DNA from: Bacilli bacterium
GTDB taxonomy: Bacteria > Bacillota_I > Bacilli_A > RFN20 > CAG-826
Reading direction: 5' to 3'
Assembly (NCBI GenBank): GCA_045113315.1
Contig: JBGUIX010000015.1
Location: 8,670 to 72,669, forward strand
DNA: 64,000 bases
A model generated the notes under the pieces. That model was not told the origin of the DNA. It ran no database searches and worked only from the letters and a program-made list of their open reading frames with translations. Of this stretch, positions 1-64,000 are shown piece after piece (positions within the stretch are counted from its first letter, which is position 1; each line of letters opens with the position of its first letter). A program made the position numbers and the translations under genes.

Positions 1-556
1 TGGATATTTACGTTTGCTATATTTTGAAGATAAGAAAGCTTTTATTAAAAAAGGAAAATCATGGCACTGGTTTTGGGTTGACTGCAAAAAAATGACATTC
101 TGTTATCACTTTGCTCACAAAGATGAGTTGAAAACTATTCCTTTAAATAACCTCACTATTTCGCGCATTTATGAAGTTATTGATGATTTGTTAACGAATT
201 ACTATAAAACAACTCGGAGGTCTTTAAAAAAGGATTCTGAGAAGACTTTAGAATCAGAAGAGAAAAAACCTGAAAAACTAAAAAGACAAATAATTATTGA
301 TAGTTACGTTAGTTCTTTTATTGGAAAGAGGATTGAAGATACTGAATTATTCAAGGATCTGAAAGAATGGAGAATAGCTAAGGCAAATGAACTAAAAGCG
401 CCTGCTTTTGTTGTATTGACTGATCACGCAATGGCTCAAGTGGTCATTAATTTACCAAAGAGTATGAATGAGCTGATGAAACTTCATGGTTTTGGAAAGA
501 ATAAATGTGCTCAATATGGCGAGCAAATATTAGAAATAGTAAAAAAATATCTTTAA
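1..556 (+). CDS. HRDC-domain protein, probably 5'-truncated by the window edge
   Basis: C-terminal LFKDLKEWRIAKANELKAPAFVVLTD...LPKSMNELMKLHGFGKNKCAQYGEQILEIV is a typical HRDC domain; the frame is open back to the window start. Confidence 0.8.
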   Translation, partial: GYLRLLYFEDKKAFIKKGKSWHWFWVDCKKMTFCYHFAHKDELKTIPLNNLTISRIYEVIDDLLTNYYKTTRRSLKKDSEKTLESEEKKPEKLKRQIIIDSYVSSFIGKRIEDTELFKDLKEWRIAKANELKAPAFVVLTDHAMAQVVINLPKSMNELMKLHGFGKNKCAQYGEQILEIVKKYL

Positions 557-600
557 TGCAAACTACCATCGTACTCACGTGTTACATTAAATAAAGTGAT

Positions 601-2040
601 ATGAGATTTATTGATTATTGTAAACAACACAAACCTCAAATATTGAATGAATGGAATTCCAGCAAGAATGGTGTCCTTGATTCATCACTTTCATATGCTT
701 CGCACAAAAAGTATTGGTTTATATGTTCTAAATGTGGAACATCGTTTGAAACATCGCCACATAGCATAACCAATTCCAAATACAATTGTTGCCCTAAATG
801 TTGGATTACTAATAGAGCTGAGGCTAGACATGTAACGTCTTATAAGAAAAGAAGTTTGGCAAGCGTGGGTGGCATTCTTCTAGAAGAATTTGACGTTTCT
901 AAAAATGGAATAAGCACTTCAGAAGTTTCTGCTAATACGAATAAAAAGTATTGGTGGAAATGTTCAATATGTGGACATGAATGGATGGCTTCTGTCAGTA
1001 ATAGAATTAAAGGAACAGGGTGTCCACATTGCAATAAAATCACTCATACATCCTTTCCCGAGCAAGCTATTTATTATTACATAAAAAAAGAATACCCTGA
1101 TGCCATTAACAGTGATAAACATCTTGGAATTGAATTAGATATATTTATTCCGTCATTGAATATTGCAATCGAATATGATGGCGAAGCATGGCATCAAAAT
1201 ATTAAAAAAGATGAAAAGAAAAACAATATCTGCGCTAAAAATAAAATTCTTCTTATTAGGATTAGAGAACAGAGCTGTTGGTTTTGGCCAGAGTCTACTT
1301 ATTTAAAATGCATATCAAGTATATCTGGAGATAATAATGAGTTAAGCGAGTCAATCAAAAGGTTATTTTTCGCTATAAGGAATGATTTACATGTTCCAGA
1401 TATTGATGTTGTTAGAGATGAGAAAGAAATTCGAGCTGAATATATCAATGCAAAGGAAAATAACTCGTTAAAAATGAAATATCCAGATATAGCTAAAGAA
1501 TGGGATTATGAGAAAAATAAGCCAGTGGTACCTGAAAAAATAGATTATGGTTCTGGTACAAGATATTGGTGGATATGTTCTAAATGTGGGTATTCATTTG
1601 AAGCGAGCCTCAACAGCAGAACGTGTAGAGGTTCAGGGTGCCCTTCTTGCGCACATATTGTGGCCAATCCAGGTGTTACTGATTTAAAGACAAAAAGGCC
1701 TGATTTGATGGAAGAATGGGATTACGTTAAGAATAATAAACTTGGTCTTAATCCATCATGCTTATTACCATATTCAGAAAAGAAAGCGTGGTGGAAGTGC
1801 CGGGTGTGTGGTTATGAATGGTTTGCCATGATTGGAAACAGAACGAGAGGACGTTCTTGCCCATTGTGCGCAAAAGAGAACCACAAAAGAAAGGTAAAGA
1901 ATTTAGACACAGGTATGGTGTTTAACAGCGCAAATGAAGCCGGGAAATACTACGGCAAAGAAAAGAATCATCACATAAATGAATGTTGCCAAGGCAAAAC
2001 AAAAAGCGCTCTTGGATACAGATGGAAGTATATTGACTAG
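601..2040 (+). CDS. Zinc-ribbon (DUF4379-like) repeat protein with central Vsr/PD-(D/E)XK-like nuclease and C-terminal NUMOD1-like HTH
   Basis: Four W.CxxCG..(W/F)...CPxC repeats; ELDIFIPSLNIAIEYDGEAWH nuclease motif; FNSANEAG...INECCQGKTKSALGYRWKY tail. Confidence 0.75.
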   Translation: MRFIDYCKQHKPQILNEWNSSKNGVLDSSLSYASHKKYWFICSKCGTSFETSPHSITNSKYNCCPKCWITNRAEARHVTSYKKRSLASVGGILLEEFDVSKNGISTSEVSANTNKKYWWKCSICGHEWMASVSNRIKGTGCPHCNKITHTSFPEQAIYYYIKKEYPDAINSDKHLGIELDIFIPSLNIAIEYDGEAWHQNIKKDEKKNNICAKNKILLIRIREQSCWFWPESTYLKCISSISGDNNELSESIKRLFFAIRNDLHVPDIDVVRDEKEIRAEYINAKENNSLKMKYPDIAKEWDYEKNKPVVPEKIDYGSGTRYWWICSKCGYSFEASLNSRTCRGSGCPSCAHIVANPGVTDLKTKRPDLMEEWDYVKNNKLGLNPSCLLPYSEKKAWWKCRVCGYEWFAMIGNRTRGRSCPLCAKENHKRKVKNLDTGMVFNSANEAGKYYGKEKNHHINECCQGKTKSALGYRWKYID

Positions 2041-2064
2041 TGGCGTAAATTGCCGCTTTTCTTT
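2040..2064 (+). terminator. Probable intrinsic terminator
   Basis: gtggcg-taaat-tgccgc hairpin followed by ttttctttt directly after the stop codon. Confidence 0.5.
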
Positions 2065-2349
2065 TATCCGTCGTCGTGATATGCTTTTGTGGTAAATAAT
2101 ACCACTTTTATATAATATCAATTATTATATAAGTTAAATGTCTTGCACCCAGTATTAAGGAATATGTTTTTATTATTCAATATGGTTTCGTTATTGTGCC
2201 TCGTTAAATATGTAATAAGGTCTTAATTAGCGTAATCTTAAATTGAATCAATCACACAGCGATTCAAAAATCCAAATAAGAGTAATTATGTGATGGTTAA
2301 AATTGTTAGTCTATTTGTAATTTGCTACAATAAATAAAAAGGAATTGTT

Positions 2350-3244
2350 ATGCCAGATGTTGATAAAGCAGTGAGATTGCTCACTCACGCGTGTACTTCT
2401 TATTTTCATAATCAAAGCGAATCGTATAAAAGGTCAGTAATATCTGAATTTGTTGATTTACCAGATGCTAATAAACCATCTGAAATTCGAGGAAAAACAC
2501 CTCATCAAATTTATGATTATTTTAATCGATTATATTGTGATGTTGTTGAAGCCATATCTGATACTTTTGAATGCGATGTAGTAGAACTAAGAGAAGATAG
2601 CAATAATAATAAAATTGGATCAGATTTAATCGCCACAATTCGGTATGGCAATTATATTAAAGAAGAGAAGATTGAACTAAAATTTGGAAAAGAAACATTG
2701 AAAGCGATAGGACTAGAAACTTTTGACAAAATATTTGTAGTCGATTTTGAAAAAGGGTTCTTTACTGAGACATTTGCTGAAGTTAAAAACAATCAAAGAG
2801 ACTTTGCTTATAATCATCCGGGTAATGTCAATATGCTTATTTCAAATTTGGAAAAACAACTACTACCTATTATAAATAAAAGCAACGAAATGGTTAAAAA
2901 TGGTCATTTAAGAATTAATTCTAATGAAATTGCTTCACAACTGTCTGGTACCGGTTCAATCGACAGTAATAAGATTGTTGATATTCCAACTAAGCTTTTT
3001 GTTAATTGGAACTCAATAAACGTTTCGGAAAAACTTGATATGTCAGGTGACTGGAAAATTATTGAAATTAGTCCCTCAAAAGAAAAAAGGAGCGAGAATT
3101 AATTTTATAGTGAGTAACGGTAAAGTTGAGGCCAAATTTTTGCTTCATTGGAAAAATACGTTAAATTTCTGTGGAATTGATTATCCACCCAAAACCGGTA
3201 TAAATACCTATTGCTTTAATGTTTGGGCATGGAGGGTAAAATAA
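2350..3244 (+). pseudogene. Putative PD-(D/E)XK type II restriction endonuclease split by a +1 frameshift at about 3083-3088
   Basis: GSDLIA...KIELKFG motif; ORFs 2350..3102 and 3035..3244 join if one A is removed from GAAAAAAGG; the second ORF's stop overlaps the MTase ATG (TAATG). Confidence 0.55.
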
Positions 3245-4182
3245 TGGAATATAGTTCAAAAGGAACAAAAAAAATAAAAGATAGCAATAACAATAATAAA
3301 AAATTAGATAAATTTTATACTAATTCGGACATCGTTGATAAAGTCATTAATTACTTAATTAATTTATTTGCCGATAATAGCATTGATATAAACAAATATT
3401 CATTTTTAGAACCATGTGCAGGCGGAGGAGCATTTTTGAATGGCTTGGAAAAAGCGTTGCCTAAAACCAAATGTGTTTCATTTGATATCGCTCCAGAAGA
3501 TCCACGAATAAAAAAAGCAGATTTTTTAAGCATAGAACATCACTTCAATCCTAATCTTATTACTATTGGAAACCCCCCTTTTGGATATAAGGGCGATTTA
3601 GCCTGTTCTTTTATCAATACATGTTCAGAGTGGGGTCCAATCGTTGTATTTGTTTTACCAATTCAATTTAGAAGATTTAATATTCAAAAACATATTTACC
3701 CTAATTTGAAATTGATTTATTCTTCAGAAGATCTTCCTAAGAACTCTTTTAATTTAGAAGGGAAAAAATATGATGTGAATTGTTTGTTTCAAATTTGGGT
3801 AGATAAGTTTTCTGGATTATTTGAAAACTATGAGGATTTAAGACTTTTAAAACCTCTTCCAAATAAACATGAAGATTTTAAATTGTTTATTCACAACAAC
3901 ACTATGGAGACACTTAAATATTTTGATAAAGAAAAATATTGTTGGGATTTTGCTGTCGCAAGGCAAGGCTTCTATGACTATTCTAAAAGGATTACAAATC
4001 CAAAAGAGCTTCAGCAACATGTCCAATATTTATTTGTGAAATATGTTAATCCTGTTTCAAAAAAAGTTTTTGATCACATAGATTTTGAAAAATTATCACA
4101 TGTAAATACAGCAATACTTGGGTATTCAAATACAGATGTTGTTGCTGAATACATTCGTGTTAAAAATGAATTAAAATTATAA
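3244..4182 (+). CDS. N6-adenine DNA methyltransferase
   Basis: LDKFYT, FLEPCAGGGAF (SAM-binding motif I), IGNPPFG (motif IV); GGAGG RBS before the ATG at 3244. Confidence 0.85.
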   Translation: MEYSSKGTKKIKDSNNNNKKLDKFYTNSDIVDKVINYLINLFADNSIDINKYSFLEPCAGGGAFLNGLEKALPKTKCVSFDIAPEDPRIKKADFLSIEHHFNPNLITIGNPPFGYKGDLACSFINTCSEWGPIVVFVLPIQFRRFNIQKHIYPNLKLIYSSEDLPKNSFNLEGKKYDVNCLFQIWVDKFSGLFENYEDLRLLKPLPNKHEDFKLFIHNNTMETLKYFDKEKYCWDFAVARQGFYDYSKRITNPKELQQHVQYLFVKYVNPVSKKVFDHIDFEKLSHVNTAILGYSNTDVVAEYIRVKNELKL

Positions 4183-4380
4183 TTTTTTGGTTTTTAAAAG
4201 ATTATATTGTCTTTTCCATCCTTTAGGAGGAGTTGTGCAAATATGCGATTCGTTATAAAGACCGCATGTATCATTCATACAATTCTTACATATTTCAGGA
4301 TTGTATGCTCTGCAACCATAAGTTTGCGTTTCCGTATCTAATGCGCAAAGAGGATCGTTTCTGTTAATATGATACTTCAT
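4177..4380 (-). CDS. Small Cys-rich hypothetical protein (67 aa)
   Basis: ORF with six Cys (DTETQTYGCR..NPEICKNC...C...C..PPKGWKRQY); TATACT -10 box 7 nt upstream of the ATG. Confidence 0.65.
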   Translation of the reverse strand: MKYHINRNDPLCALDTETQTYGCRAYNPEICKNCMNDTCGLYNESHICTTPPKGWKRQYNLLKTKKL

Positions 4381-4427
4381 ACAAGAAAGTATATAATTTA
4401 ATAAAAAGTTTTGTAAGGATAAAATGT

Positions 4428-5150
4428 ATGAGTGAATTGGTAAAATTTTTAAAAGATGTCAGTGAAAATAGATCATCTTTATTACAGGCACAAAATGGTG
4501 AAACTTGTGAACAGTTATTTCGTGGCAAACTTAAAACTTATTTTGTTGACATGTCCGCTTCTGATGATGAAAATATTCTAAATTTCAAGAAAAGCATCAA
4601 AAATAAAATATTAAACAAGAACGGTCCTAGCGTTATCGAAAATACTTTATATAAGAATACTCAAAATGGGATGTATAAGGACTTTTTTATTGCACAACCC
4701 TATGGGACCCAAAATTACCCTGATTTTCTTATTTTTACCAGTTTCAGAGTTTTTTCAATTGAGATAAAGTATTCCACAAAGAAGTCTGTTAGGCCTATGT
4801 GGAATTCCAATCTACCTAAAATGGATGGAATCTATTTTTTTGGTTGCTATAGATTAAAACAATTGACTTTTTTCAGAGGCGAAGACATGTTGCCATTCAA
4901 GGAAAGAGAAACACTTTTAAATATATGGGATATGTTGGAAAAGAAGAAAAAAGACTGGGACAAAACATTCAAAAGAGGAATTAAAACCAAAGAGTTTGAA
5001 AATGAATATGGTTTTGGACCTTATATTAGAAAGGCCTATTCACAATCAAAAGAGTTCAATAAACACGCTACTATTAATCTTTTTGACAATCCAAAAAAAT
5101 CTCAATTGGAGAATAAAGTCATAGAGTTTGTTGAAGAAAAAGACAAATAG
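4428..5150 (+). CDS. Putative type II restriction endonuclease (PD-(D/E)XK)
   Basis: QPYGTQNYPDFLIF...SIEIKYS catalytic motif followed by PMWNSNLP; lies next to the MTase. Confidence 0.65.
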   Translation: MSELVKFLKDVSENRSSLLQAQNGETCEQLFRGKLKTYFVDMSASDDENILNFKKSIKNKILNKNGPSVIENTLYKNTQNGMYKDFFIAQPYGTQNYPDFLIFTSFRVFSIEIKYSTKKSVRPMWNSNLPKMDGIYFFGCYRLKQLTFFRGEDMLPFKERETLLNIWDMLEKKKKDWDKTFKRGIKTKEFENEYGFGPYIRKAYSQSKEFNKHATINLFDNPKKSQLENKVIEFVEEKDK

Positions 5151-5202
5151 AATTGATATTTATAATAAAAGTAAGAAAAATTACTTTTGTGAATAAAAAT
5201 AA

Positions 5203-5220
5203 TGTTCTTATATAAGTACA
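5203..5220. promoter_or_regulatory. TGTAC-N8-GTACA-type operator, site 1
   Basis: TGTTC-TTATATAA-GTACA upstream of the WYL-like gene; four similar sites elsewhere in the island. Confidence 0.55.
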
Positions 5221-5281
5221 AAAAAATAATGTTTTGTTATGGCTTATAAACTTCTATATCATTAGAAGTGGAGGTAGATAT

Positions 5282-6604
5282 ATGGCTATTTCAGATACTA
5301 GAATTCATAACATAGAATTATTACTTACGTTAGATTATTTATTAAAACATACAGATGAGAATCATCCTGCGACTCAACAAGAGATATGTAAACACGCGAT
5401 TAAATATGGACTTAAATATGATCCTAAAGCCACTAAAGGCAATGATGTAAGAAGACAACGTATTGGAGAATGTTTAAAGTTTTTAAGTGAGATCTGCGGT
5501 AAATTTCCTGATGATACACCTTTTATTTTAGAAACTACTGATTCTGGTAAATATTATATTGATCAAAGACAAGGTCTTCATGATTTACAAGTGGCCAAGA
5601 TACTTGCCGCTATTAAAAATGATAGATATACAAAAGATGAAGATGCTTCTTTTTTAATAGATAAAGTATTAGATGCTTGTTCAACAAGTGAATATAACCG
5701 AGCAGAGATAAAAAGAATATATAAAGAATTAATACGTAGTGTTAGAAAATACGATAGTGAAACAATACGTAAGATAAATCTTATTGAAAAAGCTTATAAA
5801 GAAAGCAAATCAATTCTAGTTAGACATAGTGTTAATGATCCTAAACGTCATGTCATTGTAGATTATGATTTCTTATATCGTGTTTATCTAGTTAAAGAAT
5901 ATAACCACGAATTATATGCTTTGTTAATTCCAGTGGGCCAACTCAATGTTAATGAAAAGATTGGTAGATTAGTTTTCTTTAATAACTATATATTCGAGCC
6001 TATTAGTAAGATTAATATCCCCAACATAGAAGCGAGACAATTACTTTGTACTGACGAAAAGAATAGAGATTTCAATGAACTATTTAGAAAAGCTAATCCT
6101 TTATTGGCGAAGAAATATCATACTATAGATGAAATGTTAGAAAAAACCATTCTTCCTAAAGGTGGTAAGTCATGTATTGTTTCTTTCTATTTCCATCTTG
6201 GATTAAAAGATATATTAAGAAGATCTTTTGAAAACTACTTTAATGAAGAATTCAGATATCAAGAAACTGCATTAATAAAAGGAGTGGAATCCACTATAAA
6301 AGATGTGGTTCAAGGCATGGATAATTGGGTTATTATAACGGATGAAAATAAAGATCTAAAACCAACACATGGCTTAGTTAATCTATATGTGGATAATAAA
6401 GCGTTCAAATCATGGTTATTATCTGATCCACATGGAGAAGGTAATTTCTCTATTATGGATATGATTACTTTAATCAAACCGACTTCTTTACATGAAGAAA
6501 TCGCTAATTACTATAAGAAGAGATTAATAAAAGAGATTAACTATTTAAGTGAAAATTCAAAGGATGAATTATACGATGCACTCATACAAAACAATAAAAA
6601 ATAA
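5282..6604 (+). CDS. WYL-type transcriptional regulator (wHTH plus divergent WYL/WCX)
   Basis: N-terminal LLTLDYLLKHTDENHPATQQEI matches the wHTH start of the WYL protein at 25141; GGAGG RBS before the ATG at 5282. Confidence 0.65.
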   Translation: MAISDTRIHNIELLLTLDYLLKHTDENHPATQQEICKHAIKYGLKYDPKATKGNDVRRQRIGECLKFLSEICGKFPDDTPFILETTDSGKYYIDQRQGLHDLQVAKILAAIKNDRYTKDEDASFLIDKVLDACSTSEYNRAEIKRIYKELIRSVRKYDSETIRKINLIEKAYKESKSILVRHSVNDPKRHVIVDYDFLYRVYLVKEYNHELYALLIPVGQLNVNEKIGRLVFFNNYIFEPISKINIPNIEARQLLCTDEKNRDFNELFRKANPLLAKKYHTIDEMLEKTILPKGGKSCIVSFYFHLGLKDILRRSFENYFNEEFRYQETALIKGVESTIKDVVQGMDNWVIITDENKDLKPTHGLVNLYVDNKAFKSWLLSDPHGEGNFSIMDMITLIKPTSLHEEIANYYKKRLIKEINYLSENSKDELYDALIQNNKK

Positions 6605-6634
6605 ATTTTAACAGTAGTTAATTTTTGTCAAGAC

Positions 6635-6663
6635 TTGTAATTATCATTTTCTATTACCATAAT
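6635..6663 (+). promoter_or_regulatory. Sigma-70-type promoter for riboswitch 1
   Basis: TTGTAA-17 nt-CATAAT, placing +1 near 6670 at the start of P1. Confidence 0.55.
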
Positions 6664-6670
6664 ATATAGC

Positions 6671-6756
6671 GTCATAAAGAGAACGGCGAGGGACAAGCCC
6701 GTTGACCCGTCAGCAACTTACTCAAGTGAGCAAAGTGCTAAAGCTTGTGCGATGAC
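6671..6756 (+). ncRNA. SAM-I (S-box)-type riboswitch aptamer, compact P4-less variant (copy 1)
   Basis: P1 GTCAT/ATGAC; J1/2 AAGAG; kink-turn P2 ACGGcGAGGGACAAGCCCgttGAcCCGT; P3 GCAAC...GTGC; pseudoknot ACAAGC/GCTTGT. Confidence 0.85.
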
Positions 6757-6767
6757 TTATTTTATTT

Positions 6768-6800
6768 TGCTCATCGCGAAATGCGGTGAGCATTTTTTAT
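6768..6800 (+). terminator. Riboswitch 1 terminator
   Basis: TGCTCATCGC-gaaat-GCGGTGAGCA-TTTTTT; 5' arm TCATCGC can instead pair with GCGATGA of P1 (antiterminator). Confidence 0.85.
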
Positions 6801-6820
6801 CCCCAATCTTCTCAAAGCTA

Positions 6821-6838
6821 TGTACGCATACAAGTACA
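6821..6838. promoter_or_regulatory. TGTAC-N8-GTACA operator, site 2
   Basis: taTGTAC-GCATACAA-GTACAta, perfect arms. Confidence 0.65.
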
Positions 6839-6993
6839 TAACTAATCAATTGAGAAACACACATGTAATTGCGTTTTATAGTAATTACGAAGCTAAGCTA
6901 GAAACTTATCTTCAATCGTTCTTTGAAAACTAAATAATTAACCGCGCCAATACCTTACTTTACCTATTTTTATTTAGAAAGAGAAATGATGAA

Positions 6994-7605
6994 ATGAATT
7001 GTTTAAACTATGACAACAAAGAAAAGTACATCAGTGAAATAAATAAGCTGAATGATAAAGAAAAAAGAGAACAATATGAATTATCATCAGCGATAATTAA
7101 TCACATTGAATATGACTATAACCTATTAAAAGCTACAATCTATTTAAAGTTCCTATTACCTATTAGAAATTTTTTAAGAAAAAACATATCAATAGATGAT
7201 TTAAAAAAAGCCGTGTATGACTGTTTTAACTACTGTATTGATAACAATTCTTACTTCTTACATTTTCATAGCAGTATCGAAGATAAGAATGAATTTGAAT
7301 ATGTAGAAAAACGTGAAGATTCTCCGATAGAAATTATTGATGGTTTGATTGATTATTTATATGACGAGACACACAAAAATTATGATAGATTGATGAATTT
7401 ATATGTGTCATTTAAAGAGTTCTCAAATTATGTTTTTAGAAAACTATCCACGTCACATAAAAATTTTGAAAATCAAATACAAAAATTTGAAAAAGAAAAT
7501 CATATAAAAACCGGCGAAGACATCTACCACACTCTACAAAGTGTGTTTAAAAGAACAATCTTCGAAATATTTTTAATCGAAGAAGTTAACCATGAAGAAA
7601 GATAA
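6994..7605 (+). CDS. Hypothetical helical protein, paralog of 14430..15056
   Basis: MNCLNYDNKEKYISEINKLND vs MNCFNFNNKQSYMDYVQSLSD; KREDSPIEIID vs SKEDSIQIIE. Confidence 0.7.
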   Translation: MNCLNYDNKEKYISEINKLNDKEKREQYELSSAIINHIEYDYNLLKATIYLKFLLPIRNFLRKNISIDDLKKAVYDCFNYCIDNNSYFLHFHSSIEDKNEFEYVEKREDSPIEIIDGLIDYLYDETHKNYDRLMNLYVSFKEFSNYVFRKLSTSHKNFENQIQKFEKENHIKTGEDIYHTLQSVFKRTIFEIFLIEEVNHEER

Positions 7606-9037
7606 AAGAAAAGAGGTACCAAAAATGACAGAAAACAAAAAACACTTATTAGAAGATAACTATGATGTTATCGAAACAGATGACGAAGAAGAAGTAGTAA
7701 TAAAATATCTTAATGGCCGTCCTTATGTAATAAACGAAGATGGGGAAGTCATTTTTAAAGATAATGTTCCATCATACGAATTAATCTATGCTTCTAAATT
7801 AAAAGAAGATGAAAAGCCCCTTGGTAATGTCATTGGCCACGAGAATCAAAAGAAAGAACTTCTTTCTGTGATTGACTGGTTTAAACATTCCAAAGAATTA
7901 AAAGCTAAAGGTGTTTCAATTCCTAAAGGAGTTGTCCTCTTTGGTGCCCCTGGAAATGGTAAATCATTATTAATTAAAGAGATTATTAGATGCTGCGAAG
8001 CCCCGGTATTTATTTTTCAAGGTGAACAAATAAATGTTGTTGGTGGAATTGTTGAAACATTTAAAAAAGCTCGAGAAGCCGGGCACGCTATTATTGTCTT
8101 TGATGAATTAGATTTACTTATTAATAGAGAAAGAAGAGTGGTAAGAGCCCTTCAAGAAAATCTTGATGGTGTTGAATCTAACGATGACATTTTAGTGTTA
8201 GCAGCGACAAATTATCTTGATGAAATTCCCCAACCATTATTAAGAAATGGTCGATTAGAAAAACTTATTAAAATTCCATATCCAACTGGTGAAGAAGCTC
8301 TAGAATTATTCAAAAAGCACTGTAAAGAATTCAAAGTAACATTACCAGAAGATTTCGATGATGAAGAAGTAGCTTTATCACTTAATGGAATTACTTGCGC
8401 TGGCGTTAAAGCAGTAGTGAACGATATTGTTTTAAGAAATGGTTTCGAAAATATCACTAGTGAGATGATTGATAATTCTATTTATAACATCACAGATAGA
8501 GTGAAAGATGCTCCTGAAGAAGATAATTTAGAAGTTGCTATCCACGAAGCTGGTCACGCTGTTGTTGCTAAATCATATCCACAATATTTTCTAATCAATA
8601 GACTTAATATTTCAGGGGCAAGTGGTGAATTTCACGCTAAAGAAGTTGAGAAAGATTTCTGGCCTTATGAAAAAGTGATTGCCGACATCAAAGTTTCGAT
8701 GGCGGGCATCCTTGCTCAAAAGATTATCTGTGGTAGAGGTTCAAGAGGTTGCGATAGCGATTTACAAAGAGCAAGAATCAATGCTTACAATATGCTTAAT
8801 ATGTGTGGTTATTCATCTTGCGCTGAAACACTCCCTGTCATTAGACAAGGCGCTAGAACCGAAACTTCCATTAAGCGCAGAAAGATGGAAAAGAAGATTG
8901 AAAAACTTCTTAAAAAGTGTGAGAAAGAAACATCTAAATACATCAAAGAACACAAGAGTCAAATCAATGCGCTTGGTAAGCTTCTCTTTGAGAAGAAACA
9001 TCTTAAATCATCAGAAATCCTATCCTGTCTTGGGTAG
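7592..9037 (+). CDS. Soluble FtsH-like AAA+ ATPase / M41 zinc protease
   Basis: Walker A GAPGNGKS, Walker B IVFDE, SRH ATN...LLRNGRLE, HEAGH zinc motif, GCDSDL; no TM segment. Confidence 0.85.
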   Translation: MKKDKRKEVPKMTENKKHLLEDNYDVIETDDEEEVVIKYLNGRPYVINEDGEVIFKDNVPSYELIYASKLKEDEKPLGNVIGHENQKKELLSVIDWFKHSKELKAKGVSIPKGVVLFGAPGNGKSLLIKEIIRCCEAPVFIFQGEQINVVGGIVETFKKAREAGHAIIVFDELDLLINRERRVVRALQENLDGVESNDDILVLAATNYLDEIPQPLLRNGRLEKLIKIPYPTGEEALELFKKHCKEFKVTLPEDFDDEEVALSLNGITCAGVKAVVNDIVLRNGFENITSEMIDNSIYNITDRVKDAPEEDNLEVAIHEAGHAVVAKSYPQYFLINRLNISGASGEFHAKEVEKDFWPYEKVIADIKVSMAGILAQKIICGRGSRGCDSDLQRARINAYNMLNMCGYSSCAETLPVIRQGARTETSIKRRKMEKKIEKLLKKCEKETSKYIKEHKSQINALGKLLFEKKHLKSSEILSCLG

Positions 9038-9061
9038 GATCTCTGATAAGGAGAATCATAC

Positions 9062-9469
9062 ATGTTAGAAGATATTAAATATGTCCGTTTGGGATTAGAA
9101 AATGTCGAAATTATAGATATCAACATTAAAGACATTGACCTAATGATACAAGACATTAGTGAGTTTGATTTAACCGTAATGAATAGCAGCCTTATTAAAA
9201 GAAGAAAAGAATGTAAAAAAGCATTCTTCACTCTTCTTAAAACCGCAGATAAACCATACGACGAAAAGAGTGAAACAACAGTTTTTGAAAGACTAAGAAA
9301 ATTTAATGATATCATTGACATTTCTTATTTAGACGAAAACAAAAACGAGATAGATACAATCTATATGCCCTGGGAATATAACACATTTAATCTAGCGGAA
9401 AACATCTATCAAAAATCAAAAATTGATGATTATGGAAGATTACAGATACTAATTGAAAAAGGAGAATAA
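9062..9469 (+). CDS. Hypothetical protein
   Basis: 135-aa ORF, AAGGAG RBS, operonic spacing. Confidence 0.7.
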   Translation: MLEDIKYVRLGLENVEIIDINIKDIDLMIQDISEFDLTVMNSSLIKRRKECKKAFFTLLKTADKPYDEKSETTVFERLRKFNDIIDISYLDENKNEIDTIYMPWEYNTFNLAENIYQKSKIDDYGRLQILIEKGE

Positions 9470-9479
9470 AGATTAATAA

Positions 9480-10019
9480 ATGGAATTACCAAAATTAACA
9501 CGTAAGATTGCTAAACAAGTTGATGAAGAATATAGAAAAGAAGAAAAGAATAAACCCGATATCAAGGCTATAACTATTGATGATGTTTTAATTATTAATT
9601 CTCTTTGTCTATTTACAGGCGAACCACATCAAATTCTAAATAAAGCAGCAATCGAATCCGCTCTTGGCAATCAATATCAACCTTATTCAAGACGTGAATT
9701 AGCGTATGCAAGTGTCTATAAATCATTAGTCCTTAACCATGGATTTATGAATGGGAACAAACGTACCGCTGTCATTGCTTTATATATTGCAAGTTTATTG
9801 ATAGGCAATGATTTAAAAATCAATGATAAAAATTTAGCAAAGTTAACTTATAGGATCGCTGGTGAAAACGGTAGTCAAATTCCAGTTGAAGAAATTGCTG
9901 AGAATGTCTTTAAGTCATATACATCATATGACGATTTCAAAGAAGTTAATGATGTCGCCTATTATGTTCGTAAATTTATTAATGAACATGAATGGTTGAT
10001 GAAGGAACTCGGAAAATAG
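9480..10019 (+). CDS. Fic/Doc family protein (Doc-like)
   Basis: NHGFMNGNKRTA matches the Doc-type HxFxxGNKR motif. Confidence 0.85.
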   Translation: MELPKLTRKIAKQVDEEYRKEEKNKPDIKAITIDDVLIINSLCLFTGEPHQILNKAAIESALGNQYQPYSRRELAYASVYKSLVLNHGFMNGNKRTAVIALYIASLLIGNDLKINDKNLAKLTYRIAGENGSQIPVEEIAENVFKSYTSYDDFKEVNDVAYYVRKFINEHEWLMKELGK

Positions 10020-10031
10020 AAGGAAAAAAAG

Positions 10032-10706
10032 ATGGAGTACGATTTAACAGAAATTATTTCAAATATTAAAAACAAAGATAAAATTTCTATTTCATACATT
10101 CAAAGAAACTTCTCGTTTGGCTTTAATAAATCTTATAAAGTTTTTCAAAATCTTATTGAAAAAGGTTATGTAGATAAAGAAGGCAATGTTAATAAAGAAA
10201 AAGTCGATTCAAATTATGTAGAAGGACCAAAAGTTATCTTTCTAGATGTCGATGGTGTTCTTAATTGTCGTTCTACAAAAGATAAATGTGGTGGCTATAT
10301 CGGGATTGATGATAACAAAGTCGCTTTGCTAAAAGAAATTGTGGATGCTACTGGAGCTATTATTATTCTTGTCTCTTCTTGGAAAGAATGGTGGACAAAC
10401 AATCCAAGATATAAGCCCAATCAAGATGAAATGGCTACATATTTAGACGAAAAACTAGCCAAACAAGGTTTGATTATTAGAGATAAGACTCGAGATGGTA
10501 ATTCTTTAAGAAGAGGCAAAGGAATTATTCGATTCATCGAAATGCAAAAGGAAATCGGAATCGATATTAGTAAGTATATTATTCTTGATGATGAGATGTT
10601 TGATTATTTAGAAACTAAAATGACACGTCATTTAATTCGCACTAGTTTTGAGCAAAACGGATTAGAAAGAAAACACGTGAGAAAGGCGATTATGAAATTA
10701 TGTTAG
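10032..10706 (+). CDS. FtsK-gamma-like wHTH fused to HAD domain (Swiss-Army-Knife RNA-repair type)
   Basis: ISISYIQRNFSFGFNKSYKVFQNLIEKGYV (FtsK gamma-like); IFLDVDGVLN, LVSSWK, YIILDD HAD motifs. Confidence 0.75.
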   Translation: MEYDLTEIISNIKNKDKISISYIQRNFSFGFNKSYKVFQNLIEKGYVDKEGNVNKEKVDSNYVEGPKVIFLDVDGVLNCRSTKDKCGGYIGIDDNKVALLKEIVDATGAIIILVSSWKEWWTNNPRYKPNQDEMATYLDEKLAKQGLIIRDKTRDGNSLRRGKGIIRFIEMQKEIGIDISKYIILDDEMFDYLETKMTRHLIRTSFEQNGLERKHVRKAIMKLC

Positions 10707-11539
10707 GCGCAATTATTGGTGATATGGTAGGTTCAATGTATGAATTCCATCCATGCAAAACAAAGAAGTTCAATATTTACGATCAAAGAATGAGAATGAC
10801 TGATGATTCTTTACTGACAATAGCAGTCGCTAAGACTTTATTAAAACATTATCCAATTGATTATTCAGATGAGTCTTTAAAAGCAATTCAAAATGATTTG
10901 ATTAAAGAATTTGTAGAAGCTTGGAGATTTAATAAAGGTGCGGGCTTTGGTGGCATGTTCTTTAATTGGTGCATGGAAGCAAGATATGGAAGAGCCAAGC
11001 CTTATAATTCCTATGGTAATGGTAGTGCGATGAGAATATCTCCGGTTGCTTGGATAGCGGATTCAGAAGAACACTTAAAACTACTATCAAAAACAGTTAC
11101 TGAAATCACTCATAATCATCCTGAAGGAATTAAAGGAGCAGAGGCAGTAGCGATGTGTATCTATCTTGCTCTTCATGGATCTAGCAAGGAAGAAATTAAA
11201 GAAAGAATGGTCATTGAATATTACCCTGAAATTGCTTCATTTTCCTTTGAAAACCTTGTAAAAACCTATGCTTTTTCTGAAATTTGCCAAAAATCAGTAC
11301 CTCAAGCTATTTACTGTTTTCTTGTTTCGGATAGTTTAGAAGATGCGATTAGAAACTGTGTAGCAATAGGTGGGGATTGTGATACGACCGGAGCGATGGC
11401 GGGAGCAATCGCAGAAGCCTATTATCAAAAAGAAAAACTATCAGATTTTGAAGATAAATTTCTCTATCTCATGATTGATCCTGATGTTGAACAACTAATA
11501 AAACAATTCCATAAAACCATTGGCAGTAAGAAGTTTTAA
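10700..11539 (+). CDS. ADP-ribosylglycohydrolase (DraG/ARH family)
   Basis: GAIIGDMVGS, MTDDS, SYGNGSAMRISP, THNHPEG, GGDCDTTGAMAGAIAEA. Confidence 0.93.
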   Translation: MLGAIIGDMVGSMYEFHPCKTKKFNIYDQRMRMTDDSLLTIAVAKTLLKHYPIDYSDESLKAIQNDLIKEFVEAWRFNKGAGFGGMFFNWCMEARYGRAKPYNSYGNGSAMRISPVAWIADSEEHLKLLSKTVTEITHNHPEGIKGAEAVAMCIYLALHGSSKEEIKERMVIEYYPEIASFSFENLVKTYAFSEICQKSVPQAIYCFLVSDSLEDAIRNCVAIGGDCDTTGAMAGAIAEAYYQKEKLSDFEDKFLYLMIDPDVEQLIKQFHKTIGSKKF

Positions 11540-11540
11540 A

Positions 11541-11738
11541 ATGAAAGAATATGAAATAAAAATCATCCTTGATAAAGTGGAAATATCAAAAGATTTCAGA
11601 GTTATATGTTGGACGGAGATATATAAAGGCAATAAACGAGGCGCAATTAAAAGAGCAAAAGAATTACAGAAAGAGTGGAAAGCGGAGTTCTACGAAATTA
11701 ACAAAATTCAGAAAAGAGGATTTAATAATGAAATTTGA
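11541..11738 (+). CDS. Small hypothetical protein
   Basis: 65-aa ORF from the ATG at 11541, filling the operon gap. Confidence 0.55.
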   Translation: MKEYEIKIILDKVEISKDFRVICWTEIYKGNKRGAIKRAKELQKEWKAEFYEINKIQKRGFNNEI

Positions 11739-12324
11739 CGTAAATAAAGTAATTGATGAATTAAAAAGAAAAAATCAAAAAGGTTTTATTTTGGAATCAC
11801 ATCTCCAAGTTGAATTTGGTTACGCTATAAAGGAAGTGTATACAAATGCTGAGATAGTGTTTGAATATCCTTTTGATATGAATGGCAATAATAAAAGAAT
11901 GGATATTAGAGCAACTATAGGAGAAGAAACTATTGGCTTTGAATTTAAATATTTTACAAAATCTCAGGAGCTTGAATTAAGAAAAGGTTTTATTGTTCCT
12001 CTTAAAGACCAAGTTTGCAAAGATCTACACAGGATCGGTTTTTGGAAAGATGTTCAAAAAATAGAATACGCAATCAAACATAACCTTATTGATGAAGGAT
12101 ATTGCATTCTAATGACAAATGATTTGTCGATTTTTAATCCAGTTAAAGCTACAAATAATGATAAGGATTTTGATATTTCAAAAGGAATAAAGCCTGGGAA
12201 AAAAATATTGAAATATCCAGGCAAGCCACAACACGATGTATCACTTATTAAAACAGACTACAGTTTAGACCATTGCGCTTATTCTGAATATTTAGAAATA
12301 ATGTGCATTCCAGTGACAAAATAA
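11728..12324 (+). CDS. Putative PD-(D/E)XK nuclease
   Basis: ESHLQ...FEYP...RMDI...GFEFKY pattern; AGAGGA RBS before the ATG at 11728. Confidence 0.65.
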   Translation: MKFDVNKVIDELKRKNQKGFILESHLQVEFGYAIKEVYTNAEIVFEYPFDMNGNNKRMDIRATIGEETIGFEFKYFTKSQELELRKGFIVPLKDQVCKDLHRIGFWKDVQKIEYAIKHNLIDEGYCILMTNDLSIFNPVKATNNDKDFDISKGIKPGKKILKYPGKPQHDVSLIKTDYSLDHCAYSEYLEIMCIPVTK

Positions 12325-12340
12325 ATAATTTTTATACACA

Positions 12341-12424
12341 TCCATAAAGAGTGTGGTTAGGGACAAGCCCTATGATCCACCGACAACCCAAGTAATGTTG
12401 GGTGCCAAAGCTTGTACGATGGGA
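12341..12424 (+). ncRNA. SAM-I (S-box)-type riboswitch aptamer, compact P4-less variant (copy 2)
   Basis: P1 TCCAT/ATGGG; AAGAG; P2 GTGGttAGGGACAAGCCCtatGAtCCAC; P3 gaCAACC...GGTGCC; pseudoknot ACAAGC/GCTTGT as in copy 1. Confidence 0.82.
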
Positions 12425-12442
12425 ATAATAAAACTATTTAAT

Positions 12443-12469
12443 ACTCCTATCGTAACGATGGGAGTTTTT
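12443..12469 (+). terminator. Riboswitch 2 terminator
   Basis: ACTCCTATCG-taa-CGATGGGAGT-TTTT; 5' arm TCCTATCGTA can instead pair with TACGATGGGA (12415-12424). Confidence 0.82.
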
Positions 12470-12501
12470 AATTCCTCTTTATGGTGATTTAAGGAGGAAT
12501 T

Positions 12502-13059
12502 ATGGAAGACTTATTAGAAAAAGACTGTATTGTTGTTGCAAACGAGTGGGAACTTTTGTCTTTGTGTTTGGAATATAAAATCCCATGCAAACCAATTCAT
12601 ACAAGTTTCTTTAACCGCGATTCAACTAAATATGCATTTGTCATTTCAAAATGCGGAGTTAGGGAATGCGATGCAAATGTTCCGGTTGATTTAACGGTTT
12701 TTAAAACAATTAATTCTTTAAAGTTTTATCTTTTTAAGCATGCTCTTTTCAGCGGCAAAATTGTTGTTCACAAGGTGAATTATCACATTTATCTGAAAAC
12801 AATTAAATATCTCAGGAAATTAGGTATAAGAACTATTAAGGATAAAACATATTTTGAAGATGCCGACAGTTTCTATGTTTCTTGTGGGAGTTTCAAAGAA
12901 CTTAGTTATTTTGGATGCAAATGCGTTGTAACGATGACAAATGGTTTGCAATTTAAAGCTCGTGATTTTTTGAACACTCTCAAAGAGTTTTTTAAGAATA
13001 GAAATGACTATAAAAAGCATATTACTTATTACCAATCAAAGGTGGGGGAGGAATTATAA
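12502..13059 (+). CDS. Hypothetical protein directly downstream of riboswitch 2
   Basis: 185-aa ORF with strong AAGGAGG RBS; no sulfur or methionine metabolism motif recognised. Confidence 0.7.
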   Translation: MEDLLEKDCIVVANEWELLSLCLEYKIPCKPIHTSFFNRDSTKYAFVISKCGVRECDANVPVDLTVFKTINSLKFYLFKHALFSGKIVVHKVNYHIYLKTIKYLRKLGIRTIKDKTYFEDADSFYVSCGSFKELSYFGCKCVVTMTNGLQFKARDFLNTLKEFFKNRNDYKKHITYYQSKVGEEL

Positions 13060-13857
13060 ATGAATATTAATAATGACAGAAAAAGACCATTTTTAGAAGA
13101 ACCTGTATATAATGGTTGTCCTATTTCTTGGGCTGAACGTTTTTTTCAAGGCAAAGTGTCTGAATTCCGCAAGGCAAACAAAGAATTTGATTCATTTCTA
13201 ATCGGAATAGAACAAGAAATCAGAGAAAGAAAAATTACGTATTGCAACAATATTTTGCTTTTTATCAGTGGTGGAGCCAAAGTGAATTGGGTTTCGCCTA
13301 AAAAATCACTTTTTCGAACATTAATTAAACTATACAACTACGACTTCAGTCCTAAGCAAGCAGTTGATCATATTGAACGGTGCTATTCGAATTATCAAAG
13401 ACTATTAAATGATGAACTTGAAATGGGCAATGATTATGAATTATTTACCGCCAGAATACGATGGGATTCTTCTATGAAAGATTTTGTTGAATTAACTTTG
13501 TCTCCAAAGAGAAAAAATCCTTTGATTTTAAAACCATATTGGATACGTGTGTGTTTTTGTTCTATGCAAATCGATATAGGCAATAACCCATACAATGATT
13601 ATCCTGACGATGATAACAAAATAGATTTAATTGCAGACGAATCAACGTATGAAGACGCATTATCTTTATTTGATTATTGCAATGGAAATCATTTTACTAG
13701 AAGAATCATGAATATCACGATTAAAAAGTTAATTGAGAATAAGATAATTAGCAAGCAACCAGATGAAACAGTCAGCGGATATTCAAAAACACATTTGTTC
13801 ACATATTCAGTTAACGTCAAACGTTATTTAAAACTTAAAGAAGATAAAGGGTGGTGA
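13060..13857 (+). CDS. Hypothetical protein
   Basis: 265-aa ORF abutting the previous stop, GGAGG RBS. Confidence 0.65.
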   Translation: MNINNDRKRPFLEEPVYNGCPISWAERFFQGKVSEFRKANKEFDSFLIGIEQEIRERKITYCNNILLFISGGAKVNWVSPKKSLFRTLIKLYNYDFSPKQAVDHIERCYSNYQRLLNDELEMGNDYELFTARIRWDSSMKDFVELTLSPKRKNPLILKPYWIRVCFCSMQIDIGNNPYNDYPDDDNKIDLIADESTYEDALSLFDYCNGNHFTRRIMNITIKKLIENKIISKQPDETVSGYSKTHLFTYSVNVKRYLKLKEDKGW

Positions 13858-13863
13858 TGGCAA

Positions 13864-14175
13864 ATGTCGATAGGCGAATTAATTGGCAATAAACAATATA
13901 TGTTTGCACGCGACAACTTTTGGTCAAAGCTTAAAGAAAAACTAATTGAAAATGGGTATGAAGACGAAGTTGGAACAGAAAGTTTCGTGGCGATAGTTGT
14001 CGATAATGAATACAAATGGTTTTATCCGGTACCAGGTATATTTATGTATTGGAAATATAGTTTAAATAGAAAACCGCCATTAAAGCAATTGTCAGCAAAA
14101 GATATCTTTGATAATTTTGAAAAACTAATTATAGAGAAGGACATTGATTTCTATAACAAACTCATTAGGAGCTAG
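13864..14175 (+). CDS. Hypothetical protein
   Basis: 103-aa operonic ORF. Confidence 0.6.
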   Translation: MSIGELIGNKQYMFARDNFWSKLKEKLIENGYEDEVGTESFVAIVVDNEYKWFYPVPGIFMYWKYSLNRKPPLKQLSAKDIFDNFEKLIIEKDIDFYNKLIRS

Positions 14176-14341
14176 AGAAATAGGAAATAGAGCTTTTTTG
14201 CATTCTATAAACAACTAAAAAAATTTTTGAATGTAAATCGGTTGAACTTGGGTATGAACGCATTTGCTTGAGCCAATATTGAAAGAATTAAAATAGGCAG
14301 AACGATCGAAATAATTTCACACATATATTTTGGTCAAATAG

Positions 14342-14359
14342 TGTACTGATAAGAGTACA
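14342..14359. promoter_or_regulatory. TGTAC-N8-GTACA operator, site 3
   Basis: TGTAC-TGATAAGA-GTACA, perfect arms, upstream of 14430. Confidence 0.65.
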
Positions 14360-14429
14360 TATTTTAAGCACACATTTTTCTTATATTAATGGTGTGTATA
14401 TTGGAAGCATAAAGTGAGGATTTTTAATT

Positions 14430-15056
14430 ATGAATTGTTTCAATTTCAACAACAAACAATCTTATATGGACTATGTCCAATCATTATCTGATGGAGATAT
14501 CATTCTCCAAAGAAAACTTATGTCCAATTTATTAGATGATCTTAAATCTAAATATTATGACATTAAGTTAAATATCGAATTAAGTGTTATTCCAACCTTA
14601 AAATCAATCGCTAGAAAAAGAAGCCTTTCTGCAGGCAACCTCTATTTCAAACAAGCGCTAGAAAATTTCTTCAGTATGCATTCATGTGATAAAGAATATC
14701 TTAAAAGCTTAAAGAATTACTCTAACTCTGCTCGCGATGATTCTGAATATAGTAAAGAAGATTCTATCCAAATTATTGAGAATACATATAATCAAATCAC
14801 TTCTGAAGATGAAAGTGGTGTATACGATAAGTGCCTTTCTTTACTTAACTTAATCATTAACCAAAGCGCGATTGTTATGTATAGACTATATAATGTCGCC
14901 TTATTAGATGAAGAAGAATTAAGACCGTTCTTAACCGCTCCAAAAGTTTTATTTGGTGGTCTTAACGAAAAAGGCGAACCAGATCTTAAATATTCAGTAA
15001 GAAGATATATGTATCAAATTCAGTTCGACATTAAGTTTGTCGAGAATAACTTCTAG
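14430..15056 (+). CDS. Hypothetical helical protein, paralog of 6994..7605
   Basis: Shared N-terminus and internal motif with 6994; GAGG RBS. Confidence 0.7.
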   Translation: MNCFNFNNKQSYMDYVQSLSDGDIILQRKLMSNLLDDLKSKYYDIKLNIELSVIPTLKSIARKRSLSAGNLYFKQALENFFSMHSCDKEYLKSLKNYSNSARDDSEYSKEDSIQIIENTYNQITSEDESGVYDKCLSLLNLIINQSAIVMYRLYNVALLDEEELRPFLTAPKVLFGGLNEKGEPDLKYSVRRYMYQIQFDIKFVENNF

Positions 15057-15074
15057 CAGAAGGAGGATTATTTT

Positions 15075-16160
15075 ATGTTAAAAACATTAACTTTAAAATT
15101 TTGGGAGCCTTTCTTTAAAGTTGCCAAAATTAATGGAGGCTGCCCTGTAAAAATTGTTTATGGCTGTCCAGAAGGTAAGACATCAATTATCTACGATGAT
15201 TTAAGCAAAGCCGAGAACGTTTTAGTTTATGGCACGACCGGTAGTGGTAAGTCAGTCTTTTTACATGTTTTTATTAAAGGGGCTTCAATAGTCAATACTG
15301 TTGAAGATGTAAGATTCGTTCTGGTCGATTCTAAAAAAATTGAATTTAATCAATATAAAAACAGCGAATTATTACATTGCCCAATTATCAATAGGGGTGA
15401 TGAATTATTAGCTAAAACTAAAGAATTGATTAACGAGTGTCATAAGAGAAAAGAAGTAATTGGAGATAACGACTTTGAAGCTTCTAGAAAGCAAAATAAC
15501 CAGCATTTTCCATATATTTTGTTAGTTATTGATGAATATGCCGATATAGCAAATAAGGAATTAAACAACACTTTATTAGAACTTATGAAGGATGGATTTA
15601 AATATGGAATCCATGTAGTTTTATCCACACAAAGAATAAGTGAAGATAATATTAACTTCTTTAAATCTTTCAAAACCATTGTTTGCCAAACCAATTATGA
15701 TGAAAAAGAAACGCGTGCACTAATTGGAGATTATGTTGAACTGAATGGTGGTGGTGACTCGCTGGTTCTTCGCAATGGCGAGTTAACCAGAACACAAGGT
15801 TTATATACTTCCTATAATGAAGACTTATCCGCAAAAGTGGATGAATGTGTTATGTCTATGGAAACGTGGATATTTGAAATGTTAGCAAAACACAACGATG
15901 AAATTCTAGTTCCAGTAGATGAAAACAACGAAATCATAATCAGAAAGAAAGTAGTTACTATTTATAATCCTTTGAATTATGTAAAAGCTGATATTTATGA
16001 TAAGCATAGAAAGGTAAAAATGAAATTCTGGACATTATTGAAATCAATTAGAGGTAAGAGATTAAATATTCGATTGGAAAATAATTATTCTTCATACTAT
16101 TCGTGTCGCATGCACGAGGGATGGTATAATCAATGGTGGAAGAAATATAAAAACAACTGA
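15075..16160 (+). CDS. FtsK/SpoIIIE-like P-loop ATPase (no TM, no gamma domain)
   Basis: NVLVYGTTGSGKS, FVLVDSKKIEF, ILLVIDEYAD, GIHVVLSTQR. Confidence 0.85.
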   Translation: MLKTLTLKFWEPFFKVAKINGGCPVKIVYGCPEGKTSIIYDDLSKAENVLVYGTTGSGKSVFLHVFIKGASIVNTVEDVRFVLVDSKKIEFNQYKNSELLHCPIINRGDELLAKTKELINECHKRKEVIGDNDFEASRKQNNQHFPYILLVIDEYADIANKELNNTLLELMKDGFKYGIHVVLSTQRISEDNINFFKSFKTIVCQTNYDEKETRALIGDYVELNGGGDSLVLRNGELTRTQGLYTSYNEDLSAKVDECVMSMETWIFEMLAKHNDEILVPVDENNEIIIRKKVVTIYNPLNYVKADIYDKHRKVKMKFWTLLKSIRGKRLNIRLENNYSSYYSCRMHEGWYNQWWKKYKNN

Positions 16161-16161
16161 T

Positions 16162-16764
16162 ATGCCTAAGGTTTTAAGTTCTGTTGATTTTCGAAAAGAA
16201 TCAAAAAAAGTATCGCCAAACTTTTTAGCTTGTTCTTTTAATAAGAACACAACATTATCTTCAAACACTAAATTGATTATAGTTGGAACGTTAACTCCAC
16301 CTGACACCGCTTATTTTTACTGTTCTTTCTTTAATCGGATTTATGGTTATATAGATGAAGCATTAAAACAATTAGGCAGAAATGGTCATAGTACTTTGAA
16401 AGAATTAAAAAGAGGTCTTTCTAGAGTTCAAACGAAAAGAATTAAAATTGACCTTTTGCCAAAAGAAGAAGTTGATGAGCACGTTGCAGCAATTAAACAA
16501 ATTCTGGATAAAAACGGAATTGCTTTTCTTGATGTGATGGATAAAGCAATCAGGAAAAAGCTAACCAGCTACGACGATGATATTAGGTTCTTTACTCTTG
16601 CTTATGATGATTTTAAAAATATCAATCCCGATACTGTTATTGTTGCAAATAGTAAACTAGCGTTTGATTGCTGTATCTCTTTAAATGTAAAATCACAATT
16701 TTTATCTCAAAGATTTGACGGGAAAGAAAAGTGGGTAAAAGCGATTGTTAACGCTATTAAATAG
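16162..16764 (+). CDS. Uracil-DNA-glycosylase-like (MUG / deoxyinosine glycosylase-type) protein
   Basis: LIIVGTLTP...YFYCSFFNRIY and GIAFLDV...SYDDDI follow the UDG-superfamily pattern. Confidence 0.6.
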   Translation: MPKVLSSVDFRKESKKVSPNFLACSFNKNTTLSSNTKLIIVGTLTPPDTAYFYCSFFNRIYGYIDEALKQLGRNGHSTLKELKRGLSRVQTKRIKIDLLPKEEVDEHVAAIKQILDKNGIAFLDVMDKAIRKKLTSYDDDIRFFTLAYDDFKNINPDTVIVANSKLAFDCCISLNVKSQFLSQRFDGKEKWVKAIVNAIK

Positions 16765-18270
16765 TTAGGATTTTAGCTTGTTTAACACTTTAACCATGGC
16801 CAAAGTATCTAAGCAACAATATTGAAAGAGTCCTTTACGGATTCTTTCTTTTTCTTCAGGCGAAGCCACCAACATTTTTGGATAGATGTCCATTGCTTCT
16901 CCACCATTATGGACAACTGGTAATGCGTGGTAATCTAGCTCAGGGTCATTCGGATATAAAGCAGGTAGTACAGCTTTGATTGAATTGCTACCACCCATGT
17001 CTTTGTGATAATAGCTTCCATTCCTAAAAGGAACAATTAAATCTACAACATTGTTACTAATGCTAGATAAGTGTTCTCTTAGATCTGGATATAAGTCAGC
17101 AAGCTCATTTAAACGTTCACATTCAAAGGCTTTATTATAAGCAGTCACACATGCATCTGCTGGAATGTTTTTACATAAAGATTCAGCGATCTCTCTACGT
17201 GGATCAATCGAATCTCCTAAAAACTCTTTGTGCTCTAATCTTCCATCTTCGTATTCAATATGAAGCGAATATTGAGTTGGGATTTGTTCATAAGGCCAGG
17301 CATCATCGGATGGTGGAATTGGAGTTTGATATGATTCAAAGTCTAAATGATAGACAGGGTATCTGAAACTTTTTAAGAAAGCTTGAACGCCCTTTTCATC
17401 AATCACTGTTGTCTTATTATTTAAATAAGCATCGATTTGAATCTTTTGTCTTTTGTTAAGTTTAACATTGCTAAAAAGCACATCGTTATAGGTGATAATG
17501 CCTTTGTTGAGATAGTCATATCCATGAAGTCCATTGATATCTAATACACTAGGAACAGGAATATCTTTATGACAATATTTCATAAAAGGACATTTCTTGC
17601 ATCTAGAAAGAAGAATAGCGGTAGGCTCTTGCTTTGTTTTGAGAAGTTTTTGAATGCTTTCAACGTCGTATTTGATGTCTCTAAGTGTTTGTAAAAATAG
17701 TGGTGATAAATCAACCTGTTCTTTTATAAAGAGTTGACTTAAATCAAGTTCGCCTTTTCTTCTATAATTCTTGTTTAAATGGAGAATATAAGTTTTGACA
17801 ACATTAAACCCACGTTTTTGAAGAACATATTTTTGAAAAGCAGAATCTATCAAATGTTCTTTTTCTACTTTTGTTGTGGCCTTTACTTCATATATTTCAT
17901 ATCCGTCATCAACTTTATGCAACAAATCGATAGAGCAGAATAAACCGTCTTGTGAGAAAGAAGCTTCGGCGATTGTTTCTTTATTCTCTAAAAGATAACT
18001 GTTAGTTAAGCCAATCATATTTTCAATATCTAGAGAACCATCTTCTTTATAAGAAGTAGTGTCAGCAACATTGTTAAAATAATGTTTAGCTAATGCTCCG
18101 ACTTCTTTGCCTTCTTCAATATGTTTTAGAGCGGACGGATCCTCAATATATTCTTCTTTCTTGTTTAAAAGAAGCCATAAAGATTTAGGGCAAGTTTTAT
18201 ATGAAACGAATTTACTTTTTGAAACAGTTTTCACGATATCTATTTTACAGTCTTTGTGGTTTTCGTTCAT
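16765..18270 (-). CDS. DUF2779-domain protein (Cas4/RecB-like nuclease plus RNase H-like domain)
   Basis: SKSKF..CPKSLWL, IDLL...IYEVKATT, CKKCPF..YC, HLDFES, YN..FE, SIKAVLP, YCCLDT. Confidence 0.85.
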   Translation of the reverse strand: MNENHKDCKIDIVKTVSKSKFVSYKTCPKSLWLLLNKKEEYIEDPSALKHIEEGKEVGALAKHYFNNVADTTSYKEDGSLDIENMIGLTNSYLLENKETIAEASFSQDGLFCSIDLLHKVDDGYEIYEVKATTKVEKEHLIDSAFQKYVLQKRGFNVVKTYILHLNKNYRRKGELDLSQLFIKEQVDLSPLFLQTLRDIKYDVESIQKLLKTKQEPTAILLSRCKKCPFMKYCHKDIPVPSVLDINGLHGYDYLNKGIITYNDVLFSNVKLNKRQKIQIDAYLNNKTTVIDEKGVQAFLKSFRYPVYHLDFESYQTPIPPSDDAWPYEQIPTQYSLHIEYEDGRLEHKEFLGDSIDPRREIAESLCKNIPADACVTAYNKAFECERLNELADLYPDLREHLSSISNNVVDLIVPFRNGSYYHKDMGGSNSIKAVLPALYPNDPELDYHALPVVHNGGEAMDIYPKMLVASPEEKERIRKGLFQYCCLDTLAMVKVLNKLKS

Positions 18271-18283
18271 CTTTAAGTAAATA

Positions 18284-18301
18284 TGTGCGTCTATAAGTAC
18301 A
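18284..18301. promoter_or_regulatory. TGTAC-N8-GTACA-type operator, site 4 (divergent region)
   Basis: TGTGC-GTCTATAA-GTACA between the DUF2779 gene and 18382. Confidence 0.55.
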
Positions 18302-18381
18302 TTTAATTATTATCATACGCTCGCCAAAAATTTCATTGTTATTATTGAATTACCAAAACAACCAAAGAGGAGAAAACCATC

Positions 18382-18900
18382 ATGTATTGTTTACTAATTA
18401 AAACTATGAAAGATGACTGCCTCAAAAGCATTTCTTCAAAAATATTTAATGATTTTGATGAAGCGTATTCCGCATTAAGAACCACCCTTAGAGAACTCGG
18501 ATTAACTAAAACCGGCGTATTCGATGGTCAAGGAAATATCAAAGAAATGAATAAGTATTTCAAAGATATGAAAAAAGGCTGTTGTAATGAAGATTGGTGG
18601 TCAGATGATTATATGAACCCAATTAAATATATCAACGCTTTAGTGTTAAATGGCGAATTAAAATTTAAACCATTTGCTGAAAGTGATTGCATGATAACTT
18701 GGAAATATAGAAAACATATTTTTGAATTGGTTTATGACAATGAGGGCCCAATTAATGGAATTGTTCCGATAATCAGAACAAACATCGATTCGAAAAACCA
18801 AGAACATTGCTATTTCTATGTAAATGACAACTTTGGTGGCAATGGTCGTGACGAATATAGTGTTAATGAACTCTTTATTGATTTGGTTAAAGTGGAATAG
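18382..18900 (+). CDS. Hypothetical acidic protein (probable paralog of 18916)
   Basis: GAGGAG RBS; FNDFDEA...VFDGQG and IRTN...YFY resemble the next ORF. Confidence 0.65.
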   Translation: MYCLLIKTMKDDCLKSISSKIFNDFDEAYSALRTTLRELGLTKTGVFDGQGNIKEMNKYFKDMKKGCCNEDWWSDDYMNPIKYINALVLNGELKFKPFAESDCMITWKYRKHIFELVYDNEGPINGIVPIIRTNIDSKNQEHCYFYVNDNFGGNGRDEYSVNELFIDLVKVE

Positions 18901-18915
18901 TGGGAGATTAATTAA

Positions 18916-19470
18916 ATGGCTAAATGGATTTTGACGGTAGATAACGAAACATTTGATTTTAACAACTTTACTGATGCTGTGACTATGTTTAAAGCAGAGA
19001 TAAGTAAACACATGGAAGCTAACGAAGATATTTTTGGAAGAGAAGGAGAGCCATTCACACCAGATGTTTTTCTCTCTAGTAAATATGACGACGGAACAAT
19101 TAGTGATGAAGAAATTGTTGTTCAAACACGAATGTCAATGCTCTGTAAATCTTTTATGTGGCGAGGCGCAAATGACTCAAAAGAAAACGCAATTAAATCG
19201 TTAAAAGGAGATATCCATTATTTTGGCAAAAATGAGTATGACGAAGAGCTGGAAATTGATATCGAATCTTTGCCTGAAGAAGTGATTTTAGATATCACTC
19301 ATTTTGATGGAGTCAAGGATCAAACTTATATGCGTTCAAACGCCTTCATCTTTGATGATCCTAATAAAGTTTATTATTTTAATTCTCACCAAATCATCAC
19401 AACAACCCCAAAAGAGAAAAATCTTGGGAAAGTTATAGATTTTAATGTTGTATTAAAAGGAGAAAAGTGA
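18916..19470 (+). CDS. Hypothetical acidic protein (probable paralog of 18382)
   Basis: GGGAG RBS; FNNFTDA...IFGREG and MRSN...YYF. Confidence 0.65.
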   Translation: MAKWILTVDNETFDFNNFTDAVTMFKAEISKHMEANEDIFGREGEPFTPDVFLSSKYDDGTISDEEIVVQTRMSMLCKSFMWRGANDSKENAIKSLKGDIHYFGKNEYDEELEIDIESLPEEVILDITHFDGVKDQTYMRSNAFIFDDPNKVYYFNSHQIITTTPKEKNLGKVIDFNVVLKGEK

Positions 19471-20747
19471 TGATGAAAAAACTGAATGATGGAAAAATAT
19501 TAAAGCTATTGAAAGAAAAAAATGAAGAATTGCCAAAGGAAAGAGCAAAGTTTTTAAAAAGAGAAATAAATATTATTTTGAATAACAATTATCTTAAATA
19601 TTTTAATCTTGCATATGTAATTGCAGAGTATTTAAAAAAACATAACATTTATTACTATCTTGGTGGTAATTTGGCGTCCTCATACGTTGCATATGAATTA
19701 GGTATCCATAACATCGACTGTTATAGATTCAACATCCAGCCTGAGATTTGCTATGGGGCAAACTGCGACAACAAATTCGATTTATATTTTTATATCCCTG
19801 AACGATTTAAAAAACAACTTTTTGCTTATATTGACGAAACAATTTTTGATAATAAGCCAATATACGTAACTTACAAACAATTTGATGGAACAGAAAACAT
19901 TGTCGACTATAAAAGAGTGTTTGTTGATGGAGATATCCAAGGCATTAGATCGATTGATGTTGAATTGCTGCGCGACGGTCGTTTTTCATATATTTGTTTG
20001 AATATTGTTGCTTCAAAAAGACTAAATCATTTTTTATCTTTAGGAGCGAAGGATATGTTTAATTTAGAAAGAATTAAAGAAGAAGAATATTCTAGCAACA
20101 ATGAAGCGGTGTCATTTTTAGGTTACGTTTTCAAAGCAAAAAGTAGAATTAAGAAAGATTTTGTCTTTAATGATCGCTTTGCTTATAAATTAGCATGTAT
20201 TATTAAGCCACATAATTTTAAAGATTTAATCAAAATTATAGGTTTGTGCAAATGGCCAAATTTATGGAACAAAAACCAAGATACCCTATTTGAGAATGGT
20301 TCTATTACTGCGGAAGATATCATTGCAACCAGAGACGATCTTTATGATTGTTTGATTGATAACGGCTTTGATAGAGAAAATGCTTTACTGTGTATGGAAT
20401 GCGCTAAAAAAGGACTTCAACTTCCAAACATTGTTCCTATGAACATTAGAAGAATTTGTGAAAAAGCAAAATATTTATGGCCACGAGCACATATTGTCGC
20501 CTTATTGAATACTGACATGTTTTTGCTGTTCAATTCATCAATTTACGAAGAATTAGAAGAAATGGTTTATAATAAAACCAAATTAGAGTCGGAAGCTTAT
20601 ATCATAGGACAATATCGAAAGTATGCCTGCGTTGGTAAAGACGCTAAGATTACCAAAATTGATGAATGGGCATTAAACAAAGTTAGCGCCGAAAACAATT
20701 TCGATGTTCATGAATTAAGAGAATTACTATTTAAAGACCATAATTGA
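19467..20747 (+). CDS. Truncated, degenerate PolC-like (Pol III alpha) protein
   Basis: LASSYVAYELGIHNID, IIATRDDLYDCLIDNG...MECAKKG, CEKAKYLWPRAH resemble PolC palm/fingers; catalytic Asp positions altered. Confidence 0.7.
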   Translation: MMMKKLNDGKILKLLKEKNEELPKERAKFLKREINIILNNNYLKYFNLAYVIAEYLKKHNIYYYLGGNLASSYVAYELGIHNIDCYRFNIQPEICYGANCDNKFDLYFYIPERFKKQLFAYIDETIFDNKPIYVTYKQFDGTENIVDYKRVFVDGDIQGIRSIDVELLRDGRFSYICLNIVASKRLNHFLSLGAKDMFNLERIKEEEYSSNNEAVSFLGYVFKAKSRIKKDFVFNDRFAYKLACIIKPHNFKDLIKIIGLCKWPNLWNKNQDTLFENGSITAEDIIATRDDLYDCLIDNGFDRENALLCMECAKKGLQLPNIVPMNIRRICEKAKYLWPRAHIVALLNTDMFLLFNSSIYEELEEMVYNKTKLESEAYIIGQYRKYACVGKDAKITKIDEWALNKVSAENNFDVHELRELLFKDHN

Positions 20748-21190
20748 ATATGAAACTTATCTTCTTGGATATTGATGGTGTTTTAAACTCCGCAACTGGT
20801 AGAGAGCCATATGTTTCTGATATGGAAATGGAAAAACTTAAGCTGCTCAAAAAGCTTATAGATGATACTGGTTCTTCTGGTGTGGTTATCACTAGTGATA
20901 GAAGGTATTCCAAGATTGATATGAAACATAAAACTGAAGCGTTCGACCAGTTTGAGATTTATATTGTTGGAGAAACAAGAAGACCCAACCAAGATGATTT
21001 GGAAGATAATCGAGGGAAACAGATTATGGATTACTTATCATCTTCAAAAGAAGATATTGATAGGATAGTCATTCTTGATGATAACGATGATGGCATATCT
21101 AACTTCTTTGAAGAAGAGTTTATATTAGTGAATCGCTTTTTTGGTTTAAACGAGGATGCTTATCAAAAGGCTTTAGAAATACTAGGATAA
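20744..21190 (+). CDS. HAD domain protein (Swiss-Army-Knife RNA-repair type)
   Basis: IFLDIDGVLN, VITSDRR, RGKQIMDYL, IVILDD; paralog of the 10032 HAD domain. Confidence 0.8.
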   Translation: MNMKLIFLDIDGVLNSATGREPYVSDMEMEKLKLLKKLIDDTGSSGVVITSDRRYSKIDMKHKTEAFDQFEIYIVGETRRPNQDDLEDNRGKQIMDYLSSSKEDIDRIVILDDNDDGISNFFEEEFILVNRFFGLNEDAYQKALEILG

Positions 21191-21233
21191 GTAAAAAAGT
21201 ATGATATATTGTTATAAAACGTAGGAGATAATT

Positions 21234-23249
21234 ATGAGTAATGAGTATAAAGATTTAAGTGTATTTAATGCATTAAAACAAATTAATTCTGGGGATATTA
21301 TAATTCCAGATATTCAACGTGAATATTGTTGGTCTCCAAGTGATATTATCGAACTTTTTAAATCTATAATAGAGGAATATCCAATCGGCTCATTTATTTT
21401 TTGGAAAGCCAAAGGAGAACAATTAAACAATTGTACTTCTGATTTTTATGATTTTCTTCATACTGTTTGGAGAAAAAAAGACGGTTTTTTTCAACCGGAA
21501 AATAAGTTACTAAGTAAGATTTTTGAAAATAATAAAATATATGATGTTGTTCTTGATGGGCAACAAAGACTATCTTCACTTTTTCTTGTTTTTAAAGGTG
21601 AATATAATTTTAAAAAACCAGGTAGAGGTCATGATGACAAGGAAAGCAATTATGAACCTAAAGAATTATATTACATATATAATTGGGATATAGATAATGA
21701 AGACGCAGATAAAGATGAACCGTTTCAATTTTTAACGCAGGAAGAAGCCAACGATAAAGAATGTTATCGCGTTAAAGAGTTGTTGAAATATAAAAACTAT
21801 GAAGAGTTTTGTACAACAATTGACGAGCTGACAATCAACATGTCAAACAAGACTTCAATCAGGAAATATTTAAAAACATTGTTTAAAAGGTTAGATAATG
21901 AATCACAAAACGAATCCCTAATTCATTATTTTACTATCAGTTCTGATAAATTTGATGATGCATTGGACGTTTTTGTTAGAGTTAATTCTACTGGCAAAAA
22001 ATTAAATAAAACAGATTTGTTGTTTGGAACATTAATAAATAAGTGGCCAAAAGAAAATGGTGACTATGACGGAAGAAGAAAAGAAATAGAGAAATTTTTA
22101 AAGCATATAAATGAAAAATACCATTTTGGTTTCAATAAAGATTTTTTGCTTAGAACATGTTTAGTTTTAGTTAACGATGGTAAATCTGGAATAACGATGC
22201 AAGAATTAGCAAAAACAAAAACTATTGAAAACATCAGAACTAAATGGGACGCGATAAAAAAGACATTCGAAAAATGTTCAGCAATTATGAAAGATATTGA
22301 TTTAGATGATGAAAAAATTCTTTCCTATAATGCGATCATACCAATAATGTTTTATTTATATAATGGTGGTAAAATCCACGATTATTTAGAGAGGGAGGAA
22401 CTGAGAAAATATTTTGCTGTGTCCTTTGCAAAAGGTCTCTTTGGTGGATCTAGTAATACTGCAATTACAAATACATGTAATTCAATTAAAGATAATATTA
22501 AAAACAAATTCAGTATTAAGTTTTTTGAAAAGACTGAATTTTCTGGCGGTAGAAATTTCCATGTGGATATTCAATTAATTAATAGATGGTTAGAAACATA
22601 TAACAAAGGTGCTAAAACATACTTTATTCTCATGTTATTGAGCCCGAACTTAAATCTCTTGGAGGATAATTATGATCAAGATCATTCTCATGCTGATACA
22701 TTGTTTAATGATTCAACCTTAAAAGAGAATAATGTTCCTGAAACGAGAATTAGTCTTTGGAAAGAAAAAAGGAATCATCTACCAAATCTTAGTTTTATGC
22801 AGGAATCAAGAAATCGTTCAAAAAACAAAACCGATTTAGCGACTTGGATTAGAGAAAACCCTGATAAAGTTTCTTCTTTAAAATTGCTGCCAATTGACAC
22901 CTCGTATGGCTTAGCTAATTTCGAGCATTTCTATGTTTTACGTAGGAGTTTGATGAAATATGTTCTAACTAGTAAATTTGACGTAGAAAAAGAAGCGATT
23001 AAAGTAGGAGACGAAGTTACGCTTAACACATCAATCCAAAAGGGGGAATTCGGAAATACTGAAAATATGTTGTTTGGTATGCACGGACATGTTACTGATG
23101 TAAACGGGCTCTCATACTTTAAAGGTGGAAAAATGGTTCAAACTGTATTTGTTAAATTTGAAAATGATAACAGAATAATTTTTGGTCAGTATGTACCAAC
23201 TCAATTTTTATATCTTGTTGAACCTTTTGATAAGGAAATGAACATATAG
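21234..23249 (+). CDS. GmrSD-like type IV restriction protein (DUF262 plus HNH/DUF1524)
   Basis: IPDIQREYCW, YPIGS, VLDGQQRLSS, FVRVNSTG, DQDH...LPNL...N..K. Confidence 0.85.
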   Translation: MSNEYKDLSVFNALKQINSGDIIIPDIQREYCWSPSDIIELFKSIIEEYPIGSFIFWKAKGEQLNNCTSDFYDFLHTVWRKKDGFFQPENKLLSKIFENNKIYDVVLDGQQRLSSLFLVFKGEYNFKKPGRGHDDKESNYEPKELYYIYNWDIDNEDADKDEPFQFLTQEEANDKECYRVKELLKYKNYEEFCTTIDELTINMSNKTSIRKYLKTLFKRLDNESQNESLIHYFTISSDKFDDALDVFVRVNSTGKKLNKTDLLFGTLINKWPKENGDYDGRRKEIEKFLKHINEKYHFGFNKDFLLRTCLVLVNDGKSGITMQELAKTKTIENIRTKWDAIKKTFEKCSAIMKDIDLDDEKILSYNAIIPIMFYLYNGGKIHDYLEREELRKYFAVSFAKGLFGGSSNTAITNTCNSIKDNIKNKFSIKFFEKTEFSGGRNFHVDIQLINRWLETYNKGAKTYFILMLLSPNLNLLEDNYDQDHSHADTLFNDSTLKENNVPETRISLWKEKRNHLPNLSFMQESRNRSKNKTDLATWIRENPDKVSSLKLLPIDTSYGLANFEHFYVLRRSLMKYVLTSKFDVEKEAIKVGDEVTLNTSIQKGEFGNTENMLFGMHGHVTDVNGLSYFKGGKMVQTVFVKFENDNRIIFGQYVPTQFLYLVEPFDKEMNI

Positions 23250-23558
23250 TTAAGTCATCTTCTCTGCTTTCAATTGCATACTAAATTCTTATGGTTAAAT
23301 TATCGAAGCAGATTTCATGATTAATGAAGGTGTGTTTCCAATTACATAAAAAAGACTCGTCATAATTTGTTTTGGGTAGTGAAAAAGACTTATCATTTGT
23401 TGCTACCATGAGTAAAGGCCATACATATCTAATTTCGGTACACCTTGTATCAGGGAATATGTTTAAAATTATATTACTATGTAATACTGAAACTATTTTT
23501 TAGTATTTCATTTATAGTTTTTATAAAATAAAATTGATTTAGATAGGAGAACATAATT

Positions 23559-24035
23559 ATGGAACAAAAGAAATATAAAATTGGTCAAAAAGAATATAGT
23601 GAAGAAGAATTATATTTATTAGGAGTGGAAAACTCTCCAAAATTATATTTAATTCCTCGTATTATTAGTGTGGTTATATTCCCCACATTTTTCTTTATTG
23701 AAGTAGTGTTAGGTATTTTGACTATTGTTTTCGCTAATACGATGGATAAAGATTTTCCGTTATGGGCTTTCTATATTCCATTAATCATTATTGGAAGTAT
23801 CTTAGTGTTATTAATATTAATATTTATATTCTCTTTCTTAACCAAAACTAAAAAGAGATATATCAAATATGGTTATGACTATGTCATGAAAGAAACTAAT
23901 AACGGCACTAATGATAAAGTCTTCACCGTTGGTAAAGAAAAAGAAAAAGAAGAAACATTAGCGAGATACGAAAGACTTCTTAAAGGTGGAGTAATTACTC
24001 AAGAAGAATTCGATAAGAAGAAAGCTGAACTATAA
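23559..24035 (+). CDS. Two-TM membrane protein with C-terminal SHOCT domain
   Basis: Two hydrophobic helices; LARYERLLKGGVITQEEFDKKKAEL. Confidence 0.8.
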   Translation: MEQKKYKIGQKEYSEEELYLLGVENSPKLYLIPRIISVVIFPTFFFIEVVLGILTIVFANTMDKDFPLWAFYIPLIIIGSILVLLILIFIFSFLTKTKKRYIKYGYDYVMKETNNGTNDKVFTVGKEKEKEETLARYERLLKGGVITQEEFDKKKAEL

Positions 24036-24040
24036 TAATA

Positions 24041-24068
24041 AAGATTCCACTTAGTTGTGGAATTTTTT
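24041..24068 (+). terminator. Intrinsic terminator
   Basis: ATTCCAC-ttagtt-GTGGAAT-TTTTT. Confidence 0.7.
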
Positions 24069-24076
24069 ATACCTAA

Positions 24077-24094
24077 TGTACGAAAAAACGGACA
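24077..24094. promoter_or_regulatory. TGTAC-N8-GTACA-type operator, site 5
   Basis: aaTGTAC-GAAAAAAC-GGACAtt, 10 nt upstream of a TATTAT -10 box for the operon containing the second WYL gene. Confidence 0.55.
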
Positions 24095-24131
24095 TTATCT
24101 TTTGTATTATATTGTTGCGAGGTGAAGGAAG

Positions 24132-24683
24132 ATGGAAAGAAAATGTCCAATTTGCAAAAGCAACAAAACAAAAGGTTCTACGTGTTCTGATTACTGCAAT
24201 AAATGTGGTTTATTCTTAGGTAAAATCAATAAAGAGAAAGTTATCGAAAGTGTTAACTCGATGATCGAAAAATGGAATAGTCCAAAGAAATTTGATTATT
24301 ACACAAAATGGAGTGATGGTCATATCAGATTTGAATATCGTGGAGTTAAGAAGATAATTGATAATATTATCTTTGGCGATGAATTGAACTTCGAGCAATT
24401 CGGTTCTCTAGTTCAGATCATTACTTATTTAACAATTGAATTTGACTATAACACCACATCTTTAGCGTTGACGCTTTTTGCGTTTGGCTCACAATTCTTT
24501 GAGAATGCAAAAATACCATTTGATTATTGGTTAAAGGCAGGGCTTAAGGAGAAAAATAGGACAGCCTATGACTATTTACTTTTCAATATGTATTCGGCCG
24601 AAGCGGATAAGACAAGAAGAGGAAGAAGAAAAATCGCTAAGATTAAGTCCATTATGAGACATCTTCCTAATTTCCAAATCTAA
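24132..24683 (+). CDS. Hypothetical protein with N-terminal zinc ribbon
   Basis: CPIC...CNKCG; GAGGTG RBS. Confidence 0.65.
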   Translation: MERKCPICKSNKTKGSTCSDYCNKCGLFLGKINKEKVIESVNSMIEKWNSPKKFDYYTKWSDGHIRFEYRGVKKIIDNIIFGDELNFEQFGSLVQIITYLTIEFDYNTTSLALTLFAFGSQFFENAKIPFDYWLKAGLKEKNRTAYDYLLFNMYSAEADKTRRGRRKIAKIKSIMRHLPNFQI

Positions 24684-24700
24684 ATAGAGAGGTCAAATAT

Positions 24701-25129
24701 ATGAGAACAGGTAAAGATATTGATTTTACACATGTTGATTTTATTACTTATGCATTAAATGAATACTGGAAGGATATACCGATATTAAAGGTAGTAAGAA
24801 ACTATGTTTTATTGCAGCAGATTGATAAAGAAGCTTACTTCGGTGAATTTAAAGATGATAAAGGAACTCATAAAGTAGTAGTGTTCACTGATGTTAATAT
24901 TGTCACTATAGATGATAAGCCAGTTAATCCTGAAGAATTCATTATGATATTTGAAGGTGAAGAAACTGATCCTATCCCTATTATCTATAAATTAACAGGA
25001 GTGGATCACGAGGATTATATCAGCGATGTTCAATATAGCGATGGCACCATTGAACTACTAGAAGTTAAAGGCAAATGCCTTCTATTATTTGGCTACTACA
25101 ATAGTAGTCAATGCGATGACAAGCAATAA
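24701..25129 (+). CDS. Hypothetical protein
   Basis: 142-aa ORF, GAGG RBS. Confidence 0.65.
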   Translation: MRTGKDIDFTHVDFITYALNEYWKDIPILKVVRNYVLLQQIDKEAYFGEFKDDKGTHKVVVFTDVNIVTIDDKPVNPEEFIMIFEGEETDPIPIIYKLTGVDHEDYISDVQYSDGTIELLEVKGKCLLLFGYYNSSQCDDKQ

Positions 25130-25140
25130 GGATTATAATT

Positions 25141-26151
25141 ATGTTAATGATTGAAAATAAGAAAGCCTCAATACTGTTGATATTAAAAGTTTTAGAAGAA
25201 TACTCTGATGAGGATCACTTTCTAACGCAACAAGACATCATCGATAAAGTTAATGAATTATATGGAATTGAATTAGAACGCAAATCAGTGGCCTTTTCTA
25301 TATCACTCTTACAAGAACTCGATTATGACATAAATAAGTCTCCAAGAGGCGGATATGCGTTATTATCACGTAATTTCGACAATAGTGAAGTGAGATTTAT
25401 CGTTGATTCGTTATTTTCTAATAAATCTATCAGTAAGAAACAAGCCACTTCTTTATCTAAGAAACTTAGTTCTTGTTTAAGTAGATATCAAAGAAAAGAC
25501 TTTAATTATATTTATAAAACTGGTGATTTTCCTATTTATGAAAATAAAGATCTTTTCTATAACTTAGAGCTAATCGAAGAAGCAAAAAGAAAAGGCAAAA
25601 GAATATCTTTCCAATATCTATCATTTGATAGTAATGGTAAACCATTCACTAAAATGGATGGTTATCGATATATCGTTTCTCCTTATTATTCCGTCAGCAG
25701 TGGATCTCGTTATTTCTTGATGTGCAATTATCGAGAAAAATATCGCCCGATACAAATATTTAGAATCGATTATATGGTCAATCCTAAAATTGAAGATGAA
25801 TGGGACATTAAACCAATTGAATCACTAGAAGGAATGAAAGACTTTAACATCTATAAATATCTTAAAGATACGGTCTATTTATTAGAGGGAGAAGTTATTA
25901 CCGCTTGCTTCATATTAGAGGATGAAAAAGCGATTCAATATGTAGTGGATTGGTTCGGTAATAACGCAAGAATTTATAAATATAAAGATGATGGGCCTCA
26001 ATACGCCACTATAACATGTAATGAAAACGCACTGTTCTATTGGTATATGCAATATAGTGAATCTATTACTGTGGTCTCTCCACAGTCATTAATACAAAGA
26101 GTTATAAACGAAGCAGAAAGGATTTTAAAAAAACATGAAATTCGAAATTAG
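25141..26151 (+). CDS. WYL-domain transcriptional regulator
   Basis: wHTH LKVLEEYSDEDHFLTQQDI; WYL region ISFQY...VSPY...YFLMC...FRIDYM; WCX VVDWFG...VVSPQSL. Confidence 0.9.
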   Translation: MLMIENKKASILLILKVLEEYSDEDHFLTQQDIIDKVNELYGIELERKSVAFSISLLQELDYDINKSPRGGYALLSRNFDNSEVRFIVDSLFSNKSISKKQATSLSKKLSSCLSRYQRKDFNYIYKTGDFPIYENKDLFYNLELIEEAKRKGKRISFQYLSFDSNGKPFTKMDGYRYIVSPYYSVSSGSRYFLMCNYREKYRPIQIFRIDYMVNPKIEDEWDIKPIESLEGMKDFNIYKYLKDTVYLLEGEVITACFILEDEKAIQYVVDWFGNNARIYKYKDDGPQYATITCNENALFYWYMQYSESITVVSPQSLIQRVINEAERILKKHEIRN

Positions 26152-26296
26152 GTATTATTTAACAGAAAGCGCTAAACGATCAGGCATACCAGCTTTTAAA
26201 GAAGTAATTGATGGTGATAGAAACTATGTAGAAAGATGGGCACAAAACAAAATTAGAAGTTCTAAATTTGTTGCCTACGATATAGTACAAAAGTAA
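26135..26296 (+). CDS. Small hypothetical protein (53 aa, not in ORF track)
   Basis: MKFEIRYYLTESAKRSGIPAFKEVIDGDRNYVERWAQNKIRSSKFVAYDIVQK fills the gap between the WYL and nuclease genes. Confidence 0.6.
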   Translation: MKFEIRYYLTESAKRSGIPAFKEVIDGDRNYVERWAQNKIRSSKFVAYDIVQK

Positions 26297-26298
26297 TT

Positions 26299-27267
26299 AT
26301 GGTTAATTTATTTGATTACGCGACTAAAGAACTTAGCCAAGATGCCTTTTTGATGTGGTTTTTAATGAGTGATATAAACGATAGTGGAAAGAAACTCATC
26401 GCTAAGTTTATTGGTAGAAAAGATTACAAAAACATCTCTAACATCGAAGTGCATGCACAGGCTAGTAAAATCGATATCACTGTTGACTTTGAAATAAATG
26501 GGAAAAAATGCGTTTTAATTATCGAAGATAAAGTGGGGTCAAATCCACACGATAACCAGTTAATAAAATATATGGATGTAGTTAATAAATGGAATAATGG
26601 CGATGATAGTGATAGGCCGAGCTATTTTATCTATTATAAGCCTCGTATATTGTCCGATTTTGAACTGGGACAAATTAAAGAGGCCAACGATAAGTACAAG
26701 AACAAAGGTTGGGAATGGAAAAGCTTTGATATAAATGATATTCATAATTTCTTTGTTGCTTATAAGGATTCTGAAAACCTCATACTTAATCAGTATGTCG
26801 AATATATAAGTAAGATTTATGAGTATTGTAATATTGATAAATTACCTACTGAGAACAACATCGTTGAATGGGAAAACTATTTTAGAAAATTCATTCACGA
26901 TAATGTTTCTTCTGGAAAATACGATATTTACCAAGCAACATATCGAAACAGATACGCGATGATTATTGTTTCTTGTAAGGGCGAAGAAAACAAAAACCAT
27001 CCATATTTAGAAATTAGGAGCAGGGATTGCTTAGATGGAAATGTTATTGGAAGAATCCTTCTTTACGGTAAAGTGCTGACTGATGAGGAAAAAGCAAAAT
27101 ATAAAAAGCTGATTGATGAACATTCCAAAATGTTTAAAAACGAGGACTATAAGCAACAGCTGGCTTCGACTAAAAAGCTCTCATATAAAGATGAGAATGA
27201 ATTCAAAGATATTGTCAAAAACTTGATTCATGAATTTATTGAAATTACAGATTTATCAGACAAATAA
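26299..27267 (+). CDS. PD-(D/E)XK nuclease family protein (PDDEXK_4-like)
   Basis: TKELSQDAFLMW, KIDI...LIIEDKVGS..HDNQLIKY. Confidence 0.8.
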   Translation: MVNLFDYATKELSQDAFLMWFLMSDINDSGKKLIAKFIGRKDYKNISNIEVHAQASKIDITVDFEINGKKCVLIIEDKVGSNPHDNQLIKYMDVVNKWNNGDDSDRPSYFIYYKPRILSDFELGQIKEANDKYKNKGWEWKSFDINDIHNFFVAYKDSENLILNQYVEYISKIYEYCNIDKLPTENNIVEWENYFRKFIHDNVSSGKYDIYQATYRNRYAMIIVSCKGEENKNHPYLEIRSRDCLDGNVIGRILLYGKVLTDEEKAKYKKLIDEHSKMFKNEDYKQQLASTKKLSYKDENEFKDIVKNLIHEFIEITDLSDK

Positions 27268-27297
27268 GAAAAGATTCCACATTCGTGGAACCTTTTA

Positions 27298-29082
27298 TTA
27301 ATTGATATCACCACTTGGTGGTAGTGCTTCATTAACAACTGTTTCAACACCTTTATATGAGGTGTTATATAAGGCCATAGAATCAAATTCACCAGTGTAG
27401 GAGTAAGTACCATTATTGGGGATATAGATACTTATATCTCCGTTAGCGAGTTTTTCCGCGCATAAGGTATCACTTACCATCGTTTTATCTTTATAGGTGA
27501 AGATATCTTTCTTTAGATGATGTTCATATAGAGTGAATGAAGTAGGATTAGAGATTTTAATAATTTGATAATTACCATCATTTAGTTTGACAGCTTTTTT
27601 GCCGTAGAATCTACTGTCCGCGCTTTTTAAGAAGGTATAACATAATTCCATCGTATGAGCGATGATAATACCTAACATGTTATCGCGATTAAATAATTGT
27701 AAAGCGAGGTCTTTTCTCGTTTTAAAGGATTGAACGAATAAGACTAATAAAGGCATATTGCTATTCACTAGTTCACTAATCGCCTCTTTGTTATTTTCGT
27801 TATAACCCATGATTTGATAAATCAAAAATCTCATGTCGTTATAAAAACCAGTCGCATTATCTTGTAAGATTTCTAATATGAGGTTTCTAACATATGTATA
27901 TGTTGAAAAGACATCGATAATATTACTTGGATCGATAATCTTATCACCGATTTCTGAATTTAAACCATTCATCGCTTTAAAGACTTCTACTAAACCGTTT
28001 TGTACAAGACTTGCGTAAGTAGGACGATCTTGCATAGCTTTCGCTAATTCTTGAATAAAGGTTCTAAAGAATCTAGATAAAGATGGATGAAGTGTTTCTC
28101 TTGGTAAATTAAATTTATCACCATATTCTTGACCTGGATCAAAGAACTTCCAGTTATCGATGCTATATTCCATAAAGTCATGAGCGCCTTTGGTGAAGTG
28201 ATAATTACTGACGATTTTATATCTTTCAGTCGCATCGAAATAAATATCAGTTAAACGATCTGGATAATAATAATCCTGTCCATAATGTTTAAAGCCCCAT
28301 TCATATGGTGCAAGCATTGGGACCACATCGTTCATATTAATGACATTATGAATACAGCTATATAGATGATCACGAGCCACTTCATCAGAGACTAAAGCTC
28401 CAGCAGGTGGTTCAAAGCAATAGGCATAGATATCATTACTTGTGGTTTTAACACCCTCGACGAATTTATCTCTCACGATATCATCGAGAATCTTCGCGCT
28501 AGTCATATTCGCGGTTATCGCTCCACGAGAGAAACCGTTTATCCATAGTTTAGTGCGGCCAACGATCTTATGATCAGTTAAATATTTATAGATACCTTCT
28601 TTAACTTCGTAACTAGCGTTATCAAATCCTTCGGCATCACCTTCACTTCCTAAGGTGACGTTACTTGCCCATTCCGCTTCATATTCTCCGCTTCTAACGG
28701 AGATAGCGATGAGATTAAATTCTTCATCTTTTATTTCTACATGTTTATTACTAATTCCATAACCAATAGAGGTCGTGGTGGGTTTATTAATAAAGGCATC
28801 ATTAATATAGAAATCTTTAAAGCCTTCTTTCTTCCATAGATCTAATAAGTTATTAGCTTTCTTGTTATAATCAGTTCCACCTCTAATTGTACTAATGGCA
28901 TTAGCGATACTCACTAACGCTAGTTCTTGATGATAAACGTTATTATCAAGTAAAAAGTATGAGTCATCATAACTAGTTTCTAGTTCATGCTCCATAGTCT
29001 TAAAAGTAATCGAGGAAGATTTGGAACAACTACTTAGTAGTAAAATTGGTAAAAAAAGTAAAATAATTGCTTTAGTTTTCAC
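27298..29082 (-). CDS. Lipoprotein, alpha/beta-hydrolase (lipase class 3-like)
   Basis: Lipobox LLLSSC after a GTG start at 29082; WINGFSRGA nucleophile elbow; AYCFEPP, DVVP. Confidence 0.75.
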   Translation of the reverse strand: MKTKAIILLFLPILLLSSCSKSSSITFKTMEHELETSYDDSYFLLDNNVYHQELALVSIANAISTIRGGTDYNKKANNLLDLWKKEGFKDFYINDAFINKPTTTSIGYGISNKHVEIKDEEFNLIAISVRSGEYEAEWASNVTLGSEGDAEGFDNASYEVKEGIYKYLTDHKIVGRTKLWINGFSRGAITANMTSAKILDDIVRDKFVEGVKTTSNDIYAYCFEPPAGALVSDEVARDHLYSCIHNVINMNDVVPMLAPYEWGFKHYGQDYYYPDRLTDIYFDATERYKIVSNYHFTKGAHDFMEYSIDNWKFFDPGQEYGDKFNLPRETLHPSLSRFFRTFIQELAKAMQDRPTYASLVQNGLVEVFKAMNGLNSEIGDKIIDPSNIIDVFSTYTYVRNLILEILQDNATGFYNDMRFLIYQIMGYNENNKEAISELVNSNMPLLVLFVQSFKTRKDLALQLFNRDNMLGIIIAHTMELCYTFLKSADSRFYGKKAVKLNDGNYQIIKISNPTSFTLYEHHLKKDIFTYKDKTMVSDTLCAEKLANGDISIYIPNNGTYSYTGEFDSMALYNTSYKGVETVVNEALPPSGDIN

Positions 29083-29103
29083 GCCGGAATTATACAATAA
29101 TTT

Positions 29104-31068
29104 ATGATGCAAATCTATCATTACAACCAACAGCTAGTGAAATTAAGACAAGATAAAGGTTTATCTTTAAAAGATGCCGCAAAAGGGATTGGAATCTCTT
29201 ATTTATCTTTGTATTTATTTGAGATGGGTTATATCCATCCTAGTAAAAAGAGATTAGCAAAAATTGAAAAATTTTATGACTATAAATTTAATTTAACAGG
29301 TGATAGAGATTATCCTGGTCCCATCTTAGTTAAACCGAAAAAAGAACAACATCACCAAAAGAAGAAACGTTTATTAACTTCTATTATCCTCATTGTGGTT
29401 TCTCTCTTTGGGATGTTTATCGGTTCATCTTTTATGACTAACTCGACTTCTAGTAGTACATCTAGATATGGAAAAACGTATATCGCTTTAAGAGAAGCGG
29501 CGTTTGAAAGAGGGAAAAGCGGAAGAGATATCATCACTGACGCGGAATATTATTATTTAGGTCATGTCGATGGATCAGAAGAAGTATCGATATCCTTTTA
29601 TAAAACAGAAAATATTTTATATTTTAATGAATGCAATTATTCCGTCAGTAAAGGGATGGTGGATTTTCCAGAATTAGGTATCGCTAGATTCCACTGCAAA
29701 TTCGGTGGTTCTTTAGCGGATAGTTCCTATCGTTGTTTCTTTGATTTAGGTAGTAGTAAAACAAATGATTTCTTCTCCTTTAGTGCGATATATAAAGGCG
29801 ATAAAACCTTTGGTAAAGTCGAAAACTTACAAAGAATTATTAAAGGTGACTTAGAACTAAATGATGAATATATTCATGCGATATTTAAAAATGCGATGGC
29901 GGAAGCTATTTATTATCTAGATAATTTAGTTTCTGAAACATTATCAACACCCGTGGATTTTTATCAAGATTTCTTAAGGGATCGTGAACAGGGTAGAAAA
30001 GTTAACTTTGCGATGCAAATGGGAGGATTAGTTTCCTTATTCCCATCGATTATTACTTTCTTTATCGGTCTATCTATCGGGGCCTTTACGATTGCGGCAA
30101 GTAGAAAGAGATATCTTATGCCTTTACAAAAAGATGGCTTTGAAGGTATAGAAAAAGATAATAATTTACCAAAAGATATTCATCTTCCTTTTGTGATACC
30201 GGATAATTTCTTCTTATTAGCGGCGAGTGTCATTAAATATTTAGCCTTAATTTTATTAATTATTTCCTTCTTCGGTAATTTTGAAATCTCTTTCCCCTCC
30301 TTTTTCACTAGTCAAGTTTCTTTAACTACTTTTAGAAATCTATTTATCGGTTCGATATTCTTAGAACAATTTGTGATGATTTCCTCAATTAGGAAAGAGA
30401 AGACTCTTTTCTATCAAATTATATTTAATTCTTTAGTCTATTTATTTATCGCTAGTATGGAAACAGCGATCGTGGGTGTTTCTCAAGCTTGGGGTTATAG
30501 CTTTGGTGACTTCTTATATAACTATATCCCAGGTGGTGCTTATCAGATATTAGTCTTAAATTATTTAATTTATTTCTTCATGTTCTTCAAACCTAATTTT
30601 GTGAAAGGCAAAGGTATTATTGTTTGGAGATTATTATCTTTATTACCTTTAGGCCTATTAGTGGCCTCAATCATGATTAGTAATAGTTATGATTTAGTCT
30701 ATGGCGTGCCTAAAAACATCTATTTGAAGTTCTGGTTCCCAGATTCTTTATCCACAGTCGCTTTTGTGGGTGTGGCATTTATCTATATCTCATTCTTACT
30801 TAGATACTTATTAAAGAAGAGATTTTCTAGTGGACCATCCTTAAGATATATCTTCTCTAACCGTTATATGATGATCTCTAATTCGATATACATCTTATTA
30901 ATTGTCATTATCGTTTTAATGGACGTCTTATTCTTTAAGAATGAATACGCTTATTATTTCGGATTTAGAAATAATTATTGGTTATTAACTTTAATCCCAT
31001 TTGTCTTCTTCTTAAAGTGTTCCCCAAGTACGATTGAGATGATCGAAAAAGAGGTCACTCTCGACTAA
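29104..31068 (+). CDS. XRE-HTH protein with multi-TM C-terminal region
   Basis: LRQDKGLSLKDAAKGIGIS...FEMG..PS HTH; about 10 hydrophobic segments. Confidence 0.75.
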   Translation: MMQIYHYNQQLVKLRQDKGLSLKDAAKGIGISYLSLYLFEMGYIHPSKKRLAKIEKFYDYKFNLTGDRDYPGPILVKPKKEQHHQKKKRLLTSIILIVVSLFGMFIGSSFMTNSTSSSTSRYGKTYIALREAAFERGKSGRDIITDAEYYYLGHVDGSEEVSISFYKTENILYFNECNYSVSKGMVDFPELGIARFHCKFGGSLADSSYRCFFDLGSSKTNDFFSFSAIYKGDKTFGKVENLQRIIKGDLELNDEYIHAIFKNAMAEAIYYLDNLVSETLSTPVDFYQDFLRDREQGRKVNFAMQMGGLVSLFPSIITFFIGLSIGAFTIAASRKRYLMPLQKDGFEGIEKDNNLPKDIHLPFVIPDNFFLLAASVIKYLALILLIISFFGNFEISFPSFFTSQVSLTTFRNLFIGSIFLEQFVMISSIRKEKTLFYQIIFNSLVYLFIASMETAIVGVSQAWGYSFGDFLYNYIPGGAYQILVLNYLIYFFMFFKPNFVKGKGIIVWRLLSLLPLGLLVASIMISNSYDLVYGVPKNIYLKFWFPDSLSTVAFVGVAFIYISFLLRYLLKKRFSSGPSLRYIFSNRYMMISNSIYILLIVIIVLMDVLFFKNEYAYYFGFRNNYWLLTLIPFVFFLKCSPSTIEMIEKEVTLD

Positions 31069-31069
31069 T

Positions 31070-31972
31070 ATGGAATATATTTTATTTGCCTTTTTAGCGT
31101 TATTATTTTCTTCTGGCAATACGATATTTAACCGTTTAGGTAGTAACCATGCCTCCGCGTTAATAAATGCGACGATCAAATCTTTTTATATTATCTTTGC
31201 CTGCTTTATCATGGTCGTGGCTCACGGCTATTTAGAAAACCTCTATTCTTTAACACTAGAAAAGTGGTTATGGATTATCCTCATGGGAGTGTTAACCTCG
31301 ATTGACTGGTTTTTCTATTTTTTAGCCATTAAGGACGCTCATTTAGAGGCTTTCGCTCCATTAACCACTTCCTCTATTTTATTTCTCTCAAATAGCCTAT
31401 TTTTAATATTTACCTTTAATATGGTCACTAATGGGGGTAAGTCGTTAAATATTATCTTCTATATCATTGGTTTATTAGCTTTATTAGGAGCGATGCTATT
31501 TATCGTCTTTAATAAGAAGATTAATCCGAACGCTAAATGGAAATGGGTGATTTATACATTTGTTTCTGTTTTAGCTTTTGCTTTTGTTTTATTAATCGCC
31601 AAAACAAAATTAAGTGACATCGATAGTAGTATTATCTCTTTCCATCAGATGAGTATCGTATTTGTTACGATGTTTATCACCTCTTTATTTACTAAAAAGA
31701 TTAAAGAAGTGGTGACGATTAGAAAAATCGATCATCTATATATCTTTATCGGAGCGGTTTTTAACGCTTTTATGATTATGGCGAGATATCAAGCTTTTTC
31801 TTACGAAAACGCTGTTCCGGCGATAGTCAATGTTATTGTGGGTTTAGACTTCGTGATTGTTTCTATCGCCACGATTATATTCTTTAAAGCCAAAAATAAA
31901 TTGCCATTAACTATAGTTATTATCCTTGTCGTGGCGGGTATGATATTTGATACTTTAGCGGGTTTAATTTAA
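31070..31972 (+). CDS. EamA/DMT family transporter
   Basis: Two repeats of 5 TM; WFFYFLAIK...APL. Confidence 0.75.
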   Translation: MEYILFAFLALLFSSGNTIFNRLGSNHASALINATIKSFYIIFACFIMVVAHGYLENLYSLTLEKWLWIILMGVLTSIDWFFYFLAIKDAHLEAFAPLTTSSILFLSNSLFLIFTFNMVTNGGKSLNIIFYIIGLLALLGAMLFIVFNKKINPNAKWKWVIYTFVSVLAFAFVLLIAKTKLSDIDSSIISFHQMSIVFVTMFITSLFTKKIKEVVTIRKIDHLYIFIGAVFNAFMIMARYQAFSYENAVPAIVNVIVGLDFVIVSIATIIFFKAKNKLPLTIVIILVVAGMIFDTLAGLI

Positions 31973-31992
31973 TACTTTTGAGAAGGCACTTA

Positions 31993-32021
31993 TTGACAAA
32001 ATGCCGTCCGAAAACTATGAT
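31993..32021 (+). promoter_or_regulatory. Promoter of a probably leaderless abiEi-like gene
   Basis: TTGACA-17-TATGAT, ATG 6 nt downstream. Confidence 0.7.
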
Positions 32022-32027
32022 TAAGGT

Positions 32028-32579
32028 ATGATCTATACCTACGAAGAAATAAAAAAAATATTTGGTAATTACAGCCACGTTCAAAAGCAAATAAAAGATA
32101 AAAAACTTTTTAAGGTGTCTCATGGGTTATACACAAATGAATCGCCTCATTTGATTGAACTAGAAACTATTTTTGCGACTTATCCTAACGCTATATTATC
32201 TTTAGAAAGCGCTTTTGCTTACTATGAATTATCTGATTATGTTCCGAATGTATATACAATTTGTACATCACGTAAAGCACATAAAATTAAAAATGATAAA
32301 GTTAAACAAATCTATGTAAGCGACGATTTTTTAAATATCGGGAAGACAGTAATTAAAACCAAGGACGGACAGATTAACATATACGACAAGGAAAGGCTTC
32401 TTATTGAACTCATAAGGTTTAAAAAAAGATTCTCGCTTGATTATTACAAACAGGTAGTGAATGCTTACCGTGAGCTTTATAAAAATGATGAGTTGAATAT
32501 ACAAAAAATTGTCCTATATTGCAAAGCAATTAGATGGGGACAAGAAATAAGAAGACAAATTATAGAGGTTGTATTGTGA
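32028..32579 (+). CDS. Type IV TA AbiEi-like antitoxin (orphan)
   Basis: LFKVSHGLY, ILSLESAFAYYELSD..P, IYDKERLLIELIR. Confidence 0.8.
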   Translation: MIYTYEEIKKIFGNYSHVQKQIKDKKLFKVSHGLYTNESPHLIELETIFATYPNAILSLESAFAYYELSDYVPNVYTICTSRKAHKIKNDKVKQIYVSDDFLNIGKTVIKTKDGQINIYDKERLLIELIRFKKRFSLDYYKQVVNAYRELYKNDELNIQKIVLYCKAIRWGQEIRRQIIEVVL

Positions 32580-32591
32580 AAACTACTATTG

Positions 32592-33248
32592 TCACACACC
32601 AAGTAAATATAAGTTGATATCAAATAATAATTTAGAGGTATCTTTAGATATCTCTTTTATACTATATTGACCTTGTTCGTCATAATTAGCTTTATATAAA
32701 GAATACATTTTTTCACCTTTAAATGAAGTGAATGATATTTTATATTCACCCACGAAGTTTTTAGATAACGCTACCTTATTAGTGGCGGATAAATACGCTG
32801 ATGGGATATTGATATCTTTATCATTAGATAAATTCTCTTGACCAACAGTGATGTCATAACTAGATATAGAAGGAACATTATCTTTAAATAAATCTAATAA
32901 TAAATCATTACTAACTTCATTAACATGAACATCGATGTAATAAACTTTTTCATTATTTATGCCAGTGATATATAAATCATGATCAAGATAATTAATCGTG
33001 ACAATCGAGGAGATATTAGAAAAGGATAAATTATCTAATTTGTTATTGATATAAGTAAATAGATGATCATATCTATCTTTACTTCTTTCGTCGATAACAT
33101 AAGAAGTTTCTTCATTTGAACTAGAAGAAGTCTTTTTACTTTTATTTAAGAACTTCGGTAAGAAGATGATAAAAAGGATGATATCAATGATTAAAAATAC
33201 ACCGACACCGATCGAGATATACAATCTTTTCTTCTTATCACTTACCAT
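32592..33248 (-). CDS. Membrane-anchored hypothetical protein
   Basis: Single N-terminal TM followed by a Ser-rich linker. Confidence 0.65.
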   Translation of the reverse strand: MVSDKKKRLYISIGVGVFLIIDIILFIIFLPKFLNKSKKTSSSSNEETSYVIDERSKDRYDHLFTYINNKLDNLSFSNISSIVTINYLDHDLYITGINNEKVYYIDVHVNEVSNDLLLDLFKDNVPSISSYDITVGQENLSNDKDINIPSAYLSATNKVALSKNFVGEYKISFTSFKGEKMYSLYKANYDEQGQYSIKEISKDTSKLLFDINLYLLGV

Positions 33249-33310
33249 TCCTTATTTATTGTGTATCAGTTTGCTATTTATGTCATCTTTTTAGATATTT
33301 CAAAAATTTT

Positions 33311-33346
33311 TAATTGCATAAAAATCGCGAAAAATATGCAATTAAA
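33311..33346. repeat. 36-bp palindromic repeat, left copy
   Basis: TAATTGCATA-aaaatcgcgaaaaa-TATGCAATTA-aa; 34/36 identical to 34421-34456. Confidence 0.85.
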
Positions 33347-33382
33347 CTTGCTCGGGAATCAAAGATATATTAATATATATTC

Positions 33383-34423
33383 ATGAAATTCATAAATCTC
33401 AAAGAACAAGTTAGCAAATTAACTAGCCCTCGTATCTTAAATATGCTTCAATCTTTAGAAGTCAATCGTGGGAGAACTTTTAATTTACCGAAAAAGATAA
33501 AAGTAAATCGTCTCCACGATATCAATAAAAGAAGAAGTGTCACCAGCAGTAATGAAATTGAAGGGATAAGAATTTCCACTAAAAGGGAAGAGGATATTCT
33601 ATTAAATAATTTAGAGCCAGAGACTAGAGAAGAGTTTCTTTTGTTTGGTTATAGCAAAGCTCTAGAAAATGTTTTTAATGTTTATAAATATCAATCCTTA
33701 AATGAATCTTACATTAAAGATTTACATTATTTCTTATACGAATCATTAACTCCAGAATTTGGAGGGAAATATAAAGTCGAACAAAATTATATTCGCGAAT
33801 ATGATAAAGACGGTAACCTTTTAAGAACAGTATTTATACCTTCTAAGCCGGAAGATGTTGATTCATTAATGGGGAATTTGGTTTATCAGTTTAATGAGTG
33901 CATTAGCGATCCAAACTGCAATATTTTATTAACGATTTTTACTTTTATATTAGATTTCTTATGTATCCATCCATTCTTTGATGGAAATGGGAGAGTATCT
34001 CGTTTGTTAACCACATTTTTACTTTTAAAATACGGCTATGATCTAGATTATTATTATCCACTTTCATATATTATCTTAAATAATATCGATGATTATTATC
34101 GCGCTTTAGAAAAGTCGTCTATTGGTTGGCATGAAAGCAAAAATAATTATGAATATTTTGTTTTCTTTATGCTTAGATGTCTAAGAGACGGATATCAAAA
34201 ATTGGCCTATATTATAGAAATCAATTCCTCATCCGGCTTAAATGAAGAAAAAGTGCTGCGCATTATTAATGATTCTAAAAGCCCTATCACAAAAGCGGAG
34301 ATTGAAGAAATCTTAGTTAATTCCTCAAGAACAACTATTGAAAAAAGCCTTTCTGTATTATCTAAACAAAGCAAAATACAAATCATTCAAAAAGGAAAAT
34401 ACGCTAAATATTACAAAATCTAA
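33383..34423 (+). CDS. Fic family protein with C-terminal wHTH
   Basis: SSNEIEG inhibitory-type motif, IHPFFDGNGRVSR catalytic motif, C-terminal HTH. Confidence 0.9.
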   Translation: MKFINLKEQVSKLTSPRILNMLQSLEVNRGRTFNLPKKIKVNRLHDINKRRSVTSSNEIEGIRISTKREEDILLNNLEPETREEFLLFGYSKALENVFNVYKYQSLNESYIKDLHYFLYESLTPEFGGKYKVEQNYIREYDKDGNLLRTVFIPSKPEDVDSLMGNLVYQFNECISDPNCNILLTIFTFILDFLCIHPFFDGNGRVSRLLTTFLLLKYGYDLDYYYPLSYIILNNIDDYYRALEKSSIGWHESKNNYEYFVFFMLRCLRDGYQKLAYIIEINSSSGLNEEKVLRIINDSKSPITKAEIEEILVNSSRTTIEKSLSVLSKQSKIQIIQKGKYAKYYKI

Positions 34424-34456
34424 TTGCATAAAATTCGCCAAAAATATGCAATTAAA
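34421..34456. repeat. 36-bp palindromic repeat, right copy (begins with the fic stop codon)
   Basis: TAATTGCATA-aaattcgccaaaaa-TATGCAATTA-aa. Confidence 0.85.
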
Positions 34457-34537
34457 ATCATAAAGAAATTCTCTCATATATAATATGATTGAAACGCCTC
34501 TAGTTTCTTTTTAGAATATATTTAGAAGGTGTTATTT

Positions 34538-36542
34538 ATGAAAAAGAAATTATTATTCCCTGTCTTTTTGTTAATGGGTTCGTTGCTTTTGTCTGGATGT
34601 ATAACTACGAAAAAAGCTAGTCAAAGCGAGGAAGATACATCAAATACTTCACAAGAAACAACTAGCGAAGATCAAGATCAACCAGAGCCAGGCGATGTTT
34701 ATATCACTGTTCCATATAACAATAGTGGCACACTTCGCTTAAGAGCCCATAACTGTGTGGTGGAAAATAACTCTGTCGTCATTAAAGCGGGACAGTATGG
34801 TTACTTTGTAAACGCTGATCCAGTTGATAATGGTTTTAGCCTCATTGAATCTCGCTTGGTTAATTCTAACTATTTCACCGTTGAAACCGCGGTATTCTGC
34901 TCTTATAATCGTTTAACTTTAGACAAAATTAAAACCGGTTACTATCAAGATTTAATAATGATGGCTAATCGCTTTTCTGGAGATGATACTTTAAGTGCCT
35001 TAACTCCTGCTTCTTGCCCTCAAATGGCGGAATCTCGTTATTTCCTTTCTCTTTTATACGCTGCTGATAAAGATGTATTAAATTACTGACGTTAGAATCT
35101 GTTCAGGTGGTACACCTGTGGCGAAAAAAGATCCAGCGATACAATTTACTGATTTCACCGCAAGTGAAAAAGCTTTGATTAATGAATGCTTTGGTATGGA
35201 TATACCTTTCTTCGGCACTAGAGCTTTTAGAATGGAACAAGAAACTGTTAGTGAGATGAAAACATTAATGTTCCAAGGTATGTTCTTACCCACTAATTAT
35301 CTTAATAATTTCACCTCTAATGGTTTTGAATTAGTGCAGGATATGGGAAGTTCAGTTTATCAAAAAGTAGTGGAAGATAAAGTCTATACCATTACTTTTG
35401 CTTCAACAGGTTCACCTTTAAATTATTATCAACTTGTATTTACTAAAGATTATCCATCTCTTAAACCAGGTGAATGGCCATCAAGTACTATTAATCAATA
35501 TCTAAGTACTGACTTCGCGTCATTTATGAATGATCATCCATTTGATGGAACTGATTATTCTTACACTGGTGTGGGTATGGCGATGTCTGATTTTGATCAC
35601 GCTGTGTCTATTATTCTAAAGAATGATAACAAGGATAGAGCCACTATTATTTCTGATGTCACTACATATTTACAACACCTAAAAGACATCACATCAAATT
35701 ATCAATTTGTTTTAGATGATCCCGTTACTAATCCTGAAACCCATTATTATTATTTGAGACTTCATGATGCTCATGATGAACATAACGTAGCCTTTACGGC
35801 CACAATCGATAGTATAGGAACTAAAATGGTTTATTACTTGACTATTAACCAAAAGATGACGGTCAGTGAATTCCCAGTGGAATATATTAGACAATCATTA
35901 AATTTAGGTGAAAGTTTTGTGATTGATGGATATAACGATCCAGGCGCTAGATACTATGTATCTTATAGTGGTGGTAATTTATTACAGGTCTATATTTATG
36001 ATACAAGTGCGACAAATTATGCCAATAACCTCCAAGCATTAAGAGATAAAGGTTATATTTCCGCGAAACGAGACCTTGAGCCAAATAGTATATATTTCCG
36101 TAAGGCTTTCTTTGATGATTACTGCATCACTGCGAGATTAGTGGAAGATTATTATTGCTTTGATTATTCTTATAACAACTCTTTTGGTGAATTATATGAC
36201 AATATGAGTGATGTCATTGAAAGATATGGCCTAGAAACCATGAGCGAATATGTCTTCCCAGAAATAAGCGGAACACATAAATATATGTATGTCACCGATT
36301 CTTGGGAAATTGAAAAAGGTAAAGTCAAGTTAGCTAGCGGTGCTTATATCTCTGATATGACAGAAACCGAAATCAAAAGTGTTTTTGAAAGTGCTCATTA
36401 TACATATGATAGTGAAAATAAATATTATATAACCGGTACCGAAGTTCATTATGGAGAACAAACTATTTCCCTTGTGATTGAATTAAGTATGTATGACGAG
36501 AATACTGTTTATCTAAATTTCAAAGAAGTATATGGTAATTAA
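34538..36542 (+). pseudogene. Large lipoprotein split by a +1 frameshift at about 35080
   Basis: Lipobox LLLSGC; removing one A from GTATTAAATT gives continuous DKDVLITDVRICSGGTPVAKK into ORF 35118..36542. Confidence 0.6.
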
Positions 36543-36575
36543 AAAATAGAAGCCGTTTGTTCGGCTTCTATTTTT
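36542..36575. terminator. Bidirectional terminator
   Basis: AAAAATAGAAGCCG-tttgtt-CGGCTTCTATTTTT between convergent genes. Confidence 0.8.
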
Positions 36576-37521
36576 CTATATCCTTCTTGTCTTCTTCTAT
36601 TTTATCTTTATCTTTTTTATCATCATCAGTGTGGATGTGTTTATCTTTTGTTTCGTTATAGATATTAACGATAATCGATGTTAATAAAGCCACATAGATA
36701 ACACCATAAACACCTAAGATAATAGATAATATTCTACCGATGACAGAAGTGGTGACTAAATCACCAAAACCGATTGTGGTCACTAAAGTGAAACAATACC
36801 AAATACCATCAAAATAATTATTAAATCCACTTTCTGTTACATAGAAGATAAATGAGAAAGCGATAATTAAGGCTACTAAACCAAAAGTGATTTCAGCAGC
36901 GTATGTTTTTTGAATAACCTTTCTAATGGTTTTAAATTCTATTTTTGAGAAAGCGACAGCGATAATAGAGATCGTGGAGACAACCGCTTCATAGATACCG
37001 ATGATCGCGAAGTTGATATAAAAAGAATTAAAGTCTATCGCAATTAATAAAGATAAGACTAAGGCGACAATGCCAAATAGCACTGTGGAGATATATCTTC
37101 TAATATGTTTAGAAAATATCGCGATTAAGAGTTCTTTAGTAAATGAGACCATAAAGAAAGCGATACCGATAATCGCGGATGAACCTTTCACTTTCATTAA
37201 AGCCATCATTAATATACCTAAAACAATAAAGGTAAATCCGCTATATAAATAGGTATAAGCAATCTTTTTACTATCTTTTATGTGGAACATATAATCAATG
37301 ATGAATAATAAGCCATGACACATTAAAGCAATGCCAAGAAAGATGAAGGAGACGAAAGCCATCTTCTCATCACTGATGTTATAGCCTAAAGATAAGACTA
37401 ATCCACCAGCACCTAAAAGCGCTGAGGCTAAGGCCACTAGTAATAAAAAGATACGATTAACACTCCAAAATAATGGATGTTTATTAATGAATTGTTTTAA
37501 TTTACTAGATCTCTTTTCCAT
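36568..37521 (-). CDS. Potassium channel family protein
   Basis: WYCFTLVTTIGFGD selectivity filter; multiple TMs. Confidence 0.88.
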   Translation of the reverse strand: MEKRSSKLKQFINKHPLFWSVNRIFLLLVALASALLGAGGLVLSLGYNISDEKMAFVSFIFLGIALMCHGLLFIIDYMFHIKDSKKIAYTYLYSGFTFIVLGILMMALMKVKGSSAIIGIAFFMVSFTKELLIAIFSKHIRRYISTVLFGIVALVLSLLIAIDFNSFYINFAIIGIYEAVVSTISIIAVAFSKIEFKTIRKVIQKTYAAEITFGLVALIIAFSFIFYVTESGFNNYFDGIWYCFTLVTTIGFGDLVTTSVIGRILSIILGVYGVIYVALLTSIIVNIYNETKDKHIHTDDDKKDKDKIEEDKKDIEK

Positions 37522-37660
37522 AAATAACGAATATATTATATAAAAAAATTACTTTTTCTCATTAATTATTGGAACAAAAAGAAAATGAGGCACAAGAAAT
37601 GTTTATTGTTATATATAAACATATTAAAATATAAGAGAATTGTAAGTAAGGTAAATAAGT

Positions 37661-38989
37661 ATGAAGTGCATTTATTGTGGCGGCAAGATTTCTAGCGACA
37701 GTCTTTTTTGTCCACACTGTGGGAAAAAAGTAATTAGAAGTATTATTTGTCCAAATTGTCAGGAAGAAAACGAATTAGAAGCAAACTACTGTAAAAAATG
37801 TGGCGCTAGTTTAAAGAATGCTGAAGAAAAGAAAAAAGTAGAAAGCGCAGAAAATAATAAAAAAACAAAGAGCGTTGATAACAACAAACTTAATTGGATT
37901 TTTAGCATTATCGGGATGTCTTCGATGCTATTGGCAATTATTTTGATTGTTTCTATTATGTTTGCTCCATTTTTGCATAGTGACTTTTTCGATAATTCTA
38001 GCTTCACCACAATCACATACTACATTGATACCTTTTCTTATGCTAAATCGTTAATACTTTCCGGTGAAACAATGCATATTGTGAATGCCAGTTTAGTTTT
38101 AGTTGTTCAAGCAACAATAGTAATACTTGGAATTGTCTTTTTGGCAAACTCTATTCCTGCATTTATTACTGCTATTAAAGAGAAGAAATATATAGATTTA
38201 TCAAAAAAAGCGATTGTTGTTTATCTTTTATATTTATTCTTATTTATCTTTTTTGTTAATTTTGCCTTAGTTTCAGACATTGAGTTGTTGACAACGTCTA
38301 TTAATGGAGGGCAACTTTTTCTCTTAATATTCGTACCAATATTATTGAGCTTCAATATCTTCGTGAAATTGAGATTGCAAGCTAAAAAACAGCTTGCCTC
38401 ACTAATTGTTTTTTGTTCCTTAACTTGTGTTTCTTTTATTTTATGTCAAATTGTTTTATTTAATTTAGGTGGCATTAGATTTACTTTGTCTGGGTTTTAT
38501 TATCCTAGTGCAGAAGACGCTTTTACAAAGAATTATTATTTAGAGACCGGCAATCTTGGTTTTGTTAGTTTTTTCCTTTCTAAAGTAAACGTAATTTCAG
38601 TAGATGCGTCTGGTTTTGTTATTTCAGCAATTGCCTATTCTGGGATAAGTTTTTTATTTGAAATACTCATTTTAGTTACGCTTCTTTTATTTACGTTTGT
38701 GATATTGAAAAATAGTTGGTCTATTTCTTCTCTATTTGAAGGACTAATCTTCTCAGTTTTTACTTTAATATCTTCGATTTGTGCTCTTGTATTTAATGGG
38801 GTGGCAAGTACTGTCGCAAACAAAATTGATAATGCTAATTATTTTATGGTTGTTCATTCGGTTAATCATCCAGAAAATTTGGTTGTCATTATTGTTTTAG
38901 CTTCATTACTTTCAGTCCTATTTATTGTTTGTTTTATTATTAATAAAATAATGAAGAAGAAAGAAACGAACTATGAAAAAGCAAATTAG
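37661..38989 (+). CDS. Double zinc-ribbon membrane protein
   Basis: Four CxxC pairs at the N-terminus, then about 8 TMs. Confidence 0.75.
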   Translation: MKCIYCGGKISSDSLFCPHCGKKVIRSIICPNCQEENELEANYCKKCGASLKNAEEKKKVESAENNKKTKSVDNNKLNWIFSIIGMSSMLLAIILIVSIMFAPFLHSDFFDNSSFTTITYYIDTFSYAKSLILSGETMHIVNASLVLVVQATIVILGIVFLANSIPAFITAIKEKKYIDLSKKAIVVYLLYLFLFIFFVNFALVSDIELLTTSINGGQLFLLIFVPILLSFNIFVKLRLQAKKQLASLIVFCSLTCVSFILCQIVLFNLGGIRFTLSGFYYPSAEDAFTKNYYLETGNLGFVSFFLSKVNVISVDASGFVISAIAYSGISFLFEILILVTLLLFTFVILKNSWSISSLFEGLIFSVFTLISSICALVFNGVASTVANKIDNANYFMVVHSVNHPENLVVIIVLASLLSVLFIVCFIINKIMKKKETNYEKAN

Positions 38990-39821
38990 TTTAATTCTAC
39001 TTATTGGTTTTACTGCTTTACTAACTGGGTGTGGGAATAACGATACTTCATTTAGAAAATTCAAACACGAAGTTAATGAAGATGTTTTTTTAGCGAAACT
39101 GTCTGATAAATATGCAGATTCACTATCTAATTTTATGAGCTCTGATTATAGCGCTGGCATAGAGTTTAAAAAGAGTTTGGCTTTAACTACTGAAATCTAT
39201 GGTTTTGAAACTGCTAACTATCCACAGAAAGAAAAAAAAGAAGCTCACCAAATCACAAAAGAAGAAATTGCAATCGATGCTACCAATTCGCGATGCACAT
39301 ATCTAATGAAGCAAGATATTTTCTTAAAAAAACAAACCCCATATTCGATAAAGGAAACTTCTCATGATGTAAATGCACGTAATGATTATTTCGCTGAAGA
39401 AAAAAACCATTTTTATACATTAAACTTATTAAACGGTGAATACTCGGATCATTACGAGGATAGAAACGGACTATTTTTTTACAGTCTTTATTCGAACGTA
39501 AAGGGCATCTCTATTGGACCTGGATCATATAATGCACTTAGATTTCTTTCAGGTTATTCATTAGATGTATTTTTATTAAATGATAAAAAATGTCTGTATT
39601 TTATTGATGGGAATGTTTTTACGATTCGTTTAGTTGCTGAAATAACAAATTCTATTCAAACAGTGCAATTTGTGTTGGACAAAGAAATTAGATATTGTTA
39701 CGAATCTTATGTCGAAACATCTAAGAATTCATACGTACGCAAGTATAGAAGCAGCACAACAATAAAAAGCTATAAGAGTTCAATTGCTAAGAAACAAGTA
39801 AATATAAGTACTGAATTATAA
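38973..39821 (+). CDS. Hypothetical lipoprotein
   Basis: Lipobox LLTGC. Confidence 0.7.
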   Translation: MKKQISLILLIGFTALLTGCGNNDTSFRKFKHEVNEDVFLAKLSDKYADSLSNFMSSDYSAGIEFKKSLALTTEIYGFETANYPQKEKKEAHQITKEEIAIDATNSRCTYLMKQDIFLKKQTPYSIKETSHDVNARNDYFAEEKNHFYTLNLLNGEYSDHYEDRNGLFFYSLYSNVKGISIGPGSYNALRFLSGYSLDVFLLNDKKCLYFIDGNVFTIRLVAEITNSIQTVQFVLDKEIRYCYESYVETSKNSYVRKYRSSTTIKSYKSSIAKKQVNISTEL

Positions 39822-39841
39822 TATTTCAAAGGAGAAGATTT

Positions 39842-40030
39842 ATGGCTATTAAAATCACCAACGAAGAAAACCATCCAGTATTTCATATTAAATGTGAATA
39901 TTGCTTAACTGAGTTTGATTATGAAAGCGAAGATTTGGGCTTTAGAGTGTGGTATCCAAAAGGATTTGTTTATTGTCCAAAATGTGGTCGACCACTGAGA
40001 CATCGTCCAGAAGAGAACTTAAAGAAATAA
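39842..40030 (+). CDS. Small zinc-finger protein
   Basis: CEYC...CPKCG; AAGGAG RBS. Confidence 0.7.
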   Translation: MAIKITNEENHPVFHIKCEYCLTEFDYESEDLGFRVWYPKGFVYCPKCGRPLRHRPEENLKK

Positions 40031-40032
40031 AT

Positions 40033-40683
40033 ATGAATAAAAGTAGATATTTAATTGGGATTGGTGTGATAGAACTAATCTTTACAACAATTGGTTTAAT
40101 TTATTTATTCGTTCAAGTTGTTGGTGTGACCGCAAAAGCTTCATGGAGTGTTTTTGGCATGCTAAATGGTTTTGCTGTATTTCTTTTATGGGTTACATTT
40201 TTCTTTTGCGTATTAATGGGGCCTTCCACAGGCATTCTATTTATCACAGTGGGGAAAATGTGTGAATATTCACCAGAGGGTCCTACCGCAAGTGATCGAA
40301 CGATTAAATATCACGGTAGTGAAATAACTCTTCTTAAAGAAGACATTAGAAAACTTAATAGAAGACTTTCTTATTTAGAGGAGCAAGAAAGAAATGTTGA
40401 AGAGTCTTCAAAGGTTCAAGAAGAAGTTCCATTTGAAGAGAAAAACGATGAAGTCTTAAATCAAGAAGAAAAGATTGAAACAAAAAAACGCGATAAATTT
40501 TCCTATAGCCTTGAAGAAGAAATCGAATTTAATGATGATTATGTGATAAATGGTGTAATGATAAAAAAAGGCACCAAAGGAATTATTGATAACAAACTAA
40601 CAACTTCTCACGGTATTTTATATGTTGTAATCATCAATGGAGGAAAGAAAACTGTTAGCGTCAGTTCTGACTGCTTCCTTTGA
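40033..40683 (+). CDS. Membrane protein with coiled coil and SH3-like C-terminus
   Basis: ATG at 40033 after the previous stop; two TMs, acidic coiled region, IKKGTKGII...YVV. Confidence 0.6.
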   Translation: MNKSRYLIGIGVIELIFTTIGLIYLFVQVVGVTAKASWSVFGMLNGFAVFLLWVTFFFCVLMGPSTGILFITVGKMCEYSPEGPTASDRTIKYHGSEITLLKEDIRKLNRRLSYLEEQERNVEESSKVQEEVPFEEKNDEVLNQEEKIETKKRDKFSYSLEEEIEFNDDYVINGVMIKKGTKGIIDNKLTTSHGILYVVIINGGKKTVSVSSDCFL

Positions 40684-40697
40684 TTTGAAAAAGTTTT

Positions 40698-41375
40698 ATG
40701 GTAAGAGCGTTATTTGAATCATCATTTTATGTTATCTACCTAGTTTTTATTTTGGGGCTAGGTATTTATTTTATAAAACAGTCACTAAATTCTAATAAAA
40801 GATACTATATCTTATTTGATTTAGCTTGCTTGATATTAGGAGTTGGTGACGCTTTTCATCTAGTTCCAAGGGCTATTGGTTTATTTAGTAAAACATTAGA
40901 TAATCCATCATCTACCTTAGCGATGTGGTTAGGCATTGGTAAATTAATTACTTCAGTTACCATGACCATATTCTATGTTTTAGTGTATCTATTTATCTTT
41001 AAACGTATGGGGATTAAAAGATATATCTATTTAGATATCATCGTTTGTGTTTTATTTATTTCTCGTATCGTTTTATTAGCCTTACCTCAAAACGATTGGA
41101 TCAATAATTCTAACGATATGTTATGGGGTATATATCGTAATATCCCATTCGTATTATTAGGTATCTTAGTAATCGTTTTATGCTTTATTTACTTTAATAA
41201 GATTAAATGTTTAAGATTATTAGGATATTTCATCATCCTTTCATTCTTATTCTATTTACCCGTTGTTATCTTTGCAGGTACGTATAGTTGGGTTGGGATG
41301 CTGATGCTACCAAAAACAATCTGTTACATGATTGTGGGTGTCATTGGATACTTAGATTACAAATCTCAGTATTGA
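40698..41375 (+). CDS. Seven-TM hypothetical membrane protein
   Basis: GDAFHLVPR, RNIPF, GMLMLPKT; about 7 TMs. Confidence 0.75.
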   Translation: MVRALFESSFYVIYLVFILGLGIYFIKQSLNSNKRYYILFDLACLILGVGDAFHLVPRAIGLFSKTLDNPSSTLAMWLGIGKLITSVTMTIFYVLVYLFIFKRMGIKRYIYLDIIVCVLFISRIVLLALPQNDWINNSNDMLWGIYRNIPFVLLGILVIVLCFIYFNKIKCLRLLGYFIILSFLFYLPVVIFAGTYSWVGMLMLPKTICYMIVGVIGYLDYKSQY

Positions 41376-41406
41376 ACTATCGCCTATAAATGGATAATAT
41401 TAATAT

Positions 41407-41598
41407 GTAGCTTAAGCTACGTATAGGCAGATTAATTAGTTGGTTCTAATCTATCTTCTAATAGCAACAAAATTGTCATATAAGCTATTAAAAGCCTCAT
41501 AGGCACCATCTCCTTTCGAGTCCTACCGTAGCTTACGATCGGTCATAGGAGATACCTATACAAGTAAGGGAGAAGCGATTCTTCCTTTTCTTTTTCTT
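41407..41598 (+). ncRNA. Putative antisense antitoxin sRNA, unit A1
   Basis: Promoter TTGAAC-17-TAATAT (41372-41400), 5' hairpin GTAGC/GCTAC, terminator AAGGGAGAA-gcga-TTCTTCCTT-TTCTTTTT; fully antisense to the peptide ORF. Confidence 0.55.
41432..41500 (-). CDS. Putative type I toxin peptide A1 (22 aa, MRLLIAYMTILLLLEDRLEPTN)
   Basis: AAAGGAG RBS paired in a stem; paralog of 44364..44432 with a deletion altering the C-terminus. Confidence 0.55.
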   Translation of the reverse strand: MRLLIAYMTILLLLEDRLEPTN

Positions 41599-41631
41599 GA
41601 AAGTTTATTTGAAGAAATCTAACATATAAAT

Positions 41632-41830
41632 GTAACAATAGTTACGTGTAGGCAGGAAATTTTGGTTAGTGATTTCCTGTTTTCTTTACTTCAATTATTA
41701 TCAATAGAAGTAGAGTCATGAAAATTATGATAATTTGCATAAGCACATCCTCCTTTCTTGATTTTTTGCTACCTAACTCAATCGGAGGAGCGCCTACACG
41801 TAACTACGAGGAAGATAAAATACCCTCCTA
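41632..41830 (+). ncRNA. Putative antisense antitoxin sRNA, unit B1
   Basis: Promoter TTGAAA-17-TAACAT (41597-41625); 15-bp end pairing TAGTTACGTGTAGGC/GCCTACACGTAACTA; 3' end uncertain. Confidence 0.5.
41666..41740 (-). CDS. Putative type I toxin peptide B1 (24 aa, MQIIIIFMTLLLLIIIEVKKTGNH)
   Basis: AAAGGAGG RBS; hydrophobic helix with basic tail. Confidence 0.65.
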   Translation of the reverse strand: MQIIIIFMTLLLLIIIEVKKTGNH

Positions 41831-41954
41831 CTATACAAATAGGGAGTGAAATAGCGAAAATGTTCAAAAATATGAGAAAAAATTTTTCTTAATCAGAGAT
41901 TAAAAATGTTTGCATATATGTTGATATATCCTGGTATTGTTCTATAATATAGAC

Positions 41955-42066
41955 ACTTCAGGGTGACGAGAATTACGTCGACTGGTGGTATAGCCCACGA
42001 GCTTTATAACTAAAGCATGATTAGGTGAAATTCCTAGGCCAACGGTACAGTCCGGATAGCAGAAGT
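41955..42066 (+). ncRNA. FMN riboswitch (RFN element)
   Basis: CTTCAGGG...GACTGGTGGTATAGCCCACGA...GATTAGGTGAAATTCCTAGGCCAACGGTACAGTCCGGAT..AGAAG; downstream hairpin covers the GGAGG RBS; precedes ribU. Confidence 0.92.
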
Positions 42067-42112
42067 TAATTGCTATATATAATCCCACCTGAAGTATGGA
42101 GGGATTTTTATT

Positions 42113-42877
42113 ATGAATGTAGAACAATTAACCGCGTTTATGTCGTGGTTTAAATGGGTGTTAATGGGCCTAATGATTGCTTTAGCAATTGGTCTATTAG
42201 TCATCTCTATTTTTAGATTTAAAAAGAGAAATGTTAATCTCGTTAAACTTATTACTGTTACCGGTATATTTGGTGCTTTAGCGACAATACTATATGTTTT
42301 AGTGCCTGATTTTGGATTAGGTTTTACCCCTCCATGGTTAAAAGTTCATCTTGATGAAATCGCTATCTTTTTAGTGGGATATATGTATGGTCCTTTATCC
42401 GCGGTAGTGGTGACTTTAATTAAAACTTTAATCAAATTACCGATGACAAGTACCGCAGGTGTGGGGGAAATTGGTGATTTCTTCTTTACTATTGTCTTTG
42501 TTTTACCAGCGGTCATTCTCTATGAGAAAAGAAGAAAATTATCATCGGTATTTATCGGTTTAGGAACTTCAACATTACTTCAATGTGTCTTTGCGATGAT
42601 CATGAATGTTTATGTTTTAATTCCATTTTATTCTGCGTTATATCATTTGCCTTTAGAAACACTTGAAGGCATGTGCAGTTCAATTATTCCAGCGATCAAA
42701 GGTGATAATTGGGTTTGGTTATACGCTTTATTTATGGTGTTACCGATGAATCTCATTAAAGATGCGATTGTTATCGTCGCGGTATTATTGCTATATAAGA
42801 GGCTCCATATTCTCATCGAAAGAATCGGAAATAACGAATATAAAAAGGAAGTCGTGGAACCACAAAAAGAAGAGTAG
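42113..42877 (+). CDS. ribU: ECF transporter S component, riboflavin (RibU)
   Basis: PWLKVHLDEI...GP, TSTAGVGEIGD, NVYVLIPFY, PMNLIK; FMN riboswitch upstream. Confidence 0.85.
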   Translation: MNVEQLTAFMSWFKWVLMGLMIALAIGLLVISIFRFKKRNVNLVKLITVTGIFGALATILYVLVPDFGLGFTPPWLKVHLDEIAIFLVGYMYGPLSAVVVTLIKTLIKLPMTSTAGVGEIGDFFFTIVFVLPAVILYEKRRKLSSVFIGLGTSTLLQCVFAMIMNVYVLIPFYSALYHLPLETLEGMCSSIIPAIKGDNWVWLYALFMVLPMNLIKDAIVIVAVLLLYKRLHILIERIGNNEYKKEVVEPQKEE

Positions 42878-42918
42878 TTCCTATTGTTTATAAATAAAAA
42901 TCGTTATATATTAATTTT

Positions 42919-42997
42919 GTAACAATAGTTACGTATAGGCAGGATTTATAACTGGGTTAGAGTTACTTCCTGTTTTTCTTTACTTCAATTGTTATTG
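42919..42997. pseudogene. Left half of TA unit B2 (3' end of toxin ORF ...ITIEVKKNRK, sRNA 5' end)
   Basis: Similar to 41632-41700; promoter TTGTTT-17-TATATT at 42884-42912. Confidence 0.6.
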
Positions 42998-43009
42998 AAA
43001 AAATCACCA

Positions 43010-44002
43010 TTATTCGTGGTGATTCTTTTCATATTTAGCTTTAGCTTTTTCCGGATTGTATTTCCTAAATGGAATATATTTAGAAACATAACATAGATAA
43101 TATTTATATTCTGGGTATTTAGAATTCGATATTCCTTCTCCAAACATGGAACTACCTAAGAATAAGATGACGATAAATAACGCTCCAAACATACTCCAGT
43201 TAAAGATGAAATATGTATTTACATTAGCGCCAAGAGTGAAGAGGAATAGGGCTAGCCAGAAACCTTGTTCACCACAATAATTAGGGTGACGAGAATATGA
43301 CCATAATCCAACTGTGTTAAAACCTCTTTTATAAGGTAATTCTAATTCATCTAATTTCTTACCTTCTTTAAGAAGTTTTTTCTTGGTTTGTTGGAATTTC
43401 CATTGTTGTTCATCAGCGATTAATTCAATTAATAAAAGAACAAAGACTAAGGAAGAGGCAATATAATCAAAGACTCCAAAGGAAACCCCGCTATCCATGA
43501 CCGCAACCATTGGGAAAGTCATTGCTAAGACTAAAGCGTTTTGGAATAAAGAGATGAAGAATAAATTGAATAATGCCCAACGGACGTAGTGACCTTTAAA
43601 CATCTTGTTTTCTCTTAAAATAACCCAGCGATAATCTTCTTCACCGGTCCAGAATTTAATCGAATAAGCCCCTTTTCTAGCGAAATTAAATGTTAATCTT
43701 ATTCCCCATAGGGTAATAAGTACCGCCATAACGATCAGGCGAGGATGAAAACCGCCTTTAACAGTAACTACCCAGGCATAAGCAATAGGTAATAATGACC
43801 ATAATTTATCCATCTGGGAATTGTTTCTAGATATTTCACCAACGATGAAACAATATAAAACACTAGATCCACAGATGATTCCTAAGATAAGTAAAGTATC
43901 TAATTGATTAGAAGATAGATTAAAGCCATTAAAGACAAATCCTAATATCGCTAAAGTGATACATGTTAAAGCGGTGATAACTGTTCCAATATACTTTTTC
44001 AT
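43010..44002 (-). CDS. DUF1295 (steroid 5-alpha-reductase-like) membrane protein
   Basis: NNSQMDKLWS, WGIRLT, EDYRW, ADEQQWKF, GLWSYSRHPNY.GE; terminator hairpin at 42997-43030. Confidence 0.88.
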   Translation of the reverse strand: MKKYIGTVITALTCITLAILGFVFNGFNLSSNQLDTLLILGIICGSSVLYCFIVGEISRNNSQMDKLWSLLPIAYAWVVTVKGGFHPRLIVMAVLITLWGIRLTFNFARKGAYSIKFWTGEEDYRWVILRENKMFKGHYVRWALFNLFFISLFQNALVLAMTFPMVAVMDSGVSFGVFDYIASSLVFVLLLIELIADEQQWKFQQTKKKLLKEGKKLDELELPYKRGFNTVGLWSYSRHPNYCGEQGFWLALFLFTLGANVNTYFIFNWSMFGALFIVILFLGSSMFGEGISNSKYPEYKYYLCYVSKYIPFRKYNPEKAKAKYEKNHHE

Positions 44003-44187
44003 AAAATAATGTCCTTACAGAAAACGTAATATTTGTATCATACATAGATAGAAATATAAAAGTATTTTGAAATATATAGATACATAATTAGGTTTTTGTC
44101 TCGTGTTTTAAAGCGAAAAAAAGCTTATAAAAACTTTATTAGCTTTTCATTGAAAAAATACGTACGTCAGTATAATATGTATTTATC

Positions 44188-44286
44188 CATAAGCACTTCC
44201 TCCTTTCTTGTTTTTTACTACTTAGCTCAATCGGAGGGGACGCCTATACAAGTAAGGGAGAAGCAATTCTTCCTTTTCTTTTTCTT
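44188..44286. pseudogene. Right half of TA unit B2 (toxin RBS/start, sRNA terminator)
   Basis: CATAAGCAC.TCCTCCTTTCTTG...CTCAATCGGAGG..CGCCTA matches 41738-41796; the ORF now reads MDKYILY-stop. Confidence 0.6.
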
Positions 44287-44319
44287 GAATGTTCTTATGA
44301 AGCAATTTAACATATTGAT

Positions 44320-44525
44320 GTAACAATAGTTACGTATAGGTAGATTAATTAGTGGTGACTAATCTATCTATCTTTTTTTAAAGTTATTATTAGCAATAAC
44401 AATAAAACCATAAAAGCTATTAAAAGCCTCATAGGCACCATCTCCTTTCGAGTCCTACCATCGCTAGCGATCGGTCACAGGAGACGCCTATACGTAACTA
44501 CGAGGAAGATAAAATATCCTCCTAC
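44320..44525 (+). ncRNA. Putative antisense antitoxin sRNA, unit A2
   Basis: Promoter TTGAAT-17-TAACAT (44285-44313); end pairing TAGTTACGTATAGG/CCTATACGTAACTA; 3' end uncertain. Confidence 0.5.
44364..44432 (-). CDS. Putative type I toxin peptide A2 (22 aa, MRLLIAFMVLLLLLIITLKKDR)
   Basis: AAAGGAG RBS with anti-SD stem; Ibs-like hydrophobic helix with basic tail. Confidence 0.65.
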   Translation of the reverse strand: MRLLIAFMVLLLLLIITLKKDR

Positions 44526-44624
44526 TATACAAATAGGGGGTGGAAATTCCAAAATGTTCAAAAAAATGAGACAAATTTTTTATTAATCTATGATTAAAAA
44601 TATTTATGTTATAATAGGATAGTT

Positions 44625-45260
44625 ATGAAATATTTAGTTATTGTTTCCACATTATTTGTAATCGGCTCATTAGTGGGATGGGTTATTGAATTATTCTTTA
44701 GAAGATTTGTTTCACAGAAAAAGTGGATGAATCCTGGATTTTTGACTGGCCCATATCTCCCAATATATGGATCAGGAGTAGTGGTTTTATATGCGATTAG
44801 CAATATGCCTTTAGGTATTTCGATTAAAGTTTGGGATATTATCGTCCGTATTCTTATCATCGGTGTGGGGATGACATTAATCGAATTTATCGCTGGTTTA
44901 ATATTTATTAAAGGCTTAAAAGTTAAATTGTGGGATTATTCAGATCAAAAAGGCAATATCATGGGTATTATCTGCCCACAGTTCTCTTTAATTTGGATTA
45001 TCGTTGGTTCTTTATATTATTTCTTTGTGAATCCATTTTTAGTGATTGGTATTAACTGGATTAGTGAAAATTTAATCTACACCTATTTTATAGGCGCTTT
45101 TATCGGGATGATGGTGGTTGATTTCGCTTATTCGATTCATCTCGCCACAAAATTAAAAGAATTTAAGGAACTTCAAGGTATGCGATTTGAAGATTTTAAA
45201 AAAGAATTCAAAAAACGTATTAAAAGTATCAATCTAATTAAGAAAGAAAAAGATGAATAA
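44625..45260 (+). CDS. Putative ABC-transporter permease (CmpB/TMEM229-like)
   Basis: GWVIE, NPGFLTGPYLPIYG, LWDYS...NIMGIICPQFS. Confidence 0.85.
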   Translation: MKYLVIVSTLFVIGSLVGWVIELFFRRFVSQKKWMNPGFLTGPYLPIYGSGVVVLYAISNMPLGISIKVWDIIVRILIIGVGMTLIEFIAGLIFIKGLKVKLWDYSDQKGNIMGIICPQFSLIWIIVGSLYYFFVNPFLVIGINWISENLIYTYFIGAFIGMMVVDFAYSIHLATKLKEFKELQGMRFEDFKKEFKKRIKSINLIKKEKDE

Positions 45261-45858
45261 AATCGATTTAATAATTGTGGATTATAAAAATATGAAAGAG
45301 GAAGATATTCCCTCTCTTTCTTTTTTAAGCGAAGAAGATTTATCTTCTATCAATAAAATAAAATTAGAAAAAGTAAAGATAGAAAAAGCTATTTCTACCG
45401 CTATTAAAAATAAATATATAAAGGATTATTATTTATCTAATAAAGGTAAACCTTTATCTAAAGATATATATTTTAATATCTCCCATAGTGGTTCTAAGTT
45501 AGTTTTAGCCTTAGATAAATCTTATCCAGTGGGTGTAGATATAGAAGAGATTAAAGATCATAAAATCGATTTAAAAGATAAAGTTTGTAGTGAATTAGAA
45601 AAACAATATGTTAAAAATTATAAATCTTTCTTAGAGATTTGGACCAACAAAGAATCTTTAATTAAGTGTATTGGTGAAACGATATTTAAAAGTATTAAAT
45701 CAATCACTTCTTTACCGATAAATGGAAGAAAGATTTATGAAGATGAAATATATTTTTCTAAAACAATAGAAATCGATAACTATATATTAAGTGTCACTAT
45801 TAAAAATAGTGATGAATTTGATTTAAACATCATTAATATCGATCCTTCGTCCTTATGA
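45253..45858 (+). CDS. 4'-phosphopantetheinyl transferase (Sfp-type)
   Basis: GKP, FNISHSG, VGVDIE, WTNKES..KCIG. Confidence 0.88.
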   Translation: MNKIDLIIVDYKNMKEEDIPSLSFLSEEDLSSINKIKLEKVKIEKAISTAIKNKYIKDYYLSNKGKPLSKDIYFNISHSGSKLVLALDKSYPVGVDIEEIKDHKIDLKDKVCSELEKQYVKNYKSFLEIWTNKESLIKCIGETIFKSIKSITSLPINGRKIYEDEIYFSKTIEIDNYILSVTIKNSDEFDLNIINIDPSSL

Positions 45859-46394
45859 AAGTAGTGAATTATATTAACGATAAAAATATTAGAAAGGATG
45901 TTGAGCCTTTATTTCTTATTTCTTTTCCAGAAACTGAAAGACCAGGTCCTGATGTCTTCTTTTCTTCTTTTAAGAAGGAATCTAATGTTTTATATGCTTT
46001 TTACGATAATGATAAGTTCATTGGATTTGCTTCTTTAATCATCTATAAAGATATCGCTTATATCTTCTTTTTAGCGGTATCTCCTTCTTTTCAGCATCAA
46101 GGTTATGGTAGTCAAATACTATCTATGATAAAAGAGATTTATAAAGATAAAGTCGTCTTACTTTGTTATGAAGAAGTAGATAAGAAATATGACGATTATG
46201 AAAATAGAAAGAAAAGAGAAAATTTCTATAAGAAAAATGGTTTCATCTCTAATAATTTAACTACCGAAGAATTCGGTGTGGTTTTTACGGTGGCTAGATA
46301 TGGTTATAGAGAAGTAAGCTTTGAAGAATATAAAAAGATATTTATCTTTGGTTTTGGTGAATTTGCGAAAGATTATATTAAAAGAGTAAAATAA
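45855..46394 (+). CDS. GNAT N-acetyltransferase
   Basis: FLAVSPSFQHQGYGS; FYKKNGF. Confidence 0.88.
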   Translation: MKVVNYINDKNIRKDVEPLFLISFPETERPGPDVFFSSFKKESNVLYAFYDNDKFIGFASLIIYKDIAYIFFLAVSPSFQHQGYGSQILSMIKEIYKDKVVLLCYEEVDKKYDDYENRKKRENFYKKNGFISNNLTTEEFGVVFTVARYGYREVSFEEYKKIFIFGFGEFAKDYIKRVK

Positions 46395-46398
46395 CGAT

Positions 46399-46815
46399 AT
46401 GAAAAATGCTTGGATACAATTAAGAAGACATTGGTTATATAACCTCATTACACTAATTATCTCTTTAGTTATAGGAGCGGGTATTTTCTTATTATATTTC
46501 TTTTTAAGAAATAGAGCTTTCATAGATGCCGTCAATGGTATTACAATTGGAGCGATCGTGGTTAGTTTATCTGGTGTATTAGCCTGGCTATCATTTTTAG
46601 GAGCGTTTGATACATTTGCCTTTGGTTTTAAGCAACTAGGATCGATGTTATTCGCTAAAGACGCAAGAAGAGATGGTTCTTTTTCTGATTATCGAGATAG
46701 CAAAAGAGAAAAAAGAAATAATTCCACATATAATTTTATCGCTATTATCGCTGCCGGATTAATTTTATTAATAGCGGTCTTAGTTTTAGAAATAATCTAT
46801 CACACAAAATTCTAA
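46399..46815 (+). CDS. DUF3899-like membrane protein
   Basis: Three TMs; GAFDTFAFGFKQ. Confidence 0.65.
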   Translation: MKNAWIQLRRHWLYNLITLIISLVIGAGIFLLYFFLRNRAFIDAVNGITIGAIVVSLSGVLAWLSFLGAFDTFAFGFKQLGSMLFAKDARRDGSFSDYRDSKREKRNNSTYNFIAIIAAGLILLIAVLVLEIIYHTKF

Positions 46816-46854
46816 TAATTATTATTGAATAGGCCCCTTCGAGGGGCTATAATT

Positions 46855-46922
46855 AGTCTAACAGGTCTAACAGGTCTAACAAAAAATGAAGTCTAACAGG
46901 TCTAACAGGTCTAACAAAAAAT
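46855..46922. repeat. Nested tandem repeat: (RGTCTAACA)x3, duplicated with a 35-bp period
   Basis: AGTCTAACAGGTCTAACAGGTCTAACAAAAAAT occurs at 46855 and 46890. Confidence 0.9.
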
Positions 46923-46936
46923 CGGGGGTACTTTTT

Positions 46937-47968
46937 ATGAATAGTGCATTCACCTTAACATTTGGTCAGCAGCCACAGAATTATATCGATAGGACATTAG
47001 ATTCCAATCGTATTTATGATGACTTTAATTTAGATTTTCCTCTTTCCCATGTCTACATCATCACTGGTGTTAGAGGATCCGGTAAAACTGTTTTATTAAC
47101 CGATGTCTCTAATCGATTTAAAGATAATAGTGATTGGGTTGTCGTGGATGTTAATCCTAATCGTGAAATATTAAGTCAGATTGCCGCTCAAATTTATGAT
47201 AATACAAATGTTAAACACCTATTTTTAAAGGCTTCTTTTTCGTTTTCCTTTCATGGCTTTGGTTTTACTATTGAAGGCAAAGAACCTGTTTCAAATGTGA
47301 AAACGATCTTAGAAAAAATGCTCGATGTATTAAATAAGAATCACAAAAAAGTGTTAATCACTATCGATGAAATATCTAACAATCTCCACACAAGATCATT
47401 TGTGCATGACTTCCAAAGCTTATTAAGAGATAACTACGAAATCTTCCTTTTGATGACTGGCTTATATGAAAACGTTTTTTCTTTACAAAACAATAAAAAT
47501 CTTACCTTCTTGTACCGCGCTCCAAAAATAGACTTAAAGCCTTTAGATATTAATATGGTATATGACAAATATGCCCAAATATTTACCTCGGAAAATAGTG
47601 AGACCATCCGCCAATTAGCGGAACTTACCAAAGGTTATGCGTTTGCTTATCAAGTTGTTGGTTTTCTATTCTCGAAATATAAAGTTTTTAATAAGATTTT
47701 TGATGAACTTGATAAATATTTATCACTTTACACTTATGACAAAATTTGGGCTAATCTTCCTTCCCAAGAAAAGAAATTCTTAAAATGCTTTAAAAGTGAT
47801 ACCGCAACTACAGAAGAAATTAATAAATTTTTTAACGGTAATATCAAAGCGACATCCGTTTATAGAGATCGTTTAATTAAACGCGGCTTAATCGATGGGG
47901 ATGGAAGAGGCAATAACACTTTGACATTACCTAGATTTGAACAATTTATAAATCGGCAAGAAATATAG
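46937..47968 (+). CDS. AAA/STAND-like ATPase with C-terminal wHTH
   Basis: FTLTFG..P, ITGVRGSGKT, ITIDEI, TKGYAFAYQ, YRDRLIKRGLI...LPRF; start at 46937 after a GGGGG RBS. Confidence 0.8.
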   Translation: MNSAFTLTFGQQPQNYIDRTLDSNRIYDDFNLDFPLSHVYIITGVRGSGKTVLLTDVSNRFKDNSDWVVVDVNPNREILSQIAAQIYDNTNVKHLFLKASFSFSFHGFGFTIEGKEPVSNVKTILEKMLDVLNKNHKKVLITIDEISNNLHTRSFVHDFQSLLRDNYEIFLLMTGLYENVFSLQNNKNLTFLYRAPKIDLKPLDINMVYDKYAQIFTSENSETIRQLAELTKGYAFAYQVVGFLFSKYKVFNKIFDELDKYLSLYTYDKIWANLPSQEKKFLKCFKSDTATTEEINKFFNGNIKATSVYRDRLIKRGLIDGDGRGNNTLTLPRFEQFINRQEI

Positions 47969-47991
47969 TTTAATTCCATATTTTTGACTTC

Positions 47992-48016
47992 AAAATGGGC
48001 ATTTAGGCTCATTTTT
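47992..48016 (+). terminator. Intrinsic terminator
   Basis: AAAATGGGC-atttag-GCTCATTTT-TT. Confidence 0.6.
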
Positions 48017-48107
48017 TATTTTTACAAATTACTTTACTTGCTTTATGTGTGTGTTATATAATAAACGCACTTTTTACATTTCGTACACACGAGAGGAGGT
48101 AAAAGTT

Positions 48108-51100
48108 ATGAAGAAAATAGGTCTACTTCTAGTAAGTGTTACCGGAATATTAGCCTTAACAGGATGCTCCGCTAGCGCAAACAAAGAAGAAATGCCAGTC
48201 AGAGACAAACGCATTATCGTCGAAGTTGGTTACGACGTGAAGAGTTTGACTAGTGAAGGCATTAAAAACTCCCAACAATTCGTTTACAACAACATTAAAG
48301 AGTTAGCGACAAGAAACATCCGCAAAACTCAAAGTTATGACACATTAGTGAACGCATTCGTTCTTGAAGTCAATGAAAACGATATTGAAAAGATTAAACA
48401 AGTACCTGGCGTTAAAAGCGTTACCGTAGACAAGATTCATGCCGAACAAGTCTATCAAAACGATGGCGCTGTCCCATTAGTGATCACAAGAGATGGTGGT
48501 TCTGTGGAAGAAAACATTTCCGCCACAACGATGAATAAGCCAGAAGGCACTAATGATGGTGAAGGTACAATCGTTGCCATCTTAGATAACGAATTCCATT
48601 TAAGAGGTAAAACAAGTACTGAAGCAGCTTGGCATCATGAAGTTTATGATCCATTAGCGGTAGGTGTAAAAACCAAATATACGTTTGATGACATTAAATC
48701 ATTTGTTTCTAAAGGTCTAAATGCGAAACAAACAAGTACCACAGCGGGTAATGAAGGTTCCTTATATTTCAATAACAAGGTCCCATTCTATTACGACTAT
48801 GGTGGAACATCTATCAATTATGGACAAGCCGGTACTCCAAAACATGACGTCCATAGTGATACCGATTATCACGGTAGCCATGTTAGTTCCATTACCGCTG
48901 CTAATGCGCCTACATATAAAGGTATTGCTCCAAAAGCTCAATTAGCGTTAATGAAAGTCTTTACCGAATATGACGCAAAAGGTGGTATCGGTGAAGCCGC
49001 TGGCCTACCAAGCCATACAGGTGCTTATGATTCATGTATCCTTTCAGCCTTAGAAGACTGCGTGAAATTAAAAGTTGATGGTATCAACATGTCCTTAGGT
49101 AGTGACTTAGGTGACTTCGATACTGATTCCATCACCATGAAAGTCTTAAGCAAATTACAAGATGAAGGCATTATGAGTGCTATCTCCGCTGGTAACAACG
49201 GCAAAACATCATTCTCCTTCGTCGGTGCTTATGCTAACTGGGGAACAGAAATGGTGGAAACTGGCTGTTTAGGTAGCTATGCCAATAGCAGTGATTCCAC
49301 AATCGTCGCTTCTGGTCAACCAACTAAAATTTTCTATGAATACGGCATCGTCGTTAATGGACAAACCGTTCCATATCAAGATCAAGTCGTCAATAGAAAT
49401 GAATATGATCCAGACTTCAGTGAAGAACACCGCTTAAAGGATTTAGGCAATCAATCTTGGGTTTATGTCCCAGGCTTCGGTTTAGAAAGTGACTATACCG
49501 GACTCGATGTCCAAGGTAAAGTCGCCGTCGTCAATCGTGGTAGTTCTTCATTCGCTGATAAATATATGACGGCGAGAAGCCATCGTGCTAGCGGCTTAAT
49601 CGTTATCAATAACGACCCAACCGCGACAGACTTCACCTTCTCCATGAGTTTCGGTGATACAGAACCAAATATGCCTGTGGCATATGTCTTATATAAAGAT
49701 AAAGGCATCTTCTCTAGTGATCCACGTCATGGTGATTACACATTATTAGCAGAAGGTGGTGAAGAAAGCGTTAACCCAGCCGCTTATACCGTCTCCACAT
49801 TCTCTAGTGATGGCGCTAGATTCGATCTAGATTTAAAACCAGATGTCACCACCCCTGGTGATAACATCAAAGGTGCGGTTCCAGAACACGCATTAACCAA
49901 CAAAACCAAAGAAGAAAAAGAAGCTTTGAAAAATAAAGCCTATGCATATTTAAGTGGTACCTCCATGGCCGCTCCTAACTATGCTGGTGCTCAAGCTCTC
50001 TTATTATCCAAAGTTGCTAAAAACGGAACAGAAGCAGAAATATCTGCTTATCGTAAAACAATCGATATGAGATTGATGTCGACTGCTGATCCAATGGAAG
50101 ATTTGTATCCAAATCCCGAAGATTTAGCGGAAGATCCAGCTACAACAGAGAAAACCATCTCCTCACCAAGAATTCAAGGTGCTGGTATGGTCGACTTAGA
50201 AGGCGCGTTAGCAACCGATGTTTATTTAGAAGGTTTAGACGCAACTGGCCAAAAAGGTATTAAGAGAAGCAAAATTGTTTTAAGAAACAATCCTGATATC
50301 GCTAAAGGTGATATTAAATTATCATTCTTAGCTCATAACGAAAGCGACGAAGATAGAAATTATAACGTCACCGTTAGTGTTATGAGACCAGCGGTTGCTC
50401 ATCCAAACAACTTAGTTTCTAAAGAATATAATTTCAAAGGCGAAATCGATGCCATTGAAAACTTCCCAGGTAAATCCTATTATGATGTTTCCTTAGGAAG
50501 AATGGAAGTTGCTGGTGGTGCCTTCGCCTATAGAGATGTCTATAAAGTTAGTAAAGATATTCAATATTTCGCTAGTGAAGCAGATTATCGAGATTATGAA
50601 TACTATAAAGACAAAGATCCAGAAGAAGCCCAGAAATATTATTCCGTGATTAAAGAAGGATATTACTATAATGCTTCTGAATCAACTAGTGGCACTGATT
50701 GGAAAGACTTACCAAGTTTTGAAGCTCAATCAGTCATGGATAAACAAATCGCCACATTTACACAAAGTGTAACCATCAAACCAGGTGAAAGCACTGTCAC
50801 CTTAAATCCATATTCTTTAACTGAACAAGATAAGAAAGATATCTTAGATGTTTATGAATACGGCTCTATGATCGAAGGCTATGTGACCTTAGAAAGTACA
50901 GATGGTCATACTGACTTATCAATTCCTTATTTAGGTTTCTATTCCGGAACTGATAAGAATAGCGAAGCTAGCTATGATAGCGCTCCAGTCGTGGAACCAT
51001 TCTCATTTGAAAAAGATCCAACTAAGATCTATCCATCTTATTATCTAAACGATATCGCCAGATCCTTAATCGGTAAGGATAACGCGAATATGGAGTCCAT

Positions 51101-52190
51101 GATGGTGGCGGGTAAAGTCGATTCTCCAGACTTACTCGATGTCGATAAGATTCGTAGTAACGACTTATCATTCGAAGACTTAACTGGTTTCTATCCATTA
51201 GGTACAGATCCACGTACTAATGAATATGTTGAGGATCCTTCTAATAACTTATATTTAGGTAGTGATCAAACAAATACATTAGTCATTCAACAGTTCGTTC
51301 TAAGAAGCGTTGATAATAACTATTTCACCTTAACTAATAAAGCCACTGGTGAAGTGGTCCATAAGAGCGCTCTTGAAGATAACTTATACGGAACTACCGA
51401 AGGTAAATATTCCTTATATAAATCTCATGTCGATGCTGGTTTCTTAAGTGCTGGCTATGTCTGTCATAGAGCTTTAGCGGTTGTCCCAATGTATGATGAA
51501 ATCACTGGTGAAACATTCCCAAGTGGTGAATACGAACTCAAATTCAACTACAAACTCGCTGGTACTGGTAACTGGGTAAGTAAAGCCTACACCTTACATA
51601 TTGATAGTGAAGCTCCAGAAGTGACCACGATCAAACAGTACAAGAAAGATGGCGTTGATAGAGTGAGATTCGATCTTAAAGACGAAAAAATCGCTTACGC
51701 GGTTGTCGGCTTAAACAGAGTGGAAGTTCAATATGATGAAGCCAAGAAAACTTACTTCATCGATGAAGAAAAAGAATTCATTATGAACTGTATGAACGAT
51801 GTTTCCGCGACCGGTGGTAGAAGATTATTCATAAGAGCGATCGATTATGCGAGAGGCTCTATTGGATGTATCATCCACTTCAATAATGAAAACGATATGA
51901 ATAAAGGCGTGACCACTGTTCAAGGCAAGAACTTAACAGTTGCTCATGACTTCAAATATGAAAAAGGTGTCTTAACCATCATTGATAACTTCGGTAATCC
52001 AGTGGATGTCAAAGGCGACTTATTCATCAACAATGAAAAATACGATCCATTAAATCCTATAAAGAATAAAGGTAATTACACATGGGTAATCGTATTAGCT
52101 AGTGTCGGTGGTGGTTTATTACTCATCGGCGGTGGCGTATTCCTATTCTTCTTCTTAAGAAAAAGAAAATTAGGAAAAGGAGGTAAATAA
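48108..52190 (+). CDS. Cell-envelope S8 subtilisin-like protease (I9 propeptide, PA domain, C-terminal TM)
   Basis: Triad VAILD / HGSHVSS / SGTSMAAP; PA domain GKVAVVNRG; lipobox-like LTGC; GGAGG RBS. Confidence 0.92.
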   Translation: MKKIGLLLVSVTGILALTGCSASANKEEMPVRDKRIIVEVGYDVKSLTSEGIKNSQQFVYNNIKELATRNIRKTQSYDTLVNAFVLEVNENDIEKIKQVPGVKSVTVDKIHAEQVYQNDGAVPLVITRDGGSVEENISATTMNKPEGTNDGEGTIVAILDNEFHLRGKTSTEAAWHHEVYDPLAVGVKTKYTFDDIKSFVSKGLNAKQTSTTAGNEGSLYFNNKVPFYYDYGGTSINYGQAGTPKHDVHSDTDYHGSHVSSITAANAPTYKGIAPKAQLALMKVFTEYDAKGGIGEAAGLPSHTGAYDSCILSALEDCVKLKVDGINMSLGSDLGDFDTDSITMKVLSKLQDEGIMSAISAGNNGKTSFSFVGAYANWGTEMVETGCLGSYANSSDSTIVASGQPTKIFYEYGIVVNGQTVPYQDQVVNRNEYDPDFSEEHRLKDLGNQSWVYVPGFGLESDYTGLDVQGKVAVVNRGSSSFADKYMTARSHRASGLIVINNDPTATDFTFSMSFGDTEPNMPVAYVLYKDKGIFSSDPRHGDYTLLAEGGEESVNPAAYTVSTFSSDGARFDLDLKPDVTTPGDNIKGAVPEHALTNKTKEEKEALKNKAYAYLSGTSMAAPNYAGAQALLLSKVAKNGTEAEISAYRKTIDMRLMSTADPMEDLYPNPEDLAEDPATTEKTISSPRIQGAGMVDLEGALATDVYLEGLDATGQKGIKRSKIVLRNNPDIAKGDIKLSFLAHNESDEDRNYNVTVSVMRPAVAHPNNLVSKEYNFKGEIDAIENFPGKSYYDVSLGRMEVAGGAFAYRDVYKVSKDIQYFASEADYRDYEYYKDKDPEEAQKYYSVIKEGYYYNASESTSGTDWKDLPSFEAQSVMDKQIATFTQSVTIKPGESTVTLNPYSLTEQDKKDILDVYEYGSMIEGYVTLESTDGHTDLSIPYLGFYSGTDKNSEASYDSAPVVEPFSFEKDPTKIYPSYYLNDIARSLIGKDNANMESMMVAGKVDSPDLLDVDKIRSNDLSFEDLTGFYPLGTDPRTNEYVEDPSNNLYLGSDQTNTLVIQQFVLRSVDNNYFTLTNKATGEVVHKSALEDNLYGTTEGKYSLYKSHVDAGFLSAGYVCHRALAVVPMYDEITGETFPSGEYELKFNYKLAGTGNWVSKAYTLHIDSEAPEVTTIKQYKKDGVDRVRFDLKDEKIAYAVVGLNRVEVQYDEAKKTYFIDEEKEFIMNCMNDVSATGGRRLFIRAIDYARGSIGCIIHFNNENDMNKGVTTVQGKNLTVAHDFKYEKGVLTIIDNFGNPVDVKGDLFINNEKYDPLNPIKNKGNYTWVIVLASVGGGLLLIGGGVFLFFFLRKRKLGKGGK

Positions 52191-52192
52191 TT

Positions 52193-55100
52193 ATGAAAAA
52201 TAAATTTATTCTCGGTATTGCAGCGGTCGGCTTATTATCTTTAGGAGCTGTCACCGGTTGTAAAAGAAAAACTAACAGTAGTGAAGTTGATTTCTCCTTC
52301 TCTATCGGTTTAGAAAGCGGTTATAAACGTTTACGTGTCGGTGCTTCTAGTCGAATCGTCGTTACGGCGGACGGAAATACCTCTGGTAGAAACTATGCTT
52401 ACCGTAGTAGCGATGAATCAGTCTTAAAGATTGAAAATGGTGTCGCGACCGGTTTAAAAGATGGTAAAGCGACGATTAACGCTGTCGAATCTACTTCTGG
52501 TAAATCCGCAAGCGTGAACATCGTTGTTTCTAGTGCCACTGAAGCTAATGGTGGTTATAACTACGCAGCGGCGACAGGTGAGGAATCAATTAAAACTAGA
52601 ACCGAAATTCTTGCTACATTAGAAAAATATGCGATGGATAATCACTTAACTGGTATTACCTTATTTGAAAATGGTGGTTATGTGAAATATCATCCACGTG
52701 TCAAATTACCAACCAATGAATATATCACTGGTTTTGGATTTGGCTTATTATCAGATGGTGAATTGGTTGGAGATTTAGATAAAGAAGAAGTTGTAAAATA
52801 TAAAAAATATTTACATACCGCTACCTCTTCTGACCCATTAACTATTAATGAAAAGAATGATACAGGTAGCCAAGTCAGCGATTTAGCCGGCTATATCACC
52901 TCTTCCTTCTGGGGTACTAGATTAAATAGTACAAAGGATAATTATGAATGGTATCCAGTTTTAGCTAGAGACAAAGTCACTTTAGCGGGACAACAATACG
53001 ACAATAATCGTCCATTCCCTGTTGTTCCTGCTCCAGTAGGCCAAGAATCACAATATCCTGATGGGAAACCTTTGAATCCAAATGAAGAAGCTAACCCATT
53101 AAAACTATATGATACATATAGAATCTATTTAAGAGACGGTGTTAGATATAACACTACAGCCACAATTGCTGGCAGAGCTGAATTTAATGACACCGAAGTG
53201 CAATTAGAGGACTATGAATTTGCTTTCCGTTTCTTATTAACTGGTAGCCATAAACAAAAACGTGGTACCGAAATGGCGAATGATACCTCTTATGGTATTA
53301 AAGGCGCTCAAAAATATAACACTGAAACTAAAGATAAATCTGATGTCGATAACAAGAAGTTATGGGACATTATGGTCGACGATGGTTCTTTAGGTGTTAA
53401 AGTTGGTACAGATGATGCCGGTCAAAAATATATCCAATTAACATTAGTTAATCCAATCGATAGATTTACCGCGATGTATACCTTATCTTCCTCTTTATAT
53501 TCTCCATTACCAGAAGAATTCATTAGACAATGTTCCTATGATCCTGCTCGTAACAATGCCTTAGCCATTGGCGCGCAAGCATATGGTAACTTCAATGATG
53601 AAATTAGATATAAAGACAAAGGTCAAAATGATATTAAACAATTCACCATTGCGGTTGGACCATACCATTTAGAAGAATGGGAAGAAAATCAAACTATTAT
53701 TTTTAAGAAAAGTGAAAATTGGTTTGAAAGTGCCACTCGTTATCATATTCCAGGTGTCAAACTTGTGGTTATGAAAGCTGTCCAAAGTGACCCAGATGCT
53801 ATATATAAACAATTTAATAATGGGTATTTAGATAGCTGTGGTATTCCAAGTAGACACGTTTCTGAAGAACTTGGTAAGGAAGGTGTCAAACAAACTAAAG
53901 GTGACTCCACATTTAAATTAAATGTTAACTCTTGTACACAAGAGACATGGAACGATTTATTCGGTCCTAACGGCAAGATTTATAAGAATGCCAACTGGGA
54001 AGTTAAACCATGGATGAGTAATGATAACTTCTTAAGTGGTTTATTCCATTCTATTAATAGAAAAGTGTTCGCTGATAATAGAGGTGTGGCACCATCTATT
54101 AACTACTTCTCCGATGCGTACTTATCTGACGCTGAAGGTGGTAAATCTTATAATGAAACCGAAGCTCATAAAGCCGCTGTTGCGGATTATGAAACCTATG
54201 ATAGAGATGGTAACTCTACTTATGGTTATGACTACGATAAAGCTGTCTTATCATTCAAAGCGGCAGTAAGAGAATTAGCCGCAGCTGGTAAGATTGAAAA
54301 AGGTACAAAATCTAAACCAACCACCATTCATATCCATATTAGATGGATGTATCAAACCGATATTAAAGAATACGGTGAAGAAATTGCTACCTACTTTGAA
54401 GATGCTTTCAATAACGAAGCTGTCAGTGGTGGTACTGTGAAATTAAAAGTTGATCAAGAAGCTGTTACTAACTGGCAAGACGTTTATAACATCTACTTAA
54501 TGAGAGGCCAATTCGATTTAGGTTTCGGTGCGATTAGTGGTAACACTTATAACCCATTAAACTTCTTAGAAGTCTTAAGGAGTGATAACTCCTCTGGATT
54601 TACTCTTAACTGGGGTACTGATACCTCTAAAGTTACTGAAGGTAAACCAGCAGAATACGATCATAAATTATGGTCCTATGACTCCTTATGGGAAGTCGCT
54701 GATCACGGTGGTGTTGTCGAAAATGGTGTCGCTGTTAAATCAGTCCAAGAAAGCTATCTTGAAACTCCAAAAAATAGCGGTGGTCAAGATACTAACGAAC
54801 TCTACAATGGCTTCAACGTTGATTCTCCATTAAAATTCGTCGATGTTGGCTCATCCGTCGTCTTTGGTGTTAGTAAAGTTCAACTCTACGTCTCCGGCTC
54901 TGGTTCTTATAACTTAGACGCTACATATAACGATGGCAAATTACATATCATTGTTCCAGCTAGCCAGGCTAGTGAAATTAACACTGATATTCAAAAGACC
55001 AACCATTTAGATCAAGAAGAAAGTCCATCTTATGATCCACATCCATTTGTCTTAGATAACTATGGCAAATATTGGACAGTGGAAGTCTATTACACACTTT

Positions 55101-55201
55101 CCATCAATGGTGGTACACCATCTGAATCATATGTGACCGTCGCTAAGAATAAAGATGCTCAACCTAAAAATGTTAGATACTCATTCTTAGGAGGTAGATA
55201 A
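52193..55201 (+). CDS. OppA-like lipoprotein with N-terminal Ig-like (Big_2) domain
   Basis: Lipobox VTGC; SSDESV..IENGVATGLK.GKATI; IYLRDGV, VGPYHL, INRK SBP family 5 features; lies in the opp locus. Confidence 0.65.
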   Translation: MKNKFILGIAAVGLLSLGAVTGCKRKTNSSEVDFSFSIGLESGYKRLRVGASSRIVVTADGNTSGRNYAYRSSDESVLKIENGVATGLKDGKATINAVESTSGKSASVNIVVSSATEANGGYNYAAATGEESIKTRTEILATLEKYAMDNHLTGITLFENGGYVKYHPRVKLPTNEYITGFGFGLLSDGELVGDLDKEEVVKYKKYLHTATSSDPLTINEKNDTGSQVSDLAGYITSSFWGTRLNSTKDNYEWYPVLARDKVTLAGQQYDNNRPFPVVPAPVGQESQYPDGKPLNPNEEANPLKLYDTYRIYLRDGVRYNTTATIAGRAEFNDTEVQLEDYEFAFRFLLTGSHKQKRGTEMANDTSYGIKGAQKYNTETKDKSDVDNKKLWDIMVDDGSLGVKVGTDDAGQKYIQLTLVNPIDRFTAMYTLSSSLYSPLPEEFIRQCSYDPARNNALAIGAQAYGNFNDEIRYKDKGQNDIKQFTIAVGPYHLEEWEENQTIIFKKSENWFESATRYHIPGVKLVVMKAVQSDPDAIYKQFNNGYLDSCGIPSRHVSEELGKEGVKQTKGDSTFKLNVNSCTQETWNDLFGPNGKIYKNANWEVKPWMSNDNFLSGLFHSINRKVFADNRGVAPSINYFSDAYLSDAEGGKSYNETEAHKAAVADYETYDRDGNSTYGYDYDKAVLSFKAAVRELAAAGKIEKGTKSKPTTIHIHIRWMYQTDIKEYGEEIATYFEDAFNNEAVSGGTVKLKVDQEAVTNWQDVYNIYLMRGQFDLGFGAISGNTYNPLNFLEVLRSDNSSGFTLNWGTDTSKVTEGKPAEYDHKLWSYDSLWEVADHGGVVENGVAVKSVQESYLETPKNSGGQDTNELYNGFNVDSPLKFVDVGSSVVFGVSKVQLYVSGSGSYNLDATYNDGKLHIIVPASQASEINTDIQKTNHLDQEESPSYDPHPFVLDNYGKYWTVEVYYTLSINGGTPSESYVTVAKNKDAQPKNVRYSFLGGR

Positions 55202-55202
55202 T

Positions 55203-56369
55203 ATGAATAAAAAATTATTCTTATCATCCTTAGTCCTCTTATCTTTAGTAGTCACAGGTTGTTCTAACAAAAAGAAAAGTAGTGAAGATCCTGTTCCAAA
55301 ATCATTTGAAACATCTTTAACTACTGTTAGTAGAATTCCATTATTCTTAGAACAAGAGACTGATATCTTAATTCAACCAGAATTTAAATCCACTAACGGC
55401 TATAGATTCGTCTCTTTAAATCCAGAAATTGCTTCTGTTGATGAAAACGGACATCTTAAAGGTTTAGCGGAAGGCGTCGCTAAAGTCGCCGTTATCGATA
55501 AAAATGACAAAACCAAAGGTTCATTTGTCGAAGTTGATGTCGTCTCGAAGATGAAATCTAGAGATATGAACAAAGTTTGTCGTCACTTTGAAGATGTGGC
55601 TAAGACTCAAGTTATCGATAATGTCTTTGAAGATAATGTCTATCTCAGATATGTCACTAAAGACGGTGAAACAAATGAAAGAAGCATTATGAATAGAAGT
55701 ACAGTTTGTTCTAAAGAAGCGGCCTATTTCGGAATGACAAGTCACGATTTTGATTCTGTGGTTCAAGATGGTTCCTACCGCTACAATGAATATCAATATA
55801 TCTTCTATACTAATGAAGGCTTTGATACATATTCATTTAAGACCAGTAATGGTAAAAATGGTTATTATGTCTGCCCAACCGCTAAATATATGTCTAAAGG
55901 TAGATTAGAACCAACATTAATGATTTTAGATAACTTCTTAGTAGCAGGAAGAAAAATCTTTGAACAACAATTAACCGGTATGGATTTAAGCTCAATCGCT
56001 GACACTTTGACCGGTAGCTACACAAACGTCAAAGATCAAATGTTAGGACAAATTGGTGAAAATACTTATGCGGCGACATTTACTGTCACATTTAATGATT
56101 CAACAGCCAGTTTAGAGGATGAATCTAATTATGGCATTCCATATGGTACACCTACACCAACTGAACAAAAGATGACTTATATCATTCAAAATGATGTGGT
56201 TGTTAATCAATATCTTGACGCTGTTGAAAGATATGAAATCGGTGGTAGTAAATACGAATCAATTATTAGATCTCAATCTAACACTGGTATCTTTACCGCT
56301 GAAAATTCTCGTTTAATCTATCCAGATAAAACCCAATACACTTTAGCGGATACATTATTCGATATTTAA
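55203..56369 (+). CDS. Lipoprotein with Ig-like (Big_2) domain
   Basis: Lipobox VTGC; SLNPEIASVDENGHLKGLAEG. Confidence 0.75.
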   Translation: MNKKLFLSSLVLLSLVVTGCSNKKKSSEDPVPKSFETSLTTVSRIPLFLEQETDILIQPEFKSTNGYRFVSLNPEIASVDENGHLKGLAEGVAKVAVIDKNDKTKGSFVEVDVVSKMKSRDMNKVCRHFEDVAKTQVIDNVFEDNVYLRYVTKDGETNERSIMNRSTVCSKEAAYFGMTSHDFDSVVQDGSYRYNEYQYIFYTNEGFDTYSFKTSNGKNGYYVCPTAKYMSKGRLEPTLMILDNFLVAGRKIFEQQLTGMDLSSIADTLTGSYTNVKDQMLGQIGENTYAATFTVTFNDSTASLEDESNYGIPYGTPTPTEQKMTYIIQNDVVVNQYLDAVERYEIGGSKYESIIRSQSNTGIFTAENSRLIYPDKTQYTLADTLFDI

Positions 56370-56388
56370 TCAATAGATTAATCAAACT

Positions 56389-56411
56389 GCGCTCCTCGTT
56401 GAGCGCTTTTT
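56389..56411 (+). terminator. Intrinsic terminator
   Basis: GCGCTC-ctcgtt-GAGCGC-TTTTT. Confidence 0.75.
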
Positions 56412-56466
56412 GATTGCTTATCTTAATATAAATTAATATAAAATAAATATAGAATGGTTAATTAAA

Positions 56467-56628
56467 ATGAAGAATCTAAATAAAGAAAAAGCTAATAGTG
56501 ACGCTTCTAAATGTGAGAAGTCACTTACAAAACATAAAAGGGTAGGGCTTTTAAAAAAAGATTATCCTGATTTTGATATTTCATTAGAAACATTTAATTC
56601 CATACCTATTGAGGGATTTGACTTATAA
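56467..56628 (+). CDS. Possible 53-aa protein (antitoxin-tail-like)
   Basis: MKNLNKE...KRVGLLKKDYPDFDISLETFN; weak RBS. Confidence 0.3.
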   Translation: MKNLNKEKANSDASKCEKSLTKHKRVGLLKKDYPDFDISLETFNSIPIEGFDL

Positions 56629-56799
56629 ATCGCTTTTTTAGATACAGTTTTAGGTTTTTTTGTAAAATTTCTACGCTAACTGCCTAAATTTAGGCTCAAA
56701 ATACCGAATAAGAAATAAAATTTTTATTTTACTTTTTTTCTGAATGTTGTATCATTAATCCAAATTTACAAAAATTTCAAAGAAAGAAGGTTATGAAAC

Positions 56800-59613
56800 A
56801 TGAAAAAATTTGTAAAAGGTTTACTTGTTTCTGGATTCGCGGTTGCTTTATTAGCCGGATGTAGCAATAAAGGCAAAAGTTGTGAACCATGTCCTCCAGT
56901 TCCAGAGCCAGAAACAAAAAAAGCATGGACCGATGAAGAATTAGAACTTCTTGATTACTATTATCATGATGAAATTCCTTTTGCTTGCGAATTGTCTTTA
57001 GAAGGCATTGAAGACGGTGTTTTATACGCTGTTAGTAAAGACGAAGTAAGCGATGAAGATTTATTAGCTTATGATGATATGTTCCAAGAAGACGGTCACT
57101 TCAATATTTATAATGTTGGTCCAGTTACTGGCGGTCTTTCAGCTGACGTCGGTGAATTAGGTTTTGACCTAAGTGGGGATGTCTTCCAATACTATAGACC
57201 ATATAAGGATGAAGCTGGTTATTCATTAACTAGATTCTACACTATTGGTTTAAACGAAGATGGTCACTTACAAGTGGCGATGTCCGCCTCATTAACCCCA
57301 TTATTCTCTCTTTCTAACGGAAAGATTGGTACTGGTGGTTTATTTTCAATGTTATTTGATGATGAGGAAGGCGAATTTAATTTCTTAAATGAATATTACA
57401 TTTGGGCTGCTAATAGTAACGTGTCTCAACAAGCTCATTCCCCATCTTTAGCTGATCCGTTTGTTTATTTAACAAAATATGTTTTCCCAAAACTTTTAGT
57501 CAAGAAAACAGATACCGCTACACACTATACCTTAGGTTCTTATGATTCATTAGCAGCTTATGCTCCATTTACCTCAGGTAATATTTTATCCGATGAATTT
57601 GATTCCAAATTCTCCATCACCTTAGCGGACTTTGATGTTGCTGGTGATAAATTATCGAACTTCTACACCGAAGAAGACTATCAAGGTGTCTTAGATTGGT
57701 TTGATAAATTTATTAATGCAGGCGTTTTCGAAGTTGTTGATGCATCTATGGAAGAAGGCGAACACGGTCCTGAAGCTAGTATGTTAGTTAAAGACACTTT
57801 TGGTTTTACATCAGAATTCAGTGTTAGTTTCTTAACATATGGTGAAGGCGAAAATGTTGAAACATATTTAGAATTTGGTTATGAATTAGTCGACTATAAA
57901 TTAGTCGCTACAGCTCCGCTTGTTGCCGATGCTTTTTTAGAAGAAATTGATCCTTCATATGATGTTAGCAAGCTTCAAATTAGTTCCCACCAAGTAACAG
58001 GTGAATATACCGCCCAAGGCTATATTGCGTATGCTGAATCAGAAGACTATACTGTGGCGGATGCTCTTCAAGATGTTGTTGATGCATTTAAAGAAACTGG
58101 TATTGCCAAAGAATATGAATTAACATTCGAAGCTGCTGCTGAAGACGATATCTACGTTACAGCTTATTATAAAGACGATACAACAGAAGTTACTCTTGAA
58201 GTTGAAGTGTTTCCATATGAAATTCAAGGTAAACCAGCTATTGTTACTTATGTAACAGCTAAAGATAGAAATGCTGTTGGCACATATTTGTATGGCGAAG
58301 ACGTCGAACTTTTATCTGACTATTATAATGCTATTAATTATTGGTTAAATGACTATTATGGTCCATATATCTCTAATTATGTTAAGACTGCAAAAGCCGC
58401 AATGGATGCTGAACTTGGTATGGCTAGATTTGGTAACCTAGCTGGATTTGATAGTTTAATTGTCTCTGGCTTTGAAGCTTTAAATGGAATTAATGGCATT
58501 ACCATAAGTGGTGTGGGCTTACTCGATTATTTATTCGGATGTGAAGTGAATGTCACAACAGGTGAAATTACTTGGACAGGTACATACTCTTCTACTATTT
58601 TCCAATACGCTGCACAATATATTGAAAATGAAGAGTATTACACACCAGAAGATATTGATGCGTTAACTGAAGCATATGGGCTTGGTGTCAAAGGCGCATA
58701 TCTTGGTAAAACTGATCATAGATACTATGCATATATCATTGTTGCTTGCCAACAACTAGATCAACTCATGGATAGTATTGTTCCTTGGGCAGATCAAGCC
58801 GCTGCTTATTTAGCAGAAAAATGGACATATCAACAATCAGATTATTCTGATGAAAATTGGGCGTTAATTCAAGGACTCTATGATGCTATTGCAACATTAT
58901 GGGATCGTACCAATTTCAAAGAAACCGTTGATGACGCTGTCGCTCTTGCTGATGCTGTTCCAACTAAAGCCGAAGAAGAATTAGCAGCTTATAAAGTAGA
59001 TAAATTAGCTGCTTTACAAACAGCCTTCGCAGGATATCAAGAAGCAGATTATTATGGAGAAGGCTGGACTGCTTTAAATACCGCTTGTGAACAAGGACAA
59101 AACGCTATCAATGCCGCGACAGATAAAGATGGTGTTGATGTCGCTTATAATGATTGTGTAGCTGCCATGGATGCAGTTCCAACTAAAGCTGAAGTTGACG
59201 CCGAAAGAACAGCGAAATTATCTGAACTCGATGCAGCTTATAATGGTTATAATCAAGCTGATTATAGCGAAGACAATTGGGCTATTTTAGTTAAAGCCTA
59301 TAATGATGGAAAAGCTGCTATCAATGACGCAAAGACTGTTGAAGCTATTGATTCTGCATGTGAAGAAGCTAAAGCCGCTATGGCCGATGTTTTACCAGAA
59401 GCATACAAAACAACTAAGATAGCTGAATTACAAGCTGCTTATGATGCAAAGAGAGCTCCTGGAAAAGAATATAGCGATGAAGACAAAGCTGCTATGGACA
59501 AAATCCTTGCTGATGCTAAAGATGCCGTTAATAACGGTTCAAGCAAAGCTGCAGTTGATACACTTGTTGCTAAAGCTATTTCAGATATCAATGCATTCAT
59601 CGAAGTTAAATAA
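56800..59613 (+). CDS. Large acidic lipoprotein with C-terminal helical repeats (FIVAR/GA-like)
   Basis: Lipobox LLAGC; 3-4 repeats of about 70 aa, Y.Q.DYS.ENW...AINAA...V..A...AM.AVPTKAE. Confidence 0.8.
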   Translation: MKKFVKGLLVSGFAVALLAGCSNKGKSCEPCPPVPEPETKKAWTDEELELLDYYYHDEIPFACELSLEGIEDGVLYAVSKDEVSDEDLLAYDDMFQEDGHFNIYNVGPVTGGLSADVGELGFDLSGDVFQYYRPYKDEAGYSLTRFYTIGLNEDGHLQVAMSASLTPLFSLSNGKIGTGGLFSMLFDDEEGEFNFLNEYYIWAANSNVSQQAHSPSLADPFVYLTKYVFPKLLVKKTDTATHYTLGSYDSLAAYAPFTSGNILSDEFDSKFSITLADFDVAGDKLSNFYTEEDYQGVLDWFDKFINAGVFEVVDASMEEGEHGPEASMLVKDTFGFTSEFSVSFLTYGEGENVETYLEFGYELVDYKLVATAPLVADAFLEEIDPSYDVSKLQISSHQVTGEYTAQGYIAYAESEDYTVADALQDVVDAFKETGIAKEYELTFEAAAEDDIYVTAYYKDDTTEVTLEVEVFPYEIQGKPAIVTYVTAKDRNAVGTYLYGEDVELLSDYYNAINYWLNDYYGPYISNYVKTAKAAMDAELGMARFGNLAGFDSLIVSGFEALNGINGITISGVGLLDYLFGCEVNVTTGEITWTGTYSSTIFQYAAQYIENEEYYTPEDIDALTEAYGLGVKGAYLGKTDHRYYAYIIVACQQLDQLMDSIVPWADQAAAYLAEKWTYQQSDYSDENWALIQGLYDAIATLWDRTNFKETVDDAVALADAVPTKAEEELAAYKVDKLAALQTAFAGYQEADYYGEGWTALNTACEQGQNAINAATDKDGVDVAYNDCVAAMDAVPTKAEVDAERTAKLSELDAAYNGYNQADYSEDNWAILVKAYNDGKAAINDAKTVEAIDSACEEAKAAMADVLPEAYKTTKIAELQAAYDAKRAPGKEYSDEDKAAMDKILADAKDAVNNGSSKAAVDTLVAKAISDINAFIEVK

Positions 59614-59643
59614 TAATTAATTTATTAATTATATGCTAACATT

Positions 59644-59674
59644 ACCAGGCACATTATGTGTCTGGTTTTGTTTT
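59644..59674 (+). terminator. Intrinsic terminator
   Basis: ACCAGGCAC-attat-GTGTCTGGT-TTTGTTTT. Confidence 0.7.
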
Positions 59675-59781
59675 GAACTAAAAACATGAAAATACAATAT
59701 AATATATTGTTATGTTGCCCATAGTGGTGGATTTGTGATATATTTTTAAATAACTTTAAAAATGAAGGGAGAGGAGTGTAT

Positions 59782-60825
59782 ATGCTAAAGTATTCGATAA
59801 AAAGAATCATACTTGCCTTAGTGACAGCGTTCATTATTTTGACACTTACATTCTTCTTAGTTAAATCATTACCTCCAAGAGGGGTTTTTTCTCCTGATGA
59901 AAACGTGAGATATGCATTCTATGTCGATCAAGTGGATTTAGGATATTGTATTGATTTACCTAACGAGAATCCGTCACTTGGTAACTATTTAGAATCATTC
60001 ACTATTGGTGGTGAAACTCATTACTTCTATACAAAACCGGTATTAGATCAATATTTCAATTGGATTGGTAACATTGTTACTAAATGGGATTGGGGTAGAA
60101 GTACTGTTATTAAACCAAACTCATCAGCGATTAGAATTATCGCTCAAAGATTACCAGCTTCTATTTCTATTAACATCGTTTCCGTTGTTATATCCGTGCC
60201 ATTAGGCATTGCATTAGGCATTTTAGCCGGTTTAAAGAAAAATACTTGGGTTGACCATACCATTTCTACAGTGGTCATGATTTTCATCTCTATTCCTTCA
60301 TTTGTTGTTATTTCATTTTTGATTTATTTCTTAGCGTTTAAATCTGGTTGGTTACCGACGATGTGGCCAACACCAGATCAATCCACGCAAACAAAAGTCT
60401 TAGCCTTTATTATTCCAGTGGCTAGCTTATCATTCGGTTCTGTCTGTGGTTACACTAGATTTGTAAGAGCCGAATTATGTGAAGTTATGTCCAGCGAATA
60501 TTTATTATTAGCCAGAACTAAAGGTTTAACCAAAAACCAAGCCATTGTTAGACACGCTTTAAGAAATGCGTTCGTCCCAATCTTACCTTCCATCTTAGCG
60601 GAATTTATCGGTATCTTTGGTGGTTCTATGATCTTAGAGAACTTATATGGTATTCCAGGTATTGGTGACTTATATATTCAAGCTTTAAATCAAAACAATC
60701 CAGATTATAACGTCTTAATGGTCGATATGGCGGTCTTTACCACAGTCGGCTTATTAGCGGGTATTATTTTAGATTTATCTTATGGATTCATCGATCCAAG
60801 AATCAGAATGGGGGAAAAGAAATAG
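59782..60825 (+). CDS. oppB: Oligopeptide ABC transporter permease OppB
   Basis: EYLLLARTKGL...RHALRNA EAA loop; ENLYGIPGIG; DPRIR. Confidence 0.92.
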   Translation: MLKYSIKRIILALVTAFIILTLTFFLVKSLPPRGVFSPDENVRYAFYVDQVDLGYCIDLPNENPSLGNYLESFTIGGETHYFYTKPVLDQYFNWIGNIVTKWDWGRSTVIKPNSSAIRIIAQRLPASISINIVSVVISVPLGIALGILAGLKKNTWVDHTISTVVMIFISIPSFVVISFLIYFLAFKSGWLPTMWPTPDQSTQTKVLAFIIPVASLSFGSVCGYTRFVRAELCEVMSSEYLLLARTKGLTKNQAIVRHALRNAFVPILPSILAEFIGIFGGSMILENLYGIPGIGDLYIQALNQNNPDYNVLMVDMAVFTTVGLLAGIILDLSYGFIDPRIRMGEKK

Positions 60826-60826
60826 T

Positions 60827-62950
60827 ATGTTAGAAGAAAAAGATTTCGAATTTACTAATGAAGAACTCCCTCATGGAAATGAAGAAATTTCTGAAAAAGA
60901 TTTCGAATTAGTAAAAGTTGATAACACAGTTCACGAACAAAAGTTCCAAACTCGTCCAACAACATTCTTGAAGGACTCATTAAGAAGATTCTCTAAGAAT
61001 AAGTCATCAGTGGTGGCCGCTTATATATTAGGTGGTTTATTACTCATGTCTTTTATCGTCCCAATCGCGGATAGAAGCAACACCAAAGTTCCTCATCCAA
61101 ATGAAACTTATTTAGCACCAAAATTATTTAACGCTGGTACTGGATGGTGGGATGGTACCGAAAAATATAGCAAAATTGCTGTTGATATTTCTGAGATGCC
61201 AGAGGCCAGCAGCGATGCTGAAAAGCAAGAGCATTGGTGGCCAAGCGCGAGCAAATTCCCACAGAGAAGCGCCATTAGCAAAAAGAAATTTACTGATTTA
61301 GTTTATACCAATGATGCTTCAAGTTTAGGCAGCGAAGGTTATGGTAAAGAAGGCTATTTACAATTTGGTTATACCAGAAGTGAAAAAGCTGATAATTATG
61401 TCGATTTCTCCACAGATAGATTTGCTAATCTCTCTTTAGCGGATAATATCTACTTAACCACATTTGATACTTATGATGTTGAAAAGATTAGAGCTCTCGA
61501 AGGTAAAGATAATTTAGGTTTACCTGATAACTATGAACTTGGACAATGTGCTTTCTATTTCAATTATGTTGATGAAGATGCAGAAACTCATGAATTAGTT
61601 CATAAAGATGTTCAAATTACCGAATATAAAGTTCTTCATAATATCGGTAGTGCAATCCCTTCCGTGCGTGAAGATAAAATCAACATTTCTGAAAAAGTCA
61701 AAGCCGAAACTGGTAAAGATAGTTTTGAAAACGCTTATTTCTCTGTCCGTATGCAAGCGGATGGTACGAATAAATGTTCTTTAATTAGATCCATCACCTT
61801 TGAAGCGGAAAATGAATCATATAAAGATAACTTTACAAAGATGTCATTTACCGACGCGACAAAATGCATGACCACTTCTAAAGATGCTGGTTTTGCATAT
61901 TGGTCTTCTACCGGTATTAAACGTATCTATTTATCTAAAGCTTATTTCTGCTCATTTGTCTATGATACATATGAAGCCGCTTTCGGGGTGAGAAAAGTTC
62001 AAAACTTCTCTATTCTTAAGTTATTAGAATACGAAAGCAAAGGCTATTTATCATTTAAAGATGAATTTGGGTTTGAAACCTTAATGGAATCCGGTAATGG
62101 CTTTAGTTTCGATGCCGCTCACTTCACATGTAAGATCTTAAATGCGAAGAAATGTCCATTAGCAAGACCATTAGTAGCGGAAGATTTCTATAACTATAAT
62201 CCAGATACTGGAACATTATATTGCGAAGCCGAGATTTCCTATTATAAATTCTTAGGTTATGAAACTATGCCAAGATATTTAATGGGTACAGATAAATCTG
62301 GCAAAGATATGTTTAAATACGTCTTTGAAGGACTTAGAACATCATTATTATTAGGTGTTTTAACATTCGTTGTCTGTTTCTTATTCGGTTTAGCTTGGGG
62401 CGCGATTAGTGGTTACTTCGGTGGCACAGTCGACTTAGTGATGGAAAGATTTACCGATATCTTATCAGGTGTCCCATGGATTGTTGTTATGACTTTAATT
62501 ATTATCCATATGGGTTCTAATTTCTGGACATTCGCTTTAGCGCTTTGTTTAACCGGATGGATTGGAACCGCCTCCACAACTAGAACTCAGTTCTATAGAT
62601 TTAGAGGTCGTGAATATGTTTTAGCCTCACGTACTTTAGGTGCCTCTGATGCGAGATTAATTGCTAAACACATCTTACCTAACGCTTTAGGAACGATTAT
62701 TACTGGATCAGTTTTAATGATTCCTAGTGTGATCTTCTCTGAAGCCACAATTTCCTATTTAGGTTTAGGTTTAAAAAATGTTTCTTCATTAGGTGTTATC
62801 TTATCTGATAACCAATCGGAATTATTAACTAGTTCCTACTTATTAATATTCCCAGCGATTGTTATCGCTTTAGTGATGATTTCCTTTAACTTATTCGGAA
62901 ATGGACTTAGAGATGCGATTAACCCAAGCTTGAAAGGAGGAGAAGAATAA
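60827..62950 (+). CDS. oppC: Oligopeptide ABC transporter permease OppC with large extracellular insertion
   Basis: MGTDKSGKD, EYVLASRTLGA...KHILPN, EATISYLGLG, GNGLRDAINP. Confidence 0.9.
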   Translation: MLEEKDFEFTNEELPHGNEEISEKDFELVKVDNTVHEQKFQTRPTTFLKDSLRRFSKNKSSVVAAYILGGLLLMSFIVPIADRSNTKVPHPNETYLAPKLFNAGTGWWDGTEKYSKIAVDISEMPEASSDAEKQEHWWPSASKFPQRSAISKKKFTDLVYTNDASSLGSEGYGKEGYLQFGYTRSEKADNYVDFSTDRFANLSLADNIYLTTFDTYDVEKIRALEGKDNLGLPDNYELGQCAFYFNYVDEDAETHELVHKDVQITEYKVLHNIGSAIPSVREDKINISEKVKAETGKDSFENAYFSVRMQADGTNKCSLIRSITFEAENESYKDNFTKMSFTDATKCMTTSKDAGFAYWSSTGIKRIYLSKAYFCSFVYDTYEAAFGVRKVQNFSILKLLEYESKGYLSFKDEFGFETLMESGNGFSFDAAHFTCKILNAKKCPLARPLVAEDFYNYNPDTGTLYCEAEISYYKFLGYETMPRYLMGTDKSGKDMFKYVFEGLRTSLLLGVLTFVVCFLFGLAWGAISGYFGGTVDLVMERFTDILSGVPWIVVMTLIIIHMGSNFWTFALALCLTGWIGTASTTRTQFYRFRGREYVLASRTLGASDARLIAKHILPNALGTIITGSVLMIPSVIFSEATISYLGLGLKNVSSLGVILSDNQSELLTSSYLLIFPAIVIALVMISFNLFGNGLRDAINPSLKGGEE

Positions 62951-62951
62951 T

Positions 62952-64000
62952 ATGGAAGAGAATAAAAAAGAAGTTGTTTTATCCGTTAAAGATCTATATG
63001 TCAACTTCTCCACAGACCACGGTTATGTGCAAGCGGTTAGAGGTGTAAGTTTCGATCTATATAAGGGTGAAACTTTATGTATCGTTGGTGAATCTGGTTC
63101 TGGTAAATCAGTAACTAGTAAAACCATCATGGGCATCTTAGCGGCAAATGGTAGAATCGTCTCCGGTTCCATCATGTATGAAGGTGAAGATTTAACCAAA
63201 GTCAGTGAAGATGAATTCCATCGTATTAGAGGTCATAAGATCGGCATGATCTTCCAAGATCCTTTGTCCTCTTTAAACCCCATTATGAGAATCGGTAAAC
63301 AAATTACCGAAGCCATTTTAATTAATAGCTCTCACTTAAAGAAAAAATATAACGATTTAGTTTCTGAAGAATTAACCGCTTATAAGAATGCGATTACTGA
63401 ACTTAATAACGGTATCAGCACGAAGAAAGAAGCTGTCAAATTCTTAAAGAGTGAGAAGAAAAAAGAAATTAATAAGATTAAGAATATGGCGGAAAATGAA
63501 GCGGATGGTAAGATCTTCGCTCTAGAACAAGATTACGGCTTAGAAAAAGTCAAAATTAAACACGCCTATGATAATGTTATTGAGAATAATAAAAAGCTTC
63601 TAGAAGAAGGCAAAATTAGCCAAGAACAATTTAACGAAGACGCTAAAAATGCTTTAGAAAAGAAAGAAGCGGAATTAAAAGAAGCTAGTGAGAAATTTTT
63701 GGCGAATAAGAAATCAATTAGAGAAGAAGCTAAAGAAATTGATTCAAAGAATAAAGCTAATTTAAATTCTGTTATCGCTGAATTTGATGAAAAGATCAAA
63801 ATAGCGAAGGAAGATAGCAAATATTCTAAAAAACAATTATTAGAAAAATATCGTCCAATTATTGCAGAAACTAAAAAAGCTTATCGCTTAAAGAGTATCG
63901 AAGCGAAAAAGAAAGTGAGAGAGTTGAAAAAATCTTATCACGATGATTATTTAGCTTCTTTAGACGAAATTAAAAAGAATAACGGCACAAAAGAAGATTA
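62952..64000 (+). CDS. oppD: Oligopeptide ABC transporter ATP-binding protein OppD, 3'-truncated, with coiled-coil insertion
   Basis: ATG at 62952 after AAGGAGG; IVGESGSGKS, MIFQDPLSSLNP, then a Lys/Glu-rich insertion; open to the window end. Confidence 0.9.
   Translation, partial: MEENKKEVVLSVKDLYVNFSTDHGYVQAVRGVSFDLYKGETLCIVGESGSGKSVTSKTIMGILAANGRIVSGSIMYEGEDLTKVSEDEFHRIRGHKIGMIFQDPLSSLNPIMRIGKQITEAILINSSHLKKKYNDLVSEELTAYKNAITELNNGISTKKEAVKFLKSEKKKEINKIKNMAENEADGKIFALEQDYGLEKVKIKHAYDNVIENNKKLLEEGKISQEQFNEDAKNALEKKEAELKEASEKFLANKKSIREEAKEIDSKNKANLNSVIAEFDEKIKIAKEDSKYSKKQLLEKYRPIIAETKKAYRLKSIEAKKKVRELKKSYHDDYLASLDEIKKNNGTKED

What the first reader, a model, noticed from the sequence alone, without database searches (positions are those of the whole stretch)
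6635..12469. Two SAM-I-type riboswitches gate defence-island operons instead of methionine genes: candidate SAM-depletion alarm
Seen: aptamers at 6671-6756 and 12341-12424 both carry the S-box core (AAGAG, kink-turn P2, CAAC/GTGC pocket, L2 pseudoknot). Each is followed by a terminator whose 5' arm can alternatively pair with the P1 3' strand (GCGATGA/TCATCGC; TACGATGGGA/TCCTATCGTA), the standard ON-when-SAM-is-low platform. The two platforms differ in sequence yet both keep this pairing. Downstream genes are an FtsH-like protease, Doc/Fic, HAD, ADP-ribosylglycohydrolase, a nuclease and unknowns, with no met/metK/transport gene recognisable. A SAM-dependent DNA MTase lies about 2.5 kb upstream. 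Known: S-boxes normally control Met/Cys/SAM genes, and phage T3 SAM lyase depletes SAM to defeat type I R-M and BREX. Inference: the switches may guard methylation-based defence by inducing second-line effectors when SAM falls. Caveat: copy 1 is about 190 nt from its gene, with an operator in between.
Basis: partly seen in the sequence, partly recalled or inferred. Interest (0 to 1): 0.9.

Follow-up and report, generated by a model that had tools for sequence, protein, structure and literature searches.

The report
SAM riboswitches gating conflict-island operons
Two genuine S-adenosylmethionine-sensing RNA switches sit in front of toxin, protease and repair genes rather than methionine genes, and the same odd pairing recurs in related gut bacteria, so low SAM appears to switch on a set of accessory "conflict" genes.

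Summary
Rfam finds SAM-I aptamers at 6669-6758 (50 bits, above cut-off) and 12339-12425 (40 bits, just below). Both lack P4. Each is followed by an intrinsic terminator whose 5' arm can pair with the P1 3' strand, which is the OFF-with-SAM design. Downstream are an FtsH-like protease, Doc, HAD_SAK_2, an ADP-ribosylglycohydrolase and unknowns, and no Met gene.

New here: the link is conserved. Homologues of the first gene after switch 2 (28% and 66% identical) carry the same aptamer directly upstream. In 151 genomes of the same family, 13 of 61 SAM-I hits precede island-type genes: two unnamed domain families that I call A and B, Fic, a weak HipA-like match, FtsH-like, and MoxR-VWA-MetK-like. 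Ten hits precede housekeeping metK. Elsewhere in the class, short aptamers of this form precede metK and metN, so they are real SAM sensors.

I conclude that low SAM licenses transcription of these accessory operons. Why it does so is open. Coupling to starvation and a hidden SAM-economy role are equally alive. I class this as a new variant of a known kind, with interest 0.7.

The parts
3223..4182 (+). 319-aa putative N6-adenine DNA methyltransferase (context)
   Evidence: Motif I EPCAGGGAF and motif IV NPPF only. No Pfam hit even at E 5 and no PDB sequence hit.
4428..5150 (+). 240-aa putative PD-(D/E)xK restriction endonuclease partner (context)
   Evidence: D-x15-ExK motif only. No family hit.
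5234..6604 (+). 456-aa unknown protein that ends just before switch 1
   Evidence: No Pfam hit. A homologue lies downstream of a SAM aptamer next to an ARH-like gene in L035.
6635..6663 (+). promoter-like site directly 5' of aptamer 1
   Evidence: TTGTAA-17-CATAAT, 9 of 12. This is a consensus match only.
6669..6758 (+). SAM-I aptamer 1, lacking P4
   Evidence: RF00162 50.0 bits against a gathering score of 44.4. It fits the covarying alignment A2.
6768..6800 (+). intrinsic terminator 1; its 5' arm (6771-6777) can pair with the P1 3' strand (6749-6755) as an antiterminator
   Evidence: sequence.
6801..6993 (+). structured leader between terminator 1 and the first gene (nested inverted repeats)
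   Evidence: MFE -35.8 kcal/mol, z -4.17, 0 of 200 shuffles as stable. Inverted repeats. No Rfam match. No + strand promoter-like site here.
6994..7605 (+). 203-aa protein of the all-helical 'B' family (paralogue of 14430-15056)
   Evidence: 28% identical to 14430-15056. Included in alignment A4. No Pfam hit.
7592..9037 (+). 481-aa soluble FtsH-like AAA+/M41 protease
   Evidence: AAA E 1.4e-22 and Peptidase_M41 E 7.2e-17. Walker A and HEAGH present. Partial IetA-like PADLOC matches.
9062..9469 (+). 135-aa protein, phrog_2349; its position suggests a Doc partner
   Evidence: phrog_2349 E 6.7e-12. No PDB or Pfam hit. The antitoxin role is inference.
9480..10019 (+). Doc-type Fic kinase toxin
   Evidence: TIGR01550 E 1.4e-9 and phrog_577 E 7e-14. 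Motif HGFMNGNKR.
10032..10706 (+). FtsK_gamma wHTH + HAD_SAK_2 phosphatase-like protein
   Evidence: Pfam E 1.9e-8 and 6e-20.
10700..11539 (+). ADP-ribosylglycohydrolase
   Evidence: PF03747 E 9.1e-40. phrog_6572 E 1e-49.
11569..12324 (+). 251-aa unknown, possible PD-(D/E)xK nuclease; its stop is 15 nt before aptamer 2
   Evidence: Motif read from the sequence. No Pfam or PDB hit. Homologues in L006 and L031.
12339..12425 (+). SAM-I aptamer 2, lacking P4, with an A.C mismatch at the base of P3
   Evidence: RF00162 40.0 bits, below gathering. The same aptamer lies before orthologues in L006/L007 (40.7 bits) and G213 (37.2 bits). Alignment A2.
12443..12470 (+). intrinsic terminator 2; 12445-12454 can pair with the P1 3' strand 12415-12424
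   Evidence: sequence.
12502..13059 (+). 185-aa protein whose N-terminal ~80 aa is the 'A' domain that recurs as the first gene after SAM aptamers
   Evidence: 12 close homologues, all unnamed. hhalign against small A-domain proteins gives probability 88.7, E 2.6e-6. AF2 pLDDT 79 with no PDB fold match.
13060..14175 (+). two unknown genes (265 aa, 103 aa) of operon 2
   Evidence: No family hits. The 265-aa protein has a 44% homologue at the same place in L006.
14430..15056 (+). 208-aa 'B' family protein
   Evidence: 72 unnamed homologues. AF2 pLDDT 93.5, all-helical, with no PDB match. Fused to the A domain in L031 and in P0163.
15075..16764 (+). FtsK/SpoIIIE-family ATPase (361 aa) and a 200-aa unknown
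   Evidence: PF01580 E 6e-20. An FtsK-like gene also follows in the G213 island.
20744..23249 (+). context: second HAD_SAK_2 protein and GmrSD-type restriction enzyme
   Evidence: Pfam E 2.2e-17 and 4.5e-32.

Best explanation
Both elements are working SAM-I (S-box) transcription attenuators. When SAM is plentiful the aptamer closes P1, the downstream terminator forms and transcription stops. When SAM falls, the P1 3' strand pairs with the terminator's 5' arm and RNA polymerase reads on.

Switch 1 has its own promoter-like site. It gates the B-family gene, the FtsH-like protease, a putative antitoxin, Doc, HAD_SAK_2, ARH and a putative nuclease. Switch 2 sits 15 nt after that operon's last stop codon. 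It acts as a second, serial checkpoint before the A-family gene, two unknowns, a second B-family gene and the FtsK-like ATPase.

The window is one instance of a lineage-wide extension of the S-box regulon in small-genome uncultured Bacilli. That extension reaches accessory, conflict-type modules (toxins, AAA+ proteases, MoxR-VWA pairs) typically headed by the A and/or B domain.

Shown: aptamer identity, structure covariation, the platforms, and the conserved gene association. Inferred: SAM binding, read-through at low SAM, and co-transcription. The biological purpose is not settled. My reading is that low SAM is used as a licence to express costly or toxic modules. I cannot yet tell whether that low SAM comes from starvation or from sabotage by phage.
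For: Aptamers: RF00162 at 50 and 40 bits.

Structure: in an alignment of 36 P4-less aptamers from this family, 93.0% of cells pair against 83.3% in shuffles (0 of 500 reach it). 15 of 27 pairs show compensatory changes. The covariation score is 0.317 against 0.136, and slid controls score 0.10 or less. The P1 A-U/U-A pairs, the two P3 pairs C-G and A-U next to the bulged A, and the 4-bp pseudoknot are invariant in 36 of 36.

Platforms: (28 of 47 predicted terminators have at least 7 contiguous antiterminator pairs; W1 has 8 and W2 has 9).

Real SAM sensors: in other families of the class, short aptamers of this form precede metK (10 full-length plus 3 fragmented), MetN (L074 against PDB 3dhw, E 8e-87) and a Cys/Met PLP enzyme.

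Conserved association: homologues of the gene at 12502 have the aptamer directly upstream in G213 (28% id, another genus) and in L006/L007 (66% id). 13 of 61 family hits precede A, B, FtsH-like, MoxR/VWA, Fic, HipA-like or ARH genes. An A-domain gene follows an aptamer in a different family (L096). In G457, another family, aptamers sit in tandem before MoxR+DUF2201.

Accessory status: relatives of 6994 were not found in 11 same-genus genomes, nor relatives of 12502 in 3.
Against: No binding, termination or expression data exist. The only runs holding the stretch are low-depth contigs that are probably DNA.

Copy 2 and its orthologues score below Rfam's cut-off and carry an A.C mismatch next to the pocket, so their affinity or even their ligand could differ.

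Copy 1 is 236 nt from its gene, across a strongly structured leader of unknown role. A promoter missed by the simple scan could bypass the switch.

In L006 the FtsH-like operon has no aptamer within the 2 kb available upstream, so switch 1's association is less conserved than switch 2's.

L115 has an A-domain gene without an aptamer, though that gene carries an in-frame stop.

The label 'island-type' rests on Pfam names and on BLAST clusters that I defined. The HipA_C match is below Pfam's cut-off (27 against 30.5 bits).

Related genomes are not independent samples.
Confidence: 0.72

Rival explanations
1. Nutritional reading. In these ~1.3-Mb genomes SAM reports methionine supply. The switches couple growth-arrest, proteolysis and repair modules (Doc, Fic, a HipA-like gene, an FtsH-like protease, an HD_4 alarmone-hydrolase-like protein) to methionine/SAM starvation. 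This would be a dormancy or stress programme and not anti-phage immunity.
For: In relatives the hibernation factor gene hpf follows metK behind the same kind of switch (L025: S-AdoMet_synt then Ribosomal_S30AE; cluster 1 has 10 members). Other aptamers in the family precede an HD_4-Sel1 protein, EamA, MFS and Na/H-exchanger genes. Doc, Fic and HipA are classic growth-arrest toxins (established knowledge). G000's own metK has no Rfam-detectable leader, and only 3 SAM-I copies exist in the genome.
Against: The genes are accessory and patchy, which is unusual for a core starvation response. They sit among R-M-like, GmrSD and Cas4-like genes. No methionine-pathway inventory of the genome was made here.
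Confidence: 0.33
2. The switches are a guard on methylation-based immunity. A phage SAM lyase, or another SAM-destroying counter-defence, lowers SAM. The terminators open and second-line effectors are made (Doc, protease, nuclease, ARH/HAD repair).
For: OFF-with-SAM logic. Setting: a motif-level type II MTase/REase pair directly upstream, GmrSD downstream and two N6_Mtase genes on contig C8. Patchy, accessory, modular distribution with toxin-type cargo. Divergent MetK-like genes sit behind the switch with MoxR-VWA pairs and could be back-up SAM synthetases. That T3 SAM lyase defeats SAM-dependent defences is recalled knowledge. A search listing shows that a BREX paper uses the term 'SAM depletion' (listing only).
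Against: No gene here matches a validated defence system; PADLOC gives only partial IetA-like AAA hits. No relatives were found in viral contigs or phage records for the A and B families. No SAM lyase was sought or found in phages of this lineage. Host transcription must survive infection for the scheme to work. The same switches also gate transporters and hpf, which need no phage.
Confidence: 0.2
3. Hidden SAM-economy reading. The unknown A, B and FGase-like proteins and the MoxR-VWA-MetK-like sets take part in making, salvaging or sparing SAM or methionine. One example would be an activase for an alternative SAM synthetase. On this view the riboswitch logic is canonical and the toxin and repair genes are passengers.
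For: MetK-like genes in the G213 and G321 operons. MetK-like 349-350-aa paralogues lie directly behind aptamers in L041 and L063. FGase-like hydrolases lie behind 6 aptamers in the family and 1 outside it, and one is fused to the A domain in P0139. MoxR-VWA pairs act as enzyme activases elsewhere (CbbQO, NorQD; recalled).
Against: The window's two operons contain no MetK-like, FGase-like or transporter gene. A and B have no Pfam hit and no Foldseek match at E <= 0.001 (best VIA-align Z 2.9 for A), so nothing ties them to sulfur metabolism. Doc, ARH and HAD_SAK_2 have no known role there.
Confidence: 0.15
4. Relic or by-product. The aptamers were carried in with recombined cassettes and now act only as constitutive terminators or small RNAs, with no SAM-dependent control of the downstream genes.
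For: Many island aptamers and their terminators are very similar in sequence, for example ACTCCTATCGTAACGATGGGAGT in W2, L067 and L071. This suggests spread as a cassette.
Against: Strong covariation and invariant pocket nucleotides. Terminator and antiterminator are kept even where the sequences differ, as between W1 and W2. The association is kept at 28% protein identity. The one decayed case, L115, lost both the aptamer and the reading frame.
Confidence: 0.05

Closest known systems
Canonical S-box / SAM-I riboswitch regulon of Bacillota (RF00162; metK, metE, metNIQ, yitJ leaders)
   Same: Same aptamer core, same terminator/antiterminator OFF logic and same ligand-contact positions. In this very lineage the same RNA also controls metK and metN.
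   Different: The genes controlled here are Doc, an FtsH-like protease, HAD_SAK_2, ARH and unknown A/B proteins. None is a sulfur, methionine or SAM gene. P4 is missing. Two switches act in series along one gene string.
SAM-I/IV and SAM-IV members of the SAM clan (CL00012)
   Same: A SAM-I-like pocket without a P4 hairpin in the four-way-junction position.
   Different: Rfam's clan competition kept RF00162 as the best model. I saw no extra 3' P4/pseudoknot element, because the terminator begins about 10-20 nt after P1. I did not score RF01725 or RF00634 separately.
c-di-GMP riboswitches next to type I toxin-antitoxin modules and CRISPR arrays in Clostridioides difficile (PMC5961336; search listing and start of abstract only)
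   Same: A metabolite or second-messenger riboswitch placed among defence and TA genes, away from its textbook regulon.
   Different: A different ligand and a different RNA class. That paper's details were not read here.
Guard-type defences that sense a phage's attack on another defence (retrons guarding RecBCD, PARIS sensing Ocr; recalled)
   Same: If the alarm reading is right, the logic is the same: detect sabotage of first-line immunity and release a second line.
   Different: The sensor would be an RNA reading a metabolite pool, and not a protein or retron msDNA. Nothing here shows anti-phage activity.
Phd/Doc toxin-antitoxin modules
   Same: The Doc signature HxFx(D/N)(A/G)NKR and TIGR01550/phrog_577 matches. 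A small upstream gene lies in the antitoxin position.
   Different: No Phd-family match for the upstream gene. The module is embedded in a seven-gene string behind a riboswitch, and not autoregulated as a two-gene operon.
MoxR-VWA activase pairs (CbbQ/CbbO, NorQ/NorD; recalled) and MoxR-vWA conflict systems
   Same: AAA_5/AAA_3 MoxR-type ATPase followed by a VWA protein in G213, G321 and G457.
   Different: Here they lie behind a SAM riboswitch and, in G213 and G321, next to a 29%-identical MetK-like gene. They are absent from the window itself.

Membership tests
SAM-I riboswitch (RF00162) | Covariance-model score at or above Rfam's gathering score (44.4 bits) | tested here: met
   Copy 1 scores 50.0 bits. 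Copy 2 does NOT meet it at 40.0 bits, and its orthologues score 40.7 and 37.2 bits. This row is met for copy 1 only.
SAM-I riboswitch (RF00162) | Four-way junction with helices P1-P4 | tested here: not met
   P4 is replaced by 1-2 nt in both copies. Short forms of this kind reach up to 80 bits and precede metK and metN in other families, so this is natural variation within the family.
SAM-I riboswitch (RF00162) | P1, P2 and P3 helices supported by covariation; L2-J3/4 pseudoknot | tested here: met
   15 of 27 pairs show compensatory changes and 93% of cells pair (0 of 500 shuffles reach this). The pseudoknot CAAG/CUUG is invariant in 36 of 36, so it carries no covariation evidence.
SAM-I riboswitch (RF00162) | Conserved pocket nucleotides (P1 A-U/U-A pairs, the P3 C-G and A-U pairs flanking the bulged A, J1/2 AGAG) | tested here: met
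   These columns are invariant in A2. Which positions contact SAM is recalled from the published structure and does not come from a call. Copy 2 has an A.C mismatch one pair further out.
SAM-I riboswitch (RF00162) | Binds SAM and discriminates against SAH | not testable with these tools
   Needs in-line probing, ITC or a termination assay.
SAM-I riboswitch (RF00162) | Terminator/antiterminator expression platform overlapping the P1 3' strand | tested here: met
S-box regulon (functional class) | Controls methionine, cysteine or SAM synthesis or transport genes | tested here: not met
   None of the 10 downstream ORFs matches such a family in Pfam, NCBIfam, PHROGs or PADLOC. Five of them have no Pfam, NCBIfam or PADLOC match, so a hidden role is not excluded.
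Known anti-phage defence systems (PADLOC-DB 2.0) | Component proteins match a system's models | tested here: inconclusive
   Only the AAA part of 7592-9037 matches IetA models (E 6.8e-17). Doc gives weak PDC-S23 hits (E 3e-3). No partner genes were found.
Phd/Doc toxin-antitoxin | Doc Fic-fold toxin with the HxFx(D/N)(A/G)NKR motif plus an upstream Phd-type antitoxin | tested here: inconclusive
   The toxin signature is met. The upstream 135-aa gene has only phrog_2349 (unknown function) and no Phd match.
Type II restriction-modification (upstream context) | SAM-dependent MTase family membership plus a cognate endonuclease | tested here: inconclusive
   Motifs I and IV in 3223-4182 and D..ExK in 4428-5150. 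No Pfam or PDB match.

The most novel reading that the evidence does not exclude
SAM-I riboswitches have been recruited as RNA 'guards' of methylation-dependent immunity. When a phage destroys SAM or blocks MetK, the switches open. They release abortive-infection toxins (Doc, Fic) with a dedicated AAA+ protease. In sister islands they release a divergent, MoxR-VWA-serviced back-up SAM synthetase. The A and B domains would be the conserved adaptor or sensor pair of this new defence family.
Probability: 0.2. Interest if true: 0.92.

Novelty: new variant of a known kind. Interest (0 to 1): 0.7.

Why it matters
Riboswitch classes are usually treated as faithful markers of their metabolic regulon. 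Here a textbook SAM sensor is repeatedly wired to toxins, proteases, RNA-repair-type enzymes and two unnamed protein domains in accessory islands of small-genome gut Bacilli. The wiring recurs across genera and in at least two further families.

This gives a concrete, testable case of a primary-metabolite pool being read directly by conflict or dormancy systems. If the signal is phage-inflicted SAM loss, it would be the first RNA-based guard of immunity. If it is starvation, it links methionine status to toxin-antitoxin and hibernation control without a protein regulator.

Either way it supplies three things. The first is handles on two orphan protein families; the A domain has 84 clusters in 1.84 billion representatives. 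The second is a natural series of P4-less SAM-I aptamers, including a conserved A.C variant. The third is a MoxR-VWA-MetK-like module worth biochemical study.

Tried and rejected
Fold and family searches that gave nothing.
- The AF2 model of the gene at 12502 (pLDDT 79) had no Foldseek PDB match at E <= 0.001. The best VIA-align Z was 2.9 over 48,161 chains.
- The AF2 model of the gene at 14430 (pLDDT 93.5) had no Foldseek match at E <= 0.001.
- The ESM Atlas gave no usable hit for 12502. For 14430 it gave only sub-0.9 scores, including Imm5/Imm6 at 0.82-0.84, which I treat as chance level.
- Pfam at E <= 5 gave only noise for the unknowns, for example iSTAND at E 0.047 for 14430.
- PDB sequence searches of 3223-4182, 11569-12324, 9062-9469 and P0133 found nothing useful.

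Mobile-element origin.
- No relative of the A family was found in viral contigs.
- No relative of the B family was found in phage records.
- The FtsH-like protein has only generic FtsH-level (about 28%) matches in phages.
- There is no tRNA in the window and no GC break.
- I therefore do not call the region a prophage or ICE.

Expression.
- No RNA holder was listed.
- Four runs labelled metatranscriptomic but flagged as probably DNA hold identical low-depth contigs. One contig bridges terminator 1 (6727-7057) and one ends inside aptamer 2 (12016-12412). I draw nothing from this.

Other searches.
- The first genome contigs pattern scan with A1 found nothing.
- P0133 and P0168, long repeat proteins, matched the A profile many times. 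They look like unrelated beta-repeat proteins, and I set them aside.

Literature. Nine searches found no paper that links a SAM riboswitch to phage defence, SAM lyase, MoxR/vWA or toxin-antitoxin control. That is a statement about this library and these terms only. I read passages of PMC2258182. All other papers were seen as listings only, and supplements were not requested.

Choices of mine.
- I considered a complex prediction for A with B and did not run it, because no claim here depends on their binding.
- I did not scan RF01725 or RF00634 separately.

Selection caveat. The 42 class-level aptamers were picked by me for short length (95 nt or less) from the 151-genome scan. They are not a random sample.

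Full report
THE OBSERVATION

A whole-window Rfam scan at gathering thresholds returns two matches: an FMN riboswitch at 41950-42071 and a SAM-I (RF00162) aptamer at 6669-6758 (50.0 bits, cut-off 44.4). A permissive scan of 12000-12800 returns a second RF00162 match at 12339-12425 (40.0 bits, E 1.7e-7 for that stretch). That score is below the curated cut-off.

In both alignments the 18-19 model positions of P4 are replaced by 1-2 nt, so both aptamers are three-helix forms.

Each aptamer is followed by a strong hairpin with a T-run: 6768-6792 and 12443-12465. These are the only two convincing + strand terminator-like sites between 5100 and 14500. They fold at -16.9 and -15.1 kcal/mol (z -3.2 and -3.6).

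- 6749-6755 with 6771-6777.
- 12415-12424 with 12445-12454.

These give 8 and 9 contiguous pairs, reached by 2 and 1 of 200 shuffles of the P1 3' region. For copy 2 the centroid fold of the platform is the antiterminator itself.

A promoter-like site (TTGTAA-17-CATAAT) ends 6 nt before aptamer 1. None was found between terminator 1 and the ATG at 6994. Aptamer 2 begins 15 nt after the stop codon of the preceding gene (ORFs). Switch 2 therefore looks like an internal, second checkpoint on the same gene string.

THE GENES

Behind switch 1:
- A 203-aa unknown.
- A 481-aa AAA+/Peptidase_M41 protein with Walker A and HEAGH.
- A 135-aa protein (phrog_2349).
- Doc (TIGR01550, phrog_577, motif HGFMNGNKR).
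- An FtsK_gamma+HAD_SAK_2 protein.
- An ADP-ribosylglycohydrolase (E 9e-40).
- A 251-aa unknown with a D..ExK motif.

Behind switch 2:
- A 185-aa unknown, a 265-aa unknown and a 103-aa unknown.
- After a 255-nt gap, a 208-aa unknown that is 28% identical to the 203-aa protein.
- An FtsK/SpoIIIE-family ATPase and a 200-aa unknown.

No methionine, cysteine, SAM or transporter family was detected.

Around these operons lie:
- A 319-aa protein with MTase motifs I and IV, followed by a 240-aa protein with a PD-(D/E)xK-like motif. Both rest on motifs only; there is no Pfam or PDB support.
- A Cas4/DUF2779 protein on the other strand.
- A second HAD_SAK_2 protein, a GmrSD-type restriction enzyme and a SHOCT protein.

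The setting is therefore defence-island-like. PADLOC, however, recognises no complete known system.

ARE THE APTAMERS REAL SAM SENSORS?

The genome is 1.32 Mb in 15 contigs and 94% complete. It has only three SAM-I copies: the two here and one before a TMEM164-family membrane protein. Its metK has no Rfam-detectable leader.

I scanned 151 genomes of the same family (G000 among them) and found 61 RF00162 hits in 45 genomes. I then fetched the downstream DNA of all of them.

Thirty-six aptamers of 93 nt or less (32 of these hits, the two window copies, the G213:C5 copy and the metagenome locus L006) align into one P4-less family. In that alignment:
- 93.0% of pair cells are standard pairs, against 83.3% after shuffling (0 of 500 shuffles reach it).
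- 15 of 27 pairs have compensatory changes.
- The covariation score is 0.317, against 0.136 shuffled and 0.10 or less for slid controls.
- The two P1 pairs next to the junction, the C-G and A-U pairs of P3 beside the bulged A, J1/2 and the 4-bp L2/J3-4 pseudoknot never vary.

From recalled knowledge of the published SAM-I structure, these invariant positions are the ligand-contact and tertiary positions.

Copy 2 and seven other aptamers share an A.C mismatch one pair outside the pocket. This explains their lower Rfam scores and might tune affinity.

A class-level scan (151 genomes, 95 with hits) shows that short aptamers are common in other families. Of 42 that I picked for short length:
- 10 precede full-length metK.
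- 3 precede metK in fragments.
- 4 precede a MetN-type ABC ATPase. L074 matches E. coli MetN at E 8e-87; the others were placed by BLAST likeness.
- 1 precedes a Cys/Met PLP enzyme.

The P4-less form is therefore an ordinary, working member of the SAM-I family, which makes SAM the expected ligand here.

IS THE ODD ASSOCIATION CONSERVED?

Yes, and this is the main new result.

- The 185-aa protein has 12 close, unnamed homologues.
- In a search of 301 genomes of the order, one other genome (G213, a different genus) encodes a 28%-identical relative. A SAM-I aptamer (37.2 bits) lies directly upstream of it.
- Two metagenome contigs with a 66%-identical relative have the aptamer (40.7 bits) at the same place. 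They sit in an island syntenic with the window: FtsH-like 81%, HAD 43%, ARH 75%, the 251-aa protein 44% and the 265-aa protein 44%.

I clustered and annotated the genes behind all 61 family hits. The tally is:
- 10 housekeeping metK, usually followed by hpf. All have aptamers of 95-108 nt.
- 2 shorter MetK-like paralogues.
- 13 island-type loci (listed below).
- 6 FGase-like hydrolases.
- 9 transporter or membrane loci: EamA; an unknown plus MFS (three loci); a small ORF plus a Na/H exchanger plus an acyltransferase (three loci); TMEM164 (two loci).
- 3 Sel1 or HD_4-Sel1 proteins.
- The rest are unknown, distant or cut by contig ends. L015, L048, L059 and L065 have 127 nt or less downstream.

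The 13 island-type loci are:
- The two in the window.
- G213:C5: A-family gene, MoxR AAA_5, a 148-aa protein, VWA, a 29%-identical MetK-like gene, FtsK-like, and further on a B-family gene, WYL, SHOCT and FtsH-like.
- L043: MoxR, an unknown, VWA and MetK-like, by likeness to G213.
- L021: FtsH-like.
- L024: a small A-domain protein, then Fic.
- L033 and L039: A domain, HTH_3, a 233-aa protein, AAA_14/DUF4143.
- L030 and L031: an A+B fusion, then relatives of the 251-aa protein and of the HAD protein.
- L035: relatives of the 456-aa protein and of ARH.
- L053: a HipA_C match below Pfam's cut-off.
- L071: A domain.

Outside the family:
- L096 (another family) has an aptamer followed by an A-domain protein.
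- G457 (yet another family) has five short aptamers. Two are in series on one contig before a MoxR AAA_3 plus DUF2201 VWA-metallopeptidase pair, and one more precedes a second such pair.

Relatives of 6994 were not found in 11 same-genus genomes, nor relatives of 12502 in 3. The genes are therefore accessory.

TWO ORPHAN DOMAINS

The A domain.
- The N-terminal ~80 residues of the 185-aa protein are homologous to the 85-115-aa proteins that follow aptamers elsewhere (hhalign probability 88.7, E 2.6e-6).
- A profile of this A domain finds 84 clusters among 1.84 billion representatives. Most are stand-alone small proteins. Some are fused to the B family or to an FGase-like domain.

The B family.
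- It comprises 6994-7605 and 14430-15056, with 72 unnamed homologues.
- It models confidently as a helical bundle (pLDDT 93.5).

Neither family has a Foldseek match at E <= 0.001; for the A-family model the best VIA-align Z was 2.9. Their fusion in some genomes argues that they work together. Their function is unknown.

One A-domain gene without an aptamer (L115) carries an in-frame stop and only a terminator-like remnant upstream. I read it as a decayed copy.

HOW IT MOST LIKELY WORKS

Shown:
- SAM-I aptamers under structural selection.
- OFF-type platforms.
- A repeated, conserved placement before accessory conflict-type genes.

Inferred:
- High SAM terminates transcription at about 6800 and about 12470.
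- Low SAM lets polymerase read through both checkpoints, so the protease, Doc and its presumed partner, the repair-type enzymes and the A/B/FtsK-like set are made only when SAM is scarce.

I give the regulatory mechanism 0.72.

WHY SAM?

Three readings survive.

1. Nutritional licensing (0.33). The same lineage puts hpf behind metK under the switch. Other targets include an alarmone-hydrolase-like HD_4 protein and transporters. Doc, Fic and HipA are growth-arrest toxins.

2. The OFF logic, the R-M/GmrSD setting, the patchy modular cargo and the divergent MetK-like genes (possible back-up synthetases serviced by MoxR-VWA) all fit. However, no known defence system, no phage link and no SAM lyase was found. 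The switch also gates genes that need no phage.

3. A hidden SAM-economy role of the unknowns (0.15).

A relic explanation is unlikely (0.05), given the covariation and the conservation at 28% protein identity.

CAVEATS

- Copy 1 is separated from its gene by a 197-nt leader that folds far better than shuffles (z -4.17, 0 of 200) and matches no Rfam family. Its role is unexplained. It could be an RNA element, an operator or a processing site, and it could add or override control.
- In L006 the FtsH-like operon has no aptamer within the DNA available.
- Genomes of one family are not independent.
- My island-type class depends on Pfam names and on BLAST clusters.
- No usable RNA data were found.

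NOVELTY

Nine literature searches found no report that ties a SAM riboswitch to defence, SAM lyase, MoxR/vWA or toxin-antitoxin control. The nearest listed precedent for a riboswitch among TA and CRISPR genes concerns c-di-GMP in C. difficile (PMC5961336, listing only).

The RNA itself is a known class. What is new is the regulon, the serial arrangement and the two orphan domains tied to it. I therefore class it as a new variant of a known kind, with interest 0.7.

Noticed in passing
window 41950-42071 (+): FMN riboswitch (RF00050, 77.8 bits), immediately upstream of the 254-aa ORF at 42113-42877.
   Followed up: no
window 6801-6993 (+): The leader between terminator 1 and the first gene has nested inverted repeats. 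It folds at -35.8 kcal/mol (z -4.17, 0 of 200 shuffles) and has no Rfam match. Its role is unexplained.
   Followed up: partly
L025 338-2195 and cluster 1: In relatives the SAM riboswitch controls metK followed by the ribosome hibernation factor gene hpf (Ribosomal_S30AE). Ten loci share this second gene.
   Followed up: partly
G000:C1:103087-104226 (L008): The window's own genome has metK without any Rfam-detectable leader within 1.5 kb. All three of its SAM-I copies sit elsewhere: two in this island and one before a TMEM164-family membrane protein on C14.
   Followed up: partly
L014 13024-17393 (-), L043: A MoxR (AAA_5), 148-aa, VWA(CoxE-like) set is followed by a MetK-like protein only 29% identical to housekeeping MetK, all behind a SAM aptamer. 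It may be an activase plus an alternative SAM synthetase.
   Followed up: partly
L078, L079 (G457, another family): A 1.1-Mb genome has five short SAM-I aptamers. Two are in series on one contig before a MoxR AAA_3 + DUF2201 (VWA-metallopeptidase) pair, and another precedes a second such pair.
   Followed up: partly
L018, L020, L036, L058, L062, L064, L100; protein P0139: An N-formylglutamate-amidohydrolase-like (PF05013) family repeatedly follows SAM aptamers. In P0139 it appears fused to the A domain. Its substrate is unknown.
   Followed up: partly
alignment A2, columns 45-46 / 74-75: Eight of 36 P4-less aptamers, window copy 2 among them, share a G-C plus A.C arrangement at the base of P3 where the others have A-U plus G-C. 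This is a conserved variant next to the pocket.
   Followed up: partly
L115 431-685: An A-domain gene with an in-frame TAA. Upstream there is only a terminator-like remnant and no aptamer. It looks like a decaying copy of the cassette.
   Followed up: partly
L103, L108, L109: The metK behind the aptamer is split into 2-3 ORFs under table 11. The cause could be another genetic code (TGA read as an amino acid) or broken genes. Not examined.
   Followed up: no
window 16765-18270 (-), 19467-20747 (+): A Cas4/DUF2779 protein lies on the opposite strand. A 426-aa protein has only a short DNA_pol3_alpha NTPase-domain match. Both lie inside the same accessory stretch.
   Followed up: no
G000:C8:35560-37897 (L117, L118): Two adjacent N6_Mtase-family genes (506 and 435 aa open frames) sit elsewhere in the genome, so SAM-dependent R-M-type genes exist outside the window.
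   Followed up: no

What the first reader, a model, noticed from the sequence alone, without database searches (positions are those of the whole stretch)
41372..44600. Unannotated family of Ibs/Sib-like type I toxin-antitoxin units (four copies)
Seen: minus-strand 22-24-aa hydrophobic peptides (MRLLIAFMVLLLLLIITLKKDR, MQIIIIFMTLLLLIIIEVKKTGNH, MRLLIAYMTILLLLEDRLEPTN), each with a strong AAAGGAG SD that can pair with an upstream anti-SD. Each unit has a plus-strand promoter (TTGNNN-17-TANNNT) starting at a GTARC-N4-GYTAC hairpin, so an RNA of about 190 nt would cover the whole ORF antisense. Unit ends pair over up to 15 bp with a compensatory change (GTGTAGG/CCTACAC vs GTATAGG/CCTATAC). A shared tail holds a candidate minus-strand TATAGT promoter. 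Known: this layout parallels E. coli ibs/Sib, and 5'-3' locked mRNAs occur in hok and aapA. Inference: a type I TA family that I do not recognise from Bacilli.
Basis: partly seen in the sequence, partly recalled or inferred. Interest (0 to 1): 0.75.

Follow-up and report, generated by a model that had tools for sequence, protein, structure and literature searches.

The report
New type I toxin-antitoxin family
Short repeated DNA units in an uncultured rumen bacterium each encode a tiny membrane peptide on a tightly folded, translation-locked messenger, opposed by an RNA that covers it: the hallmarks of a toxin-antitoxin pair of a family not described before.

Summary
The window (a 1.32-Mb rumen Bacilli genome assembled from a metagenome) carries two intact units (B1 41631-41829, A2 44319-44523, minus strand), one decayed unit (A1) and two remnants, not four equal copies.

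Twenty-one intact units from the same genus share five features:
- a 21-24-aa hydrophobic ORF with a basic tail. Variation has a period of three: codon position 2 has entropy 0.40, against 1.27 and 1.36 at positions 1 and 3, and is 81% T.
- a 14-bp helix joining the 5' and 3' ends of the peptide-sense RNA. Nine of its 14 pairs show compensatory changes and 99.7% of cells are paired.
- an adjacent anti-SD that pairs with the ribosome-binding site (SD), with pairing probability at least 0.5 in 21 of 21 units.
- a 5' leader hairpin.
- a plus-strand TAnnnT -10 box exactly 6 nt before the terminal hairpin, in 30 of 31 units.

G-U outnumbers A-C 57 to 13 in the helices, so the fold is selected on the peptide-sense strand.

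Nothing matches in Rfam, Pfam or NCBIfam. A covariance model finds the family in 9 of 12 genomes of the genus and almost nowhere else.

The best reading is a new type I toxin-antitoxin family. Its antisense RNA spans the whole ORF, as in Ibs/Sib, and its mRNA is locked end to end, as in hok and AapA. Transcripts and toxicity are not shown. TATAGT is probably not the toxin -10 box.

The parts
41372..41400 (+). Promoter of the plus-strand (antisense) RNA of unit A1: TTGAAC-17-TAATAT, ending 6 nt before the hairpin
41407..41597 (+). A1 antisense RNA, about 190 nt: 5'-terminal hairpin 41407-41420, body, then intrinsic terminator 41566-41587 with a U-run. Candidate orphan antitoxin RNA. It is identical over 46 nt to the complement of the A2 start/SD region.
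   Evidence: D3; z -4.21
41432..41500 (-). Decayed ORF of unit A1 (MRLLIAYMTILLLLEDRLEPTN). About 19 nt are deleted relative to A2, the KK tail is lost, there is no upstream promoter motif, and the 5' arm is cut to 7-8 bp.
41597..41625 (+). Promoter of the B1 antisense RNA: TTGAAA-17-TAACAT
41631..41829 (-). Unit B1, predicted toxin mRNA. Leader hairpin 41808-41829; 5' arm of the closing helix 41793-41806; anti-SD 41784-41793; SD 41748-41756; ORF 41666-41740; post-stop hairpin ~41654-41679; 3' arm 41639-41653; terminal hairpin 41632-41645.
   Evidence: (MFE -56.7, z -4.99)
41666..41740 (-). B1 peptide ORF, 24 aa: MQIIIIFMTLLLLIIIEVKKTGNH
41632..41830 (+). B1 antisense RNA. The start is predicted at the hairpin. 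The 3' end is unknown because no intrinsic terminator was found in the tail. It is complementary to the whole ORF, the SD and both arms.
41830..41867 (-). Tail motif upstream of the B1 mRNA: TTGAAC-N19-CTATTTGTATAGT. Candidate toxin promoter or regulatory site. Three protein-coding genes elsewhere in the genome share it.
42884..43024 (+). Remnant B2a: promoter TTGTTT-17-TATATT, 5' hairpin and about 80 nt of a B-type unit. It then runs into the bidirectional terminator 43002-43024 of the DUF1295 gene. The rest was lost by a deletion relative to G008.
44150..44285 (+). Remnant Y (B2b): its own promoter TTGAAA-17-TAATAT (44150-44178), about 65 nt complementary to the start/SD/anti-SD region of B-type mRNAs, and terminator 44254-44275. 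The toxin ORF is destroyed. The element is conserved in G008. Candidate short orphan antitoxin RNA.
   Evidence: (D6, D7)
44285..44313 (+). Promoter of the A2 antisense RNA: TTGAAT-17-TAACAT
44319..44523 (-). Unit A2, predicted toxin mRNA. Leader hairpin 44501-44523; 5' arm 44487-44500; anti-SD 44479-44486; SD 44442-44448; ORF 44364-44432; 3' arm 44327-44340; terminal hairpin 44320-44333.
   Evidence: (MFE -63.1, z -5.22)
44364..44432 (-). A2 peptide ORF, 22 aa: MRLLIAFMVLLLLLIITLKKDR
44524..44561 (-). Tail motif upstream of the A2 mRNA: TTGAAC-N19-CTATTTGTATAGT. The simple scan also reads it as TTGGAA-17-TATAGT.

Best explanation
The units are a previously undescribed family of type I toxin-antitoxin loci.

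The minus strand gives an mRNA of about 200 nt for a 21-24-residue membrane peptide, the presumed toxin. This mRNA is predicted to be untranslatable as made. A 5' leader hairpin is followed by a 14-17-bp helix joining the 5' and 3' ends. Stacked on that helix is an anti-SD:SD helix, and the start codon often sits in a further hairpin.

The plus strand has a near-consensus promoter placed so that transcription starts at the terminal hairpin. This gives an antisense RNA complementary to the whole ORF, the SD and both arms, the presumed antitoxin. Pairing of the two RNAs would block translation and create a long duplex for RNase III, which the genome encodes.

Toxin-dead copies (A1, Y, B2a) keep a plus-strand promoter and an intrinsic terminator. 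They probably persist as orphan antitoxin RNAs acting in trans on the intact copies.

Shown here: the repeats, the coding-type conservation of the ORF, covariation of the helices with a bias to the peptide-sense strand, and conservation of the antisense promoter's position.

Inferred: both transcripts, their ends, translation, toxicity, neutralisation, and how the lock opens. By analogy with hok and AapA, the lock may open by 3' trimming or by a switch to the terminal hairpin.
For: 1. Repeats. Families of 96-121 nt at 86-87% identity lie in the window. Further copies lie on C10 and C2.

2. Coding signal. Over 15 ORFs, entropy is 0.40 at codon position 2 against 1.27 and 1.36 at positions 1 and 3, and position 2 is 81% T. 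ATG and GGAG are invariant in the alignment of 11 units; in the 15- and 21-unit alignments ATG stays invariant and the SD is invariant or nearly so. The orthologous pair G000_C10/G008_C21 is identical at 53 of 54 ORF bases, with one synonymous change, but at only 27 of 47 in the interior of the 5' UTR.

3. Closing helix. Over 21 units, 9 of 14 pairs change on both sides and 99.7% of cells are paired, against 34-39% when the partner column is slid. None of 500 shuffles reaches the observed score. G004 has five consecutive compensated positions and G007 has three. Duplex energy is -19 to -30 kcal/mol in 21 of 21 intact units, against -10 to -15.5 for shuffles.

4. Terminal hairpin. Three of 5 pairs are compensated and 100% of cells are paired. 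The post-stop hairpin has 3 of 5 pairs compensated.

5. Strand. G-U against A-C cells count 10:1, 35:6 and 12:6 in the three helices, so they favour the peptide-sense strand. The leader hairpin folds in 19 of 19 units and is more stable on that strand in 17 of 19.

6. SD sequestration. The probability that the SD is paired is at least 0.5 in 21 of 21 units and at least 0.9 in 15 of 21. Fold z-scores run from -2.0 to -8.7.

7. Antisense promoter. TAnnnT lies exactly 6 nt before the hairpin in 30 of 31 units, and 17 of these are exact TATAAT. TTGnnn at a 16-18-nt spacing accompanies it in 22 of 31. The genome background is 2.6% for the -10 box alone and 0.13% for both.

8. Plus-strand intrinsic terminators at 41566-41587 and 44254-44275.

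9. Behaviour typical of the class. There are tandem arrays (four units in G005) and decayed copies. Loci are syntenic between species but their unit types are swapped.

10. RNase III is present.

11. The peptides fit the published profile of membrane-associated type I toxins: under 60 aa, hydrophobic helix, cationic C-terminus. IbsC is 19 aa and stays toxic when cut to 15 (PMC8309996, passages read). SD/anti-SD pairing, 5' stem-loops and 5'-3' interactions are the published key determinants of type I toxin mRNAs (PMC8594479, passages read).
Against: - No transcript of either strand was seen. The contigs of three runs filed as RNA libraries cover the neighbouring genes but not the units. Such contigs cannot show absence.
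- Toxicity and neutralisation are untested.
- The toxin promoter is undefined. TATAGT abuts the leader hairpin, and the alternative motif has an unusual 19-nt spacer.
- No plus-strand terminator was found behind the intact units, so the length of their antisense RNA is unknown.
- Complementary strands share most helices, so the assignment to the peptide-sense strand rests on the G-U/A-C bias alone.
- The 21 units come from one genus and are related, so shuffle controls overstate significance.
- My script chose each 5' arm partly by its complementarity, which is mildly circular for the percentage of paired cells, though not for the compensatory changes.
- In 5 of the 10 pairs compared, the ORF was not clearly better conserved than the UTR. 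For two of these five my script seems to have picked different in-frame starts.
- Three of the 12 genomes of the genus gave no match.
Confidence: 0.7

Rival explanations
1. The units encode a small, non-toxic membrane protein, for example a subunit or regulator of a membrane complex. Its synthesis is tightly limited by mRNA folding and an antisense RNA, with no toxin-antitoxin logic.
For: Everything shown here concerns expression control and coding, not toxicity. Small hydrophobic proteins with regulatory roles are common in Gram-positive bacteria (PMC10730256, search listing and abstract only).
Against: - The units are multi-copy, form tandem arrays and are swapped between syntenic loci, and their ORFs decay often while the antisense part is kept. 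This is typical of addiction-like modules, not of a housekeeping subunit.
- No conserved partner gene lies next to the units. Their neighbours differ between loci.
- A double lock on translation plus a full-length antisense RNA is more control than a harmless peptide would seem to need.
- Three of the 12 genomes of the genus gave no match.
Confidence: 0.17
2. The functional product is the plus-strand small RNA, a regulatory RNA with trans targets. The minus-strand ORF and its fold are then by-products.
For: - The plus-strand promoter is the best-conserved signal: 30 of 31 units, 17 with exact TATAAT.
- Toxin-dead copies keep the promoter and a terminator.
- The terminal hairpin contains only Watson-Crick pairs, 105 of 105 cells, so it fits both strands.
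Against: - Conservation with a period of three, with T at codon position 2, cannot arise from selection on an RNA of the opposite strand.
- The SD and ATG are invariant or nearly so in the alignments.
- G-U exceeds A-C 57:13 in the helices, so selection acts on the minus-strand fold.
- The dead copies are best complementary to the translation start regions of the intact toxins (D3, D6, D7).
Confidence: 0.06
3. The units are a miniature inverted-repeat mobile element or another selfish repeat. Its terminal inverted repeats would be bound by a transposase, and the ORF and promoters would be incidental.
For: The units have 14-15-bp perfect terminal inverted repeats, several dispersed copies, and deletion derivatives.
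Against: - Copies sit at the same loci in two species (C10 with G008:C21, C2 with G008:C9, C15 with G008:C1) and are only 70-87% alike. That is not a recent burst of transposition.
- The arms change by compensatory substitutions and tolerate G-U but not A-C. This points to selection on RNA pairing, not on a protein-binding sequence.
- The ORF, SD and promoter are conserved.
- No hits in the viral, phage or plasmid collections.
Confidence: 0.03

Closest known systems
Ibs/Sib of Escherichia coli (type I TA)
   Same: - The toxin is a very short hydrophobic peptide. IbsC is 19 aa (PMC8309996).
- The antisense RNA spans the entire ORF, a layout that the T1TAdb paper attributes to Ibs/Sib alone among the families it describes (PMC8594479).
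- The loci are multi-copy intergenic repeats.
   Different: - There is no sequence or structure homology. No Rfam match, Sib included, at E up to 1, and no Pfam or NCBIfam toxin match at E up to 10.
- The host is a rumen Bacilli lineage, not a Gram-negative bacterium.
- The peptides here carry a basic KK-type tail, whereas IbsC lacks positive C-terminal residues.
- The mRNA here is closed by a 14-bp 5'-3' helix.
hok/Sok (plasmid R1) and AapA/IsoA (Helicobacter pylori)
   Same: The toxin mRNA is locked by a 5'-3' long-distance interaction and by SD sequestration, and structures are embedded in the mRNA. The sources are the title of Franch et al. 1997 in the reference list of PMC8594479, the abstract of PMC6733600, and my own knowledge of the fold-back inhibition element. 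Here the terminal hairpin competes with the closing helix for the same 3' arm, and all three strands covary.
   Different: - In those families the antisense RNA is short and targets the 5' part of the mRNA. Here it would cover the whole mRNA core.
- Their toxins are 30-50 aa and unrelated.
- Their hosts are Proteobacteria and Campylobacterota.
- Activating 3' processing is only inferred here.
Gram-positive type I families: Fst/RNAII, TxpA/RatA, BsrG/SR4, YonT, SprA1, SprG
   Same: - The host phylum is the same.
- The toxins are small hydrophobic peptides with a charged C-terminus.
- 5' stem-loops and anti-SD elements figure among the RNAMotif descriptors that the T1TAdb authors wrote for 16 type I families, not for these families in particular.
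   Different: - In all of those families the antisense RNA lies on the 3' side and overlaps the mRNA only partly (PMC8594479).
- No Pfam, NCBIfam or Rfam model matches.
- The peptides here are shorter, at 21-24 aa.

Membership tests
Type I toxin-antitoxin systems (class) | Small hydrophobic peptide (under 60 aa) with a transmembrane helix and a cationic C-terminus | tested here: met
   The ORFs are 21-24 aa in 20 of the 21 intact units. One unit in G005 reads 33 aa. All have a hydrophobic core followed by K/R residues. The criterion comes from PMC8309996.
Type I toxin-antitoxin systems (class) | The ORF is a real coding sequence | tested here: met
   Conservation has a period of three (entropy 0.40 against 1.27 and 1.36). 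ATG is invariant and the SD invariant or nearly so. ORF length varies in whole codons.
Type I toxin-antitoxin systems (class) | The toxin mRNA has cis elements that sequester the SD (anti-SD, 5'-3' interaction, 5' stem-loop) | tested here: met
   These rest on covariation and predicted folds, not on structure probing.
Type I toxin-antitoxin systems (class) | A cis-encoded antisense RNA gene overlaps the toxin mRNA | tested here: inconclusive
   The promoter position is conserved in 30 of 31 units, and terminators lie behind the toxin-dead units. No transcript was seen, because the RNA-library contigs do not cover the units.
Type I toxin-antitoxin systems (class) | The peptide is toxic when expressed and the RNA neutralises it | not testable with these tools
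   This needs induction and rescue experiments.
Ibs/Sib family | The antitoxin RNA matches the Rfam Sib model, or the peptide matches an Ibs toxin model | tested here: not met
   No Rfam match on the units at E up to 1. No Pfam family at E up to 10. Whether Pfam holds an Ibs model is recalled, not checked.
Ibs/Sib family | The antisense RNA spans the whole ORF | tested here: met
   This follows from the position of the plus-strand promoter and terminators relative to the ORF. It is a likeness of layout only.
Fst/Ldr and other Gram-positive toxin families | Peptide homology, and a convergent antisense RNA that overlaps the 3' end | tested here: not met
   No Pfam or NCBIfam toxin hit. The single weak hit is to a sortase-anchor tail model, NF033846, at 16.5 bits against a cut-off of 23.5. 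The layout also differs.
MITE / selfish repeat | Near-identical dispersed copies with insertion polymorphism, and arms conserved as sequence | tested here: not met
   Copies are 70-87% alike and sit at syntenic loci. The arms covary and tolerate G-U. Target-site duplications were not examined.

The most novel reading that the evidence does not exclude
The units are one arm of a genus-specific, co-regulated set of toxin genes. Their mRNAs share a special promoter or operator (TTGAAC-N19-CTATTTGT, followed by AGGAGG) with a MazF-like toxin gene, an ATPase-less C39-peptidase membrane protein and a 61-aa membrane peptide. A single signal would then switch on several self-poisoning or defence genes at once. 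Toxin-dead units are kept by selection as trans-acting orphan antitoxin RNAs that cross-protect between loci: the A-type orphan lies beside the B-type toxin, and the B-type orphan beside the A-type toxin. The three-way covarying terminal hairpin and closing helix would act as the switch that unlocks the mRNA.
Probability: 0.2. Interest if true: 0.7.

Novelty: new member of a known kind. Interest (0 to 1): 0.5.

Why it matters
[quoted passage not shown] Known families come almost entirely from cultured Proteobacteria and a few Firmicutes.

This locus gives a family from uncultured rumen Bacilli with reduced genomes of 1.0-1.6 Mb. There are enough natural variants (21 intact units) to define its mRNA fold by covariation before any experiment.

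It combines two designs so far described separately. One is an antisense RNA that spans the whole ORF, described only for Ibs/Sib in Gram-negative bacteria. The other is an mRNA locked by a 5'-3' helix, as in hok and AapA.

The toxin-dead copies that keep a promoter and a terminator offer a clean natural test of the orphan-antitoxin idea.

The promoter motif shared with a MazF-like toxin gene hints at common regulation of type I and type II toxins.

In practical terms, the covariance model could annotate these genes in rumen metagenome-assembled genomes, where they are currently missed.

Tried and rejected
- Expression. One search for sequencing runs and one laying of four runs. X5 is an RNA library; X1 and X2 are filed as metatranscriptomic but are probably DNA. 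Their contigs cover the ECF transporter gene, the DUF1295 gene and the downstream gene, but no unit. All are contigs at low depth, so this says nothing either way. X6 is of unknown type and is a related strain. I built a 131-position model running from the SD to the 3' end instead.\n- Column-wise covariation of the anti-SD:SD helix was not attempted, because its register differs between the A and B unit types. I used per-sequence pairing probabilities instead.\n- In the pairwise comparison of ORF and UTR, 5 of 10 pairs were uninformative. Two (A2/C1a and mg55/mg56) probably because my script picked different in-frame ATGs, three because they were too diverged.\n- TATAGT as the toxin -10 box was considered and judged unlikely.\n- I tried to place the tail motif as a sigma-54, sigma-D, ECF or MerR-type promoter. 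These were comparisons from memory only, and none fitted convincingly.\n- The weak Rfam GcvB hit at 42931-43030 (29.6 bits, gathering score 42) is explained by the U-rich stretch and the terminator of remnant B2a.\n- The Paenibacillus hit (L051) and the metagenome hit L059 to the 20-nt pattern have no unit around them.\n- Searches of the large protein collections were not run. The peptides are below the 30-aa limit of two of the tools, and gene callers rarely report ORFs this short.\n- No structure or complex prediction was run, because it would not bear on the claim.\n- Literature. Searches for 'type I toxin-antitoxin' with 'T1TAdb', with 'Erysipelotrich', and for 'type I toxin'/'antisense RNA'/'entire ORF'/'Gram-positive' found no description of this family. 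Supplementary tables of Fozo et al. 2010 and of T1TAdb were not seen and could list similar candidate peptides.

Full report
**What is in the window**

The region 41372-44605 holds unit-derived repeats in two clusters.

- Cluster 1 is unit A1 (41407-41561), a 70-nt linker, unit B1 (41632-41806) and a 105-nt tail.
- Cluster 2 is remnant B2a (42919-~43000), an unrelated DUF1295 gene on the minus strand (43010-44002; Pfam 3.3e-39), remnant Y (~44186-44250), the same linker, unit A2 (44320-44500) and the same tail.
- Between the clusters lie an FMN riboswitch (41950-42071; 77.8 bits) and an ECF-transporter S-component gene.
- The repeat families are 96-121 nt long at 86-87% identity. The unit ends are perfect inverted repeats of 14-15 nt.
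- The window is part of a 1.32-Mb, 33% G+C genome in 15 contigs. Related records are titled as uncultured rumen 'Bacilli bacterium' or 'Erysipelotrichaceae bacterium' metagenome-assembled genomes.

All the named features are there: three minus-strand peptides, AAAGGAG(G) 7-9 nt before each ATG, four in-register plus-strand promoters ending 6 nt before a GTARC-N4-GYTAC hairpin, the 15-bp end pairing with the G-C/A-U compensation, and TATAGT in the tail.

The count of 'four copies' needs correcting. B1 and A2 are intact. A1 lacks about 19 nt of its hydrophobic core and has no promoter motif upstream. What looks like one unit split by a 1.15-kb insertion is two remnants of different units. In the sister species G008 the syntenic locus has an intact unit with its own tail, an HigA-like gene, the DUF1295 gene, and then the same Y remnant. 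G000 has therefore suffered a deletion. Elsewhere in the genome there is a third intact unit (C10:37757-38061) and two remnants on C2.

**Relatives**

- BLASTN found units in 7 of 61 related genomes, G000 included.
- A 20-nt pattern found 13 stretches in the species-representative genomes. Twelve are in five rumen Bacilli assemblies and one is a chance hit in Paenibacillus. The same pattern found 10 stretches in metagenome contigs, one of them a chance hit.
- A covariance model of the SD-to-3'-end part (R1: 131 positions, 15 sequences) matched as follows:
  - 9 of 12 genomes of the genus;
  - 5 of 151 genomes sampled from the family: G000, three of the same genus, and one marginal hit in another genus at E = 0.009;
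  - 2 of 151 genomes sampled from the order: G000 and the same marginal hit.
- Nothing was found in viral contigs, plasmids or phages.
- G005 carries four units in tandem.
- Units at syntenic loci differ in type between G000 and G008, and a related strain shows further structural variants (run X6).

**The ORF is a coding sequence**

Across 15 ORFs, entropy at codon position 2 is 0.40 against 1.27 and 1.36 at positions 1 and 3. Position 2 is T in 81% of cells, the signature of selection for hydrophobic residues. One ORF, mg56, was read from an in-frame ATG two codons early.

ATG and GGAG are invariant in the alignment of 11 units. In the alignments of 15 and 21 units the ATG stays invariant and the SD is invariant or nearly so.

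The peptides run M-(E/R/Q/N/D)-x-hydrophobic(13-15)-(K/N)-K-x(0-4). They are 21-24 aa in 20 of 21 intact units and 33 aa in one.

Between the orthologues G000_C10 and G008_C21 the first 18 codons differ at one synonymous site (53 of 54 bases identical), while the interior of the 5' UTR is identical at 27 of 47. Four more pairs show the same direction. Five of the ten pairs do not; for two of those five my script seems to have picked different in-frame starts.

**The peptide-sense RNA has a conserved fold**

Single-sequence folds of B1 and A2 give -56.7 and -63.1 kcal/mol, with z-scores of -4.99 and -5.22. All 21 intact units give z-scores of -2.0 to -8.7.

The common architecture is: a leader hairpin, a 14-17-bp helix joining the two ends, an anti-SD:SD helix stacked on it, a hairpin over the start codon, a hairpin over the stop codon, and a 5-bp terminal hairpin.

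Counts on an alignment of 21 units:

| Helix | Pairs changed on both sides | Cells paired |
|---|---|---|
| Closing helix | 9 of 14 | 99.7% (34-39% with slid partners) |
| Post-stop hairpin | 3 of 5 | 91.4% |
| Terminal hairpin | 3 of 5 | 100% |

None of 500 shuffles reached the observed covariation score.

G004 has five consecutive positions of the closing helix replaced and compensated. G007 has three. The G005 units have GUAGC/GCUAC in place of GUAAC/GUUAC.

The 3' arm can pair either with the 5' arm or with the last five bases of the RNA, and all three strands change together. The closing helix and the terminal hairpin are therefore alternative structures, and both are kept.

Duplex energies between the 5' region and the 3' tail are -19 to -30 kcal/mol in 21 of 21 intact units, against -10 to -15.5 for shuffles. 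The one remnant tested equals its control.

The SD is predicted to be paired with probability at least 0.5 in 21 of 21 units and at least 0.9 in 15 of 21, mostly with the bases just 3' of the 5' arm.

**Which strand**

Complementary strands share Watson-Crick helices. A G-U pair, however, becomes an A-C mismatch on the other strand. In the closing helix, the start hairpin and the post-stop hairpin, G-U against A-C cells number 10:1, 35:6 and 12:6. The fold is therefore selected on the peptide-sense strand.

The leader hairpin folds in 19 of 19 units with enough upstream sequence (-6.2 to -11.4 kcal/mol). It is more stable on that strand in 17 of 19.

The terminal hairpin is purely Watson-Crick (105 of 105 cells). 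That fits a role on both strands: the 3' end of the mRNA and the exact 5' end of the antisense RNA.

**The antisense RNA**

I counted promoter boxes among 40 distinct matches to the hairpin pattern in all loci held. Thirty-one are units or remnants in antisense orientation. Nine were dropped: six are the palindromic hairpin read backwards, and three have no unit around them.

- 30 of 31 have TAnnnT exactly 6 nt upstream, and 17 of these are exact TATAAT.
- 22 of 31 also have TTGnnn 16-18 nt further up.
- The background in this genome is 2.6% for the -10 box alone and 0.13% for both.
- The sequences around these boxes are otherwise unrelated between loci.

Transcription would start at the hairpin and run through the complement of the stop, the whole ORF, the start, the SD, the anti-SD and the 5' arm.

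Behind A1 and Y there is a good intrinsic terminator: a 9-bp stem, a GCGA or GCAA loop and a U-run. The A1 RNA of 191 nt folds with z = -4.21. Behind the intact units B1 and A2 I found no terminator, so the 3' ends of their antisense RNAs are open.

The linker terminator occupies the position of the leader hairpin of the intact units. A plus-strand U-run has replaced the toxin promoter region there.

**Toxin-dead copies**

A1 in G000 has a deletion inside its ORF. Its counterpart in G008 has lost its start codon and is deleted at its 3' end. Both have lost the toxin, in different ways, and both keep the plus-strand promoter and terminator.

Y has its own promoter (TTGAAA-17-TAATAT) placed just before the complement of the start and SD region. 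It is conserved in both species.

A1 is identical over 46 nt to the complement of the A2 translation start region (D3). Y is 89-93% identical to that of B1 (D6 and D7). I infer that these copies persist as orphan antitoxin RNAs. This is inference only.

**The toxin promoter**

Upstream of the intact units in G000, G008 and G005 lies TTGA(A/G)(C/A)-N19-C(C)TATTT, then 4-7 nt, then AGGAGG. The simple scan reads the A2 tail as TTGGAA-17-TATAGT. However, AGGAGG follows directly after TATAGT and forms the 5' arm of the covarying leader hairpin. A start site 7 nt after TATAGT would therefore destroy that hairpin.

I think the start lies upstream of AGGAGG and that TATAGT is not the -10 box. Only 5'-end mapping can settle this.

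The same motif precedes three protein-coding genes in this genome. There AGGAGG is at the right distance to serve as their SD:
- a 61-aa membrane protein;
- a PemK/MazF-like protein (PF02452, 1.7e-7);
- a C39-peptidase membrane protein (PF03412, 7.5e-19).

The last of these appears to be the subject of an earlier finding of this scan (e1-1513801; matched by description and a similar length, coordinates not compared).

**Mechanism proposed**

Shown here: the sequence, the coding signature, the covariation and the promoter conservation.

Inferred:
- The mRNA is made in a translation-inert form and is stable, because both its ends are structured.
- The antisense RNA, made from a stronger promoter, pairs with it over about 175 nt.
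- RNase III, which the genome encodes (226 bits, above the cut-off), destroys the duplex.
- If the antisense RNA falls, an opened form of the mRNA is translated, and the peptide inserts into the membrane and depolarises it. Such a form might arise by 3' trimming or by the switch to the terminal hairpin.

The last steps rest on analogy with hok/Sok and AapA/IsoA (my own knowledge; PMC6733600 abstract; PMC8594479 passages) and on the published profile of membrane-associated type I toxins (PMC8309996 passages).

**Comparison with known families**

No Rfam family matches the units at E up to 1. No Pfam family matches the peptides at E up to 10. The only NCBIfam hit is a sub-threshold match to a sortase-anchor tail.

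According to the T1TAdb paper, the Gram-positive families it lists have an antisense RNA on the 3' side that overlaps the mRNA only partly, and only Ibs/Sib has an antisense RNA spanning the whole ORF.

The family therefore works like a type I system, looks like Ibs/Sib in layout and like hok/AapA in its mRNA lock, and is a member of none of them. Three literature searches found no description of it. Supplementary tables of candidate toxins were not seen.

**A possible wider family**

The marginal hit in another genus (G072) encodes a 26-aa peptide of the same style. It has its own 5'-3' closing helix, an adjacent anti-SD, and a tandemly repeated flank. This suggests that the architecture reaches beyond what the model can detect.

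**Verdict**

This is a real, conserved, unannotated gene family, best read as a new type I toxin-antitoxin family (confidence 0.7). It is a new family of a known class, and no experiment has yet been done on it. Interest is moderate, raised by the unusually complete comparative picture and by the orphan-antitoxin and shared-promoter leads.

Noticed in passing
window 41830-41867 and 44524-44561 (minus strand); G000 C10:37803; C6:173796, C6:203578, C6:227853: The bipartite motif TTGAAC-N19-CTATTTGT(G)ATA..AGGAGG occurs six times in the genome. Three copies precede toxin units. The other three precede a 61-aa membrane protein, a PemK/MazF-like protein and an ATPase-less peptidase-C39 membrane protein. 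It may mark a common regulon of toxin-like genes.
   Followed up: partly
window 41372-41597, 42884-43024 and 44150-44285 (plus strand): Toxin-dead units keep a plus-strand promoter and an intrinsic terminator. A1 and Y are kept in this state in the sister species G008 too. They are candidate orphan antitoxin RNAs. The A-type orphan lies beside the B-type toxin, and the B-type orphan beside the A-type toxin.
   Followed up: partly
L068 (G072:C8) about 1450-1652: In another genus, a 26-aa peptide (METVVILLLLVFLVKAIKKDDNDEDR) has its own 5'-3' closing helix and anti-SD, and its flanks are tandemly repeated. It may be a distant relative of the family.
   Followed up: partly
L062 (metagenome contig) and L071 (G007:C15): Other small hydrophobic ORFs with an SD lie next to unit remnants: MEMTVMVMMLVILIVYLAKRR and MESVLILLILAVLIYLLRGKR. 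They may belong to a second toxin-like family at the same loci.
   Followed up: no
window 41950-42071 (+) and 42113-42877 (+): An FMN riboswitch (Rfam RF00050, 77.8 bits) precedes an ECF-transporter S-component gene, probably a riboflavin importer. The pair sits between the two unit clusters.
   Followed up: partly
L035 about 1960-2160 and L036 1-170 (G008:C1): In G008 an HigA-like XRE-family gene lies between an intact unit and the DUF1295 gene. G000 has lost it, together with the 3' part of that unit. The HigA-like assignment is from reading the translation, not from a family search.
   Followed up: no
5' UTR of most A-type and divergent units, e.g. window 44466-44475: A palindromic GACCGATCGG block is conserved in the otherwise variable 5' UTR of 13 of 21 units. 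It could be a loop-loop contact site or a nuclease site.
   Followed up: no
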